In this document: positions 1 through 64,000 of the stretch, piece by piece
Layout: each line of letters begins with the position of its first letter
Position numbering within the stretch: position 1 is the first letter of the stretch
Assembly (NCBI GenBank): GCA_040954595.2
Contig: CM082587.2
Location: forward strand, 11,959,262-12,023,261
DNA from: Balanoglossus misakiensis
Lineage: Eukaryota > Animalia > Hemichordata
DNA: 64,000 bases
Reading direction: 5' to 3'
Translations under genes and position numbers: made by a program
The notes under the pieces: model-generated
Told to the model about the DNA's origin: nothing
What the model saw: the letters and a program-made list of their open reading frames with translations, nothing else
Databases searched by the model: none

Positions 1-3000
1 CTAGAATCTTACGTGCCATTGGAGAGCTCCATTGACTGGTCATTCATACTGTTTTCATTCATTCATTGCGGCATCAATATATTTTATCTATTCTAGCCAA
101 AGAGCTTGGCACCTGTTGAAATGAACTCATCTGCTGTGGGCCAGTTTATTGGTGGCAGTTGAGCTGAGGAGAGCACCTTCCTTCCCGGGACGCCACCAAG
201 TAAAGTTCCACGCCGCCCACCACAGATGCCAGCATTCATTCATGCGAGTGAGTGTAATTGCAAATTTGCCTATTCTAGATTCTTACGTGCCATTGGAGAG
301 CTCCATTGACTGGTCATTCATACTGTTTTCATTCATTCATTGCGGCATCAATATATTTTATCTATTCTAGCCAAAGAGCTTGGCACCTGTTGAAATGAAC
401 TCATCTGCTGTGGGCCAGTTTATTGGTGGCAGTTGAGCTGAGGAGAGCACCTTCCTTCCCGGCACGCCACCAAGTAAAGTTCCACGCCGCCCACCACAGA
501 TGCCAGCATTCATTCATGCGAGTGAGTGTAATTGCAAATTTGCCTATTCTAGATCTGTAATGGAAATGGAGAAAGTACCTTATATTTTCTGTAAAATAGA
601 CATTTAATTGGCAAGCCGTCCTGCATCAATTATTAATTGTGTACATGCACTAAAGCGCCCTCACTGCTGGGTGTGTTGTATGGTCTTTAACCCTGTTTCA
701 AATTAGAGTACTTTCTGCAATTTCAAGACAGATCTTACGTGCCATTGGAGAGCTCCATTGACTGGTCATTCATACTGTTTTCATTCATTCATTGCGGCAT
801 CAATATATTTTATCTATTCTAGCCAAAGAGCTTGGCACCTGTTGAAATGAACTCATCTGCTGTGGGCCAGTTTATTGGTGGCAGTTGAGCTGAGGAGAGC
901 ACCTTCCTTCCCGGCACGCCACCAAGTAAAGTTCCACGCCGCCCACCACAGATGCCAGCATTCATTCATGCGAGTGAGTGTAATTGCAAATTTGCCTATT
1001 CTAGAATTACGTGCCATTGGAGAGCTCCATTGACTGGTCATTCATACTGTTTTCATTCATTCATTGCGGCATCAATATATTTTATCTATTCTAGCCAAAG
1101 AGCTTGGCACCTGTTGAAATGAACTCATCTGCTGTGGGCCAGTTTATTGGTGGCAGTTGAGCTGAGGAGAGCACCTTCCTTCCCGGCACGCCACCAAGTA
1201 AAGTTCCACGCCGCCCACCACAGATGCCAGCATTCATTCATGCGAGTGAGTGTAATTGCAAATTTGCCTATTCTAGATCTGTAATGGAAATGGAGAAAGT
1301 ACCTTATATTTTCTGTAAAATAGACATTTAATTGGCAAGCCGTCCTGCATCAATTATGAATTGTGTACATGCACTAAAGCGCCCTCACTGCTGGGTGTGT
1401 TGTATGGTCTTTAACCCTGTTTCAAATTAGAGTACTTTCTGCAATTTCAAGACAGATCTTACGTGCCATTGGAGAGCTCCATTGACTGGTCATTCATACT
1501 GTTTTCATTCATTCATTGCGGCATCAATATATTTTATCTATTCTAGCCAAAGAGCTTGGCACCTGTTGAAATGAACTCATCTGCTGTGGGCCAGTTTATT
1601 GGTGGCAGTTGAGCTGAGGAGAGCACCTTCCTTCCCGGCACGCCACCAAGTAAAGTTCCACGCCGCCCACCACAGATGCCAGCATTCATTCATGCGAGTG
1701 AGTGTAATTGCAAATTTGCCTATTCTAGATCTGTAATGGAAATGGAGAAAGTACCTTATATTTTCTGTAAAATAGACATTTAATTGGCAAGCCGTCCTGC
1801 ATCAATTATGAATTGTGTACATGCACTAAAGCGCCCTCACTGCTGGGTGTGTTGTATGGTCTTTAACCCTGTTTCAAATTAGAGTACTTTCTGCAATTTC
1901 AAGACAGATCTTACGTGCCATTGGAGAGCTCCATTGACTGGTCATTCATACTGTTTTCATTCATTCATTGCGGCATCAATATATTTTATCTATTCTAGCC
2001 AAAGAGCTTGGCACCTGTTGAAATGAACTCATCTGCTGTGGGCCAGTTTATTGGTGGCAGTTGAGCTGAGGAGAGCACCTTCCTTCCCGGCACGCCACCA
2101 AGTAAAGTTCCACGCCGCCCACCACAGATGCCAGCATTCATTCATGCGAGTGAGTGTAATTGCAAATTTGCCTATTCTAGATCTGTAATGGAAATGGAGA
2201 AAGTACCTTATATTTTCTGTAAAATAGACATTTAATTGGCAAGCCGTCCTGCATCAATTATGAATTGTGTACATGCACTAAAGCGCCCTCACTGCTGGGT
2301 GTGTTGTATGGTCTTTAACCCTGTTTCAAATTAGAGTACTTTCTGCAATTTCAAGACAGATCTTACGTGCCATTGGAGAGCTCCATTGACTGGTCATTCA
2401 TACTGTTTTCATTCATTCATTGCGGCATCAATATATTTTATCTATTCTAGCCAAAGAGCTTGGCACCTGTTGAAATGAACTCATCTGCTGTGGGCCAGTT
2501 TATTGGTGGCAGTTGAGCTGAGAAGAGCACCTTCCTTCCCGGCACGCCACCAAGTAAAGTTCCACGCCGCCCACCACAGATGCCAGCATTCATTCATGCG
2601 AGTGAGTGTAATTGCAAATTTGCCTATTCTAGAATCTTACGTGCCATTGGAGAGCTCCATTGACTGGTCATTCATACTGTTTTCATTCATTCATTGCGGC
2701 ATCAATATATTTTATCTATTCTAGCCAAAGAGCTTGGCACCTGTTGAAATGAACTCATCTGCTGTGGGCCAGTTTATTGGTGGCAGTTGAGCTGAGGAGA
2801 GCACCTTCCTTCCCGGGACGCCACCAAGTAAAGTTCCACGCCGCCCACCACAGATGCCAGCATTCATTCATGCGAGTGAGTGTAATTGCAAATTTGCCTA
2901 TTCTAGATTCTTACGTGCCATTGGAGAGCTCCATTGACTGGTCATTCATACTGTTTTCATTCATTCATTGCGGCATCAATATATTTTATCTATTCTAGCC

Positions 3001-6000
3001 AAAGAGCTTGGCACCTGTTGAAATGAACTCATCTGCTGTGGGCCAGTTTATTGGTGGCAGTTGAGCTGAGGAGAGCACCTTCCTTCCCGGCACGCCACCA
3101 AGTAAAGTTCCACGCCGCCCACCACAGATGCCAGCATTCATTCATGCGAGTGAGTGTAATTGCAAATTTGCCTATTCTAGATCTGTAATGGAAATGGAGA
3201 AAGTACCTTATATTTTCTGTAAAATAGACATTTAATTGGCAAGCCGTCCTGCATCAATTATGAATTGTGTACATGCACTAAAGCGCCCTCACTGCTGGGT
3301 GTGTTGTATGGTCTTTAACCCTGTTTCAAATTAGAGTACTTTCTGCAATTTCAAGACAGATCTTACGTGCCATTGGAGAGCTCCATTGACTGGTCATTCA
3401 TACTGTTTTCATTCATTCATTGCGGCATCAATATATTTTATCTATTCTAGCCAAAGAGCTTGGCACCTGTTGAAATGAACTCATCTGCTGTGGGCCAGTT
3501 TATTGGTGGCAGTTGAGCTGAGGAGAGCACCTTCCTTCCCGGCACGCCACCAAGTAAAGTTCCACGCCGCCCACCACAGATGCCAGCATTCATTCATGCG
3601 AGTGAGTGTAATTGCAAATTTGCCTATTCTAGATCTGTAATGGAAATGGAGAAAGTACCTTATATTTTCTGTAAAATAGACATTTAATTGGCAAGCCGTC
3701 CTGCATCAATTATGAATTGTGTACATGCACTAAAGCGCCCTCACTGCTGGGTGTGTTGTATGGTCTTTAACCCTGTTTCAAATTAGAGTACTTTCTGCAA
3801 TTTCAAGACAGATCTTACGTGCCATTGGAGAGCTCCATTGACTGGTCATTCATACTGTTTTCATTCATTCATTGCGGCATCAATATATTTTATGTATTCT
3901 AGCCAAAGAGCTTGGCACCTGTTGAAATGAACTCATCTGCTGTGGGCCAGTTTATTGGTGGCAGTTGAGCTGAGGAGAGCACCTTCCTTCCCGGCACGCC
4001 ACCAAGTAAAGTTCCACGCCGCCCACCACAGATGCCAGCATTCATTCATGCGAGTGAGTGTAATTGCAAATTTGCCTATTCTAGATCTGTAATGGAAATG
4101 GAGAAAGTACCTTATATTTTCTGTAAAATAGACATTTAATTGGCAAGCCGTCCTGCATCAATTATTAATTGTGTACATGCACTAAAGCGCCCTCACTGCT
4201 GGGTGTGTTGTATGGTCTTTAACCCTGTTTCAAATTAGAGTACTTTCTGCAATTTCAAGACAGATCTTACGTGCCATTGGAGAGCTCCATTGACTGGTCA
4301 TTCATACTGTTTTCATTCATTCATTGCGGCATCAATATATTTTATCTATTCTAGCCAAAGAGCTTGGCACCTGTTGAAATGAACTCATCTGCTGTGGGCC
4401 AGTTTATTGGTGGCAGTTGAGTTGAGGAGAGCACCTTCCTTCCCGGCACGCCACCAAGTAAAGTTCCACGCCGCCCACCACAGATGCCAGCATTCATTCA
4501 TGCGAGTGAGTGTAATTGCAAATTTGCCTATTCTAGAATTCTTACGTGCCATTGGAGAGCTCCATTGACTGGTCATTCATACTGTTTTCATTCATTCATT
4601 GCGGCATCAATATATTTTATGTATTCTAGCCAAAGAGCTTGGCACCTGTTGAAATGAACTCATCTGCTGTGGGCCAGTTTATTGGTGGCAGTTGAGCTGA
4701 GGAGAGCACCTTCCTTCCCGGCACGCCACCAAGTAAAGTTCCACGCCGCCCACCACAGATGCCAGCATTCATTCATGCGAGTGAGTGTAATTGCAAATTT
4801 GCCTATTCTAGATCTGTAATGGAAATGGAGAAAGTACCTTATATTTTCTGTAAAATAGACATTTAATTGGCAAGCCGTCCTGCATCAATTATGAATTGTG
4901 TACATGCACTAAAGCGCCCTCACTGCTGGGTGTGTTGTATGGTCTTTAACCCTGTTTCAAATTAGAGTACTTTCTGCAATTTCAAGACAGATCTTACGTG
5001 CCATTGGAGAGCTCCATTGACTGGTCATTCATACTGTTTTCATTCATTCATTGTGGCATCAATATATTTTATCTATTCTAGCCAAAGAGCTTGGCACCTG
5101 TTGAAATGAACTCATCTGCTGTGGGCCAGTTTATTGGTGGCAGTTGAGCTGAGGAGAGCACCTTCCTTCCCGGCACGCCACCAAGTAAAGTTCCACGCCG
5201 CCCACCACAGATGCCAGCATTCATTCATGCGAGTGAGTGTAATTGCAAATTTGCCTATTCTAGATCTGTAATGGAAATGGAGAAAGTACCTTATATTTTC
5301 TGTAAAATAGACATTTAATTGGCAAGCCGTCCTGCATCAATTATTAATTGTGTACATGCACTAAAGCGCCCTCACTGCTGGGTGTGTTGTATGGTCTTTA
5401 ACCCTGTTTCAAATTAGAGTACTTTCTGCAATTTCAAGACAGATCTTACGTGCCATTGGAGAGCTCCATTGACTGGTCATTCATACTGTTTTCATTCATT
5501 CATTGCGGCATCAATATATTTTATCTATTCTAGCCAAAGAGCTTGGCACCTGTTGAAATGAACTCATCTGCTGTGGGCCAGTTTATTGGTGGCAGTTGAG
5601 CTGAGAAGAGCACCTTCCTTCCCGGCACGCCACCAAGTAAAGTTCCACGCCGCCCACCACAGATGCCAGCATTCATTCATGCGAGTGAGTGTAATTGCAA
5701 ATTTGCCTATTCTAGATCTGTAATGGAAATGGAGAAAGTACCTTATATTTTCTGTAAAATAGACATTTAATTGGCAAGCCGTCCTGCATCAATTATGAAT
5801 TGTGTACATGCACTAAAGCGCCCTCACTGCTGGGTGTGTTGTATGGTCTTTAACCCTGTTTCAAATTAGAGTACTTTCTGCAATTTCAAGACAGATCTTA
5901 CGTGCCATTGGAGAGCTCCATTGACTGGTCATTCATACTGTTTTCATTCATTCATTGCGGCATCAATATATTTTATCTATTCTAGCCAAAGAGCTTGGCA

Positions 6001-9000
6001 CCTGTTGAAATGAACTCATCTGCTGTGGGCCAGTTTATTGGTGGCAGTTGAGCTGAGGAGAGCACCTTCCTTCCCGGCACGCCACCAAGTAAAGTTCCAC
6101 GCCGCCCACCACAGATGCCAGCATTCATTCATGCGAGTGAGTGTAATTGCAAATTTGCCTATTCTAGATCTGTAATGGAAATGGAGAAAGTACCTTATAT
6201 TTTCTGTAAAATAGACATTTAATTGGCAAGCCGTCCTGCATCAATTATGAATTGTGTACATGCACTAAAGCGCCCTCACTGCTGGGTGTGTTGTATGGTC
6301 TTTAACCCTGTTTCAAATTAGAGTACTTTCTGCAATTTCAAGACAGATCTTACGTGCCATTGGAGAGCTCCATTGACTGGTCATTCATACTGTTTTCATT
6401 CATTCATTGCGGCATCAATATATTTTATCTATTCTAGCCAAAGAGCTTGGCACCTGTTGAAATGAACTCATCTGCTGTGGGCCAGTTTATTGGTGGCAGT
6501 TGAGCTGAGGAGAGCACCTTCCTTCCCGGCACGCCACCAAGTAAAGTTCCACGCCGCCCACCACAGATGCCAGCATTCATTCATGCGAGTGAGTGTAATT
6601 GCAAATTTGCCTATTCTAGATCTGTAATGGAAATGGAGAAAGTACCTTATATTTTCTGTAAAATAGACATTTAATTGGCAAGCCGTCCTGCATCAATTAT
6701 GAATTGTGTACATGCACTAAAGCGCCCTCACTGCTGGGTGTGTTGTATGGTCTTTAACCCTGTTTCAAATTAGAGTACTTTCTGCAATTTCAAGACAGAT
6801 CTTACGTGCCATTGGAGAGCTCCATTGACTGGTCATTCATACTGTTTTCATTCATTCATTGCGGCATCAATATATTTTATGTATTCTAGCCAAAGAGCTT
6901 GGCACCTGTTGAAATGAACTCATCTGCTGTGGGCCAGTTTATTGGTGGCAGTTGAGCTGAGGAGAGCACCTTCCTTCCCGGCACGCCACCAAGTAAAGTT
7001 CCACGCCGCCCACCACAGATGCCAGCATTCATTCATGCGAGTGAGTGTAATTGCAAATTTGCCTATTCTAGATCTGTAATGGAAATGGAGAAAGTACCTT
7101 ATATTTTCTGTAAAATAGACATTTAATTGGCAAGCCGTCCTGCATCAATTATTAATTGTGTACATGCACTAAAGCGCCCTCACTGCTGGGTGTGTTGTAT
7201 GGTCTTTAACCCTGTTTCAAATTAGAGTACTTTCTGCAATTTCAAGACAGATCTTACGTGCCATTGGAGAGCTCCATTGACTGGTCATTCATACTGTTTT
7301 CATTCATTCATTGCGGCATCAATATATTTTATCTATTCTAGCCAAAGAGCTTGGCACCTGTTGAAATGAACTCATCTGCTGTGGGCCAGTTTATTGGTGG
7401 CAGTTGAGCTGAGGAGAGCACCTTCCTTCCCGGCACGCCACCAAGTAAAGTTCCACGCCGCCCACCACAGATGCCAGCATTCATTCATGCGAGTGAGTGT
7501 AATTGCAAATTTGCCTATTCTAGAATTACGTGCCATTGGAGAGCTCCATTGACTGGTCATTCATACTGTTTTCATTCATTCATTGCGGCATCAATATATT
7601 TTATCTATTCTAGCCAAAGAGCTTGGCACCTGTTGAAATGAACTCATCTGCTGTGGGCCAGTTTATTGGTGGCAGTTGAGCTGAGGAGAGCACCTTCCTT
7701 CCCGGCACGCCACCAAGTAAAGTTCCACGCCGCCCACCACAGATGCCAGCATTCATTCATGCGAGTGAGTGTAATTGCAAATTTGCCTATTCTAGATCTG
7801 TAATGGAAATGGAGAAAGTACCTTATATTTTCTGTAAAATAGACATTTAATTGGCAAGCCGTCCTGCATCAATTATGAATTGTGTACATGCACTAAAGCG
7901 CCCTCACTGCTGGGTGTGTTGTATGGTCTTTAACCCTGTTTCAAATTAGAGTACTTTCTGCAATTTCAAGACAGATCTTACGTGCCATTGGAGAGCTCCA
8001 TTGACTGGTCATTCATACTGTTTTCATTCATTCATTGCGGCATCAATATATTTTATCTATTCTAGCCAAAGAGCTTGGCACCTGTTGAAATGAACTCATC
8101 TGCTGTGGGCCAGTTTATTGGTGGCAGTTGAGCTGAGGAGAGCACCTTCCTTCCCGGCACGCCACCAAGTAAAGTTCCACGCCGCCCACCACAGATGCCA
8201 GCATTCATTCATGCGAGTGAGTGTAATTGCAAATTTGCCTATTCTAGAATCTTACGTGCCATTGGAGAGCTCCATTGACTGGTCATTCATACTGTTTTCA
8301 TTCATTCATTGCGGCATCAATATATTTTATCTATTCTAGCCAAAGAGCTTGGCACCTGTTGAAATGAACTCATCTGCTGTGGGCCAGTTTATTGGTGGCA
8401 GTTGAGCTGAGGAGAGCACCTTCCTTCCCGGCACGCCACCAAGTAAAGTTCCACGCCGCCCACCACAGATGCCAGCATTCATTCATGCGAGTGAGTGTAA
8501 TTGCAAATTTGCCTATTCTAGATCTGTAATGGAAATGGAGAAAGTACCTTATATTTTCTGTAAAATAGACATTTAATTGGCAAGCCGTCCTGCATCAATT
8601 ATTAATTGTGTACATGCACTAAAGCGCCCTCACTGCTGGGTGTGTTGTATGGTCTTTAACCCTGTTTCAAATTAGAGTACTTTCTGCAATTTCAAGACAG
8701 ATCTTACGTGCCATTGGAGAGCTCCATTGACTGGTCATTCATACTGTTTTCATTCATTCATTGCGGCATCAATATATTTTATCTATTCTAGCCAAAGAGC
8801 TTGGCACCTGTTGAAATGAACTCATCTGCTGTGGGCCAGTTTATTGGTGGCAGTTGAGCTGAGAAGAGCACCTTCCTTCCCGGCACGCCACCAAGTAAAG
8901 TTCCACGCCGCCCACCACAGATGCCAGCATTCATTCATGCGAGTGAGTGTAATTGCAAATTTGCCTATTCTAGATCTGTAATGGAAATGGAGAAAGTACC

Positions 9001-12000
9001 TTATATTTTCTGTAAAATAGACATTTAATTGGCAAGCCGTCCTGCATCAATTATGAATTGTGTACATGCACTAAAGCGCCCTCACTGCTGGGTGTGTTGT
9101 ATGGTCTTTAACCCTGTTTCAAATTAGAGTACTTTCTGCAATTTCAAGACAGATCTTACGTGCCATTGGAGAGCTCCATTGACTGGTCATTCATACTGTT
9201 TTCATTCATTCATTGCGGCATCAATATATTTTATCTATTCTAGCCAAAGAGCTTGGCACCTGTTGAAATGAACTCATCTGCTGTGGGCCAGTTTATTGGT
9301 GGCAGTTGAGCTGAGGAGAGCACCTTCCTTCCCGGCACGCCACCAAGTAAAGTTCCACGCCGCCCACCACAGATGCCAGCATTCATTCATGCGAGTGAGT
9401 GTAATTGCAAATTTGCCTATTCTAGATCTGTAATGGAAATGGAGAAAGTACCTTATATTTTCTGTAAAATAGACATTTAATTGGCAAGCCGTCCTGCATC
9501 AATTATGAATTGTGTACATGCACTAAAGCGCCCTCACTGCTGGGTGTGTTGTATGGTCTTTAACCCTGTTTCAAATTAGAGTACTTTCTGCAATTTCAAG
9601 ACAGATCTTACGTGCCATTGGAGAGCTCCATTGACTGGTCATTCATACTGTTTTCATTCATTCATTGCGGCATCAATATATTTTATCTATTCTAGCCAAA
9701 GAGCTTGGCACCTGTTGAAATGAACTCATCTGCTGTGGGCCAGTTTATTGGTGGCAGTTGAGCTGAGGAGAGCACCTTCCTTCCCGGCACGCCACCAAGT
9801 AAAGTTCCACGCCGCCCACCACAGATGCCAGCATTCATTCATGCGAGTGAGTGTAATTGCAAATTTGCCTATTCTAGATCTGTAATGGAAATGGAGAAAG
9901 TACCTTATATTTTCTGTAAAATAGACATTTAATTGGCAAGCCGTCCTGCATCAATTATGAATTGTGTACATGCACTAAAGCGCCCTCACTGCTGGGTGTG
10001 TTGTATGGTCTTTAACCCTGTTTCAAATTAGAGTACTTTCTGCAATTTCAAGACAGATCTTACGTGCCATTGGAGAGCTCCATTGACTGGTCATTCATAC
10101 TGTTTTCATTCATTCATTGCGGCATCAATATATTTTATCTATTCTAGCCAAAGAGCTTGGCACCTGTTGAAATGAACTCATCTGCTGTGGGCCAGTTTAT
10201 TGGTGGCAGTTGAGCTGAGAAGAGCACCTTCCTTCCCGGCACGCCACCAAGTAAAGTTCCACGCCGCCCACCACAGATGCCAGCATTCATTCATGCGAGT
10301 GAGTGTAATTGCAAATTTGCCTATTCTAGAATCTTACGTGCCATTGGAGAGCTCCATTGACTGGTCATTCATACTGTTTTCATTCATTCATTGCGGCATC
10401 AATATATTTTATCTATTCTAGCCAAAGAGCTTGGCACCTGTTGAAATGAACTCATCTGCTGTGGGCCAGTTTATTGGTGGCAGTTGAGCTGAGGAGAGCA
10501 CCTTCCTTCCCGGGACGCCACCAAGTAAAGTTCCACGCCGCCCACCACAGATGCCAGCATTCATTCATGCGAGTGAGTGTAATTGCAAATTTGCCTATTC
10601 TAGATTCTTACGTGCCATTGGAGAGCTCCATTGACTGGTCATTCATACTGTTTTCATTCATTCATTGCGGCATCAATATATTTTATCTATTCTAGCCAAA
10701 GAGCTTGGCACCTGTTGAAATGAACTCATCTGCTGTGGGCCAGTTTATTGGTGGCAGTTGAGCTGAGGAGAGCACCTTCCTTCCCGGCACGCCACCAAGT
10801 AAAGTTCCACGCCGCCCACCACAGATGCCAGCATTCATTCATGCGAGTGAGTGTAATTGCAAATTTGCCTATTCTAGATCTGTAATGGAAATGGAGAAAG
10901 TACCTTATATTTTCTGTAAAATAGACATTTAATTGGCAAGCCGTCCTGCATCAATTATTAATTGTGTACATGCACTAAAGCGCCCTCACTGCTGGGTGTG
11001 TTGTATGGTCTTTAACCCTGTTTCAAATTAGAGTACTTTCTGCAATTTCAAGACAGATCTTACGTGCCATTGGAGAGCTCCATTGACTGGTCATTCATAC
11101 TGTTTTCATTCATTCATTGCGGCATCAATATATTTTATCTATTCTAGCCAAAGAGCTTGGCACCTGTTGAAATGAACTCATCTGCTGTGGGCCAGTTTAT
11201 TGGTGGCAGTTGAGCTGAGGAGAGCACCTTCCTTCCCGGCACGCCACCAAGTAAAGTTCCACGCCGCCCACCACAGATGCCAGCATTCATTCATGCGAGT
11301 GAGTGTAATTGCAAATTTGCCTATTCTAGATCTGTAATGGAAATGGAGAAAGTACCTTATATTTTCTGTAAAATAGACATTTAATTGGCAAGCCGTCCTG
11401 CATCAATTATGAATTGTGTACATGCACTAAAGCGCCCTCACTGCTGGGTGTGTTGTATGGTCTTTAACCCTGTTTCAAATTAGAGTACTTTCTGCAATTT
11501 CAAGACAGATCTTACGTGCCATTGGAGAGCTCCATTGACTGGTCATTCATACTGTTTTCATTCATTCATTGCGGCATCAATATATTTTATGTATTCTAGC
11601 CAAAGAGCTTGGCACCTGTTGAAATGAACTCATCTGCTGTGGGCCAGTTTATTGGTGGCAGTTGAGCTGAGGAGAGCACCTTCCTTCCCGGCACGCCACC
11701 AAGTAAAGTTCCACGCCGCCCACCACAGATGCCAGCATTCATTCATGCGAGTGAGTGTAATTGCAAATTTGCCTATTCTAGATCTGTAATGGAAATGGAG
11801 AAAGTACCTTATATTTTCTGTAAAATAGACATTTAATTGGCAAGCCGTCCTGCATCAATTATTAATTGTGTACATGCACTAAAGCGCCCTCACTGCTGGG
11901 TGTGTTGTATGGTCTTTAACCCTGTTTCAAATTAGAGTACTTTCTGCAATTTCAAGACAGATCTTACGTGCCATTGGAGAGCTCCATTGACTGGTCATTC

Positions 12001-13343
12001 ATACTGTTTTCATTCATTCATTGCGGCATCAATATATTTTATCTATTCTAGCCAAAGAGCTTGGCACCTGTTGAAATGAACTCATCTGCTGTGGGCCAGT
12101 TTATTGGTGGCAGTTGAGCTGAGGAGAGCACCTTCCTTCCCGGCACGCCACCAAGTAAAGTTCCACGCCGCCCACCACAGATGCCAGCATTCATTCATGC
12201 GAGTGAGTGTAATTGCAAATTTGCCTATTCTAGAATTACGTGCCATTGGAGAGCTCCATTGACTGGTCATTCATACTGTTTTCATTCATTCATTGCGGCA
12301 TCAATATATTTTATCTATTCTAGCCAAAGAGCTTGGCACCTGTTGAAATGAACTCATCTGCTGTGGGCCAGTTTATTGGTGGCAGTTGAGCTGAGGAGAG
12401 CACCTTCCTTCCCGGCACGCCACCAAGTAAAGTTCCACGCCGCCCACCACAGATGCCAGCATTCATTCATGCGAGTGAGTGTAATTGCAAATTTGCCTAT
12501 TCTAGATCTGTAATGGAAATGGAGAAAGTACCTTATATTTTCTGTAAAATAGACATTTAATTGGCAAGCCGTCCTGCATCAATTATGAATTGTGTACATG
12601 CACTAAAGCGCCCTCACTGCTGGGTGTGTTGTATGGTCTTTAACCCTGTTTCAAATTAGAGTACTTTCTGCAATTTCAAGACAGATCTTACGTGCCATTG
12701 GAGAGCTCCATTGACTGGTCATTCATACTGTTTTCATTCATTCATTGCGGCATCAATATATTTTATCTATTCTAGCCAAAGAGCTTGGCACCTGTTGAAA
12801 TGAACTCATCTGCTGTGGGCCAGTTTATTGGTGGCAGTTGAGCTGAGGAGAGCACCTTCCTTCCCGGCACGCCACCAAGTAAAGTTCCACGCCGCCCACC
12901 ACAGATGCCAGCATTCATTCATGCGAGTGAGTGTAATTGCAAATTTGCCTATTCTAGATCTGTAATGGAAATGGAGAAAGTACCTTATATTTTCTGTAAA
13001 ATAGACATTTAATTGGCAAGCCGTCCTGCATCAATTATGAATTGTGTACATGCACTAAAGCGCCCTCACTGCTGGGTGTGTTGTATGGTCTTTAACCCTG
13101 TTTCAAATTAGAGTACTTTCTGCAATTTCAAGACAGATCTTACGTGCCATTGGAGAGCTCCATTGACTGGTCATTCATACTGTTTTCATTCATTCATTGC
13201 GGCATCAATATATTTTATCTATTCTAGCCAAAGAGCTTGGCACCTGTTGAAATGAACTCATCTGCTGTGGGCCAGTTTATTGGTGGCAGTTGAGCTGAGG
13301 AGAGCACCTTCCTTCCCGGCACGCCACCAAGTAAAGTTCCACG
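1..13343. repeat. Satellite array 1: tandem 452-bp monomers (A + MITE-like B) mixed with 272-275-bp B-less monomers; open at the window's left edge
   Basis: Near-identical tandem units with a 452-bp period (e.g. identically phased ORF positions differ by multiples of 452 plus 272-275); only a few recurring SNPs. Confidence 0.98.
555..731. mobile_element. Representative 177-bp MITE-like element B (roughly 70 copies in the window, one per 452-bp monomer)
   Basis: Left end CTGTAATGGAAATGGAGAAAGTAC (555-578) matches the reverse complement of the right end (708-731, CTGTCTTGAAATTGCAGAAAGTAC) at 19/24 positions; AGATCT spans both junctions, consistent with an AT (or GATC/AGATCT) target duplication; B is absent from some monomers. 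Confidence 0.85.
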
Positions 13344-15133
13344 TGCATTCCTGGCCCTGGTTTTATTTATGTTTACAGACAATATTGCATTTTTGTACAA
13401 GTATTTTAATCAACTATAAATTTTGAATGTGTCATTTACCTGAACCGGTCATGTTGACCAGAATGATACATTTCTGCCTTCACTCACCCTATAAATATGT
13501 GATTGAGACATAGGTCATTTGCATAAGCTAACATACCAGAAAGTAAGCATATCTGTTGTTTTCCCTGTGTCACTGCCATCAAAGTAAAAATTAGACGTTG
13601 TGTAGAGCAAACTCCAATTTTTTGTTCTCAATAAACATGGATGAATTACATAGAATGTGTTTGTTGTTTACAGTCTTTAAATGACACATTAGATTATGCA
13701 CTTTACAAAACGTTTCTGAGAAACAAGTGACTAACTAGTTTCTTTCCACTGTGGCCAACGTGGTTCACTGTTTGTGTCAGAATCTCTCTGTTTTGCAAGG
13801 ATTTTGAAATCATAGTGGTGACATGCATAGTGAAAATCAGCTACTTTCAAATGTCCGTCATGTTCATGCTGTAATTGAATTTTCAAAGCTGGGCTGGCGT
13901 GTTTTTTCTTATTTACATAAGTATCACACTTTATACATGTATCTTCATGGGGTTTTTTGAGTCCCGTATTTAGGTCCTCTCTCACAATTTTACGAAATAT
14001 CGTATAACTGACAGTTGTTCTTCCCAGAAGAGATTGGTTGGTTATGAACTCTCGGTGTAACTGCGATATACTGTGGTCCGGCGCCAGGTACGGTTTAAAT
14101 CGAGGATTCCTGCAGTAGTGAGATTCTACAATTCTGTGCCTGCGTACGTGTTCAGTGATATCAGTCAGCAAATTTGGATTGAGTTTCCGACGATGCCCTT
14201 TGTGTCGGCCCCTTGCATCTGGCATCAGACCAGTAAAGTTCCATGTGCATTCCTGGCCCTGGTTTTATTTATGTTTACAGACAATATTGCATTTTTGTAC
14301 AAGTATTTTAATCAACTATAAATTTTGAATGTGTCATTTACCTGAACCGGTCATGTTGACCAGAATGATACATTTCTGCCTTCACTCACCCTATAAATAT
14401 GTGATTGAGACATAGGTCATTTGCATAAGCTAACATACCAGAAAGTAAGCATATCTGTTGTTTTCCCTGTGTCACTGCCATCAAAGTAAAAATTAGACGT
14501 TGTGTAGAGCAAACTCCAATTTTTTGTTCTCAATAAACATGGATGAATTACATAGAATGTGTTTGTTGTTTACAGTCTTTAAATGACACATTAGATTATG
14601 CACTTTACAAAACGTTTCTGAGAAACAAGTGACTAACTAGTTTCTTTCCACTGTGGCCAACGTGGTTCACTGTTTGTGTCAGAATCTCTCTGTTTTGCAA
14701 GGATTTTGAAATCATAGTGGTGACATGCATAGTGAAAATCAGCTACTTTCAAATGTCCGTCATGTTCATGCTGTAATTGAATTTTCAAAGCTGGGCTGGC
14801 GTGTTTTTTCTTATTTACATAAGTATCACACTTTATACATGTATCTTCATGGGGTTTTCTGAGTCCCGTATTTAGGTCCTCTCTCACAATTTTACGAAAT
14901 ATCGTATAACTGACAGTTGTTCTTCCCAGAAGAGATTGGTTGGTTATGAACTCTCGGTGTAACTGCGATATACTGTGGTCCGGCGCCAGGTACGGTTTAA
15001 ATCGAGGATTCCTGCAGTAGTGAGATTCTACAATTCTGTGCCTGCGTACGTGTTCAGTGATATCAGTCAGCAAATTTGGATTGAGTTTCCGACGATGCCC
15101 TTTGTGTCGGCCCCTTGCATCTGGCATCAGACC
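13330..15133. repeat. 902-bp tandem duplication (13330-14231 / 14232-15133) of the 3' part of the minus-strand gene and its downstream region
   Basis: ORF ends 13731 and 14633 differ by 902; AGT microhomology at the junction; two substitutions noticed between the copies. Confidence 0.95.
13731..14225 (-). pseudogene. 5'-truncated duplicate (164 aa) of the transposase N-terminal-half gene
   Basis: Identical to the last 164 aa of 14633-15589 except one R>K change; created by the 902-bp duplication. Confidence 0.85.
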
Positions 15134-15589
15134 AGTTGAACAGTGCATCATTTTGCTTAGAACGGTTCTAGTCCGCCTCTCACTAATGCCAAATAATTTC
15201 AGGAATGCATTTTTGCAGACAGTAACCGTTTCACCGCCTTCATTCACCAGGTGATAACGAACCGATTTCTTGTGTGACTTCATCTGTATATCCATCAGTT
15301 TGTAGAGCATCAAGTTCTGTTCATTATACACGCGACCATCAAAATATTTTCTCGTGGTGCCTAAAACATGCGTACTCCCAAGCTTCCGCAGACAATTCCC
15401 TTGAACGCAGGCGCATTCCAAGGAAAGACTGTCAATATCTGGAAAAGGGCGATTTTTCCTTGGTTTTTGTCTCGGACACGTCTTTTTAGAATTCCTACGT
15501 GGCTTGTTGGCTCGAGCTGACAGTTCGGTTCTGCGTTGCTGCCACACAGGAATGGGTTCCCACGCATAAGCAACTCCCCGGCAGGCCAT
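14633..15589 (-). CDS. Transposase N-terminal half (Cys/His-rich putative DNA-binding region, Sola1-like), 318 aa from the first ATG
   Basis: Motifs CxC(4)C, VCKNAFLKLFGIS, DARGRH, ESHYCR, PYL, YxIF, PHEDTCIKCD and H..H...A occur in the order I recognise from N-terminal halves of Sola1-type transposases; intronless; minus-strand AATAAA at 14264-14269. Confidence 0.8.
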   Translation of the reverse strand: MACRGVAYAWEPIPVWQQRRTELSARANKPRRNSKKTCPRQKPRKNRPFPDIDSLSLECACVQGNCLRKLGSTHVLGTTRKYFDGRVYNEQNLMLYKLMDIQMKSHKKSVRYHLVNEGGETVTVCKNAFLKLFGISERRTRTVLSKMMHCSTGLMPDARGRHKGHRRKLNPNLLTDITEHVRRHRIVESHYCRNPRFKPYLAPDHSISQLHREFITNQSLLGRTTVSYTIFRKIVREDLNTGLRKPHEDTCIKCDTYVNKKKHASPALKIQLQHEHDGHLKVADFHYACHHYDFKILAKQRDSDTNSEPRWPQWKETS

Positions 15590-15760
15590 GGTCACAGCTG
15601 AAGTATTTGTTCAAGTACTGACTGACTAAACGCGGCATGGAACAAACGAACGAACGAACGAACGACTTCACGTTCGGAAAAAAAATCGTTGCGAGCTGTT
15701 GGGTGCCTCTATAGTTGTCGGCAACCGTTCTTTTTTATTGCTAAACAATGCTGTCAGAGC
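15590..15760. promoter_or_regulatory. Putative bidirectional promoter between the two transposase halves, containing a short (GAAC)n tract
   Basis: 171 bp between divergent ATGs; GAAC repeats at ~15640-15666; promoter function inferred from geometry only. Confidence 0.55.
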
Positions 15761-16774
15761 ATGGAAGGTGTGGTGGAAAACGAACAGAGGTTTTGTACGA
15801 CCAACGATTGGATGGTGCTACATATGGACTTCCACAAGTCATTGCCGGTTCCTAAACTCAGCTCTGAAGACTTTTACTTTAAATCGAAATTGCAAATGAA
15901 GCTCCTTGGAATTTACAACGGGACAACGGAAAAGATGCATTGTTATGTATGGACAGAGCTCGATAGCAGAAAGTCTCCCGATGAAGTTATTACCTGTCTA
16001 AATCACTTTTTTTATAACTCGGGTGTGACCAGCAGACATGCAGTTATTTACAGCGACAACTGCCGTGCCGAATTCAAGTGTGGGAAGTTAATGTTTTACT
16101 ATGACTATCTGTTACGAAAGGGCGTGTTTCGACGAATTGACTATAAAACTCTTGTGGCTGGACACACGTACTCCACCTGTGACCGAGTTTTTGCGTCCAT
16201 TGAAAGGCATGCAAGTCGTTTCCAGAGTATAGAGACACCTCACGATTGGACATCTGTGATTCGAGGATCTTCTCTGAATGGGAACATTGGAGTTACGGAG
16301 ATGACTCACAGAGACTTTTTCAATTATTCTGATTTCCTGAAAAATGAGTACGTTGTGCGTTATGCAGATACAAACAATGTAACTTTTTACTACCAAGCCA
16401 TGCACTATTTTAATTTTGGAGAAGGAGAAAGGCTTGATACCGACGGCAACCTCAGAACATTTAGTCATGCAGATAAAGTTTGGGTGAGAACATCTCTAGA
16501 TCCAAGCGAGACCCCGATTGTAGTCGACTTTAGAAAGAAGAAGCAGAACCGGCGTTTACAAGATTGTACGCTGAACAAACTTTATCAGGAACGTCGACCA
16601 CTGGCGAGCAAAGTTTGGCGGGATCTTCAGAGTTTAGCCAAAAATTACCTGTCTCCGGAGGCAATAGAATTTTATAGGAATCTACCGCTTCAGGAGAGTA
16701 GTGGCACCTCTGCAGACCCGTACGCCTTTCATGATGATGACGACGACGATGATGATGATATGGGCGGTGGTTGA
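15761..16774 (+). CDS. Transposase catalytic half (RNase H-fold DDD core, Sola1-like), 337 aa from the first ATG, with acidic tail
   Basis: MDFHKSLPVPKL, FYFKSKL, CYVWTE, EVITCL, YSDNC and GHTYSTCDRVFASIE supply three candidate catalytic Asp; ATTAAA at 16875 followed by a GT-rich tract. Confidence 0.85.
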   Translation: MEGVVENEQRFCTTNDWMVLHMDFHKSLPVPKLSSEDFYFKSKLQMKLLGIYNGTTEKMHCYVWTELDSRKSPDEVITCLNHFFYNSGVTSRHAVIYSDNCRAEFKCGKLMFYYDYLLRKGVFRRIDYKTLVAGHTYSTCDRVFASIERHASRFQSIETPHDWTSVIRGSSLNGNIGVTEMTHRDFFNYSDFLKNEYVVRYADTNNVTFYYQAMHYFNFGEGERLDTDGNLRTFSHADKVWVRTSLDPSETPIVVDFRKKKQNRRLQDCTLNKLYQERRPLASKVWRDLQSLAKNYLSPEAIEFYRNLPLQESSGTSADPYAFHDDDDDDDDDMGGG

Positions 16775-17092
16775 ACAAACTGTCCTTTTCATGACGACAG
16801 TGATTTTGGATATTTGATGTGCGTGCACAGTTTATATGTAATATTTTCACACGAACGAGTTTTGACTGAATTTGATTAAAGAATGTACTCGATAATTAAC
16901 AAATGTGCTGAATCGTGGTTATTATGTTGTTAATTTTTGTTTGTTTGTTTGTTTGTTTGTAAACAATTTCCGTTCATTCAACTGGCTACAAAGTTGGATT
17001 TTTGTACTGGGAAGCGATAAACTCGCACATCAAAACCGGGGAGACTCGATCATTTTTCCCTGCAGGTAGCCTGAAAAGCACCCGGGCAGAGA

Positions 17093-17166
17093 TTACGTCA
17101 TATATGGTCCACTTTAATACGAAATTATGCAAATGTGACATTTCACGGAAACGGCGTATATAAAAG
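17093..17166 (+). promoter_or_regulatory. Pol II promoter of the SET gene: CRE-like TTACGTCA (17093), octamer ATGCAAAT (17127), TATA box TATATAAAAG (17157)
   Basis: Consensus motifs clustered ~90-165 bp upstream of the ATG at 17258. Confidence 0.6.
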
Positions 17167-17257
17167 CGACCCTGGGCTATTGTTCGGAATGCGTCATCGA
17201 CGAGAGAGTGACTGATAATTCTTCTACCTCGAGTCAACCATTCTGTATATACTGAAC

Positions 17258-18584
17258 ATGGCTAGCTGGCGCAGGAAGAGACAAGGCAATGTGCGGTCTG
17301 TAATCAACGAACGGCACCGCTCAGTTCAGTGTCCCTTTCTTCAAAAGTGGATCGGTGAGCAATTGGTATTTTCAGGTCGTTCAGAGGATGAAGTCCAGTC
17401 CAGTACTGTATTTGAGAGCTACAAATGTTGGGTTGAAAACTATTCGTCGGCGGACAATCAAGTAATGATTATGGTTACTAAAGCTCGATTTTTCAAGGTG
17501 AGAATGATCGCATTTTTCTTCCCCCCCCCCCTCCCTCCCCCAAGGGACTCGTTTTCTGTCTCTTTTAAACCTGTAACTTAACGAAAAGGAAGTTTTTCAC
17601 ATATCTCTTTGTTGACACTATAGCAATTTGGAGCGCGGATGCTTCAAGAGAATAGCGTTACCAAATCAAAGTCGGCCGGGGTTAATATTTATAGAGGTGT
17701 TCGTCTGAAAGCTGGTTCGCGAAGAATCTCAACGGGGAAACCTGAGCACAGTGTACTTCAGACCAGGGCAAGGGCATTTCTTGATGACGCCAGCGTGACC
17801 GTTCCGATCGAGGTAAGAATGGTGTTTTGTTTGGACTAGGACAATAGAACGTTGCAATGAGTGTGTCAATGGGTGTCCAAGTGCAAACGTGGTCGGCTTC
17901 TGTCCACAAATGCCATTAATTTTAGGCAGGATTTATAAAATTGTCAATGAAGAATACAAAAATGAAAAACAATAGTTAATAGCAAACGGGTAGGATTGCA
18001 AGGGCTTGTAAAACGGTACACACTGTACCAGGAAGTTTGCAACACTAATGAAGAATGTATATGATATATTTAGGTGAGAACTGTTCGCGATCGCCGGGAC
18101 GCAGGACGGTGCGCGTTTTCGACGAGGGATCTTCAAGCCTGGAACGTCGTCTGCGAATACCGGGGCACGGTTATTAGCGTTGAAGAAGCTAGTCGGCGTG
18201 ATGAACTTTACAGGGCAGAGGGGAAACGACCACGCATGTTTCATCTCTACATTGGAAAGAGACACGTTGTGTGAGTGTATCACTTAGTCGAATATATGGT
18301 CATATATTGCAAAGCATCTGTCGAAATAGAAAACGTAATATTGTCTATATTTTCCTCATTAACGCAGCATTGACGGATACGATGTCCCAGCCGGTGAAGA
18401 AAATTTAGCGGGCCTAATAAATCACAGTCAGCAGAACGCCAACTTGGTACCGGTTCGGATCGGAGAGCGCCTGGTTTTCTTTGCAACCAGGAATCTTTGT
18501 CAGGGAGTAGAGCTTTTGTATGATTACGGTGACGGGGGTGAAGAGGATTTCTTCAGTGGTTCTCAAACTTTTCCTGAAAATTAA
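17258..18584 (+). CDS. Winged-helix + SET-domain lysine methyltransferase (PR-Set7/SETD8-like), 280 aa; exons 17258-17497, 17624-17812, 18074-18270, 18368-18584
   Basis: Three GT-AG introns (phases 0, 0, 2) splice to one open frame with GRCAF, VCEYRG, VIDG, AGLINHS and ELLYDYGD motifs and no post-SET cysteines; the N-terminus resembles RFX/D5-type winged helix. Confidence 0.9.
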
Positions 18585-19492
18585 GGCATTAACACATCAA
18601 CGCTTCGGGATGTCGTAACGGCGGCAAGGCGGGGGGGGGGGGGGGGGGGGCGTGAAAATGTTTGTATCAGGAACAAAATTCCCGTGCAAATCACCTTGAT
18701 CCGGGTGGGTGGACTATTCGCGACAAATGTTGAAATCATACAAAGCATTTTACTTAATTAACCCATTTTTTTCATTTATTTGTTTACAGTTTACAACGTC
18801 ATAGAGAAGTTGAACTAGAGACTGGATCAGCGTGGGTGACACCATAGTACACCAATGTTTTCTTCAGTTTGATTCAATTGTAATTTAAAACTGAGATTGC
18901 CTAACGCTTTCCCAGATTTTTTTAACCACTGAGAAACTGTGGGTTTTTTTCTGGGTTTTGGTGCGAGGTGATCTCAGTCAGTGGTGTTAATTTAATTAAT
19001 CATTTTCTTTTCCTATTTACGTCGACTGAAATGTATTTTGATAGGTGATAGTCATACCATAAAAAAATCTTACGGCGCGACTGCCAAAATGTACATTTAT
19101 TTGTCCGTTCCAAGTTATTTTGTGTATGTGTGATGGGTGCCGGTGACTGTGCAGGGTTGATTTCCCTAGAGCGACTGTTATATTCGTTTTCCAACGATGA
19201 TGAATTTACATGTTATTTGCTTGGCATTTTGACGCAGAGACACTTCTGAAAACACAAACCTATTAATTATGCCACGGGTGTAAATTGATCACATTAAAAG
19301 AGGCTTTAGACGTTTGCCGCGAGCTCCTGGTGGGCAGAATCTTGTCAGCCCAAATTTGACTATAAGTACATAGCCAATGATGTGACGCTCTCCCACATCC
19401 TTCGCCGCGCCTTTTCGCTGATTTACAGCATCTTGCGTAAACACTGTCATTTGATCTTGCTTGGCAGAAGTCAACTTGCTCTATACTACATT

Positions 19493-19858
19493 ATGGCGGC
19501 CAAGCTCAACTGCATATCAGATAATGCCAAGGAGCGTTTGAGAGGCATCCTCGCCAGAAGGAGTCGCGTTTCCGGTGACTGTGTGCTCTGGACGGGTGCA
19601 GCTTGTCGAAACGGCTATGGCTCTATTACGTTCAGAGATGAGAACACTCTAACCGCCTATGTCCATCACATTGCACTCCTAATTAACGGAGTGCAATTGG
19701 TGGGCAGGCGGTTAGAGTGTTCTCATCTTTGCAACGAAAAGCTATGCATCCGCCCAGAGCACATTGTCCAGGAAACGCGACTCCTAAACATTTCACGAAA
19801 GACGTGCTTTAAATCCCCAAAAGGGGAGTGTCACCACGATCCCAGGTGCCTAAGGTGA
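19493..19858 (+). CDS. His-Me finger endonuclease, His-Cys box / I-PpoI-like zinc-binding loop type, 121 aa (may be spliced at 19855)
   Basis: CVLWTG, GYG, YVHH, SHLCNEKLCIRPEH, E(4)N(2)R(2)C and CHHDPRC motifs; ATG at 19493; AG|GTGAGT overlaps the stop codon. Confidence 0.88.
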   Translation: MAAKLNCISDNAKERLRGILARRSRVSGDCVLWTGAACRNGYGSITFRDENTLTAYVHHIALLINGVQLVGRRLECSHLCNEKLCIRPEHIVQETRLLNISRKTCFKSPKGECHHDPRCLR

Positions 19859-20110
19859 GTAATCCTCTTCTCATTTGATATGTATTGTGTGACCCTGCAG
19901 TTGAAACGCTTTCATCAATAATTTGCGGCGCGTGGGTAATCTCGGTGTTATTGACAATGCAGCCGGCCCAAACATTTTTAAATTAACACTGTTTCTGACT
20001 GTATTAACGAAATGTCCAATTTGCAAGTAGCCTATAGACAACCCTTTTGAATGAGTTTTGTCTCGTTGAGATTTTATACATAAGGAACAATCTAGATTTA
20101 TTTTAGAAGA

Positions 20111-20529
20111 CACTGTTCTTTTAAAACAGCTAGCATAATACAGCTAAATTTCGGAATTTCCGGACAATTTTCGGAATTCCTTTTAAATTTGAGAAATTTT
20201 TCATCAGATATAAGTGTTACTATTTATTGGACATGTTTTTATCATTGTTTACTTTTTAAGGTCATTCTCATCCCCCCCCCCCCCCCAAAAAAAAAGCCGC
20301 TTTAGGCTTCATGTTCAGTAAAAAATCTGGAAAGTTCAGCTGAATTTTACACTGATCACACATTTTTGGGAAGGTCTGGCGCAAAATAAAGGATGACAAA
20401 TGTAAATCTAATGTCACATTTGTAAACCTCTAAGTATTGTACACTCATTCTATTAAGTATATGCAAATAGTACGGATAATTTTTTCGGAATGTGGAATTC
20501 CGAAATTAGTTCGGAACGTGTTAGCAGTG
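20111..20529. mobile_element. Possible degenerate nested non-autonomous element (CACTG...CAGTG, flanked by AAGA)
   Basis: 5-bp inverted termini, 4-bp AAGA direct repeat on both sides, and inverted subterminal TTTCGGAATT motifs. Confidence 0.4.
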
Positions 20530-20840
20530 AAGAGATCACCACTGAGGGTTGGAAGGCCTTGCCAGAAATTAACGCGTAAAGTACGCCCTCACAGGCCATG
20601 TAAACAAGGTCAAATAAGGCCGTCTGGCAAACGAATGATTAATTCAACGCGCCATTTGAGCCGAGCTGAGTTGGTCTGAGTTGCGTATCACACAGACTTA
20701 GGCTGAATGTCAGTGGAGTAACCAGTCCGTTTTAGATTTACCAATGATGTGAATTTAATTTCTTCACCCAGAAAAACAGAACACAACTTGTCTGCAACAT
20801 GATGCTGGAGGTGACACATGACAGAGAAGTGGATCCGCGT

Positions 20841-21175
20841 TGTCAACACAGATGCCAGCATTCAAAAGGGGAGTGCCACCTGCTAAAATCAACTCATCTG
20901 CTGTTGGCCCATTTTACCTGTGGCAACTGTTCAGAGGAGACAACGTTTATTCCGTGCAAGCCAACACGCAATGTTGGGGTCTACCTGTCAACACAGATGC
21001 AAGCATTCATGTGAGTGAGTATCAGGACTGACCTTGTTTTGCTGAATAATTCATAATGCCTATTTTAGAATTCTTAGAGGCATTTGGAGTTCATTGCCTG
21101 GTCAACCAAACTACACCCCTTAACAGCTGAAACAAAATGCGTATTGTGTTCATTCATTCATTGCTTCAATATATA
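20841..21175 (+). repeat. Diverged, B-less homologue of satellite unit A inside the cassette
   Basis: Colinear shared blocks CACCTG, AACTCATCTGCTGT, GAGGAGA, CACAGATGC.AGCATTCAT, GAGTGAGT, TGCCTATT.TAGA, CATTG.CTGGTCA and TTCATTCATTCATTGC. Confidence 0.85.
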
Positions 21176-21489
21176 TAGGCAACATGAGTATCAAGTAGCA
21201 CTATTTGTTTACGATTGTATTCATGAAAACTTCCCACTAACAATTCCACAGTTAATATTGAACACATTTATCCAACAAGGTCAAAAGAAAAAGGGAATCT
21301 TCTGGTTCCAAAATACGCCACAAATGTGGGTCAACATACAGTGAAATATTATGGTGCTCAAATATGCAACATATCAAATCTGTCTCATCAAAGTCATGCT
21401 TTAAAAAAGAATTGAAAAGGTATTATTTATCCATTTGACTGCTGTATTTTCAGAAGGAAAACAAACTGAATTTGGTTTTTCATGTACAA

Positions 21490-24400
21490 ATATTTTCTGT
21501 AAAATAGACATTTAATTGGCAAGCCGTCCTGCATCAATTATTAATTGTGTACATGCACTAAAGCGCCCTCACTGCTGGGTGTGTTGTATGGTCTTTAACC
21601 CTGTTTCAAATTAGAGTACTTTCTGCAATTTCAAGACAGATCTTACGTGCCATTGGAGAGCTCCATTGACTGGTCATTCATACTGTTTTCATTCATTCAT
21701 TGCGGCATCAATATATTTTATGTATTCTAGCCAAAGAGCTTGGCACCTGTTGAAATGAACTCATCTGCTGTGGGCCAGTTTATTGGTGGCAGTTGAGCTG
21801 AGGAGAGCACCTTCCTTCCCGGCACGCCACCAAGTAAAGTTCCACGCCGCCCACCACAGATGCCAGCATTCATTCATGCGAGTGAGTGTAATTGCAAATT
21901 TGCCTATTCTAGATCTGTAATGGAAATGGAGAAAGTACCTTATATTTTCTGTAAAATAGACATTTAATTGGCAAGCCGTCCTGCATCAATTATTAATTGT
22001 GTACATGCACTAAAGCGCCCTCACTGCTGGGTGTGTTGTATGGTCTTTAACCCTGTTTCAAATTAGAGTACTTTCTGCAATTTCAAGACAGATCTTACGT
22101 GCCATTGGAGAGCTCCATTGACTGGTCATTCATACTGTTTTCATTCATTCATTGCGGCATCAATATATTTTATCTATTCTAGCCAAAGAGCTTGGCACCT
22201 GTTGAAATGAACTCATCTGCTGTGGGCCAGTTTATTGGTGGCAGTTGAGCTGAGGAGAGCACCTTCCTTCCCGGCACGCCACCAAGTAAAGTTCCACGCC
22301 GCCCACCACAGATGCCAGCATTCATTCATGCGAGTGAGTGTAATTGCAAATTTGCCTATTCTAGAATTACGTGCCATTGGAGAGCTCCATTGACTGGTCA
22401 TTCATACTGTTTTCATTCATTCATTGCGGCATCAATATATTTTATCTATTCTAGCCAAAGAGCTTGGCACCTGTTGAAATGAACTCATCTGCTGTGGGCC
22501 AGTTTATTGGTGGCAGTTGAGCTGAGGAGAGCACCTTCCTTCCCGGCACGCCACCAAGTAAAGTTCCACGCCGCCCACCACAGATGCCAGCATTCATTCA
22601 TGCGAGTGAGTGTAATTGCAAATTTGCCTATTCTAGATCTGTAATGGAAATGGAGAAAGTACCTTATATTTTCTGTAAAATAGACATTTAATTGGCAAGC
22701 CGTCCTGCATCAATTATGAATTGTGTACATGCACTAAAGCGCCCTCACTGCTGGGTGTGTTGTATGGTCTTTAACCCTGTTTCAAATTAGAGTACTTTCT
22801 GCAATTTCAAGACAGATCTTACGTGCCATTGGAGAGCTCCATTGACTGGTCATTCATACTGTTTTCATTCATTCATTGCGGCATCAATATATTTTATCTA
22901 TTCTAGCCAAAGAGCTTGGCACCTGTTGAAATGAACTCATCTGCTGTGGGCCAGTTTATTGGTGGCAGTTGAGCTGAGGAGAGCACCTTCCTTCCCGGCA
23001 CGCCACCAAGTAAAGTTCCACGCCGCCCACCACAGATGCCAGCATTCATTCATGCGAGTGAGTGTAATTGCAAATTTGCCTATTCTAGAATCTTACGTGC
23101 CATTGGAGAGCTCCATTGACTGGTCATTCATACTGTTTTCATTCATTCATTGCGGCATCAATATATTTTATCTATTCTAGCCAAAGAGCTTGGCACCTGT
23201 TGAAATGAACTCATCTGCTGTGGGCCAGTTTATTGGTGGCAGTTGAGCTGAGGAGAGCACCTTCCTTCCCGGCACGCCACCAAGTAAAGTTCCACGCCGC
23301 CCACCACAGATGCCAGCATTCATTCATGCGAGTGAGTGTAATTGCAAATTTGCCTATTCTAGATCTGTAATGGAAATGGAGAAAGTACCTTATATTTTCT
23401 GTAAAATAGACATTTAATTGGCAAGCCGTCCTGCATCAATTATTAATTGTGTACATGCACTAAAGCGCCCTCACTGCTGGGTGTGTTGTATGGTCTTTAA
23501 CCCTGTTTCAAATTAGAGTACTTTCTGCAATTTCAAGACAGATCTTACGTGCCATTGGAGAGCTCCATTGACTGGTCATTCATACTGTTTTCATTCATTC
23601 ATTGCGGCATCAATATATTTTATCTATTCTAGCCAAAGAGCTTGGCACCTGTTGAAATGAACTCATCTGCTGTGGGCCAGTTTATTGGTGGCAGTTGAGC
23701 TGAGAAGAGCACCTTCCTTCCCGGCACGCCACCAAGTAAAGTTCCACGCCGCCCACCACAGATGCCAGCATTCATTCATGCGAGTGAGTGTAATTGCAAA
23801 TTTGCCTATTCTAGATCTGTAATGGAAATGGAGAAAGTACCTTATATTTTCTGTAAAATAGACATTTAATTGGCAAGCCGTCCTGCATCAATTATGAATT
23901 GTGTACATGCACTAAAGCGCCCTCACTGCTGGGTGTGTTGTATGGTCTTTAACCCTGTTTCAAATTAGAGTACTTTCTGCAATTTCAAGACAGATCTTAC
24001 GTGCCATTGGAGAGCTCCATTGACTGGTCATTCATACTGTTTTCATTCATTCATTGCGGCATCAATATATTTTATCTATTCTAGCCAAAGAGCTTGGCAC
24101 CTGTTGAAATGAACTCATCTGCTGTGGGCCAGTTTATTGGTGGCAGTTGAGCTGAGGAGAGCACCTTCCTTCCCGGCACGCCACCAAGTAAAGTTCCACG
24201 CCGCCCACCACAGATGCCAGCATTCATTCATGCGAGTGAGTGTAATTGCAAATTTGCCTATTCTAGATCTGTAATGGAAATGGAGAAAGTACCTTATATT
24301 TTCTGTAAAATAGACATTTAATTGGCAAGCCGTCCTGCATCAATTATGAATTGTGTACATGCACTAAAGCGCCCTCACTGCTGGGTGTGTTGTATGGTCT

Positions 24401-27400
24401 TTAACCCTGTTTCAAATTAGAGTACTTTCTGCAATTTCAAGACAGATCTTACGTGCCATTGGAGAGCTCCATTGACTGGTCATTCATACTGTTTTCATTC
24501 ATTCATTGCGGCATCAATATATTTTATCTATTCTAGCCAAAGAGCTTGGCACCTGTTGAAATGAACTCATCTGCTGTGGGCCAGTTTATTGGTGGCAGTT
24601 GAGCTGAGGAGAGCACCTTCCTTCCCGGCACGCCACCAAGTAAAGTTCCACGCCGCCCACCACAGATGCCAGCATTCATTCATGCGAGTGAGTGTAATTG
24701 CAAATTTGCCTATTCTAGATCTGTAATGGAAATGGAGAAAGTACCTTATATTTTCTGTAAAATAGACATTTAATTGGCAAGCCGTCCTGCATCAATTATG
24801 AATTGTGTACATGCACTAAAGCGCCCTCACTGCTGGGTGTGTTGTATGGTCTTTAACCCTGTTTCAAATTAGAGTACTTTCTGCAATTTCAAGACAGATC
24901 TTACGTGCCATTGGAGAGCTCCATTGACTGGTCATTCATACTGTTTTCATTCATTCATTGCGGCATCAATATATTTTATCTATTCTAGCCAAAGAGCTTG
25001 GCACCTGTTGAAATGAACTCATCTGCTGTGGGCCAGTTTATTGGTGGCAGTTGAGCTGAGGAGAGCACCTTCCTTCCCGGCACGCCACCAAGTAAAGTTC
25101 CACGCCGCCCACCACAGATGCCAGCATTCATTCATGCGAGTGAGTGTAATTGCAAATTTGCCTATTCTAGATCTGTAATGGAAATGGAGAAAGTACCTTA
25201 TATTTTCTGTAAAATAGACATTTAATTGGCAAGCCGTCCTGCATCAATTATGAATTGTGTACATGCACTAAAGCGCCCTCACTGCTGGGTGTGTTGTATG
25301 GTCTTTAACCCTGTTTCAAATTAGAGTACTTTCTGCAATTTCAAGACAGATCTTACGTGCCATTGGAGAGCTCCATTGACTGGTCATTCATACTGTTTTC
25401 ATTCATTCATTGCGGCATCAATATATTTTATCTATTCTAGCCAAAGAGCTTGGCACCTGTTGAAATGAACTCATCTGCTGTGGGCCAGTTTATTGGTGGC
25501 AGTTGAGCTGAGAAGAGCACCTTCCTTCCCGGCACGCCACCAAGTAAAGTTCCACGCCGCCCACCACAGATGCCAGCATTCATTCATGCGAGTGAGTGTA
25601 ATTGCAAATTTGCCTATTCTAGAATCTTACGTGCCATTGGAGAGCTCCATTGACTGGTCATTCATACTGTTTTCATTCATTCATTGCGGCATCAATATAT
25701 TTTATCTATTCTAGCCAAAGAGCTTGGCACCTGTTGAAATGAACTCATCTGCTGTGGGCCAGTTTATTGGTGGCAGTTGAGCTGAGGAGAGCACCTTCCT
25801 TCCCGGGACGCCACCAAGTAAAGTTCCACGCCGCCCACCACAGATGCCAGCATTCATTCATGCGAGTGAGTGTAATTGCAAATTTGCCTATTCTAGATTC
25901 TTACGTGCCATTGGAGAGCTCCATTGACTGGTCATTCATACTGTTTTCATTCATTCATTGCGGCATCAATATATTTTATCTATTCTAGCCAAAGAGCTTG
26001 GCACCTGTTGAAATGAACTCATCTGCTGTGGGCCAGTTTATTGGTGGCAGTTGAGCTGAGGAGAGCACCTTCCTTCCCGGCACGCCACCAAGTAAAGTTC
26101 CACGCCGCCCACCACAGATGCCAGCATTCATTCATGCGAGTGAGTGTAATTGCAAATTTGCCTATTCTAGATCTGTAATGGAAATGGAGAAAGTACCTTA
26201 TATTTTCTGTAAAATAGACATTTAATTGGCAAGCCGTCCTGCATCAATTATTAATTGTGTACATGCACTAAAGCGCCCTCACTGCTGGGTGTGTTGTATG
26301 GTCTTTAACCCTGTTTCAAATTAGAGTACTTTCTGCAATTTCAAGACAGATCTTACGTGCCATTGGAGAGCTCCATTGACTGGTCATTCATACTGTTTTC
26401 ATTCATTCATTGCGGCATCAATATATTTTATCTATTCTAGCCAAAGAGCTTGGCACCTGTTGAAATGAACTCATCTGCTGTGGGCCAGTTTATTGGTGGC
26501 AGTTGAGCTGAGGAGAGCACCTTCCTTCCCGGCACGCCACCAAGTAAAGTTCCACGCCGCCCACCACAGATGCCAGCATTCATTCATGCGAGTGAGTGTA
26601 ATTGCAAATTTGCCTATTCTAGAATTACGTGCCATTGGAGAGCTCCATTGACTGGTCATTCATACTGTTTTCATTCATTCATTGCGGCATCAATATATTT
26701 TATCTATTCTAGCCAAAGAGCTTGGCACCTGTTGAAATGAACTCATCTGCTGTGGGCCAGTTTATTGGTGGCAGTTGAGCTGAGGAGAGCACCTTCCTTC
26801 CCGGCACGCCACCAAGTAAAGTTCCACGCCGCCCACCACAGATGCCAGCATTCATTCATGCGAGTGAGTGTAATTGCAAATTTGCCTATTCTAGATCTGT
26901 AATGGAAATGGAGAAAGTACCTTATATTTTCTGTAAAATAGACATTTAATTGGCAAGCCGTCCTGCATCAATTATGAATTGTGTACATGCACTAAAGCGC
27001 CCTCACTGCTGGGTGTGTTGTATGGTCTTTAACCCTGTTTCAAATTAGAGTACTTTCTGCAATTTCAAGACAGATCTTACGTGCCATTGGAGAGCTCCAT
27101 TGACTGGTCATTCATACTGTTTTCATTCATTCATTGCGGCATCAATATATTTTATCTATTCTAGCCAAAGAGCTTGGCACCTGTTGAAATGAACTCATCT
27201 GCTGTGGGCCAGTTTATTGGTGGCAGTTGAGCTGAGGAGAGCACCTTCCTTCCCGGCACGCCACCAAGTAAAGTTCCACGCCGCCCACCACAGATGCCAG
27301 CATTCATTCATGCGAGTGAGTGTAATTGCAAATTTGCCTATTCTAGATCTGTAATGGAAATGGAGAAAGTACCTTATATTTTCTGTAAAATAGACATTTA

Positions 27401-30400
27401 ATTGGCAAGCCGTCCTGCATCAATTATGAATTGTGTACATGCACTAAAGCGCCCTCACTGCTGGGTGTGTTGTATGGTCTTTAACCCTGTTTCAAATTAG
27501 AGTACTTTCTGCAATTTCAAGACAGATCTTACGTGCCATTGGAGAGCTCCATTGACTGGTCATTCATACTGTTTTCATTCATTCATTTCGGCATCAATAT
27601 ATTTTATCTATTCTAGCCAAAGAGCTTGGCACCTGTTGAAATGAACTCATCTGCTGTGGGCCAGTTTATTGGTGGCAGTTGAGCTGAGAAGAGCACCTTC
27701 CTTCCCGGCACGCCACCAAGTAAAGTTCCACGCCGCCCACCACAGATGCCAGCATTCATTCATGCGAGTGAGTGTAATTGCAAATTTGCCTATTCTAGAA
27801 TCTTACGTGCCATTGGAGAGCTCCATTGACTGGTCATTCATACTGTTTTCATTCATTCATTGCGGCATCAATATATTTTATCTATTCTAGCCAAAGAGCT
27901 TGGCACCTGTTGAAATGAACTCATCTGCTGTGGGCCAGTTTATTGGTGGCAGTTGAGCTGAGGAGAGCACCTTCCTTCCCGGGACGCCACCAAGTAAAGT
28001 TCCACGCCGCCCACCACAGATGCCAGCATTCATTCATGCGAGTGAGTGTAATTGCAAATTTGCCTATTCTAGATTCTTACGTGCCATTGGAGAGCTCCAT
28101 TGACTGGTCATTCATACTGTTTTCATTCATTCATTGCGGCATCAATATATTTTATCTATTCTAGCCAAAGAGCTTGGCACCTGTTGAAATGAACTCATCT
28201 GCTGTGGGCCAGTTTATTGGTGGCAGTTGAGCTGAGGAGAGCACCTTCCTTCCCGGCACGCCACCAAGTAAAGTTCCACGCCGCCCACCACAGATGCCAG
28301 CATTCATTCATGCGAGTGAGTGTAATTGCAAATTTGCCTATTCTAGATCTGTAATGGAAATGGAGAAAGTACCTTATATTTTCTGTAAAATAGACATTTA
28401 ATTGGCAAGCCGTCCTGCATCAATTATTAATTGTGTACATGCACTAAAGCGCCCTCACTGCTGGGTGTGTTGTATGGTCTTTAACCCTGTTTCAAATTAG
28501 AGTACTTTCTGCAATTTCAAGACAGATCTTACGTGCCATTGGAGAGCTCCATTGACTGGTCATTCATACTGTTTTCATTCATTCATTGCGGCATCAATAT
28601 ATTTTATCTATTCTAGCCAAAGAGCTTGGCACCTGTTGAAATGAACTCATCTGCTGTGGGCCAGTTTATTGGTGGCAGTTGAGCTGAGGAGAGCACCTTC
28701 CTTCCCGGCACGCCACCAAGTAAAGTTCCACGCCGCCCACCACAGATGCCAGCATTCATTCATGCGAGTGAGTGTAATTGCAAATTTGCCTATTCTAGAA
28801 TTACGTGCCATTGGAGAGCTCCATTGACTGGTCATTCATACTGTTTTCATTCATTCATTGCGGCATCAATATATTTTATCTATTCTAGCCAAAGAGCTTG
28901 GCACCTGTTGAAATGAACTCATCTGCTGTGGGCCAGTTTATTGGTGGCAGTTGAGCTGAGGAGAGCACCTTCCTTCCCGGCACGCCACCAAGTAAAGTTC
29001 CACGCCGCCCACCACAGATGCCAGCATTCATTCATGCGAGTGAGTGTAATTGCAAATTTGCCTATTCTAGATCTGTAATGGAAATGGAGAAAGTACCTTA
29101 TATTTTCTGTAAAATAGACATTTAATTGGCAAGCCGTCCTGCATCAATTATGAATTGTGTACATGCACTAAAGCGCCCTCACTGCTGGGTGTGTTGTATG
29201 GTCTTTAACCCTGTTTCAAATTAGAGTACTTTCTGCAATTTCAAGACAGATCTTACGTGCCATTGGAGAGCTCCATTGACTGGTCATTCATACTGTTTTC
29301 ATTCATTCATTGCGGCATCAATATATTTTATCTATTCTAGCCAAAGAGCTTGGCACCTGTTGAAATGAACTCATCTGCTGTGGGCCAGTTTATTGGTGGC
29401 AGTTGAGCTGAGGAGAGCACCTTCCTTCCCGGCACGCCACCAAGTAAAGTTCCACGCCGCCCACCACAGATGCCAGCATTCATTCATGCGAGTGAGTGTA
29501 ATTGCAAATTTGCCTATTCTAGATCTGTAATGGAAATGGAGAAAGTACCTTATATTTTCTGTAAAATAGACATTTAATTGGCAAGCCGTCCTGCATCAAT
29601 TATTAATTGTGTACATGCACTAAAGCGCCCTCACTGCTGGGTGTGTTGTATGGTCTTTAACCCTGTTTCAAATTAGAGTACTTTCTGCAATTTCAAGACA
29701 GATCTTACGTGCCATTGGAGAGCTCCATTGACTGGTCATTCATACTGTTTTCATTCATTCATTGCGGCATCAATATATTTTATCTATTCTAGCCAAAGAG
29801 CTTGGCACCTGTTGAAATGAACTCATCTGCTGTGGGCCAGTTTATTGGTGGCAGTTGAGCTGAGAAGAGCACCTTCCTTCCCGGCACGCCACCAAGTAAA
29901 GTTCCACGCCGCCCACCACAGATGCCAGCATTCATTCATGCGAGTGAGTGTAATTGCAAATTTGCCTATTCTAGATCTGTAATGGAAATGGAGAAAGTAC
30001 CTTATATTTTCTGTAAAATAGACATTTAATTGGCAAGCCGTCCTGCATCAATTATGAATTGTGTACATGCACTAAAGCGCCCTCACTGCTGGGTGTGTTG
30101 TATGGTCTTTAACCCTGTTTCAAATTAGAGTACTTTCTGCAATTTCAAGACAGATCTTACGTGCCATTGGAGAGCTCCATTGACTGGTCATTCATACTGT
30201 TTTCATTCATTCATTGCGGCATCAATATATTTTATCTATTCTAGCCAAAGAGCTTGGCACCTGTTGAAATGAACTCATCTGCTGTGGGCCAGTTTATTGG
30301 TGGCAGTTGAGCTGAGGAGAGCACCTTCCTTCCCAGCACGCCACCAAGTAAAGTTCCACGCCGCCCACCACAGATGCCAGCATTCATTCATGCGAGTGAG

Positions 30401-31264
30401 TGTAATTGCAAATTTGCCTATTCTAGATCTGTAATGGAAATGGAGAAAGTACCTTATATTTTCTGTAAAATAGACATTTAATTGGCAAGCCGTCCTGCAT
30501 CAATTATGAATTGTGTACATGCACTAAAGCGCCCTCACTGCTGGGTGTGTTGTATGGTCTTTAACCCTGTTTCAAATTAGAGTACTTTCTGCAATTTCAA
30601 GACAGATCTTACGTGCCATTGGAGAGCTCCATTGACTGGTCATTCATACTGTTTTCATTCATTCATTGCGGCATCAATATATTTTATCTATTCTAGCCAA
30701 AGAGCTTGGCACCTGTTGAAATGAACTCATCTGCTGTGGGCCAGTTTATTGGTGGCAGTTGAGCTGAGGAGAGCACCTTCCTTCCCGGCACGCCACCAAG
30801 TAAAGTTCCACGCCGCCCACCACAGATGCCAGCATTCATTCATGCGAGTGAGTGTAATTGCAAATTTGCCTATTCTAGATCTGTAATGGAAATGGAGAAA
30901 GTACCTTATATTTTCTGTAAAATAGACATTTAATTGGCAAGCCGTCCTGCATCAATTATGAATTGTGTACATGCACTAAAGCGCCCTCACTGCTGGGTGT
31001 GTTGTATGGTCTTTAACCCTGTTTCAAATTAGAGTACTTTCTGCAATTTCAAGACAGATCTTACGTGCCATTGGAGAGCTCCATTGACTGGTCATTCATA
31101 CTGTTTTCATTCATTCATTGCGGCATCAATATATTTTATCTATTCTAGCCAAAGAGCTTGGCACCTGTTGAAATGAACTCATCTGCTGTGGGCCAGTTTA
31201 TTGGTGGCAGTTGAGCTGAGGAGAGCACCTTCCTTCCCGGCACGCCACCAAGTAAAGTTCCACG
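21490..31264. repeat. Satellite array 2 (~9.8 kb)
   Basis: Same monomers as array 1; internal 2176-bp block duplication (25493 vs 27669). Confidence 0.98.
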
Positions 31265-31651
31265 TGCATTCCTGGCCCTGGTTTTATTTATGTTTACAGA
31301 CAATATTGCATTTTTGTACAAGTATTTTAATCAACTATAAATTTTGAATGTGTCATTTACCTGAACCGGTCATGTTGACCAGAATGATACATTTCTGCCT
31401 TCACTCACCCTATAAATATGTGATTGAGACATAGGTCATTTGCATAAGCTAACATACCAGAAAGTAAGCATATCTGTTGTTTTCCCTGTGTCACTGCCAT
31501 CAAAGTAAAAATTAGACGTTGTGTAGAGCAAACTCCAATTTTTTGTTCTCAATAAACATGGATGAATTACATAGAATGTGTTTGTTGTTTACAGTCTTTA
31601 AATGACACATTAGATTATGCACTTTACAAAACGTTTCTGAGAAACAAGTGA

Positions 31652-32146
31652 CTAACTAGTTTCTTTCCACTGTGGCCAACGTGGTTCACTGTTTGTGTCA
31701 GAATCTCTCTGTTTTGCAAGGATTTTGAAATCATAGTGGTGACATGCATAGTGAAAATCAGCTACTTTCAAATGTCCGTCATGTTCATGCTGTAATTGAA
31801 TTTTCAAAGCTGGGCTGGCGTGTTTTTTCTTATTTACATAAGTATCACACTTTATACATGTATCTTCATGGGGTTTTTTGAGTCCCGTATTTAGGTCCTC
31901 TCTCACAATTTTACGAAATATCGTATAACTGACAGTTGTTCTTCCCAGAAGAGATTGGTTGGTTATGAACTCTCGGTGTAACTGCGATATACTGTGGTCC
32001 GGCGCCAGGTACGGTTTAAATCGAGGATTCCTGCAGTAGTGAGATTCTACAATTCTGTGCCTGCGTACGTGTTCAGTGATATCAGTCAGCAAATTTGGAT
32101 TGAGTTTCCGACGATGCCCTTTGTGTCGGCCCCTTGCATCTGGCAT
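31652..32146 (-). pseudogene. Truncated duplicate of the transposase N-half gene, copy 2
   Basis: Identical translation to 13731-14225. Confidence 0.85.
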
Positions 32147-32553
32147 CAGACCAGTAAAGTTCCATGTGCATTCCTGGCCCTGGTTTTATTTATGTTTACA
32201 GACAATATTGCATTTTTGTACAAGTATTTTAATCAACTATAAATTTTGAATGTGTCATTTACCTGAACCGGTCATGTTGACCAGAATGATACATTTCTGC
32301 CTTCACTCACCCTATAAATATGTGATTGAGACATAGGTCATTTGCATAAGCTAACATACCAGAAAGTAAGCATATCTGTTGTTTTCCCTGTGTCACTGCC
32401 ATCAAAGTAAAAATTAGACGTTGTGTAGAGCAAACTCCAATTTTTTGTTCTCAATAAACATGGATGAATTACATAGAATGTGTTTGTTGTTTACAGTCTT
32501 TAAATGACACATTAGATTATGCACTTTACAAAACGTTTCTGAGAAACAAGTGA

Positions 32554-33510
32554 CTAACTAGTTTCTTTCCACTGTGGCCAACGTGGTTCACTGTTTGTGT
32601 CAGAATCTCTCTGTTTTGCAAGGATTTTGAAATCATAGTGGTGACATGCATAGTGAAAATCAGCTACTTTCAAATGTCCGTCATGTTCATGCTGTAATTG
32701 AATTTTCAAAGCTGGGCTGGCGTGTTTTTTCTTATTTACATAAGTATCACACTTTATACATGTATCTTCATGGGGTTTTCTGAGTCCCGTATTTAGGTCC
32801 TCTCTCACAATTTTACGAAATATCGTATAACTGACAGTTGTTCTTCCCAGAAGAGATTGGTTGGTTATGAACTCTCGGTGTAACTGCGATATACTGTGGT
32901 CCGGCGCCAGGTACGGTTTAAATCGAGGATTCCTGCAGTAGTGAGATTCTACAATTCTGTGCCTGCGTACGTGTTCAGTGATATCAGTCAGCAAATTTGG
33001 ATTGAGTTTCCGACGATGCCCTTTGTGTCGGCCCCTTGCATCTGGCATCAGACCAGTTGAACAGTGCATCATTTTGCTTAGAACGGTTCTAGTCCGCCTC
33101 TCACTAATGCCAAATAATTTCAGGAATGCATTTTTGCAGACAGTAACCGTTTCACCGCCTTCATTCACCAGGTGATAACGAACCGATTTCTTGTGTGACT
33201 TCATCTGTATATCCATCAGTTTGTAGAGCATCAAGTTCTGTTCATTATACACGCGACCATCAAAATATTTTCTCGTGGTGCCTAAAACATGCGTACTCCC
33301 AAGCTTCCGCAGACAATTCCCTTGAACGCAGGCGCATTCCAAGGAAAGACTGTCAATATCTGGAAAAGGGCGATTTTTCCTTGGTTTTTGTCTCGGACAC
33401 GTCTTTTTAGAATTCCTACGTGGCTTGTTGGCTCGAGCTGACAGTTCGGTTCTGCGTTGCTGCCACACAGGAATGGGTTCCCACGCATAAGCAACTCCCC
33501 GGCAGGCCAT
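32554..33510 (-). CDS. Transposase N-terminal half, copy 2
   Basis: Identical translation to copy 1. Confidence 0.8.
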   Translation of the reverse strand: MACRGVAYAWEPIPVWQQRRTELSARANKPRRNSKKTCPRQKPRKNRPFPDIDSLSLECACVQGNCLRKLGSTHVLGTTRKYFDGRVYNEQNLMLYKLMDIQMKSHKKSVRYHLVNEGGETVTVCKNAFLKLFGISERRTRTVLSKMMHCSTGLMPDARGRHKGHRRKLNPNLLTDITEHVRRHRIVESHYCRNPRFKPYLAPDHSISQLHREFITNQSLLGRTTVSYTIFRKIVREDLNTGLRKPHEDTCIKCDTYVNKKKHASPALKIQLQHEHDGHLKVADFHYACHHYDFKILAKQRDSDTNSEPRWPQWKETS

Positions 33511-33681
33511 GGTCACAGCTGAAGTATTTGTTCAAGTACTGACTGACTAAACGCGGCATGGAACAAACGAACGAACGAACGAACGACTTCACGTTCGGAA
33601 AAAAAATCGTTGCGAGCTGTTGGGTGCCTCTATAGTTGTCGGCAACCGTTCTTTTTTATTGCTAAACAATGCTGTCAGAGC

Positions 33682-34695
33682 ATGGAAGGTGTGGTGGAAA
33701 ACGAACAGAGGTTTTGTACGACCAACGATTGGATGGTGCTACATATGGACTTCCACAAGTCATTGCCGGTTCCTAAACTCAGCTCTGAAGACTTTTACTT
33801 TAAATCGAAATTGCAAATGAAGCTCCTTGGAATTTACAACGGGACAACGGAAAAGATGCATTGTTATGTATGGACAGAGCTCGATAGCAGAAAGTCTCCC
33901 GATGAAGTTATTACCTGTCTAAATCACTTTTTTTATAACTCGGGTGTGACCAGCAGACATGCAGTTATTTACAGCGACAACTGCCGTGCCGAATTCAAGT
34001 GTGGGAAGTTAATGTTTTACTATGACTATCTGTTACGAAAGGGCGTGTTTCGACGAATTGACTATAAAACTCTTGTGGCTGGACACACGTACTCCACCTG
34101 TGACCGAGTTTTTGCGTCCATTGAAAGGCATGCAAGTCGTTTCCAGAGTATAGAGACACCTCACGATTGGACATCTGTGATTCGAGGATCTTCTCTGAAT
34201 GGGAACATTGGAGTTACGGAGATGACTCACAGAGACTTTTTCAATTATTCTGATTTCCTGAAAAATGAGTACGTTGTGCGTTATGCAGATACAAACAATG
34301 TAACTTTTTACTACCAAGCCATGCACTATTTTAATTTTGGAGAAGGAGAAAGGCTTGATACCGACGGCAACCTCAGAACATTTAGTCATGCAGATAAAGT
34401 TTGGGTGAGAACATCTCTAGATCCAAGCGAGACCCCGATTGTAGTCGACTTTAGAAAGAAGAAGCAGAACCGGCGTTTACAAGATTGTACGCTGAACAAA
34501 CTTTATCAGGAACGTCGACCACTGGCGAGCAAAGTTTGGCGGGATCTTCAGAGTTTAGCCAAAAATTACCTGTCTCCGGAGGCAATAGAATTTTATAGGA
34601 ATCTACCGCTTCAGGAGAGTAGTGGCACCTCTGCAGACCCGTACGCCTTTCATGATGATGACGACGACGATGATGATGATATGGGCGGTGGTTGA
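33682..34695 (+). CDS. Transposase catalytic DDD half, copy 2
   Basis: Identical translation to copy 1. Confidence 0.85.
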   Translation: MEGVVENEQRFCTTNDWMVLHMDFHKSLPVPKLSSEDFYFKSKLQMKLLGIYNGTTEKMHCYVWTELDSRKSPDEVITCLNHFFYNSGVTSRHAVIYSDNCRAEFKCGKLMFYYDYLLRKGVFRRIDYKTLVAGHTYSTCDRVFASIERHASRFQSIETPHDWTSVIRGSSLNGNIGVTEMTHRDFFNYSDFLKNEYVVRYADTNNVTFYYQAMHYFNFGEGERLDTDGNLRTFSHADKVWVRTSLDPSETPIVVDFRKKKQNRRLQDCTLNKLYQERRPLASKVWRDLQSLAKNYLSPEAIEFYRNLPLQESSGTSADPYAFHDDDDDDDDDMGGG

Positions 34696-35178
34696 ACAAA
34701 CTGTCCTTTTCATGACGACAGTGATTTTGGATATTTGATGTGCGTGCACAGTTTATATGTAATATTTTCACACGAACGAGTTTTGACTGAATTTGATTAA
34801 AGAATGTACTCGATAATTAACAAATGTGCTGAATCGTGGTTATTATGTTGTTAATTTTTGTTTGTTTGTTTGTTTGTTTGTAAACAATTTCCGTTCATTC
34901 AACTGGCTACAAAGTTGGATTTTTGTACTGGGAAGCGATAAACTCGCACATCAAAACCGGGGAGACTCGATCATTTTTCCCTGCAGGTAGCCTGAAAAGC
35001 ACCCGGGCAGAGATTACGTCATATATGGTCCACTTTAATACGAAATTATGCAAATGTGACATTTCACGGAAACGGCGTATATAAAAGCGACCCTGGGCTA
35101 TTGTTCGGAATGCGTCATCGACGAGAGAGTGACTGATAATTCTTCTACCTCGAGTCAACCATTCTGTATATACTGAAC

Positions 35179-36505
35179 ATGGCTAGCTGGCGCAGGAAGA
35201 GACAAGGCAATGTGCGGTCTGTAATCAACGAACGGCACCGCTCAGTTCAGTGTCCCTTTCTTCAAAAGTGGATCGGTGAGCAATTGGTATTTTCAGGTCG
35301 TTCAGAGGATGAAGTCCAGTCCAGTACTGTATTTGAGAGCTACAAATGTTGGGTTGAAAACTATTCGTCGGCGGACAATCAAGTAATGATTATGGTTACT
35401 AAAGCTCGATTTTTCAAGGTGAGAATGATCGCATTTTTCTTCCCCCCCCCCCTCCCTCCCCCAAGGGACTCGTTTTCTGTCTCTTTTAAACCTGTAACTT
35501 AACGAAAAGGAAGTTTTTCACATATCTCTTTGTTGACACTATAGCAATTTGGAGCGCGGATGCTTCAAGAGAATAGCGTTACCAAATCAAAGTCGGCCGG
35601 GGTTAATATTTATAGAGGTGTTCGTCTGAAAGCTGGTTCGCGAAGAATCTCAACGGGGAAACCTGAGCACAGTGTACTTCAGACCAGGGCAAGGGCATTT
35701 CTTGATGACGCCAGCGTGACCGTTCCGATCGAGGTAAGAATGGTGTTTTGTTTGGACTAGGACAATAGAACGTTGCAATGAGTGTGTCAATGGGTGTCCA
35801 AGTGCAAACGTGGTCGGCTTCTGTCCACAAATGCCATTAATTTTAGGCAGGATTTATAAAATTGTCAATGAAGAATACAAAAATGAAAAACAATAGTTAA
35901 TAGCAAACGGGTAGGATTGCAAGGGCTTGTAAAACGGTACACACTGTACCAGGAAGTTTGCAACACTAATGAAGAATGTATATGATATATTTAGGTGAGA
36001 ACTGTTCGCGATCGCCGGGACGCAGGACGGTGCGCGTTTTCGACGAGGGATCTTCAAGCCTGGAACGTCGTCTGCGAATACCGGGGCACGGTTATTAGCG
36101 TTGAAGAAGCTAGTCGGCGTGATGAACTTTACAGGGCAGAGGGGAAACGACCACGCATGTTTCATCTCTACATTGGAAAGAGACACGTTGTGTGAGTGTA
36201 TCACTTAGTCGAATATATGGTCATATATTGCAAAGCATCTGTCGAAATAGAAAACGTAATATTGTCTATATTTTCCTCATTAACGCAGCATTGACGGATA
36301 CGATGTCCCAGCCGGTGAAGAAAATTTAGCGGGCCTAATAAATCACAGTCAGCAGAACGCCAACTTGGTACCGGTTCGGATCGGAGAGCGCCTGGTTTTC
36401 TTTGCAACCAGGAATCTTTGTCAGGGAGTAGAGCTTTTGTATGATTACGGTGACGGGGGTGAAGAGGATTTCTTCAGTGGTTCTCAAACTTTTCCTGAAA
36501 ATTAA
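35179..36505 (+). CDS. Winged-helix + SET methyltransferase (4 exons), copy 2
   Basis: Same exons and splice sites at +17921. Confidence 0.9.
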
Positions 36506-37412
36506 GGCATTAACACATCAACGCTTCGGGATGTCGTAACGGCGGCAAGGCGGGGGGGGGGGGGGGGGGGCGTGAAAATGTTTGTATCAGGAACAAAATT
36601 CCCGTGCAAATCACCTTGATCCGGGTGGGTGGACTATTCGCGACAAATGTTGAAATCATACAAAGCATTTTACTTAATTAACCCATTTTTTTCATTTATT
36701 TGTTTACAGTTTACAACGTCATAGAGAAGTTGAACTAGAGACTGGATCAGCGTGGGTGACACCATAGTACACCAATGTTTTCTTCAGTTTGATTCAATTG
36801 TAATTTAAAACTGAGATTGCCTAACGCTTTCCCAGATTTTTTTAACCACTGAGAAACTGTGGGTTTTTTTCTGGGTTTTGGTGCGAGGTGATCTCAGTCA
36901 GTGGTGTTAATTTAATTAATCATTTTCTTTTCCTATTTACGTCGACTGAAATGTATTTTGATAGGTGATAGTCATACCATAAAAAAATCTTACGGCGCGA
37001 CTGCCAAAATGTACATTTATTTGTCCGTTCCAAGTTATTTTGTGTATGTGTGATGGGTGCCGGTGACTGTGCAGGGTTGATTTCCCTAGAGCGACTGTTA
37101 TATTCGTTTTCCAACGATGATGAATTTACATGTTATTTGCTTGGCATTTTGACGCAGAGACACTTCTGAAAACACAAACCTATTAATTATGCCACGGGTG
37201 TAAATTGATCACATTAAAAGAGGCTTTAGACGTTTGCCGCGAGCTCCTGGTGGGCAGAATCTTGTCAGCCCAAATTTGACTATAAGTACATAGCCAATGA
37301 TGTGACGCTCTCCCACATCCTTCGCCGCGCCTTTTCGCTGATTTACAGCATCTTGCGTAAACACTGTCATTTGATCTTGCTTGGCAGAAGTCAACTTGCT
37401 CTATACTACATT

Positions 37413-37778
37413 ATGGCGGCCAAGCTCAACTGCATATCAGATAATGCCAAGGAGCGTTTGAGAGGCATCCTCGCCAGAAGGAGTCGCGTTTCCGGTGACT
37501 GTGTGCTCTGGACGGGTGCAGCTTGTCGAAACGGCTATGGCTCTATTACGTTCAGAGATGAGAACACTCTAACCGCCTATGTCCATCACATTGCACTCCT
37601 AATTAACGGAGTGCAATTGGTGGGCAGGCGGTTAGAGTGTTCTCATCTTTGCAACGAAAAGCTATGCATCCGCCCAGAGCACATTGTCCAGGAAACGCGA
37701 CTCCTAAACATTTCACGAAAGACGTGCTTTAAATCCCCAAAAGGGGAGTGTCACCACGATCCCAGGTGCCTAAGGTGA
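37413..37778 (+). CDS. His-Me finger (His-Cys box) endonuclease, copy 2
   Basis: Identical translation to copy 1. Confidence 0.88.
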   Translation: MAAKLNCISDNAKERLRGILARRSRVSGDCVLWTGAACRNGYGSITFRDENTLTAYVHHIALLINGVQLVGRRLECSHLCNEKLCIRPEHIVQETRLLNISRKTCFKSPKGECHHDPRCLR

Positions 37779-39410
37779 GTAATCCTCTTCTCATTTGATA
37801 TGTATTGTGTGACCCTGCAGTTGAAACGCTTTCATCAATAATTTGCGGCGCGTGGGTAATCTCGGTGTTATTGACAATGCAGCCGGCCCAAACATTTTTA
37901 AATTAACACTGTTTCTGACTGTATTAACGAAATGTCCAATTTGCAAGTAGCCTATAGACAACCCTTTTGAATGAGTTTTGTCTCGTTGAGATTTTATACA
38001 TAAGGAACAATCTAGATTTATTTTAGAAGACACTGTTCTTTTAAAACAGCTAGCATAATACAGCTAAATTTCGGAATTTCCGGACAATTTTCGGAATTCC
38101 TTTTAAATTTGAGAAATTTTTCATCAGATATAAGTGTTACTATTTATTGGACATGTTTTTATCATTGTTTACTTTTTAAGGTCATTCTCATCCCCCCCCC
38201 CCCCCCCCAAAAAAAAGCCGCTTTAGGCTTCATGTTCAGTAAAAAATCTGGAAAGTTCAGCTGAATTTTACACTGATCACACATTTTTGGGAAGGTCTGG
38301 CGCAAAATAAAGGATGACAAATGTAAATCTAATGTCACATTTGTAAACCTCTAAGTATTGTACACTCATTCTATTAAGTATATGCAAATAGTACGGATAA
38401 TTTTTTCGGAATGTGGAATTCCGAAATTAGTTCGGAACGTGTTAGCAGTGAAGAGATCACCACTGAGGGTTGGAAGGCCTTGCCAGAAATTAACGCGTAA
38501 AGTACGCCCTCACAGGCCATGTAAACAAGGTCAAATAAGGCCGTCTGGCAAACGAATGATTAATTCAACGCGCCATTTGAGCCGAGCTGAGTTGGTCTGA
38601 GTTGCGTATCACACAGACTTAGGCTGAATGTCAGTGGAGTAACCAGTCCGTTTTAGATTTACCAATGATGTGAATTTAATTTCTTCACCCAGAAAAACAG
38701 AACACAACTTGTCTGCAACATGATGCTGGAGGTGACACATGACAGAGAAGTGGATCCGCGTTGTCAACACAGATGCCAGCATTCAAAAGGGGAGTGCCAC
38801 CTGCTAAAATCAACTCATCTGCTGTTGGCCCATTTTACCTGTGGCAACTGTTCAGAGGAGACAACGTTTATTCCGTGCAAGCCAACACGCAATGTTGGGG
38901 TCTACCTGTCAACACAGATGCAAGCATTCATGTGAGTGAGTATCAGGACTGACCTTGTTTTGCTGAATAATTCATAATGCCTATTTTAGAATTCTTAGAG
39001 GCATTTGGAGTTCATTGCCTGGTCAACCAAACTACACCCCTTAACAGCTGAAACAAAATGCGTATTGTGTTCATTCATTCATTGCTTCAATATATATAGG
39101 CAACATGAGTATCAAGTAGCACTATTTGTTTACGATTGTATTCATGAAAACTTCCCACTAACAATTCCACAGTTAATATTGAACACATTTATCCAACAAG
39201 GTCAAAAGAAAAAGGGAATCTTCTGGTTCCAAAATACGCCACAAATGTGGGTCAACATACAGTGAAATATTATGGTGCTCAAATATGCAACATATCAAAT
39301 CTGTCTCATCAAAGTCATGCTTTAAAAAAGAATTGAAAAGGTATTATTTATCCATTTGACTGCTGTATTTTCAGAAGGAAAACAAACTGAATTTGGTTTT
39401 TCATGTACAA

Positions 39411-42400
39411 ATATTTTCTGTAAAATAGACATTTAATTGGCAAGCCGTCCTGCATCAATTATTAATTGTGTACATGCACTAAAGCGCCCTCACTGCTGGG
39501 TGTGTTGTATGGTCTTTAACCCTGTTTCAAATTAGAGTACTTTCTGCAATTTCAAGACAGATCTTACGTGCCATTGGAGAGCTCCATTGACTGGTCATTC
39601 ATACTGTTTTCATTCATTCATTGCGGCATCAATATATTTTATGTATTCTAGCCAAAGAGCTTGGCACCTGTTGAAATGAACTCATCTGCTGTGGGCCAGT
39701 TTATTGGTGGCAGTTGAGCTGAGGAGAGCACCTTCCTTCCCGGCACGCCACCAAGTAAAGTTCCACGCCGCCCACCACAGATGCCAGCATTCATTCATGC
39801 GAGTGAGTGTAATTGCAAATTTGCCTATTCTAGATCTGTAATGGAAATGGAGAAAGTACCTTATATTTTCTGTAAAATAGACATTTAATTGGCAAGCCGT
39901 CCTGCATCAATTATGAATTGTGTACATGCACTAAAGCGCCCTCACTGCTGGGTGTGTTGTATGGTCTTTAACCCTGTTTCAAATTAGAGTACTTTCTGCA
40001 ATTTCAAGACAGATCTTACGTGCCATTGGAGAGCTCCATTGACTGGTCATTCATACTGTTTTCATTCATTCATTGCGGCATCAATATATTTTATCTATTC
40101 TAGCCAAAGAGCTTGGCACCTGTTGAAATGAACTCATCTGCTGTGGGCCAGTTTATTGGTGGCAGTTGAGCTGAGGAGAGCACCTTCCTTCCCGGCACGC
40201 CACCAAGTAAAGTTCCACGCCGCCCACCACAGATGCCAGCATTCATTCATGCGAGTGAGTGTAATTGCAAATTTGCCTATTCTAGATCTGTAATGGAAAT
40301 GGAGAAAGTACCTTATATTTTCTGTAAAATAGACATTTAATTGGCAAGCCGTCCTGCATCAATTATGAATTGTGTACATGCACTAAAGCGCCCTCACTGC
40401 TGGGTGTGTTGTATGGTCTTTAACCCTGTTTCAAATTAGAGTACTTTCTGCAATTTCAAGACAGATCTTACGTGCCATTGGAGAGCTCCATTGACTGGTC
40501 ATTCATACTGTTTTCATTCATTCATTGCGGCATCAATATATTTTATCTATTCTAGCCAAAGAGCTTGGCACCTGTTGAAATGAACTCATCTGCTGTGGGC
40601 CAGTTTATTGGTGGCAGTTGAGCTGAGGAGAGCACCTTCCTTCCCGGCACGCCACCAAGTAAAGTTCCACGCCGCCCACCACAGATGCCAGCATTCATTC
40701 ATGCGAGTGAGTGTAATTGCAAATTTGCCTATTCTAGATCTGTAATGGAAATGGAGAAAGTACCTTATATTTTCTGTAAAATAGACATTTAATTGGCAAG
40801 CCGTCCTGCATCAATTATGAATTGTGTACATGCACTAAAGCGCCCTCACTGCTGGGTGTGTTGTATGGTCTTTAACCCTGTTTCAAATTAGAGTACTTTC
40901 TGCAATTTCAAGACAGATCTTACGTGCCATTGGAGAGCTCCATTGACTGGTCATTCATACTGTTTTCATTCATTCATTGCGGCATCAATATATTTTATCT
41001 ATTCTAGCCAAAGAGCTTGGCACCTGTTGAAATGAACTCATCTGCTGTGGGCCAGTTTATTGGTGGCAGTTGAGCTGAGAAGAGCACCTTCCTTCCCGGC
41101 ACGCCACCAAGTAAAGTTCCACGCCGCCCACCACAGATGCCAGCATTCATTCATGCGAGTGAGTGTAATTGCAAATTTGCCTATTCTAGAATCTTACGTG
41201 CCATTGGAGAGCTCCATTGACTGGTCATTCATACTGTTTTCATTCATTCATTGCGGCATCAATATATTTTATCTATTCTAGCCAAAGAGCTTGGCACCTG
41301 TTGAAATGAACTCATCTGCTGTGGGCCAGTTTATTGGTGGCAGTTGAGCTGAGGAGAGCACCTTCCTTCCCGGGACGCCACCAAGTAAAGTTCCACGCCG
41401 CCCACCACAGATGCCAGCATTCATTCATGCGAGTGAGTGTAATTGCAAATTTGCCTATTCTAGATTCTTACGTGCCATTGGAGAGCTCCATTGACTGGTC
41501 ATTCATACTGTTTTCATTCATTCATTGCGGCATCAATATATTTTATCTATTCTAGCCAAAGAGCTTGGCACCTGTTGAAATGAACTCATCTGCTGTGGGC
41601 CAGTTTATTGGTGGCAGTTGAGCTGAGGAGAGCACCTTCCTTCCCGGCACGCCACCAAGTAAAGTTCCACGCCGCCCACCACAGATGCCAGCATTCATTC
41701 ATGCGAGTGAGTGTAATTGCAAATTTGCCTATTCTAGATCTGTAATGGAAATGGAGAAAGTACCTTATATTTTCTGTAAAATAGACATTTAATTGGCAAG
41801 CCGTCCTGCATCAATTATGAATTGTGTACATGCACTAAAGCGCCCTCACTGCTGGGTGTGTTGTATGGTCTTTAACCCTGTTTCAAATTAGAGTACTTTC
41901 TGCAATTTCAAGACAGATCTTACGTGCCATTGGAGAGCTCCATTGACTGGTCATTCATACTGTTTTCATTCATTCATTGCGGCATCAATATATTTTATCT
42001 ATTCTAGCCAAAGAGCTTGGCACCTGTTGAAATGAACTCATCTGCTGTGGGCCAGTTTATTGGTGGCAGTTGAGCTGAGGAGAGCACCTTCCTTCCCGGC
42101 ACGCCACCAAGTAAAGTTCCACGCCGCCCACCACAGATGCCAGCATTCATTCATGCGAGTGAGTGTAATTGCAAATTTGCCTATTCTAGATCTGTAATGG
42201 AAATGGAGAAAGTACCTTATATTTTCTGTAAAATAGACATTTAATTGGCAAGCCGTCCTGCATCAATTATGAATTGTGTACATGCACTAAAGCGCCCTCA
42301 CTGCTGGGTGTGTTGTATGGTCTTTAACCCTGTTTCAAATTAGAGTACTTTCTGCAATTTCAAGACAGATCTTACGTGCCATTGGAGAGCTCCATTGACT

Positions 42401-45400
42401 GGTCATTCATACTGTTTTCATTCATTCATTGCGGCATCAATATATTTTATGTATTCTAGCCAAAGAGCTTGGCACCTGTTGAAATGAACTCATCTGCTGT
42501 GGGCCAGTTTATTGGTGGCAGTTGAGCTGAGGAGAGCACCTTCCTTCCCGGCACGCCACCAAGTAAAGTTCCACGCCGCCCACCACAGATGCCAGCATTC
42601 ATTCATGCGAGTGAGTGTAATTGCAAATTTGCCTATTCTAGATCTGTAATGGAAATGGAGAAAGTACCTTATATTTTCTGTAAAATAGACATTTAATTGG
42701 CAAGCCGTCCTGCATCAATTATTAATTGTGTACATGCACTAAAGCGCCCTCACTGCTGGGTGTGTTGTATGGTCTTTAACCCTGTTTCAAATTAGAGTAC
42801 TTTCTGCAATTTCAAGACAGATCTTACGTGCCATTGGAGAGCTCCATTGACTGGTCATTCATACTGTTTTCATTCATTCATTGCGGCATCAATATATTTT
42901 ATCTATTCTAGCCAAAGAGCTTGGCACCTGTTGAAATGAACTCATCTGCTGTGGGCCAGTTTATTGGTGGCAGTTGAGTTGAGGAGAGCACCTTCCTTCC
43001 CGGCACGCCACCAAGTAAAGTTCCACGCCGCCCACCACAGATGCCAGCATTCATTCATGCGAGTGAGTGTAATTGCAAATTTGCCTATTCTAGAATTCTT
43101 ACGTGCCATTGGAGAGCTCCATTGACTGGTCATTCATACTGTTTTCATTCATTCATTGCGGCATCAATATATTTTATGTATTCTAGCCAAAGAGCTTGGC
43201 ACCTGTTGAAATGAACTCATCTGCTGTGGGCCAGTTTATTGGTGGCAGTTGAGCTGAGGAGAGCACCTTCCTTCCCGGCACGCCACCAAGTAAAGTTCCA
43301 CGCCGCCCACCACAGATGCCAGCATTCATTCATGCGAGTGAGTGTAATTGCAAATTTGCCTATTCTAGATCTGTAATGGAAATGGAGAAAGTACCTTATA
43401 TTTTCTGTAAAATAGACATTTAATTGGCAAGCCGTCCTGCATCAATTATGAATTGTGTACATGCACTAAAGCGCCCTCACTGCTGGGTGTGTTGTATGGT
43501 CTTTAACCCTGTTTCAAATTAGAGTACTTTCTGCAATTTCAAGACAGATCTTACGTGCCATTGGAGAGCTCCATTGACTGGTCATTCATACTGTTTTCAT
43601 TCATTCATTGTGGCATCAATATATTTTATCTATTCTAGCCAAAGAGCTTGGCACCTGTTGAAATGAACTCATCTGCTGTGGGCCAGTTTATTGGTGGCAG
43701 TTGAGCTGAGGAGAGCACCTTCCTTCCCGGCACGCCACCAAGTAAAGTTCCACGCCGCCCACCACAGATGCCAGCATTCATTCATGCGAGTGAGTGTAAT
43801 TGCAAATTTGCCTATTCTAGATCTGTAATGGAAATGGAGAAAGTACCTTATATTTTCTGTAAAATAGACATTTAATTGGCAAGCCGTCCTGCATCAATTA
43901 TTAATTGTGTACATGCACTAAAGCGCCCTCACTGCTGGGTGTGTTGTATGGTCTTTAACCCTGTTTCAAATTAGAGTACTTTCTGCAATTTCAAGACAGA
44001 TCTTACGTGCCATTGGAGAGCTCCATTGACTGGTCATTCATACTGTTTTCATTCATTCATTGCGGCATCAATATATTTTATCTATTCTAGCCAAAGAGCT
44101 TGGCACCTGTTGAAATGAACTCATCTGCTGTGGGCCAGTTTATTGGTGGCAGTTGAGCTGAGAAGAGCACCTTCCTTCCCGGCACGCCACCAAGTAAAGT
44201 TCCACGCCGCCCACCACAGATGCCAGCATTCATTCATGCGAGTGAGTGTAATTGCAAATTTGCCTATTCTAGATCTGTAATGGAAATGGAGAAAGTACCT
44301 TATATTTTCTGTAAAATAGACATTTAATTGGCAAGCCGTCCTGCATCAATTATGAATTGTGTACATGCACTAAAGCGCCCTCACTGCTGGGTGTGTTGTA
44401 TGGTCTTTAACCCTGTTTCAAATTAGAGTACTTTCTGCAATTTCAAGACAGATCTTACGTGCCATTGGAGAGCTCCATTGACTGGTCATTCATACTGTTT
44501 TCATTCATTCATTGCGGCATCAATATATTTTATCTATTCTAGCCAAAGAGCTTGGCACCTGTTGAAATGAACTCATCTGCTGTGGGCCAGTTTATTGGTG
44601 GCAGTTGAGCTGAGGAGAGCACCTTCCTTCCCGGCACGCCACCAAGTAAAGTTCCACGCCGCCCACCACAGATGCCAGCATTCATTCATGCGAGTGAGTG
44701 TAATTGCAAATTTGCCTATTCTAGATCTGTAATGGAAATGGAGAAAGTACCTTATATTTTCTGTAAAATAGACATTTAATTGGCAAGCCGTCCTGCATCA
44801 ATTATGAATTGTGTACATGCACTAAAGCGCCCTCACTGCTGGGTGTGTTGTATGGTCTTTAACCCTGTTTCAAATTAGAGTACTTTCTGCAATTTCAAGA
44901 CAGATCTTACGTGCCATTGGAGAGCTCCATTGACTGGTCATTCATACTGTTTTCATTCATTCATTGCGGCATCAATATATTTTATCTATTCTAGCCAAAG
45001 AGCTTGGCACCTGTTGAAATGAACTCATCTGCTGTGGGCCAGTTTATTGGTGGCAGTTGAGCTGAGGAGAGCACCTTCCTTCCCGGCACGCCACCAAGTA
45101 AAGTTCCACGCCGCCCACCACAGATGCCAGCATTCATTCATGCGAGTGAGTGTAATTGCAAATTTGCCTATTCTAGATCTGTAATGGAAATGGAGAAAGT
45201 ACCTTATATTTTCTGTAAAATAGACATTTAATTGGCAAGCCGTCCTGCATCAATTATGAATTGTGTACATGCACTAAAGCGCCCTCACTGCTGGGTGTGT
45301 TGTATGGTCTTTAACCCTGTTTCAAATTAGAGTACTTTCTGCAATTTCAAGACAGATCTTACGTGCCATTGGAGAGCTCCATTGACTGGTCATTCATACT

Positions 45401-48400
45401 GTTTTCATTCATTCATTGCGGCATCAATATATTTTATGTATTCTAGCCAAAGAGCTTGGCACCTGTTGAAATGAACTCATCTGCTGTGGGCCAGTTTATT
45501 GGTGGCAGTTGAGCTGAGGAGAGCACCTTCCTTCCCGGCACGCCACCAAGTAAAGTTCCACGCCGCCCACCACAGATGCCAGCATTCATTCATGCGAGTG
45601 AGTGTAATTGCAAATTTGCCTATTCTAGATCTGTAATGGAAATGGAGAAAGTACCTTATATTTTCTGTAAAATAGACATTTAATTGGCAAGCCGTCCTGC
45701 ATCAATTATTAATTGTGTACATGCACTAAAGCGCCCTCACTGCTGGGTGTGTTGTATGGTCTTTAACCCTGTTTCAAATTAGAGTACTTTCTGCAATTTC
45801 AAGACAGATCTTACGTGCCATTGGAGAGCTCCATTGACTGGTCATTCATACTGTTTTCATTCATTCATTGCGGCATCAATATATTTTATCTATTCTAGCC
45901 AAAGAGCTTGGCACCTGTTGAAATGAACTCATCTGCTGTGGGCCAGTTTATTGGTGGCAGTTGAGCTGAGGAGAGCACCTTCCTTCCCGGCACGCCACCA
46001 AGTAAAGTTCCACGCCGCCCACCACAGATGCCAGCATTCATTCATGCGAGTGAGTGTAATTGCAAATTTGCCTATTCTAGAATTACGTGCCATTGGAGAG
46101 CTCCATTGACTGGTCATTCATACTGTTTTCATTCATTCATTGCGGCATCAATATATTTTATCTATTCTAGCCAAAGAGCTTGGCACCTGTTGAAATGAAC
46201 TCATCTGCTGTGGGCCAGTTTATTGGTGGCAGTTGAGCTGAGGAGAGCACCTTCCTTCCCGGCACGCCACCAAGTAAAGTTCCACGCCGCCCACCACAGA
46301 TGCCAGCATTCATTCATGCGAGTGAGTGTAATTGCAAATTTGCCTATTCTAGATCTGTAATGGAAATGGAGAAAGTACCTTATATTTTCTGTAAAATAGA
46401 CATTTAATTGGCAAGCCGTCCTGCATCAATTATGAATTGTGTACATGCACTAAAGCGCCCTCACTGCTGGGTGTGTTGTATGGTCTTTAACCCTGTTTCA
46501 AATTAGAGTACTTTCTGCAATTTCAAGACAGATCTTACGTGCCATTGGAGAGCTCCATTGACTGGTCATTCATACTGTTTTCATTCATTCATTGCGGCAT
46601 CAATATATTTTATCTATTCTAGCCAAAGAGCTTGGCACCTGTTGAAATGAACTCATCTGCTGTGGGCCAGTTTATTGGTGGCAGTTGAGCTGAGGAGAGC
46701 ACCTTCCTTCCCGGCACGCCACCAAGTAAAGTTCCACGCCGCCCACCACAGATGCCAGCATTCATTCATGCGAGTGAGTGTAATTGCAAATTTGCCTATT
46801 CTAGAATCTTACGTGCCATTGGAGAGCTCCATTGACTGGTCATTCATACTGTTTTCATTCATTCATTGCGGCATCAATATATTTTATCTATTCTAGCCAA
46901 AGAGCTTGGCACCTGTTGAAATGAACTCATCTGCTGTGGGCCAGTTTATTGGTGGCAGTTGAGCTGAGGAGAGCACCTTCCTTCCCGGCACGCCACCAAG
47001 TAAAGTTCCACGCCGCCCACCACAGATGCCAGCATTCATTCATGCGAGTGAGTGTAATTGCAAATTTGCCTATTCTAGATCTGTAATGGAAATGGAGAAA
47101 GTACCTTATATTTTCTGTAAAATAGACATTTAATTGGCAAGCCGTCCTGCATCAATTATTAATTGTGTACATGCACTAAAGCGCCCTCACTGCTGGGTGT
47201 GTTGTATGGTCTTTAACCCTGTTTCAAATTAGAGTACTTTCTGCAATTTCAAGACAGATCTTACGTGCCATTGGAGAGCTCCATTGACTGGTCATTCATA
47301 CTGTTTTCATTCATTCATTGCGGCATCAATATATTTTATCTATTCTAGCCAAAGAGCTTGGCACCTGTTGAAATGAACTCATCTGCTGTGGGCCAGTTTA
47401 TTGGTGGCAGTTGAGCTGAGAAGAGCACCTTCCTTCCCGGCACGCCACCAAGTAAAGTTCCACGCCGCCCACCACAGATGCCAGCATTCATTCATGCGAG
47501 TGAGTGTAATTGCAAATTTGCCTATTCTAGATCTGTAATGGAAATGGAGAAAGTACCTTATATTTTCTGTAAAATAGACATTTAATTGGCAAGCCGTCCT
47601 GCATCAATTATGAATTGTGTACATGCACTAAAGCGCCCTCACTGCTGGGTGTGTTGTATGGTCTTTAACCCTGTTTCAAATTAGAGTACTTTCTGCAATT
47701 TCAAGACAGATCTTACGTGCCATTGGAGAGCTCCATTGACTGGTCATTCATACTGTTTTCATTCATTCATTGCGGCATCAATATATTTTATCTATTCTAG
47801 CCAAAGAGCTTGGCACCTGTTGAAATGAACTCATCTGCTGTGGGCCAGTTTATTGGTGGCAGTTGAGCTGAGGAGAGCACCTTCCTTCCCGGCACGCCAC
47901 CAAGTAAAGTTCCACGCCGCCCACCACAGATGCCAGCATTCATTCATGCGAGTGAGTGTAATTGCAAATTTGCCTATTCTAGATCTGTAATGGAAATGGA
48001 GAAAGTACCTTATATTTTCTGTAAAATAGACATTTAATTGGCAAGCCGTCCTGCATCAATTATGAATTGTGTACATGCACTAAAGCGCCCTCACTGCTGG
48101 GTGTGTTGTATGGTCTTTAACCCTGTTTCAAATTAGAGTACTTTCTGCAATTTCAAGACAGATCTTACGTGCCATTGGAGAGCTCCATTGACTGGTCATT
48201 CATACTGTTTTCATTCATTCATTGCGGCATCAATATATTTTATCTATTCTAGCCAAAGAGCTTGGCACCTGTTGAAATGAACTCATCTGCTGTGGGCCAG
48301 TTTATTGGTGGCAGTTGAGCTGAGGAGAGCACCTTCCTTCCCGGCACGCCACCAAGTAAAGTTCCACGCCGCCCACCACAGATGCCAGCATTCATTCATG

Positions 48401-51400
48401 CGAGTGAGTGTAATTGCAAATTTGCCTATTCTAGATCTGTAATGGAAATGGAGAAAGTACCTTATATTTTCTGTAAAATAGACATTTAATTGGCAAGCCG
48501 TCCTGCATCAATTATGAATTGTGTACATGCACTAAAGCGCCCTCACTGCTGGGTGTGTTGTATGGTCTTTAACCCTGTTTCAAATTAGAGTACTTTCTGC
48601 AATTTCAAGACAGATCTTACGTGCCATTGGAGAGCTCCATTGACTGGTCATTCATACTGTTTTCATTCATTCATTGCGGCATCAATATATTTTATCTATT
48701 CTAGCCAAAGAGCTTGGCACCTGTTGAAATGAACTCATCTGCTGTGGGCCAGTTTATTGGTGGCAGTTGAGCTGAGAAGAGCACCTTCCTTCCCGGCACG
48801 CCACCAAGTAAAGTTCCACGCCGCCCACCACAGATGCCAGCATTCATTCATGCGAGTGAGTGTAATTGCAAATTTGCCTATTCTAGAATCTTACGTGCCA
48901 TTGGAGAGCTCCATTGACTGGTCATTCATACTGTTTTCATTCATTCATTGCGGCATCAATATATTTTATCTATTCTAGCCAAAGAGCTTGGCACCTGTTG
49001 AAATGAACTCATCTGCTGTGGGCCAGTTTATTGGTGGCAGTTGAGCTGAGGAGAGCACCTTCCTTCCCGGGACGCCACCAAGTAAAGTTCCACGCCGCCC
49101 ACCACAGATGCCAGCATTCATTCATGCGAGTGAGTGTAATTGCAAATTTGCCTATTCTAGATTCTTACGTGCCATTGGAGAGCTCCATTGACTGGTCATT
49201 CATACTGTTTTCATTCATTCATTGCGGCATCAATATATTTTATCTATTCTAGCCAAAGAGCTTGGCACCTGTTGAAATGAACTCATCTGCTGTGGGCCAG
49301 TTTATTGGTGGCAGTTGAGCTGAGGAGAGCACCTTCCTTCCCGGCACGCCACCAAGTAAAGTTCCACGCCGCCCACCACAGATGCCAGCATTCATTCATG
49401 CGAGTGAGTGTAATTGCAAATTTGCCTATTCTAGATCTGTAATGGAAATGGAGAAAGTACCTTATATTTTCTGTAAAATAGACATTTAATTGGCAAGCCG
49501 TCCTGCATCAATTATTAATTGTGTACATGCACTAAAGCGCCCTCACTGCTGGGTGTGTTGTATGGTCTTTAACCCTGTTTCAAATTAGAGTACTTTCTGC
49601 AATTTCAAGACAGATCTTACGTGCCATTGGAGAGCTCCATTGACTGGTCATTCATACTGTTTTCATTCATTCATTGCGGCATCAATATATTTTATCTATT
49701 CTAGCCAAAGAGCTTGGCACCTGTTGAAATGAACTCATCTGCTGTGGGCCAGTTTATTGGTGGCAGTTGAGCTGAGGAGAGCACCTTCCTTCCCGGCACG
49801 CCACCAAGTAAAGTTCCACGCCGCCCACCACAGATGCCAGCATTCATTCATGCGAGTGAGTGTAATTGCAAATTTGCCTATTCTAGATCTGTAATGGAAA
49901 TGGAGAAAGTACCTTATATTTTCTGTAAAATAGACATTTAATTGGCAAGCCGTCCTGCATCAATTATGAATTGTGTACATGCACTAAAGCGCCCTCACTG
50001 CTGGGTGTGTTGTATGGTCTTTAACCCTGTTTCAAATTAGAGTACTTTCTGCAATTTCAAGACAGATCTTACGTGCCATTGGAGAGCTCCATTGACTGGT
50101 CATTCATACTGTTTTCATTCATTCATTGCGGCATCAATATATTTTATGTATTCTAGCCAAAGAGCTTGGCACCTGTTGAAATGAACTCATCTGCTGTGGG
50201 CCAGTTTATTGGTGGCAGTTGAGCTGAGGAGAGCACCTTCCTTCCCGGCACGCCACCAAGTAAAGTTCCACGCCGCCCACCACAGATGCCAGCATTCATT
50301 CATGCGAGTGAGTGTAATTGCAAATTTGCCTATTCTAGATCTGTAATGGAAATGGAGAAAGTACCTTATATTTTCTGTAAAATAGACATTTAATTGGCAA
50401 GCCGTCCTGCATCAATTATTAATTGTGTACATGCACTAAAGCGCCCTCACTGCTGGGTGTGTTGTATGGTCTTTAACCCTGTTTCAAATTAGAGTACTTT
50501 CTGCAATTTCAAGACAGATCTTACGTGCCATTGGAGAGCTCCATTGACTGGTCATTCATACTGTTTTCATTCATTCATTGCGGCATCAATATATTTTATC
50601 TATTCTAGCCAAAGAGCTTGGCACCTGTTGAAATGAACTCATCTGCTGTGGGCCAGTTTATTGGTGGCAGTTGAGCTGAGGAGAGCACCTTCCTTCCCGG
50701 CACGCCACCAAGTAAAGTTCCACGCCGCCCACCACAGATGCCAGCATTCATTCATGCGAGTGAGTGTAATTGCAAATTTGCCTATTCTAGAATTACGTGC
50801 CATTGGAGAGCTCCATTGACTGGTCATTCATACTGTTTTCATTCATTCATTGCGGCATCAATATATTTTATCTATTCTAGCCAAAGAGCTTGGCACCTGT
50901 TGAAATGAACTCATCTGCTGTGGGCCAGTTTATTGGTGGCAGTTGAGCTGAGGAGAGCACCTTCCTTCCCGGCACGCCACCAAGTAAAGTTCCACGCCGC
51001 CCACCACAGATGCCAGCATTCATTCATGCGAGTGAGTGTAATTGCAAATTTGCCTATTCTAGATCTGTAATGGAAATGGAGAAAGTACCTTATATTTTCT
51101 GTAAAATAGACATTTAATTGGCAAGCCGTCCTGCATCAATTATGAATTGTGTACATGCACTAAAGCGCCCTCACTGCTGGGTGTGTTGTATGGTCTTTAA
51201 CCCTGTTTCAAATTAGAGTACTTTCTGCAATTTCAAGACAGATCTTACGTGCCATTGGAGAGCTCCATTGACTGGTCATTCATACTGTTTTCATTCATTC
51301 ATTGCGGCATCAATATATTTTATCTATTCTAGCCAAAGAGCTTGGCACCTGTTGAAATGAACTCATCTGCTGTGGGCCAGTTTATTGGTGGCAGTTGAGC

Positions 51401-51900
51401 TGAGGAGAGCACCTTCCTTCCCGGCACGCCACCAAGTAAAGTTCCACGCCGCCCACCACAGATGCCAGCATTCATTCATGCGAGTGAGTGTAATTGCAAA
51501 TTTGCCTATTCTAGATCTGTAATGGAAATGGAGAAAGTACCTTATATTTTCTGTAAAATAGACATTTAATTGGCAAGCCGTCCTGCATCAATTATGAATT
51601 GTGTACATGCACTAAAGCGCCCTCACTGCTGGGTGTGTTGTATGGTCTTTAACCCTGTTTCAAATTAGAGTACTTTCTGCAATTTCAAGACAGATCTTAC
51701 GTGCCATTGGAGAGCTCCATTGACTGGTCATTCATACTGTTTTCATTCATTCATTGCGGCATCAATATATTTTATCTATTCTAGCCAAAGAGCTTGGCAC
51801 CTGTTGAAATGAACTCATCTGCTGTGGGCCAGTTTATTGGTGGCAGTTGAGCTGAGGAGAGCACCTTCCTTCCCGGCACGCCACCAAGTAAAGTTCCACG
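39411..51900. repeat. Satellite array 3 (~12.5 kb)
   Basis: Same monomers; variant order matches array 1 at offset 38557. Confidence 0.98.
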
Positions 51901-52287
51901 TGCATTCCTGGCCCTGGTTTTATTTATGTTTACAGACAATATTGCATTTTTGTACAAGTATTTTAATCAACTATAAATTTTGAATGTGTCATTTACCTGA
52001 ACCGGTCATGTTGACCAGAATGATACATTTCTGCCTTCACTCACCCTATAAATATGTGATTGAGACATAGGTCATTTGCATAAGCTAACATACCAGAAAG
52101 TAAGCATATCTGTTGTTTTCCCTGTGTCACTGCCATCAAAGTAAAAATTAGACGTTGTGTAGAGCAAACTCCAATTTTTTGTTCTCAATAAACATGGATG
52201 AATTACATAGAATGTGTTTGTTGTTTACAGTCTTTAAATGACACATTAGATTATGCACTTTACAAAACGTTTCTGAGAAACAAGTGA

Positions 52288-52782
52288 CTAACTAGTTTCT
52301 TTCCACTGTGGCCAACGTGGTTCACTGTTTGTGTCAGAATCTCTCTGTTTTGCAAGGATTTTGAAATCATAGTGGTGACATGCATAGTGAAAATCAGCTA
52401 CTTTCAAATGTCCGTCATGTTCATGCTGTAATTGAATTTTCAAAGCTGGGCTGGCGTGTTTTTTCTTATTTACATAAGTATCACACTTTATACATGTATC
52501 TTCATGGGGTTTTTTGAGTCCCGTATTTAGGTCCTCTCTCACAATTTTACGAAATATCGTATAACTGACAGTTGTTCTTCCCAGAAGAGATTGGTTGGTT
52601 ATGAACTCTCGGTGTAACTGCGATATACTGTGGTCCGGCGCCAGGTACGGTTTAAATCGAGGATTCCTGCAGTAGTGAGATTCTACAATTCTGTGCCTGC
52701 GTACGTGTTCAGTGATATCAGTCAGCAAATTTGGATTGAGTTTCCGACGATGCCCTTTGTGTCGGCCCCTTGCATCTGGCAT
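52288..52782 (-). pseudogene. Truncated duplicate of the transposase N-half gene, copy 3
   Basis: Identical translation to 13731-14225. Confidence 0.85.
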
Positions 52783-53189
52783 CAGACCAGTAAAGTTCCA
52801 TGTGCATTCCTGGCCCTGGTTTTATTTATGTTTACAGACAATATTGCATTTTTGTACAAGTATTTTAATCAACTATAAATTTTGAATGTGTCATTTACCT
52901 GAACCGGTCATGTTGACCAGAATGATACATTTCTGCCTTCACTCACCCTATAAATATGTGATTGAGACATAGGTCATTTGCATAAGCTAACATACCAGAA
53001 AGTAAGCATATCTGTTGTTTTCCCTGTGTCACTGCCATCAAAGTAAAAATTAGACGTTGTGTAGAGCAAACTCCAATTTTTTGTTCTCAATAAACATGGA
53101 TGAATTACATAGAATGTGTTTGTTGTTTACAGTCTTTAAATGACACATTAGATTATGCACTTTACAAAACGTTTCTGAGAAACAAGTGA

Positions 53190-54146
53190 CTAACTAGTTT
53201 CTTTCCACTGTGGCCAACGTGGTTCACTGTTTGTGTCAGAATCTCTCTGTTTTGCAAGGATTTTGAAATCATAGTGGTGACATGCATAGTGAAAATCAGC
53301 TACTTTCAAATGTCCGTCATGTTCATGCTGTAATTGAATTTTCAAAGCTGGGCTGGCGTGTTTTTTCTTATTTACATAAGTATCACACTTTATACATGTA
53401 TCTTCATGGGGTTTTCTGAGTCCCGTATTTAGGTCCTCTCTCACAATTTTACGAAATATCGTATAACTGACAGTTGTTCTTCCCAGAAGAGATTGGTTGG
53501 TTATGAACTCTCGGTGTAACTGCGATATACTGTGGTCCGGCGCCAGGTACGGTTTAAATCGAGGATTCCTGCAGTAGTGAGATTCTACAATTCTGTGCCT
53601 GCGTACGTGTTCAGTGATATCAGTCAGCAAATTTGGATTGAGTTTCCGACGATGCCCTTTGTGTCGGCCCCTTGCATCTGGCATCAGACCAGTTGAACAG
53701 TGCATCATTTTGCTTAGAACGGTTCTAGTCCGCCTCTCACTAATGCCAAATAATTTCAGGAATGCATTTTTGCAGACAGTAACCGTTTCACCGCCTTCAT
53801 TCACCAGGTGATAACGAACCGATTTCTTGTGTGACTTCATCTGTATATCCATCAGTTTGTAGAGCATCAAGTTCTGTTCATTATACACGCGACCATCAAA
53901 ATATTTTCTCGTGGTGCCTAAAACATGCGTACTCCCAAGCTTCCGCAGACAATTCCCTTGAACGCAGGCGCATTCCAAGGAAAGACTGTCAATATCTGGA
54001 AAAGGGCGATTTTTCCTTGGTTTTTGTCTCGGACACGTCTTTTTAGAATTCCTACGTGGCTTGTTGGCTCGAGCTGACAGTTCGGTTCTGCGTTGCTGCC
54101 ACACAGGAATGGGTTCCCACGCATAAGCAACTCCCCGGCAGGCCAT
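53190..54146 (-). CDS. Transposase N-terminal half, copy 3
   Basis: Identical translation to copy 1. Confidence 0.8.
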   Translation of the reverse strand: MACRGVAYAWEPIPVWQQRRTELSARANKPRRNSKKTCPRQKPRKNRPFPDIDSLSLECACVQGNCLRKLGSTHVLGTTRKYFDGRVYNEQNLMLYKLMDIQMKSHKKSVRYHLVNEGGETVTVCKNAFLKLFGISERRTRTVLSKMMHCSTGLMPDARGRHKGHRRKLNPNLLTDITEHVRRHRIVESHYCRNPRFKPYLAPDHSISQLHREFITNQSLLGRTTVSYTIFRKIVREDLNTGLRKPHEDTCIKCDTYVNKKKHASPALKIQLQHEHDGHLKVADFHYACHHYDFKILAKQRDSDTNSEPRWPQWKETS

Positions 54147-54317
54147 GGTCACAGCTGAAGTATTTGTTCAAGTACTGACTGACTAAACGCGGCATGGAAC
54201 AAACGAACGAACGAACGAACGACTTCACGTTCGGAAAAAAAATCGTTGCGAGCTGTTGGGTGCCTCTATAGTTGTCGGCAACCGTTCTTTTTTATTGCTA
54301 AACAATGCTGTCAGAGC

Positions 54318-55331
54318 ATGGAAGGTGTGGTGGAAAACGAACAGAGGTTTTGTACGACCAACGATTGGATGGTGCTACATATGGACTTCCACAAGTCATT
54401 GCCGGTTCCTAAACTCAGCTCTGAAGACTTTTACTTTAAATCGAAATTGCAAATGAAGCTCCTTGGAATTTACAACGGGACAACGGAAAAGATGCATTGT
54501 TATGTATGGACAGAGCTCGATAGCAGAAAGTCTCCCGATGAAGTTATTACCTGTCTAAATCACTTTTTTTATAACTCGGGTGTGACCAGCAGACATGCAG
54601 TTATTTACAGCGACAACTGCCGTGCCGAATTCAAGTGTGGGAAGTTAATGTTTTACTATGACTATCTGTTACGAAAGGGCGTGTTTCGACGAATTGACTA
54701 TAAAACTCTTGTGGCTGGACACACGTACTCCACCTGTGACCGAGTTTTTGCGTCCATTGAAAGGCATGCAAGTCGTTTCCAGAGTATAGAGACACCTCAC
54801 GATTGGACATCTGTGATTCGAGGATCTTCTCTGAATGGGAACATTGGAGTTACGGAGATGACTCACAGAGACTTTTTCAATTATTCTGATTTCCTGAAAA
54901 ATGAGTACGTTGTGCGTTATGCAGATACAAACAATGTAACTTTTTACTACCAAGCCATGCACTATTTTAATTTTGGAGAAGGAGAAAGGCTTGATACCGA
55001 CGGCAACCTCAGAACATTTAGTCATGCAGATAAAGTTTGGGTGAGAACATCTCTAGATCCAAGCGAGACCCCGATTGTAGTCGACTTTAGAAAGAAGAAG
55101 CAGAACCGGCGTTTACAAGATTGTACGCTGAACAAACTTTATCAGGAACGTCGACCACTGGCGAGCAAAGTTTGGCGGGATCTTCAGAGTTTAGCCAAAA
55201 ATTACCTGTCTCCGGAGGCAATAGAATTTTATAGGAATCTACCGCTTCAGGAGAGTAGTGGCACCTCTGCAGACCCGTACGCCTTTCATGATGATGACGA
55301 CGACGATGATGATGATATGGGCGGTGGTTGA
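54318..55331 (+). CDS. Transposase catalytic DDD half, copy 3
   Basis: Identical translation to copy 1. Confidence 0.85.
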   Translation: MEGVVENEQRFCTTNDWMVLHMDFHKSLPVPKLSSEDFYFKSKLQMKLLGIYNGTTEKMHCYVWTELDSRKSPDEVITCLNHFFYNSGVTSRHAVIYSDNCRAEFKCGKLMFYYDYLLRKGVFRRIDYKTLVAGHTYSTCDRVFASIERHASRFQSIETPHDWTSVIRGSSLNGNIGVTEMTHRDFFNYSDFLKNEYVVRYADTNNVTFYYQAMHYFNFGEGERLDTDGNLRTFSHADKVWVRTSLDPSETPIVVDFRKKKQNRRLQDCTLNKLYQERRPLASKVWRDLQSLAKNYLSPEAIEFYRNLPLQESSGTSADPYAFHDDDDDDDDDMGGG

Positions 55332-55814
55332 ACAAACTGTCCTTTTCATGACGACAGTGATTTTGGATATTTGATGTGCGTGCACAGTTTATATGTAATA
55401 TTTTCACACGAACGAGTTTTGACTGAATTTGATTAAAGAATGTACTCGATAATTAACAAATGTGCTGAATCGTGGTTATTATGTTGTTAATTTTTGTTTG
55501 TTTGTTTGTTTGTTTGTAAACAATTTCCGTTCATTCAACTGGCTACAAAGTTGGATTTTTGTACTGGGAAGCGATAAACTCGCACATCAAAACCGGGGAG
55601 ACTCGATCATTTTTCCCTGCAGGTAGCCTGAAAAGCACCCGGGCAGAGATTACGTCATATATGGTCCACTTTAATACGAAATTATGCAAATGTGACATTT
55701 CACGGAAACGGCGTATATAAAAGCGACCCTGGGCTATTGTTCGGAATGCGTCATCGACGAGAGAGTGACTGATAATTCTTCTACCTCGAGTCAACCATTC
55801 TGTATATACTGAAC

Positions 55815-57141
55815 ATGGCTAGCTGGCGCAGGAAGAGACAAGGCAATGTGCGGTCTGTAATCAACGAACGGCACCGCTCAGTTCAGTGTCCCTTTCTTCA
55901 AAAGTGGATCGGTGAGCAATTGGTATTTTCAGGTCGTTCAGAGGATGAAGTCCAGTCCAGTACTGTATTTGAGAGCTACAAATGTTGGGTTGAAAACTAT
56001 TCGTCGGCGGACAATCAAGTAATGATTATGGTTACTAAAGCTCGATTTTTCAAGGTGAGAATGATCGCATTTTTCTTCCCCCCCCCCCTCCCTCCCCCAA
56101 GGGACTCGTTTTCTGTCTCTTTTAAACCTGTAACTTAACGAAAAGGAAGTTTTTCACATATCTCTTTGTTGACACTATAGCAATTTGGAGCGCGGATGCT
56201 TCAAGAGAATAGCGTTACCAAATCAAAGTCGGCCGGGGTTAATATTTATAGAGGTGTTCGTCTGAAAGCTGGTTCGCGAAGAATCTCAACGGGGAAACCT
56301 GAGCACAGTGTACTTCAGACCAGGGCAAGGGCATTTCTTGATGACGCCAGCGTGACCGTTCCGATCGAGGTAAGAATGGTGTTTTGTTTGGACTAGGACA
56401 ATAGAACGTTGCAATGAGTGTGTCAATGGGTGTCCAAGTGCAAACGTGGTCGGCTTCTGTCCACAAATGCCATTAATTTTAGGCAGGATTTATAAAATTG
56501 TCAATGAAGAATACAAAAATGAAAAACAATAGTTAATAGCAAACGGGTAGGATTGCAAGGGCTTGTAAAACGGTACACACTGTACCAGGAAGTTTGCAAC
56601 ACTAATGAAGAATGTATATGATATATTTAGGTGAGAACTGTTCGCGATCGCCGGGACGCAGGACGGTGCGCGTTTTCGACGAGGGATCTTCAAGCCTGGA
56701 ACGTCGTCTGCGAATACCGGGGCACGGTTATTAGCGTTGAAGAAGCTAGTCGGCGTGATGAACTTTACAGGGCAGAGGGGAAACGACCACGCATGTTTCA
56801 TCTCTACATTGGAAAGAGACACGTTGTGTGAGTGTATCACTTAGTCGAATATATGGTCATATATTGCAAAGCATCTGTCGAAATAGAAAACGTAATATTG
56901 TCTATATTTTCCTCATTAACGCAGCATTGACGGATACGATGTCCCAGCCGGTGAAGAAAATTTAGCGGGCCTAATAAATCACAGTCAGCAGAACGCCAAC
57001 TTGGTACCGGTTCGGATCGGAGAGCGCCTGGTTTTCTTTGCAACCAGGAATCTTTGTCAGGGAGTAGAGCTTTTGTATGATTACGGTGACGGGGGTGAAG
57101 AGGATTTCTTCAGTGGTTCTCAAACTTTTCCTGAAAATTAA
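55815..57141 (+). CDS. Winged-helix + SET methyltransferase (4 exons), copy 3
   Basis: Same exons and splice sites at +38557. Confidence 0.9.
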
Positions 57142-58049
57142 GGCATTAACACATCAACGCTTCGGGATGTCGTAACGGCGGCAAGGCGGGGGGGGGGGGG
57201 GGGGGGGCGTGAAAATGTTTGTATCAGGAACAAAATTCCCGTGCAAATCACCTTGATCCGGGTGGGTGGACTATTCGCGACAAATGTTGAAATCATACAA
57301 AGCATTTTACTTAATTAACCCATTTTTTTCATTTATTTGTTTACAGTTTACAACGTCATAGAGAAGTTGAACTAGAGACTGGATCAGCGTGGGTGACACC
57401 ATAGTACACCAATGTTTTCTTCAGTTTGATTCAATTGTAATTTAAAACTGAGATTGCCTAACGCTTTCCCAGATTTTTTTAACCACTGAGAAACTGTGGG
57501 TTTTTTTCTGGGTTTTGGTGCGAGGTGATCTCAGTCAGTGGTGTTAATTTAATTAATCATTTTCTTTTCCTATTTACGTCGACTGAAATGTATTTTGATA
57601 GGTGATAGTCATACCATAAAAAAATCTTACGGCGCGACTGCCAAAATGTACATTTATTTGTCCGTTCCAAGTTATTTTGTGTATGTGTGATGGGTGCCGG
57701 TGACTGTGCAGGGTTGATTTCCCTAGAGCGACTGTTATATTCGTTTTCCAACGATGATGAATTTACATGTTATTTGCTTGGCATTTTGACGCAGAGACAC
57801 TTCTGAAAACACAAACCTATTAATTATGCCACGGGTGTAAATTGATCACATTAAAAGAGGCTTTAGACGTTTGCCGCGAGCTCCTGGTGGGCAGAATCTT
57901 GTCAGCCCAAATTTGACTATAAGTACATAGCCAATGATGTGACGCTCTCCCACATCCTTCGCCGCGCCTTTTCGCTGATTTACAGCATCTTGCGTAAACA
58001 CTGTCATTTGATCTTGCTTGGCAGAAGTCAACTTGCTCTATACTACATT

Positions 58050-58415
58050 ATGGCGGCCAAGCTCAACTGCATATCAGATAATGCCAAGGAGCGTTTGAGA
58101 GGCATCCTCGCCAGAAGGAGTCGCGTTTCCGGTGACTGTGTGCTCTGGACGGGTGCAGCTTGTCGAAACGGCTATGGCTCTATTACGTTCAGAGATGAGA
58201 ACACTCTAACCGCCTATGTCCATCACATTGCACTCCTAATTAACGGAGTGCAATTGGTGGGCAGGCGGTTAGAGTGTTCTCATCTTTGCAACGAAAAGCT
58301 ATGCATCCGCCCAGAGCACATTGTCCAGGAAACGCGACTCCTAAACATTTCACGAAAGACGTGCTTTAAATCCCCAAAAGGGGAGTGTCACCACGATCCC
58401 AGGTGCCTAAGGTGA
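58050..58415 (+). CDS. His-Me finger (His-Cys box) endonuclease, copy 3
   Basis: Identical translation to copy 1. Confidence 0.88.
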   Translation: MAAKLNCISDNAKERLRGILARRSRVSGDCVLWTGAACRNGYGSITFRDENTLTAYVHHIALLINGVQLVGRRLECSHLCNEKLCIRPEHIVQETRLLNISRKTCFKSPKGECHHDPRCLR

Positions 58416-60046
58416 GTAATCCTCTTCTCATTTGATATGTATTGTGTGACCCTGCAGTTGAAACGCTTTCATCAATAATTTGCGGCGCGTGGGTAATCTC
58501 GGTGTTATTGACAATGCAGCCGGCCCAAACATTTTTAAATTAACACTGTTTCTGACTGTATTAACGAAATGTCCAATTTGCAAGTAGCCTATAGACAACC
58601 CTTTTGAATGAGTTTTGTCTCGTTGAGATTTTATACATAAGGAACAATCTAGATTTATTTTAGAAGACACTGTTCTTTTAAAACAGCTAGCATAATACAG
58701 CTAAATTTCGGAATTTCCGGACAATTTTCGGAATTCCTTTTAAATTTGAGAAATTTTTCATCAGATATAAGTGTTACTATTTATTGGACATGTTTTTATC
58801 ATTGTTTACTTTTTAAGGTCATTCTCATCCCCCCCCCCCCCCCAAAAAAAAAGCCGCTTTAGGCTTCATGTTCAGTAAAAAATCTGGAAAGTTCAGCTGA
58901 ATTTTACACTGATCACACATTTTTGGGAAGGTCTGGCGCAAAATAAAGGATGACAAATGTAAATCTAATGTCACATTTGTAAACCTCTAAGTATTGTACA
59001 CTCATTCTATTAAGTATATGCAAATAGTACGGATAATTTTTTCGGAATGTGGAATTCCGAAATTAGTTCGGAACGTGTTAGCAGTGAAGAGATCACCACT
59101 GAGGGTTGGAAGGCCTTGCCAGAAATTAACGCGTAAAGTACGCCCTCACAGGCCATGTAAACAAGGTCAAATAAGGCCGTCTGGCAAACGAATGATTAAT
59201 TCAACGCGCCATTTGAGCCGAGCTGAGTTGGTCTGAGTTGCGTATCACACAGACTTAGGCTGAATGTCAGTGGAGTAACCAGTCCGTTTTAGATTTACCA
59301 ATGATGTGAATTTAATTTCTTCACCCAGAAAAACAGAACACAACTTGTCTGCAACATGATGCTGGAGGTGACACATGACAGAGAAGTGGATCCGCGTTGT
59401 CAACACAGATGCCAGCATTCAAAAGGGGAGTGCCACCTGCTAAAATCAACTCATCTGCTGTTGGCCCATTTTACCTGTGGCAACTGTTCAGAGGAGACAA
59501 CGTTTATTCCGTGCAAGCCAACACGCAATGTTGGGGTCTACCTGTCAACACAGATGCAAGCATTCATGTGAGTGAGTATCAGGACTGACCTTGTTTTGCT
59601 GAATAATTCATAATGCCTATTTTAGAATTCTTAGAGGCATTTGGAGTTCATTGCCTGGTCAACCAAACTACACCCCTTAACAGCTGAAACAAAATGCGTA
59701 TTGTGTTCATTCATTCATTGCTTCAATATATATAGGCAACATGAGTATCAAGTAGCACTATTTGTTTACGATTGTATTCATGAAAACTTCCCACTAACAA
59801 TTCCACAGTTAATATTGAACACATTTATCCAACAAGGTCAAAAGAAAAAGGGAATCTTCTGGTTCCAAAATACGCCACAAATGTGGGTCAACATACAGTG
59901 AAATATTATGGTGCTCAAATATGCAACATATCAAATCTGTCTCATCAAAGTCATGCTTTAAAAAAGAATTGAAAAGGTATTATTTATCCATTTGACTGCT
60001 GTATTTTCAGAAGGAAAACAAACTGAATTTGGTTTTTCATGTACAA

Positions 60047-63000
60047 ATATTTTCTGTAAAATAGACATTTAATTGGCAAGCCGTCCTGCATCAATTATTA
60101 ATTGTGTACATGCACTAAAGCGCCCTCACTGCTGGGTGTGTTGTATGGTCTTTAACCCTGTTTCAAATTAGAGTACTTTCTGCAATTTCAAGACAGATCT
60201 TACGTGCCATTGGAGAGCTCCATTGACTGGTCATTCATACTGTTTTCATTCATTCATTGCGGCATCAATATATTTTATGTATTCTAGCCAAAGAGCTTGG
60301 CACCTGTTGAAATGAACTCATCTGCTGTGGGCCAGTTTATTGGTGGCAGTTGAGCTGAGGAGAGCACCTTCCTTCCCGGCACGCCACCAAGTAAAGTTCC
60401 ACGCCGCCCACCACAGATGCCAGCATTCATTCATGCGAGTGAGTGTAATTGCAAATTTGCCTATTCTAGATCTGTAATGGAAATGGAGAAAGTACCTTAT
60501 ATTTTCTGTAAAATAGACATTTAATTGGCAAGCCGTCCTGCATCAATTATTAATTGTGTACATGCACTAAAGCGCCCTCACTGCTGGGTGTGTTGTATGG
60601 TCTTTAACCCTGTTTCAAATTAGAGTACTTTCTGCAATTTCAAGACAGATCTTACGTGCCATTGGAGAGCTCCATTGACTGGTCATTCATACTGTTTTCA
60701 TTCATTCATTGCGGCATCAATATATTTTATCTATTCTAGCCAAAGAGCTTGGCACCTGTTGAAATGAACTCATCTGCTGTGGGCCAGTTTATTGGTGGCA
60801 GTTGAGCTGAGGAGAGCACCTTCCTTCCCGGCACGCCACCAAGTAAAGTTCCACGCCGCCCACCACAGATGCCAGCATTCATTCATGCGAGTGAGTGTAA
60901 TTGCAAATTTGCCTATTCTAGAATTACGTGCCATTGGAGAGCTCCATTGACTGGTCATTCATACTGTTTTCATTCATTCATTGCGGCATCAATATATTTT
61001 ATCTATTCTAGCCAAAGAGCTTGGCACCTGTTGAAATGAACTCATCTGCTGTGGGCCAGTTTATTGGTGGCAGTTGAGCTGAGGAGAGCACCTTCCTTCC
61101 CGGCACGCCACCAAGTAAAGTTCCACGCCGCCCACCACAGATGCCAGCATTCATTCATGCGAGTGAGTGTAATTGCAAATTTGCCTATTCTAGATCTGTA
61201 ATGGAAATGGAGAAAGTACCTTATATTTTCTGTAAAATAGACATTTAATTGGCAAGCCGTCCTGCATCAATTATGAATTGTGTACATGCACTAAAGCGCC
61301 CTCACTGCTGGGTGTGTTGTATGGTCTTTAACCCTGTTTCAAATTAGAGTACTTTCTGCAATTTCAAGACAGATCTTACGTGCCATTGGAGAGCTCCATT
61401 GACTGGTCATTCATACTGTTTTCATTCATTCATTGCGGCATCAATATATTTTATCTATTCTAGCCAAAGAGCTTGGCACCTGTTGAAATGAACTCATCTG
61501 CTGTGGGCCAGTTTATTGGTGGCAGTTGAGCTGAGGAGAGCACCTTCCTTCCCGGCACGCCACCAAGTAAAGTTCCACGCCGCCCACCACAGATGCCAGC
61601 ATTCATTCATGCGAGTGAGTGTAATTGCAAATTTGCCTATTCTAGAATCTTACGTGCCATTGGAGAGCTCCATTGACTGGTCATTCATACTGTTTTCATT
61701 CATTCATTGCGGCATCAATATATTTTATCTATTCTAGCCAAAGAGCTTGGCACCTGTTGAAATGAACTCATCTGCTGTGGGCCAGTTTATTGGTGGCAGT
61801 TGAGCTGAGGAGAGCACCTTCCTTCCCGGCACGCCACCAAGTAAAGTTCCACGCCGCCCACCACAGATGCCAGCATTCATTCATGCGAGTGAGTGTAATT
61901 GCAAATTTGCCTATTCTAGATCTGTAATGGAAATGGAGAAAGTACCTTATATTTTCTGTAAAATAGACATTTAATTGGCAAGCCGTCCTGCATCAATTAT
62001 TAATTGTGTACATGCACTAAAGCGCCCTCACTGCTGGGTGTGTTGTATGGTCTTTAACCCTGTTTCAAATTAGAGTACTTTCTGCAATTTCAAGACAGAT
62101 CTTACGTGCCATTGGAGAGCTCCATTGACTGGTCATTCATACTGTTTTCATTCATTCATTGCGGCATCAATATATTTTATCTATTCTAGCCAAAGAGCTT
62201 GGCACCTGTTGAAATGAACTCATCTGCTGTGGGCCAGTTTATTGGTGGCAGTTGAGCTGAGAAGAGCACCTTCCTTCCCGGCACGCCACCAAGTAAAGTT
62301 CCACGCCGCCCACCACAGATGCCAGCATTCATTCATGCGAGTGAGTGTAATTGCAAATTTGCCTATTCTAGATCTGTAATGGAAATGGAGAAAGTACCTT
62401 ATATTTTCTGTAAAATAGACATTTAATTGGCAAGCCGTCCTGCATCAATTATGAATTGTGTACATGCACTAAAGCGCCCTCACTGCTGGGTGTGTTGTAT
62501 GGTCTTTAACCCTGTTTCAAATTAGAGTACTTTCTGCAATTTCAAGACAGATCTTACGTGCCATTGGAGAGCTCCATTGACTGGTCATTCATACTGTTTT
62601 CATTCATTCATTGCGGCATCAATATATTTTATCTATTCTAGCCAAAGAGCTTGGCACCTGTTGAAATGAACTCATCTGCTGTGGGCCAGTTTATTGGTGG
62701 CAGTTGAGCTGAGGAGAGCACCTTCCTTCCCGGCACGCCACCAAGTAAAGTTCCACGCCGCCCACCACAGATGCCAGCATTCATTCATGCGAGTGAGTGT
62801 AATTGCAAATTTGCCTATTCTAGATCTGTAATGGAAATGGAGAAAGTACCTTATATTTTCTGTAAAATAGACATTTAATTGGCAAGCCGTCCTGCATCAA
62901 TTATGAATTGTGTACATGCACTAAAGCGCCCTCACTGCTGGGTGTGTTGTATGGTCTTTAACCCTGTTTCAAATTAGAGTACTTTCTGCAATTTCAAGAC

Positions 63001-64000
63001 AGATCTTACGTGCCATTGGAGAGCTCCATTGACTGGTCATTCATACTGTTTTCATTCATTCATTGCGGCATCAATATATTTTATCTATTCTAGCCAAAGA
63101 GCTTGGCACCTGTTGAAATGAACTCATCTGCTGTGGGCCAGTTTATTGGTGGCAGTTGAGCTGAGGAGAGCACCTTCCTTCCCGGCACGCCACCAAGTAA
63201 AGTTCCACGCCGCCCACCACAGATGCCAGCATTCATTCATGCGAGTGAGTGTAATTGCAAATTTGCCTATTCTAGATCTGTAATGGAAATGGAGAAAGTA
63301 CCTTATATTTTCTGTAAAATAGACATTTAATTGGCAAGCCGTCCTGCATCAATTATGAATTGTGTACATGCACTAAAGCGCCCTCACTGCTGGGTGTGTT
63401 GTATGGTCTTTAACCCTGTTTCAAATTAGAGTACTTTCTGCAATTTCAAGACAGATCTTACGTGCCATTGGAGAGCTCCATTGACTGGTCATTCATACTG
63501 TTTTCATTCATTCATTGCGGCATCAATATATTTTATCTATTCTAGCCAAAGAGCTTGGCACCTGTTGAAATGAACTCATCTGCTGTGGGCCAGTTTATTG
63601 GTGGCAGTTGAGCTGAGGAGAGCACCTTCCTTCCCGGCACGCCACCAAGTAAAGTTCCACGCCGCCCACCACAGATGCCAGCATTCATTCATGCGAGTGA
63701 GTGTAATTGCAAATTTGCCTATTCTAGATCTGTAATGGAAATGGAGAAAGTACCTTATATTTTCTGTAAAATAGACATTTAATTGGCAAGCCGTCCTGCA
63801 TCAATTATGAATTGTGTACATGCACTAAAGCGCCCTCACTGCTGGGTGTGTTGTATGGTCTTTAACCCTGTTTCAAATTAGAGTACTTTCTGCAATTTCA
63901 AGACAGATCTTACGTGCCATTGGAGAGCTCCATTGACTGGTCATTCATACTGTTTTCATTCATTCATTGCGGCATCAATATATTTTATCTATTCTAGCCA
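60047..64000. repeat. Satellite array 4; open at the window's right edge
   Basis: Same monomers; matches the start of array 2 at offset 38557. Confidence 0.98.

What the first reader, a model, noticed from the sequence alone, without database searches (positions are those of the whole stretch)
1..4550. Four distinct excision-footprint-like scars where B is missing: a record of repeated transposase activity in the array
Seen: the filled site is ttctagAT[B]ATcttacg. Empty monomers read ttctagaatcttacg (e.g. ~5, ~2631; 11 counted), ttctagattcttacg (~277, ~2905; 7), ttctagaattacg (~1003; 9) or ttctagaattcttacg (~4535, ~43092; 2). I noticed no precise ttctagatcttacg, which is what recombination between the two AGATCT repeats would leave. 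Known: loss or complement-switch of the base next to the element (T>A left, A>T right) is typical of flanking-hairpin excision (hAT, RAG-type). Inference: at least four independent excisions repaired by end joining, then spread by array homogenisation. The scars fit a 2-bp AT duplication best.
Basis: partly seen in the sequence, partly recalled or inferred. Interest (0 to 1): 0.8.

Follow-up and report, generated by a model that had tools for sequence, protein, structure and literature searches.

The report
Transposon exit scars frozen in satellite
A tandem repeat carries a 177-base mini-transposon in most of its units, and the units without it show four different small scars, never the clean site; they are likely old footprints of the element being cut out, later copied many times, though cutting of an ancestral empty site by a nuclease encoded in the same array would fit too.

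Summary
Observation confirmed. Of 97 junctions, 68 are filled; the empty ones are ATC 11, A 9, TTC 7, ATTC 2; none is precise. All four types occur in public contigs, so they are not assembly errors. B is a 177-bp MITE (CTGT..ACAG, 19/24-bp TIR); relatives elsewhere sit in (AT)n, which supports the AT duplication. Of 16 excision models, only an hAT-like flank hairpin explains all four scars. Background mutation is unlikely (P about 1e-4). But 'four independent excisions' is not shown. A 38,557-bp duplication inflates the counts, and TTC always follows ATC (7 of 7). A 78%-identical paralogue A' already reads AGAATTCTTA. A blunt cut of that empty site also explains 4 of 4, and the array carries an I-PpoI-like nuclease with intact catalytic residues in an 8.1-kb insert. 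The insert's DDD transposase is split and has no room for the insertion domain of hairpin-forming enzymes, so B's mover is unidentified. Best reading: two to four old germ-line events, mostly excisions, spread by array turnover. No sign of ongoing excision. A new variant of known things (Ds footprints, KolobokP multimers).

The parts
1..13 (+). ATC-type empty junction, cut by the window start
273..287 (+). TTC-type empty junction (7 copies; each directly after an ATC junction and behind an A body with C181G)
283..553 (+). A body, 271 bp (96 full copies, no indels, 7 distinct substitutions); no Rfam match
555..731 (+). B, 177-bp MITE-like element CTGT..ACAG, imperfect 24-bp TIR (19 of 24), flanked by AT at 553-554 and 732-733; 68 full copies
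999..1011 (+). A-type empty junction (9 copies)
2627..2641 (+). ATC-type empty junction (11 copies)
2901..2915 (+). TTC-type empty junction
4531..4546 (+). ATTC-type empty junction (second copy 43088-43103 is the higher-order duplicate); upstream A has C156T
1087..39643 (+). 38,557-bp higher-order unit; 1087-25443 is identical to 39644-64000
13344..21489 (.). 8.1-kb gene-bearing insert that replaces the end of one A and the first 27 bp of the next B; further copies start at 31265 and 51901; holds a 902-bp internal duplication (13330-14231 / 14232-15133)
14633..15610 (-). ORF matching the N-terminal half of full-length DUF7869-family transposases; points away from the catalytic half
15761..16774 (+). 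Catalytic half of a DDD transposase (Pfam DUF7869; integrase-like RNase H fold; D23, D99, D141)
17219..18584 (+). Apparently spliced gene ending in a SET domain (Pfam hit on 18363-18581; exon structure inferred)
19493..19858 (+). [quoted passage not shown]
20874..21176 (+). A', diverged paralogue of A (78% over aligned columns) that runs across the junction without B and reads AGAATTCTTA (about 21068-21077)

Best explanation
The array is made of 271-bp A units mostly joined through a 177-bp TIR element B flanked by AT, and the four empty junctions are likely end-joining footprints left when a transposase cut B out in the germ line a few times, after which array duplication copied them. Shown: anatomy, counts, TIRs, no precise junction in the window, higher-order copying. 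Inferred: B entered an AGATCT site with a 2-bp AT duplication, and the filled unit expanded. A transposase nicked one base into each flank and closed flank hairpins, as hAT enzymes do. Opening and joining gave TAGAA|TTCT (ATTC), TAGAA|TCT (ATC), TAGA|TTCT (TTC) and, with 2 bases trimmed, TAGAA|TTACG (A). I estimate two to four events, not necessarily four: ATC and TTC may be the two outcomes of one break, and ATTC may be older than the rest. The enzyme is unidentified and may act in trans.
For:: of 16 boundary x chemistry excision models, only 'AT duplication + flank hairpin with 1-nt offset' explains 3 of 4 scars without trimming and 4 of 4 with 2 nt trimmed; the other 15 explain at most 2 of 4. 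B relatives are flanked by (AT)n at the left end (X1 2 contigs, X2 3 contigs) and at the right end (X1 1 contig), fixing the ends at CTGT..ACAG and showing the family is dispersed. TIR 19 of 24. The filled site cannot come from AGAATTCT by a simple insertion, whereas AATT is the direct product of this excision (sequence reasoning). Published Ds footprints show the same loss or complement switch of the adjacent base (PMC1978519, Table 1, passages seen). Background mutation P about 1e-4.
Against: A' (78% identical) already has AGAATTCTTA, the best-conserved 20-mer of the alignment (19 of 20, others 18; picked after the fact); this needs an older excision or an ancestral AATT state. A blunt cut of the empty AGAATTCT explains 4 of 4 from a smaller product set (12 products against 33). 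The site is a palindrome, so only ATTC and A carry information on hairpins. The hairpin model also allows the precise product, so its absence is not diagnostic. The only transposase in the window has 42 residues between its second and third Asp and an integrase-like fold, with no room for the insertion domain of hAT/RAG/MuDR enzymes (recalled). No hAT protein was among the 8 ORFs scanned.
Confidence: 0.52

Rival explanations
1. AGAATTCT is the ancestral empty site. The I-PpoI-like nuclease in the array cuts it again and again; ATC, TTC (-1 bp) and A (microhomology deletion) are cut-resistant repair alleles, and the B-filled allele is also resistant and spreads by gene conversion, as in homing.
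For: A' has the ATTC state and the junction is its best-conserved stretch. A blunt cut explains 4 of 4, counting the uncut allele. The nuclease keeps the I-PpoI active-site residues. I-PpoI cuts a semi-palindrome with a 4-base overhang, and a role in multimer growth was proposed for the KolobokP nucleases (PMC9587614, discussion).
Against: It does not explain the filled site AGAT[B]ATCT without an extra 2-bp deletion before insertion. A 4-nt overhang cut, the I-PpoI geometry, explains only 3 of 4 within 3 nt of trimming. The target of this nuclease is unknown, and the palindrome is only 8 bp. The insert looks like a late arrival with two secondary junctions.
Confidence: 0.2
2. Mixed origin without hairpins: ATTC is a surviving never-filled allele, ATC and TTC are one-sided 1-bp losses from one or two excisions (KolobokP/IS3-like or simple trimming), and A is a later deletion from ATC or ATTC.
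For: Several non-hairpin models give ATC and TTC. KolobokP LTDR excision removes 1-5 flanking bases on one side only (PMC9587614). TTC always follows ATC. A is 2 edits from ATC.
Against: It needs two further unexplained indels at the same few bases (AT loss before insertion, and A). The A body linked to ATTC is no more diverged than the others, and A' has the consensus C, not the linked T, at position 156.
Confidence: 0.2
3. One empty allele gave the other three by ordinary point and slippage mutation.
For: ATC, TTC and ATTC are each one edit apart; A is two edits from ATC.
Against: 8 substitutions and no indel elsewhere in 452 bp; P about 1e-4 for 3 changes in 5 bp. The public contigs list one other common indel in the unit, a 3-bp loss at 22878.
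Confidence: 0.06
4. Assembly or library artefact.
For: B lies between two GATC sites, and run X2 shows GATC ligation joints around it.
Against: The four types recur with linked SNPs in exact long duplications. Their joints in X2 are not GATCGATC joints, and ATC is also in X1 and X3.
Confidence: 0.02

Closest known systems
hAT (Ac/Ds, Hermes) excision footprints
   Same: Loss or complement switch of the base next to the element, consistent with flank hairpins and end joining (PMC1978519 Table 1; PMC5499845 passages).
   Different: B has a 2-bp AT duplication and CT..AG ends, not the 8-bp duplication of hAT (recalled); no hAT protein among the ORFs scanned; footprints are fixed in a tandem array.
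KolobokP composite-like transposons (PMC9587614)
   Same: TIR-bearing short unit alternating with an internal unit in multimers, junctions where the TIR unit is missing, an I-PpoI-like His-Me nuclease beside a DDD/E transposase.
   Different: B is 177 bp (LTDRs about 450 or 660 bp), ends CT..AG not RR..YY, the transposase is DUF7869-type and split, and the insert is not bounded by two intact B copies.
Sola-type DDD transposons (family label for DUF7869 recalled from motifs, not from a call)
   Same: DDD triad; both halves match 77 of 184 fetched proteins, mostly long ones.
   Different: Sola makes 4-bp duplications (PMC10741241 passage; AWWT for Sola1, PMC3845634 passage); the array site has AGAT/ATCT. 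The protein here is in two divergent ORFs.
TE-derived satellite DNA (PMC5932611, abstract and outline seen)
   Same: A mobile element becomes part of an expanding tandem array.
   Different: Here the element sits inside the monomer of an older repeat family and is lost again from some units.

Membership tests
MITE | Short, non-coding, terminal inverted repeats | tested here: met
   177 bp, TIR 19 of 24; ends pair in the fold
MITE | Target site duplication | tested here: met
   AT on both sides in all 68 filled sites; (AT)n flanks of relatives, left and right ends on separate contigs
MITE | Dispersed copies at other loci | tested here: met
   Diverged B relatives with other flanks in X1 and X2 contigs
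MITE | Autonomous partner with the same ends | tested here: inconclusive
   Insert joins B at base 28 in the window, but an X1 contig continues elsewhere at that point; no second B-like end inside the insert above shuffles
hAT | 8-bp target duplication (recalled) | tested here: not met
   At most AT, GATC or AGATCT can be read as duplicated
hAT | hAT transposase with insertion domain | tested here: not met
   None among 8 ORFs scanned; a source elsewhere in the genome could not be searched
hAT (works like) | Footprints from a 1-nt-offset flank hairpin | tested here: met
   4 of 4 scars; a fit, not a demonstration
Sola | DDD transposase of the family | tested here: inconclusive
   DDD triad and DUF7869 hit; no named Sola sequence could be compared
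Sola | 4-bp target duplication | tested here: not met
   AGAT versus ATCT in the array; ATAT flanks of dispersed relatives cannot tell 2 from 4 bp
KolobokP | His-Me finger nuclease with transposase | tested here: met
KolobokP | LTDR of about 450 or 660 bp with RR..YY ends | tested here: not met
   B is 177 bp with CT..AG ends
KolobokP | Kolobok-type transposase | tested here: not met
   DUF7869, short D-D spacing
Ginger / solo LTR (TGT..ACA, 4-bp duplication; features recalled) | Ends at TGT..ACA with variable 4-bp duplication | tested here: not met
   Relatives in (AT)n keep the outer C and G; this boundary explains at most 2 of 4 scars
Any active transposon | Ongoing excision | not testable with these tools
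   Only contigs were served, which drop rare variants

The most novel reading that the evidence does not exclude
An excise-cut-refill loop drives this satellite. The split DDD transposase, though lacking an insertion domain, excises B through flank hairpins and so creates AGAATTCT. The I-PpoI-like nuclease of the same element cuts exactly that footprint, and repair from filled neighbours refills the site and lengthens the array. ATC, TTC and A are escape alleles. The selfish element would make its own homing site.
Probability: 0.1. Interest if true: 0.8.

Novelty: new variant of a known kind. Interest (0 to 1): 0.42.

Why it matters
Footprints are normally read from laboratory assays. A satellite that keeps filled and scarred units side by side is a natural record of cutting chemistry for an element whose ends (CTGT..ACAG, AT duplication) fit none of the superfamilies compared here. 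It offers a ready substrate to test the untested KolobokP idea that a captured homing nuclease drives multimer growth, and to learn how DUF7869-type transposases cut. If it is only old MITE excision by an enzyme acting in trans, it is a neat but ordinary case.

Tried and rejected
No whole genome is held, so B families, other A arrays and a trans-acting transposase could not be searched. Rfam over 11500-23000: 0 matches at E<=1. Word-based protein searches: none for the catalytic half among longer proteins, none for the N half, 2 for the profile, one named as an uncharacterised Priapulus protein. Related loci: none in viral contigs, 1 of 177 candidates in metagenome contigs, too short to show ends. 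Exact-pattern scans for B and A motifs: 0 in genome contigs and viral contigs. No B-like relic inside the insert above shuffled scores. No RNA holder listed. VIA fold searches did not run. Earlier findings: 5 look-ups, all empty. Literature: 0 papers for DUF7869, for MITE + satellite DNA + monomer + excision + footprint + empty and for a split Sola transposase; 4 listings, none opened, for Sola + excision + footprints. The library lacks most subscription journals and Repbase Reports, so this does not show it is unpublished. The original Sola paper was not held; the Sola figure supplement held no sequence. KolobokP supplements were not read and may show comparable footprints. Considered and set aside: A as a Helitron (starts TC, ends CTAG, but the junctions are not head-to-tail and A' ends TTAG); recombination between the AGATCT repeats (predicts the precise site, 0 of 29 empty junctions); GATC joints and the B circle in X2 (read as Hi-C ligation). 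One joint in X2 (22631 to 22819, letters between unknown) could not be assigned. Contig depths were not used as copy numbers.
Full report
Observation. The window is a tandem array of a 271-bp unit A, usually followed by a 181-bp spacer. One search lists 96 junctions and adds one cut by the window start: 68 filled, 11 ATC, 9 A, 7 TTC, 2 ATTC. The precise TTCTAGATCTTACG is absent. All 96 full A bodies and all 68 spacers keep their length; the whole 452-bp unit shows 8 distinct substitutions and no indel. Three more background changes inside 5 bp have P about 1e-4, so a site-directed process is needed. The counts are copies, not events: 1087-25443 equals 39644-64000 exactly, and each TTC follows an ATC directly (7 of 7) behind the same C181G variant.

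Public data. Five runs were listed, all held as contigs. X2 shows joints for all four types; X1 and X3 show ATC; no precise joint is listed. X1 and X2 are one sample. Its main insert differs from the window at full depth in many places, so it may be another individual; this is not proven. X2 has GATC put in at GATC sites and joints between GATC sites, which I read as Hi-C ligation.

What B is. B is 177 bp, CTGT..ACAG, with 19 of 24 terminal bases inverted. The site is a palindrome, so AT, GATC or AGATCT could each be read as the duplication. Diverged relatives in X1 and X2 have (AT)n directly against CTGT and against ACAG (left and right ends on different contigs). This puts the outer C and G inside the element and leaves AT as the duplication. 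B is a MITE of unassigned superfamily.

Chemistry. I enumerated end-joining products without untemplated bases for 4 boundaries x 4 excision chemistries, and for 2 cuts of the empty ATTC allele. The AT boundary with a flank hairpin nicked one base into the flank gives ATC, TTC and ATTC with no trimming and A with 2 bases trimmed. The other 15 excision models give at most 2 of 4. This is the pattern of Ds footprints (PMC1978519, Table 1 and passages); the pathway is described for hAT, Transib, RAG and Muta1 (PMC5499845, passages). Limits: the model allows 33 products including the precise one, and ATC and TTC are simple 1-bp losses. A blunt cut of AGAATTCT also gives 4 of 4 from 12 products; a 4-nt overhang cut gives 3 of 4.

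Surroundings. Three near-identical 8.1-kb inserts replace 95 bp of the array. Each holds an N-terminal transposase half on the minus strand and a catalytic half on the plus strand. Both halves match the same 77 of 184 fetched proteins. The catalytic half hits DUF7869, folds like integrase/IstA and keeps D23, D99 and D141. Many of its closest relatives are also stand-alone proteins of about 310 aa; in L001 the halves are separate ORFs on one strand. The label Sola is recalled from motifs and could not be tested. The 42-residue spacing leaves no room for the insertion domain of known flank-hairpin enzymes (recalled), which argues against this protein being B's mover under the best model. The insert also holds a SET gene and an I-PpoI-like nuclease with intact active-site residues. 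An X1 contig continues past the insert's right end into other sequence, so the link to B may be secondary.

The diverged copy. A' (20874-21176) is 78% identical to A over aligned columns, lacks B and matches the ATTC junction over 19 of 20 bases. Contigs show two more A-family paralogues that continue in A's order, so the family is old. Either AATT is the ancestral empty state, or A' carries an older footprint. The filled site cannot come from AGAATTCT by simple insertion, while AATT is the direct product of the excision model; that tips the balance to excision. A' has the consensus base at the SNP linked to ATTC, so the ATTC haplotype is not visibly older.

Comparison. It works like hAT excision but fails hAT membership (duplication length, no such enzyme seen). 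It resembles KolobokP in multimers, loss of the TIR unit and the His-Me nuclease (PMC9587614: abstract, results and most of the discussion read), but differs in unit size, ends and transposase. Sola has 4-bp duplications (PMC10741241 and PMC3845634 passages). PMC5932611 was seen as abstract and outline; PMC5753468 and PMC4455052 as passages that did not settle the class.

Verdict. Real, and not chance. Hairpin-type excision footprints 0.52; mixed origin without hairpins 0.2; nuclease scars on an ancestral site 0.2; background mutation 0.06; artefact 0.02. About 0.7 that at least some scars are excision footprints, about 0.35 that all four are independent excisions. The events are old enough to be copied in a 38.6-kb unit, and nothing here shows present activity. 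New variant of a known kind; interest 0.42.

Noticed in passing
window 14633-16774: DDD transposase split into two ORFs that point away from each other. A group of about 310-aa stand-alone catalytic halves exists (most of P0001-P0011), and L001 has the halves as separate ORFs on one strand, so a split lineage may be real and the window's N half may be inverted.
   Followed up: partly
window 13344-21489: Transposase halves, a SET gene and a His-Me nuclease in one high-copy unit (contig depth about 700-800 in X1); a KolobokP-like gene pairing with another transposase family. True ends unknown.
   Followed up: partly
window 19633-19731: 26-bp inverted repeat (96%) inside the nuclease ORF, 47 bp apart; possibly a template-switch event.
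   Followed up: no
window 13330-15133: 902-bp tandem duplication with 2 differences; it includes 14 bp of A and an AGT microhomology, so it likely arose after the insert joined the array.
   Followed up: partly
window 20744-21140: Contigs show a variant of the insert in which 395 bp, most of A', are replaced by 7 bases.
   Followed up: no
window 283-553 and 20874-21176: Motifs kept between A and A': three E-box-like CANNTG words, a GTGAGT splice-donor-like word and CATT repeats; A may be a regulatory sequence.
   Followed up: no
run X3 on window 22500-22951: A run labelled as another organism holds an identical 274-bp ATC monomer and B at low depth but not the insert; contamination or a mixed sample is the simplest reading.
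   Followed up: no
window 21480-21510: Three forms of the insert's right junction: the window's, an X2 form with one extra C that resembles the inner left TIR of B, and an X1 form that runs into unrelated sequence.
   Followed up: partly

Follow-up and report, generated by a model that had tools for sequence, protein, structure and literature searches.

In the reading toward which we lean, the 8-kb unit described here is a DNA transposon that moves by cut and paste and belongs to a lineage apparently without a name. It encodes a Sola-like DDD transposase split over two genes, along with a His-Cys-box nuclease and a SET methyltransferase, and lies within a satellite composed of its own likely derivative (B) and a second repeat (A). 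The transposon likely seeded its own satellite and would help to expand it.

Within the window, that is, the whole 64-kb stretch of DNA analyzed, the unit occurs in three copies, at 13344-21639, 31265-39560 and 51901-60196, separated, as first described, by satellite arrays (9,625 and 12,340 bp). All four coding units are intact, the N-terminal half of the transposase lying on the minus strand and the other three genes on the plus strand. The copies differ at only 3 homopolymer positions. The first and third, which are partners in the higher-order repeat, are offset by 38,557 bp and belong to a 24,437-bp tract that is 99.996% identical, so that the copies are not independent: they go back to a single unit, multiplied within a higher-order repeat of 38.6 kb, and three separate insertions are rejected. 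The preliminary description had the four genes traveling together in three copies; the three copies stand, whereas joint travel does not follow from one amplification event.

The transposase is a DUF7869 (Sola-like) DDD protein divided into two contiguous halves, each with its own open reading frame, and the two frames are divergent. The N-half (14633-15589, minus strand, 318 aa) is Cys/His-rich, likely the DNA- or zinc-binding part, and ends in a Pro-x-Trp tail common to its split relatives. The C-half (15761-16774, plus strand, 337 aa) holds the RNase H/integrase fold, with D23, D99 and D141 (and E148) intact and a GH-x5-D motif. The 171 bp between the two start codons (15590-15760) are likely a bidirectional promoter. 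The predicted structure of the C-half (pLDDT 89.1) gave fold matches to integrase and IstA, and the three catalytic aspartates are kept in 51, 51 and 52 of 52 aligned rows. DUF7869 was the only Pfam match for the transposase, with no Harbinger transposase found.

Both halves occur in one chain in 78 of 159 fetched proteins, mostly 0 to 30 aa apart; the fused relatives that were looked up are all without a name. The top 6 of 2,597 N-half matches, on the other hand, are 306 to 347 aa long and cover nearly the whole query at 33 to 40% identity. A quick IQ-TREE of 61 rows places the N-half in a 13-row clade (SH-aLRT 100) without any of the 44 fused rows, and C-half profile matches were found in 0 of the 12 homologues of this clade, a set that includes 3 short fragments and 1 sequence cut by a contig end, with many gene calls that ignore introns. 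A Pro-x-Trp/Phe tail directly precedes the stop codon in 6 of the 7 closest N-halves, the two C-only homologues start at an identical column, and NCBI gene models are half-length in Saccoglossus, Oculina and Actinostola, which makes one hemichordate and two cnidarians the named hosts of the split form. For the closest homologues of the N-half and of the C-half alike, the source is a single Logan contig of 2,400 bp, which we infer to be the same one. Length-limited word-index protein searches gave no match for the N-half (0 of 276 candidates) or for the nuclease (0 of 4). The N-only clade, the common C-half start and the half-length models thus carry the split DDD transposase beyond what had first been proposed, and we are confident that the split is a real lineage trait, common to distant marine-animal relatives.

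One related locus holds an N-half that is 30% identical. The 3.9 kb upstream of it (the downstream side is cut off) contain no C-half, SET or nuclease gene, so that the head-to-head order is not universal. The assembly behind it returned one N-half and two SET genes, neither aligning to that of the unit, and no C-half or His-Cys match, an empty answer that does not amount to absence. Scans of viral and of metagenome contigs for related loci found nothing, and a viral origin was rejected because the viral contigs gave no loci.

The SET gene (plus strand, 280 aa) has four GT-AG exons, at 17258-17497, 17624-17812, 18074-18270 and 18368-18584. Its identity as a SET methyltransferase is borne out. 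The best matches of exon 3 are KMT2C/D, and 14 of the 15 PDB matches of exon 4 are KMT5A, the remaining one being a different SET protein; the two exons thus point to no single histone mark, that of KMT5A being H4K20 monomethylation. It had also been labeled DNA-binding, and its N-terminal region may resemble D5/RFX winged helices. This label is not confirmed: the N-terminal 140 aa or so are without assignment, the corresponding exons, searched singly, gave no significant match in Pfam or PHROGs, and exon 1 gave none in PDB. Among the coding changes listed for the SET gene in sequencing runs X1 and X2, synonymous ones make up 9 of 14 overall and 7 of 9 in exon 4, an apparent sign of purifying selection on the spliced gene; one listed variant, at 18375, is a stop codon when read alone.

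The nuclease gene (19493-19858, plus strand, 121 aa) encodes, as first described, a His-Cys-box (I-PpoI-like) endonuclease, with S77, H78, H90, E94 and N99 and the Cys/His zinc-ligand pattern present. Inside its coding sequence (19559-19785, plus strand), a hairpin of 93 pairs (87 Watson-Crick and 6 G-U) is predicted, with a stability unmatched in 100 shuffles (z -15.3) and in 300 synonymous recodings; the maximum number of Watson-Crick pairs among 5,000 such recodings was 61, versus 87 here. That the hairpin is a by-product of the protein sequence was rejected, because the protein fixes both sides of a Watson-Crick pair in only 19 of the 93 pairs. In a diverged copy, G19635A turns a G-U pair into A-U; this copy has changes in the right arm, its left-arm letters not being listed. 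The hairpin is possibly a self-brake on the nuclease, and we judge selection for a regulatory role slightly the better bet.

The arrays are composed of A (274 bp, 100 matches) and B (178 bp, 71 matches). Next to the first copy of the unit, A (21640-21913, plus strand), the host repeat of B, is followed by B (21915-22091, plus strand), a 177-bp MITE (CTG...CAG) whose terminal inverted repeats (TIRs) match at 19 of 24 positions, a value equaled in 0 of 20,000 shuffles, and whose flanks are AT (or GATC). The unit itself ends in B29-178 (21490-21639, plus strand), of which 21616-21639 form the right TIR; within the unit, no left one was found. The array had been proposed to be built from the element's own end and a relative of its internal sequence, and both parts hold: in addition to the B end, a diverged A-A relative (A84-274 plus A1-77, with an AATT-type junction) lies at 20852-21174 on the plus strand and is about 71% identical to satellite A. 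B is likely a deletion derivative of the element. Its AT (or GATC) duplication and CTG ends are unlike the AWWT of Sola1, so that the B end could come from a different family; we nevertheless consider it probable that it belongs to this element. Of 96 junctions in the window, 68 are filled by B, and the other 28, all A-A junctions, each carry one of four scar types, with no precise empty site among them; outside the scarred junctions, monomer alignments show substitutions and no indels. This points to the B site having been cut repeatedly, although an equally good reading of the scars is that an ancestral AATT site underwent three small deletions. The MITE nature of B, these scars and the hairpin in the nuclease gene had not featured in the preliminary description.

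Two further features bear on the history of the unit. A 902-bp tandem duplication with 2 differences (13331-15134) comprises the 3' half of the N-half gene and 13 bp of satellite A, which suggests that it postdates the joining of the unit to A. A separate MITE-like repeat with inverted arms is inserted at 20145-20524, other copies of it being flanked differently. An Rfam search of 12900-22400 gave 0 matches. Runs X1 and X2 are one sample, possibly related to the source of the window, and their depth is not convertible to copy number; in X1, depth is doubled over the 902-bp duplication, and diverged contigs raise it over SET exon 4 and the nuclease, with little effect over the C-half. Diverged copies also connect an A-like repeat to the left end of the unit (variants 13352/13363, joint 20963-14233). 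Runs X3 and X4 contained satellite contigs and low-depth identical pieces only, and were left out as evidence from a second species.

The question arises as to how this unit relates to known elements. The label Sola or Sola1 for the DUF7869 transposase is one that we take from its motifs. On motifs and fold, the unit would share with Sola1 the DUF7869 catalytic domain, the DDD triad with its GH motif, placed in the RNase H fold of the C-half, and the Cys/His-rich N-terminal part seen in the fused relatives. It differs in having two divergent transposase genes in place of one open reading frame of about 630 aa, CTG ends, and SET and nuclease cargo; where Sola1 has a 4-bp AWWT target duplication, B has AT, a difference that applies only if the B end is that of the element. 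Of the TIRs that Sola1 has at both ends, the right one is seen in the unit.

Transposons carrying SET (HarbingerS) and His-Me nucleases (KolobokP) are each already known. KolobokP, in the parts of its description covered here, combines a DDD/E transposase with an I-PpoI-like His-Cys nuclease, TIR-bearing long direct repeats (LTDRs), solo excision and multimers, for which an induced unequal crossover model of unit multiplication was proposed (Kojima and Bao 2022, PMC9587614). The present unit resembles it in the gene pair, the tandem multimers and an apparently excisable TIR-bearing unit, and the nuclease residues S77, H78, H90, E94 and N99 match S97, H98, H110, E114 and N119 of KolobokP. In contrast, its transposase is a split DUF7869 protein with GH-x5-D and not of the Kolobok type with the C/DxxH signature, in place of paired LTDRs of about 450/660 bp with RR..YY termini there is a 177-bp TIR unit ending in CT..AG, and it has an additional SET gene and a hairpin within the nuclease gene, of which those parts of the description make no mention. 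Separate SET histone methyltransferase genes are carried by HarbingerS and by Phytophthora MuDR elements (cited in PMC12730594), whose transposases are unrelated and for which the portions covered describe no His-Cys nuclease or satellite. RNA hairpins regulate the phage homing endonucleases I-TevI/II/III, SegB and MobE (PMC2988022), where they cover the ribosome-binding site; here, the 93 pairs lie within the coding region of an animal gene, and restraint is only proposed. Satellites and higher-order repeats derived from transposon pieces have been described (PMC5932611, PMC12628747), but, as far as those sources were covered, without an intact multi-gene parent kept within the array. In the literature searched, which did not cover Repbase, we found no description of a split transposase or of a SET and His-Cys combination.

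Alternatively, the unit may be a chance nest: an element with a split transposase, a SET-nuclease module of unrelated origin, a MITE and one end of another TIR family would all have landed in satellite A, where unequal crossing-over multiplied them passively. The single amplification event behind the three copies, the nested MITE, the related locus without cargo upstream, the missing left TIR and the uneven depth of the diverged contigs in X1 are all in its favor. However, the four genes are intact and, apart from the N-half, co-oriented, SET changes are mostly synonymous, diverged copies also have an A-like repeat joined to the left end, and B is the unit's own right end; we regard such a nest as unlikely. 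Still less probable is a KolobokP-style composite, with B as a short solo terminal unit, a mobile piece that starts with the left TIR of the B lying upstream (12960) and ends with the right TIR (21639), and an array that is a multimer with excisable terminal units instead of a decayed insertion. B carries TIRs of its own and seems to be excisable, and at 452 bp the AB period comes close to the LTDR class of about 450 bp, in keeping with the KolobokP traits given above as far as they are described; yet the TIRs bound B (177 bp) and not AB, the right-hand B is incomplete, and the transposase is of another type. A domesticated cassette, whose genes would serve the host in centromeric or germline repeat upkeep or in programmed DNA cutting, with the array as target, seems improbable indeed. 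It would fit the spliced SET gene under apparent purifying selection, the homogeneous higher-order repeat and the split of the transposase, subunits being separately controlled in RAG1/RAG2-type systems, but not the multiple copies with diverged paralogues, the retained TIR end and MITE derivative, or the patchy homologues. Finally, it is very improbable that both halves are exons from one ordinary transposase gene, called without regard to introns and locally inverted here, for although most homologues are Logan/ENA calls, and P0162 and P0165 of one cluster diverge at their ends past a shared point as at a splice site, the conserved tail ahead of the stop, the shared C-half start, the half-length NCBI models and the two intact frames speak against it.

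If the unit is a transposon with its own satellite, the following scenario can be considered. With the 171-bp spacer driving both, the two halves would be expressed together and come together again as a transposase, which may have inserted B (the leftmost 28 bp fused to the rightmost 150 bp) at an AGATCT site of A; later excision of B would have left scars of the flank-hairpin (Ac/Ds-like) type. The nuclease would cut within the array, the palindrome at the A-A junction being a candidate site, and repair from misaligned sister copies would then multiply units, as modeled for KolobokP in the part of that work covered. Small RNA, editing or a translation block would be the means by which the coding hairpin holds the nuclease in check, and the SET protein would put a mark on local chromatin. 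The parts of this scenario are not equally secure: chances are even that SET and nuclease are ancestral cargo of the element, it is less likely than not that the nuclease drives the array, and doubtful that SET marks this array; the 'chromatin niche' built by the element stays a hypothesis. Unlikely as it is, the four genes might together be a selfish system conserved among marine animals, in which a two-subunit transposase homes to the element's own satellite, a hairpin-throttled nuclease drives expansion and the element's own histone methyltransferase licenses the array chromatin.

A stable two-gene form of a normally single-chain eukaryotic DDD transposase would offer a natural model for the origin and control of two-subunit recombinases. 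In the nuclease gene, two catalytic-domain motifs lie on complementary arms of one long predicted hairpin, an unusual overlap of protein and RNA constraint. Moreover, the array keeps the parent element, its MITE derivative, the scars and the higher-order repeat side by side, and this joint preservation makes both the path from transposon to satellite and the 'nuclease-induced unequal crossover' model of KolobokP testable at a named site.

Three 8,296-bp units, each with the same four genes, lie in the satellite array of the window (starts 13344, 31265 and 51901), separated by spacers of 9,625 and 12,340 bp. They differ from one another at three homopolymer positions only. As window 1007-25443 recurs at 39564-64000 with 99.996% identity, the array is organised as a higher-order repeat of 38,557 bp, each period of which holds two units. 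The earlier claim that the four genes 'travel together' in three copies is therefore not upheld as independent evidence: the copies represent a single amplified event and carry no information on independent co-mobility. The main rival to a transposon reading, namely that the unit is a chance nest of separate insertions, we consider unlikely though not negligible. In L001, the only related locus read, the N-terminal transposase half (N-half) is 30% identical and the contig stops at the gene's 3' end; the 3.9 kb upstream contain no C-half (the other transposase half), SET or nuclease gene, which counts against universality of the arrangement. This N-half (L001 3917-4965) is of animal type inside a Microscillaceae metagenome bin (HAS44388.1), and probably represents host DNA contaminating a bacterial bin. 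On the other side, association of an A-like repeat (A and B being the array's monomers) with the unit appears older than the window's array, because contigs of diverged copies also join such a repeat to the unit's left end.

Two divergent ORFs encode the transposase. The C-half (15761-16774, + strand) matches DUF7869 (E 1.4e-14), and its structure model, based on a 52-row alignment, has a pLDDT of 89.1, with retroviral integrases and IstA as best PDB fold matches. Catalytic residues are conserved across these rows (D23 and D99 in 51, D141 in 52, E148 in 48). The N-half (14633-15589, - strand) has 2,597 relatives and gave no match in a Pfam search. Both halves occur in a single chain in 78 of 159 fetched proteins, mostly with 0 to 30 residues between them, so that the two ORFs derive from neighbouring halves of a single ancestral enzyme; the split DDD transposase of the preliminary description is thus confirmed, and its motifs suggest that it may be Sola-like. 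After the second Asp, residues 99-107 (16055-16081) of the C-half hold a Q..N motif, each residue being present in 48/52 rows; its Gln is replaced by Glu in all three proteins consisting of a C-half alone (C-only). An Asp-rich acidic run at the C-half terminus (16730-16762) is missing in both C-only homologues.

The split appears as a trait of a lineage. The six best of the N-half matches are 306 to 347 aa long, with nearly full query coverage and 33 to 40% identity. In a quick IQ-TREE tree of chosen rows, 13 of 61 form one clade (SH-aLRT 100, long stem), and all 44 fused rows fall outside it, with four other N-only rows. The C-half profile scored on none of 12 homologues of this clade, three being short fragments and one truncated by its contig end. 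A Pro-x-Trp/Phe tail immediately precedes the stop in 6/7 closest N-halves, and the C-half search, restricted to candidates of 185-590 aa, gave two matches among 418, both starting at the same column. The closest N-half and the closest C-half homologue each lie on a 2,400-bp Logan contig, presumably one and the same. Named hosts are Saccoglossus for the C-half, Oculina and Actinostola for the N-half; judging by these homologues, the window too probably comes from a marine invertebrate. Reading of N-half ends through an intron would not conserve the tail, and local damage is ruled out by the N-only clade, the shared tail and the common C-half start.

In the array, 274-bp A monomers and 178-bp B monomers alternate irregularly. 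Without its first base, B is a 177-bp MITE (CTG...CAG) whose ends match at 19/24 positions, a value reached by 0/20,000 shuffles, and it is flanked by AT within an AGATCT palindrome. As first proposed, B is built from the element's own end (the final 150 bp of B form the right end of the unit) and A has a diverged relative inside the unit (20852-21174); no left TIR was found anywhere in the unit. B is present in 68 of 96 A-A junctions. The other 28 (for example 274, 1000, 2628 and 4532) fall into four types, with counts of 10, 9, 7 and 2, and include no precise empty site; outside junctions, monomers vary by substitutions only. Excision through flank hairpins leaves scars of the Ac/Ds kind, and the four types fit such scars. 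Equally, they may be explained by three small deletions of a nuclease-cut AATT site, a motif also present in the internal A relative. Under either reading, the A-A junction has probably undergone repeated breakage.

Several local features accompany the unit. A 902-bp tandem duplication (13331-15134) takes in 13 bp of A and probably arose after the unit-A join; it left a partial N-half frame of 177 codons (13731-14264, - strand). A separate MITE-like insert with inverted arms lies at about 20145-20524, and other copies in the genome have a longer left arm (seen as loose ends in X1, a sequencing run with diverged copies). At 20740-21175, run joints reveal several other diverged A-like tandem variants in the genome, so the satellite family extends beyond this array. 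Copies vary at 21486-21490, where additional bases precede B29 at its junction in the main X1 contig.

The nuclease ORF (19493-19858, + strand) matches PF05551 and I-PpoI, and S77, H78, H90, E94 and N99 are spaced as the conserved residues of the KolobokP paper, which bears out its His-Cys-box identity. Bases 19559-19785 are predicted to form a hairpin of 93 pairs (87 Watson-Crick; stability z -15.3, 0/100 shuffles equally stable), both arms of which code for parts of the nuclease domain, with two conserved motif regions facing each other (CVLWTG opposite CIRPEH, DENTLT opposite ECSHLC). Elsewhere in the unit, none of 60 sliding windows was more stable than -74 kcal/mol, vs -122 kcal/mol for the hairpin. 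Synonymous recoding of the same peptide excludes pairing as a by-product of protein sequence, both by energy (0/300, z -14.7) and by pair count (maximum 61 in 5,000 recodings); selection on RNA and conversion between arms are both possible origins. A diverged copy carries G19635A, turning a G-U pair into A-U. Phage homing nucleases are described as restrained by hairpins over ribosome-binding sites (PMC2988022), and by analogy this one may be a self-brake. A splice-donor-like AG/GTGAGT overlaps the stop codon (19854-19862); a dimerisation tail like that of I-PpoI might thus be encoded by an additional exon.

The SET frame (280 aa, four GT-AG exons) is likewise substantiated, exons 3 and 4 matching Pfam SET; exon 3 is nearest KMT2C/D and exon 4 KMT5A/SETD8 (14/15 PDB matches). 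The N-terminal exons have no significant Pfam or PHROGs match, nor exon 1 any in PDB; the DNA binding first ascribed to the SET protein is putative. Among the variants listed from runs X1 and X2, which are one sample, 9/14 coding changes are synonymous (7/9 in exon 4) and one, taken alone, is a stop, a modest sign of purifying selection.

By its published description, KolobokP shares nuclease and multimers with the unit and differs in transposase and ends (PMC9587614): the unit works like a KolobokP, yet is not one. Sola1 is described with one ORF and AWWT duplications (PMC3845634), in contrast to two ORFs and an AT-flanked B here. HarbingerS and Phytophthora MuDR elements are described as bearing SET genes (PMC12730594). 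A literature search, with Repbase, Dfam and most subscription papers outside it, turned up neither a split Sola-like lineage nor SET, His-Cys nuclease and split transposase together; a database entry may exist.

On balance, we favor the view that the unit is a transposon of the split lineage, with B colonising A and the array grown by unequal crossing-over. We infer that its genes are expressed and that the separately encoded halves would reassemble, the derivative B having spread into repeat A. Unequal crossing-over would have enlarged the array, possibly stimulated by nuclease cutting, as proposed in the KolobokP model (PMC9587614). The nuclease would be kept in check by the hairpin, and SET would mark the array by modifying local chromatin.

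Follow-up and report, generated by a model that had tools for sequence, protein, structure and literature searches.

The window, which is the whole stretch of 64,000 nucleotides of Balanoglossus misakiensis DNA that was analyzed, probably carries a cut-and-paste DNA transposon with a transposase divided between 2 intact genes on opposite strands, with the 2 proteins likely reassembling into one enzyme; we give this reading a probability of roughly 70%. The transposase front half, ORF A (14633..15589, minus strand, 318 aa), is predicted to contain 2 helix-turn-helix/winged-helix domains, a CxxC motif, and a long last helix. The RNase H-like catalytic half, ORF B (15761..16774, plus strand, 337 aa), carries Asp23, Asp99, and Asp141 and belongs to Pfam DUF7869. 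By sequence comparison, A and B are complementary halves of single-chain DUF7869 DDD transposases. Because the split layout is common to many distant relatives, A and B probably cooperate as the two parts of one enzyme. An initial annotation had described 2 intact ORFs lying head-to-head 171 bp apart, and this arrangement was confirmed; the spacer between the start codons (15590..15760) has an (AACG)n microsatellite inside and is a putative shared promoter.

The A/B pair was present 3 times in the window. It is carried by a tandem unit of 18-21 kb, and the coding sequence of the 3 copies is identical; the second pair lies at 32554..34695 (gene block 31265-39410) and the third at 53190..55331 (gene block 51901-60046). 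A satellite block at 6..13343 (plus strand) is composed of 452-bp units, each made of a spacer and a miniature element, and of 272-275-bp units that represent footprint-like junctions, and other satellite blocks occupy 21490-31264, 39411-51900, and 60047-64000. A relative of the satellite spacer, 71% identical, lies within the gene block (20874..21020, plus strand). The 3' portion of A, together with its tail, is directly duplicated at 13326..14234 (minus strand), where a partial ORF of 164 aa (13731-14225) lies, and read depth over this duplicate was doubled in run X1. The sample represented by runs X1 and X2 had the same tandem structure as the window, and the sole difference in A among those listed for these runs was an amino-acid change. 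Runs X3 and X4 contained just a small share of it, with fragments of the gene block covered at a depth of about 2, and were set aside. Rfam returned no RNA family over 11500-23500, and a role of the satellite as a small-RNA target was without support.

The two halves and their single-chain relatives

B scored 55 bits for Pfam DUF7869 (PF25273), whose curated threshold is 26 (E 1.1e-14). The catalytic motifs named in the initial annotation were all located, with MDFHK at residue 22 (the first Asp being residue 23), SDNC at 98, AEF at 103, and GH....CD at 134. D23, D99, and D141 were nearly invariant across 145 alignment rows, and all 3 are intact in B. The model of B (pLDDT 91.6) has an integrase-like RNase H fold and matched integrase structures, and with only 42 residues between the second and third Asp there is no room for an insertion domain. 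B had no match to Harbinger-type Pfam families, and a word-based search with B among longer proteins, a method insensitive at such distance, found nothing. The replacement of GQN by AEF was seen as described; it had been taken as the mark of a divergent enzyme, but it is largely a clade trait instead. In the first 40 rows of alignment A6, which hold the split clade and its sister group, the third motif position was Phe in 23 of 37 and the second was Glu in 6 of 37; the other 105 rows had Asn at the third position in 98 and Gln at the second in 104.

All of the N-terminal motifs attributed to A were likewise found (VCK at 124, GIS at 134, DARGRH at 157, ESHYCR at 188, and P..DTC..CD at 246). 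The ORF does end after them, but not as soon as had been described, as 63 more residues follow the CxxCD and include a conserved helix. A had no match in Pfam, in a profile search against solved structures, or in a word-based search with A alone, which is similarly insensitive at such distance. Among the 150 best B homologues, however, A matched the N-terminal part of 77 (E<1e-3 in the 150-protein set), so its homology to the front of these proteins is not due to chance. The A-matched part lies upstream of the B-matched part; the motif blocks are thus consecutive in single chains, as the annotation had stated, and both halves come from one family rather than from different superfamilies. Single-chain DUF7869 proteins, putatively Sola1-like by their motifs, are approximately 550-900 aa long. 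In 56 of 62 single chains, 56-65 residues separate CxxCD from the first Asp, compared with about 58 for A plus B.

A single-chain relative aligned to Mos1 with a Z of 10.0 and an rmsd of 9.6 over 279 residues, and the catalytic domain of the single-chain relative aligned with a Z of 9.8 and an rmsd of 3.0 over 161. The cut falls in the loop between helix 315-348 and strand 352-359 of the single-chain relative. It had been placed at the boundary between the DNA-binding and catalytic parts; it is near that boundary but actually one helix inside the catalytic domain, since A retains a helix corresponding in the alignment to the beginning of the Mos1 catalytic domain. The predicted A-B complex scored 0.67 and one control 0.68, both run without use of alignments.

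We consider it unlikely that B is a working nuclease alone or with a host partner and that A is a regulator, such as a repressor or chromatin tether, instead of an obligate subunit. B does fold confidently by itself, and the sister group has a PHD finger N-terminal to the catalytic domain, where the A half would be (P0007, P0021). However, all conserved blocks are kept in A, among them the last helix, the one aligned to the catalytic domain of Mos1, and neither Pfam nor the model revealed a recognizable end-binding domain in B.

The exact complementarity of the halves, with no overlap, and the AG that precedes the B ATG by a few bases in L002, L006, L008, and the window would suit trans-splicing that rejoins A and B RNA into an ordinary single-chain transposase. 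We regard this as very improbable, because each of the 19 B starts shown has an in-frame ATG of its own, lying 7-22 codons ahead of the first Asp, no AG occurs at a common position upstream of B, and A halves reach a stop at a conserved distance with no common donor site seen. Joining by ordinary splicing is excluded by the opposite strands. Each ORF had also been credited with its own ATG and polyA signal. The ATGs are present, but the polyA signals (AATAAA about 365 bp past the A stop; ATTAAA only, about 100 bp past the B stop) are candidates only, given a background of about 1.2 polyA-type hexamers per kb per strand in the block.

Age and spread of the split

The sequences compared indicate that the split is inherited and old, not a recent private break. 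Stand-alone A halves (15 rows) formed one clade and stand-alone B halves (24 rows) formed another, each with an SH-aLRT of 99; 19 further short B-like proteins fell here and there among the single-chain clades. An A half was missing from all 12 of the best B homologues. The longest of 73 stand-alone A-type proteins was 379 aa (lengths searched up to 639 aa), and 46 of the 73 had a terminal YD motif with the stop 10-28 residues later. Both halves were present at 12 of 34 related loci, on opposite strands in every case (12/12), and no A half was visible at the remaining 22, many of which are short. The scan patterns were drawn from split-clade sequences, so single-chain elements fall outside this 34-locus sample. 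A scan of viral contigs found no relative.

Relatives with the same split point were 30-52% identical, had 2 gene orders, and form multi-copy families with decayed copies. In most measurable relative pairs, dN/dS was 0.14-0.22 for A and 0.08-0.28 for B, and most of the remaining pairs were saturated at synonymous sites. Constraint was weaker in 2 measurable pairs, A of L011/L012 (0.8, from 4 differences) and B of L007/L018 (0.45). Selection on the window copy is not measurable because the coding sequence does not differ among its 3 copies. For 6 loci, the A tree and the B tree shared the group (L002,(L004,L006)); L012 and L017 exchanged positions between the trees, with modest support. The initial annotation held that this is not a broken gene, and the split-point clade, the single family of both halves, and purifying selection in relatives agree. 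A recent private inversion of one single-chain gene, suggested by window halves just 171 bp apart and head-to-head, is refuted by the clade-wide split, with the identical split point at 30-52% identity and in both gene orders, and is hardly credible.

The annotation had also proposed expression from a bidirectional promoter. As a family trait this did not hold: the arrangement was tail-to-tail at 8 of the 12 loci with both halves, so such a promoter is not the conserved feature, and one is possible in the window copy.

Accompanying genes, element ends, and footprints

A third gene, encoding a winged-helix domain and a SET domain, is a conserved companion of the split halves. It has 4 exons on the plus strand, with GT-AG introns and a 280-aa open frame: exon 1 (17258..17497) encodes a winged-helix domain like that of poxvirus D5, exon 2 (17624..17812) follows, and exons 3 (18074..18270) and 4 (18368..18584) encode the first and second parts of the SET domain. 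The SET domain was matched by Pfam and has NHS and YDY motifs, both in exon 4. The orthologue at L007 matched SETD8/KMT5A structures with an E of about 1e-8, and a profile search with exon 1 against solved structures gave no match. In runs X1 and X2, 3 of the 5 coding differences listed for this gene changed an amino acid. The gene block also has an ORF for a His-Me finger (HNH) endonuclease (19493..19858, plus strand, 121 aa; PF05551, E 2e-13) that was not found at any of the 34 related loci, and 33 extra frames yielded no further Pfam family above cut-off.

The putative right end (21490..21639, plus strand, 150 bp) matches the final 150 bp of a 177-bp miniature element with 1 mismatch and finishes with ACAG followed by AT. 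This miniature element (12960..13136, plus strand), one of 68 copies, runs from CTGT to ACAG with AT on both sides, and its terminal inverted repeats match at 19 of 24 positions. The window gene block had no adjoining left end; the nearest is that of the miniature element at 12960..13136, and the unit would then span 12960-21639 (8,680 bp). Right ends numbered 71 and left ends 68, with one surplus right end per gene block. A 13.5-kb unit at L011 has CTGT...ACAG ends flanked by AT, with 18/20 identity that none of 300 resampled sequences reached, the pattern for this test having been picked after the repeat was already noticed. Ends were resolved in the window and one other, distant family only (L009-L012, 98-99.7% identical). 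No clean empty site was seen for the window or L011, so the AT duplication is putative, its length included. A 4-bp GATC duplication with TGT...ACA ends suits the window but fails in L011, and a reading of the 452-bp unit as a terminal repeat of KolobokP type was abandoned after the 177-bp unit had been defined.

The miniature element was absent from 28 of 96 satellite junctions. These took 4 forms that are possibly excision-like footprints, of which 2 favor flanking-DNA hairpins under the one-base rule that we assume for hairpin opening. Such a reading fits badly with the fold of B, which is closest to Mos1 and integrases, as mariner-type enzymes make no flank hairpins (PMC5499845).

Three near-identical tandem copies, a missing left end, a partly duplicated A, and the same structure in the sample of runs X1 and X2 could indicate that the cluster is immobile here, being a domesticated or stranded element that persists solely through homogenization of the tandem array. 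This too is quite improbable, as all 3 catalytic Asp are intact, the presence of 4 footprint types within an almost uniform array indicates that excision was repeated, and the relatives are multi-copy families with decayed copies.

For the two-part transposase, we propose that A would bind the CTGT...ACAG ends through its helix-turn-helix domains, that its last helix would dock on B, and that B would cut using Asp23, Asp99, and Asp141. Insertion would duplicate AT, and excision would leave small footprints in the satellite, possibly by way of flanking-DNA hairpins. Histones at the element or close to it may be methylated by the SET protein. In this genome the element seems to have lost its own left end and would use that of the neighboring miniature copy. 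The whole unit has been amplified into a tandem array. A broader proposal is tentative and somewhat doubtful as a whole: an ancient undescribed transposon lineage with an obligate two-subunit transposase arisen by gene fission, AT duplication, flank-hairpin excision without the insertion domain of hAT/RAG, its own DNA-binding histone methyltransferase, and a tendency toward tandem arrays and satellites.

Significance and comparison with known systems

The conserved winged-helix and SET gene, the CTGT...ACAG ends flanked by AT, and the 177-bp miniature element with excision-like footprints are new here. Within the literature reached, no split Sola/DUF7869 transposase was found; Repbase Reports and the founding Sola paper lay outside it, and an earlier description is possible. 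Both pieces were kept until synonymous sites saturated, a natural case of gene fission, and the pair could be a model for the origin of heteromeric recombinases. For a poorly studied family, the window makes experiments possible by supplying the two halves, candidate ends, and a 177-bp substrate that bears natural footprints. A transposase split by nature might be used in gene delivery as a two-input switch, and annotation tools would call each half a broken gene.

The domain order and DDD triad of A plus B are those of the single-chain DUF7869 proteins, putatively Sola1, and terminal inverted repeats are present as in Sola1 (in the miniature element and L011), although the window block lacks an adjoining left end. 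The Sola1 family of PMC3845634 has one 630-aa ORF, ends that begin with GG, and a 4-bp AWWT duplication. The window has 2 ORFs on opposite strands, CTGT ends with a putative 2-bp AT duplication instead of AWWT, and a SET gene. Ectocarpus has a giant Sola1 that carries an accessory epigenetic gene (PMC12477816), and SET genes occur in HarbingerS and some MuDR elements (PMC12730594).

PIF/Harbinger and PHIS elements have 2 genes, for a DDE nuclease and a DNA-binding protein (PMC4482050). The two-gene eukaryotic transposons compared pair a nuclease with an unrelated helper, whereas here one transposase gene is split. The second gene of PIF/Harbinger-type elements is Myb/SANT or YqaJ and here is the cut-off transposase front half; A has no Pfam match, and the flanks are AT only, not a TWA-type duplication. 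The AT flanks, seen without an empty site, could correspond to an AT duplication like that of ISL2EU, which differs in having ends that usually start with GG and a THAP-bearing transposase plus YqaJ, compared to CTGT ends and no such Pfam matches here.

KolobokP (PMC9587614) has a His-Me finger nuclease gene by the transposase, tandem multimers, and a small excisable inverted-repeat unit. The window shares a His-Me finger gene (in the window only), a tandem array, and a small repeat-bounded unit, but its transposase belongs to DUF7869, probably a different family, and in place of terminal direct repeats of 450/660 bp it has a 177-bp unit inside a 452-bp satellite monomer. The flanking-hairpin excision pathway is described for hAT, Transib, RAG1, and MULE (PMC5499845). 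The window footprints fit the opening of flank hairpins as in these systems; unlike them, B lacks an insertion domain and has a fold nearer to Mos1 and integrases. In bacterial IS1, IS3, and some IS630 elements, the DNA-binding and catalytic parts are encoded in separate frames of one strand and are fused by frameshifting, whereas the halves here are on opposite strands.

Gene blocks, satellite and element ends

Along the window, satellite blocks (6-13343, 21490-31264, 39411-51900 and 60047-64000) alternate with three gene blocks of 8.15 kb in a higher-order tandem array; differences between the gene blocks occur at three places, in homopolymer runs. Each gene block contains one ORF A, the front half of a transposase (14633-15589, minus strand, 318 aa), and one ORF B, the catalytic half (15761-16774, plus strand, 337 aa), separated by a gap of 171 bp. 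The motifs listed for the two ORFs in the initial annotation were all present. The same parts were found in contigs of X1 and X2, sequencing runs of one DNA sample, with depth doubled over a duplicated 3' part of A. That this is a stranded array was considered improbable.

Other features of the gene block were noted. The 3' half of A is present a second time, in direct orientation, at 13326-14234; this duplicate begins with approximately 13 bases of satellite spacer, and translation from an internal Met could yield a truncated A of 164 aa. The segment at 20140-20525 has short inverted repeats (20158-20180 and 20494-20516) and many loose ends in run X1, and probably represents the insertion of a further small dispersed element into the gene block. 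A diverged relative of the satellite spacer (71-83%) lies at 20874-21174, where run X1 had more variants as well as about 145 bp duplicated in tandem. At 21490, the run X1 gene block goes on with 24 letters unlike the window, the last of which match the start of the right end; this points to an indel of some 20 bases between run X1 and the window.

The 452-bp satellite monomer consists of a spacer and a 177-bp miniature element that starts with CTGT, ends with ACAG and is flanked by AT on each side; the copy at 12960-13136 is one of 68 (67 others). The gene block passes directly into the final 150 bp of this element, and there are 71 right ends versus 68 left ends; from these sequence features, the 177-bp unit looks like an internal deletion of a full element whose own left end appears to be missing in the window. 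The nearest left end defines an 8,680-bp unit (12960-21639). Similar ends (18/20 complementary, AT-flanked) face outward across a 127-bp spacer in one family of related metagenome loci (L009-L012, approximately 33% protein identity to the window), the assemblies of which are circular permutations of one unit. This end pattern, picked after the repeat had been noticed, was equalled in 0 of 300 resampled sequences. Another related locus contains a 495-bp unit just upstream of its A gene (L002:5676-6170), bounded by CTGTC...GACAG (18/20) and flanked by AT and TT. Double insertions followed by expansion can produce tandem arrays (PMC5932611).

The 177-bp element was present at 68 of 96 satellite junctions. 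The other 28 took four forms (7, 9, 10 and 2 copies), and no clean empty site was found among them. Judged by sequence, these element-free junctions look like excision footprints, and the A/B enzyme may have made them. Locus L012 likewise begins with two spacers and a footprint-like junction between them. All five junction types were compatible with loss or complementation of the base adjoining the element; a plain one-base deletion explains three of the five, but not the other two. Loss or complementation of this base is expected from opened flank hairpins (the Ac/Hermes rule). The flank-hairpin excision pathway is described in PMC5499845. The odds that the junctions come from opened flank hairpins are near even, because the fold of the enzyme is mariner/integrase-like.

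Two halves of one transposase

ORF B matches Pfam DUF7869 and had 3,054 homologous representatives at E<=0.001, the best 150 of which were compared; ORF A matched the N-terminal part in 77 of these 150. Both motifs could be located in 62 single chains (one-ORF DUF7869 proteins with both halves); in 56 of these, CxxCD precedes the first Asp by 56-65 residues. The conserved part of ORF A stops 48 residues past Cys251 and the first strand of ORF B begins 9 residues ahead of Asp23, for a combined spacing of about 58. The ORF B model (pLDDT 91.6) had an integrase-like RNase H fold. D23, D99 and D141 are nearly invariant, and DDD is the likely catalytic triad because E148 varies within the split clade, the relatives with separate halves. 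In the model of P0067, a single-chain relative (pLDDT 87.2), residues 122-510 align with Mos1, the catalytic domain of which aligns from residue 299 onward, and the split point maps between helix 315-348 and strand 352-359. By this modelled alignment and split position, A combines the predicted DNA-binding domains with a single helix from the catalytic domain, likely a docking piece. It is unlikely, though less so than a stranded array, that A is a regulator only.

Inheritance and gene order

The A half was absent from all 12 of the best B homologues. A tree of 129 rows grouped 13 stand-alone B proteins in one clade (support 1.0), and 19 other short proteins, which may be fragments, were dispersed among single chains. 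Maximum-likelihood trees, in which a root on the single-chain side was assumed, placed 15 split A rows in one clade versus 34 single chains, and 24 split B rows in one clade versus 36 single chains and 13 others (SH-aLRT 99 for each). When 2,843 candidates of 46-639 aa were searched with an A profile, 73 proteins matched; none of them was longer than 379 aa or matched the B profile, and 46 of the 73 had the terminal motif with a stop 10-28 residues past it. ORF B relatives had their own ATG 7-22 codons ahead of the first Asp in 19/19 starts shown. We gave trans-splicing as little weight as a stranded array.

The source of one A-type protein, P0203, places it in a bacterial metagenome bin; it is probably host DNA in that bin. 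In the group that is sister to the split clade (P0007, P0021 and P0054), a PHD finger sits immediately N-terminal to the catalytic domain; these proteins lack the A half and may represent another form of split transposase.

Synonymous sites were saturated in most A and B pairs. In measurable pairs, dN/dS was 0.14-0.22 for A, except for window/L017 (0.32) and L011/L012 (0.8, from just four differences). The range for B was 0.08-0.28, except for L007/L018 (0.45). Among 34 metagenome loci collected with scan patterns derived from split-clade sequences, 12 had both halves, on opposite strands in every case; the A half was not found in the remaining 22. The pair was tail-to-tail in eight loci from five families (L002, L004, L006, L009-L012 and L022) and head-to-head in four loci from one family (L015, L017, L025 and L026). 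Taken together, the shared split point, trees, dN/dS and loci indicate at the sequence level that the split is old, that the A/B pair is inherited and constrained, and that a shared promoter is not required. The initial annotation had proposed a two-subunit transposase expressed from a bidirectional promoter rather than a broken gene; the two-subunit reading is likely, but the promoter is unneeded with 8 of 12 loci tail-to-tail. A private break is hardly credible.

Accompanying genes, mechanism and known systems

A third gene (four exons, 17258-18584) encodes a 280-aa protein, and its GT-AG introns show that the host is a eukaryote. The first domain of the protein resembles the poxvirus D5 winged helix (Atlas score 0.97; 27% of the proteins in the top cluster carry that Pfam family) and is followed by a SET domain; the nearest structures to the L007 orthologue were SETD8-type. 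Parts of this gene were found in 12 of the 34 loci, with four blocks in L004, L009-L012 and L014, and intron 1 is at the same position in L004. At L007:1411-2022, the introns that separate exons 2, 3 and 4 of the SET gene have been lost. A His-Me finger (HNH) ORF at 19493-19858 had no counterpart in the 34 loci. Within it, 19559-19785 is a long imperfect inverted repeat with core arms (19633-19658 and 19706-19731) that are 96% complementary, yet the ORF retains its His-Cys motifs.

The halves are complementary, conserved and laid out on opposite strands, and ends in two lineages and footprint-like junctions were observed. With a probability of roughly 0.7, we propose that A and B are made as separate proteins and then reassemble; A would recognize the element ends, B would cut and join, and the SET protein would adjust chromatin. 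Insertion would presumably duplicate AT.

Our literature search, which had Repbase outside its scope, found no report of this transposase split. By protein, the element groups with single-chain DUF7869 elements, which we take to be Sola1. Because that identity is our assumption, and because neither the single ORF nor the AWWT target duplication described for a Sola1 family in PMC3845634 fits the element, we named the element Sola1-like, not Sola1. Like a Harbinger-style transposon, it would work with two genes; unlike in that system, the partner of the catalytic gene is the front half of the same transposase.
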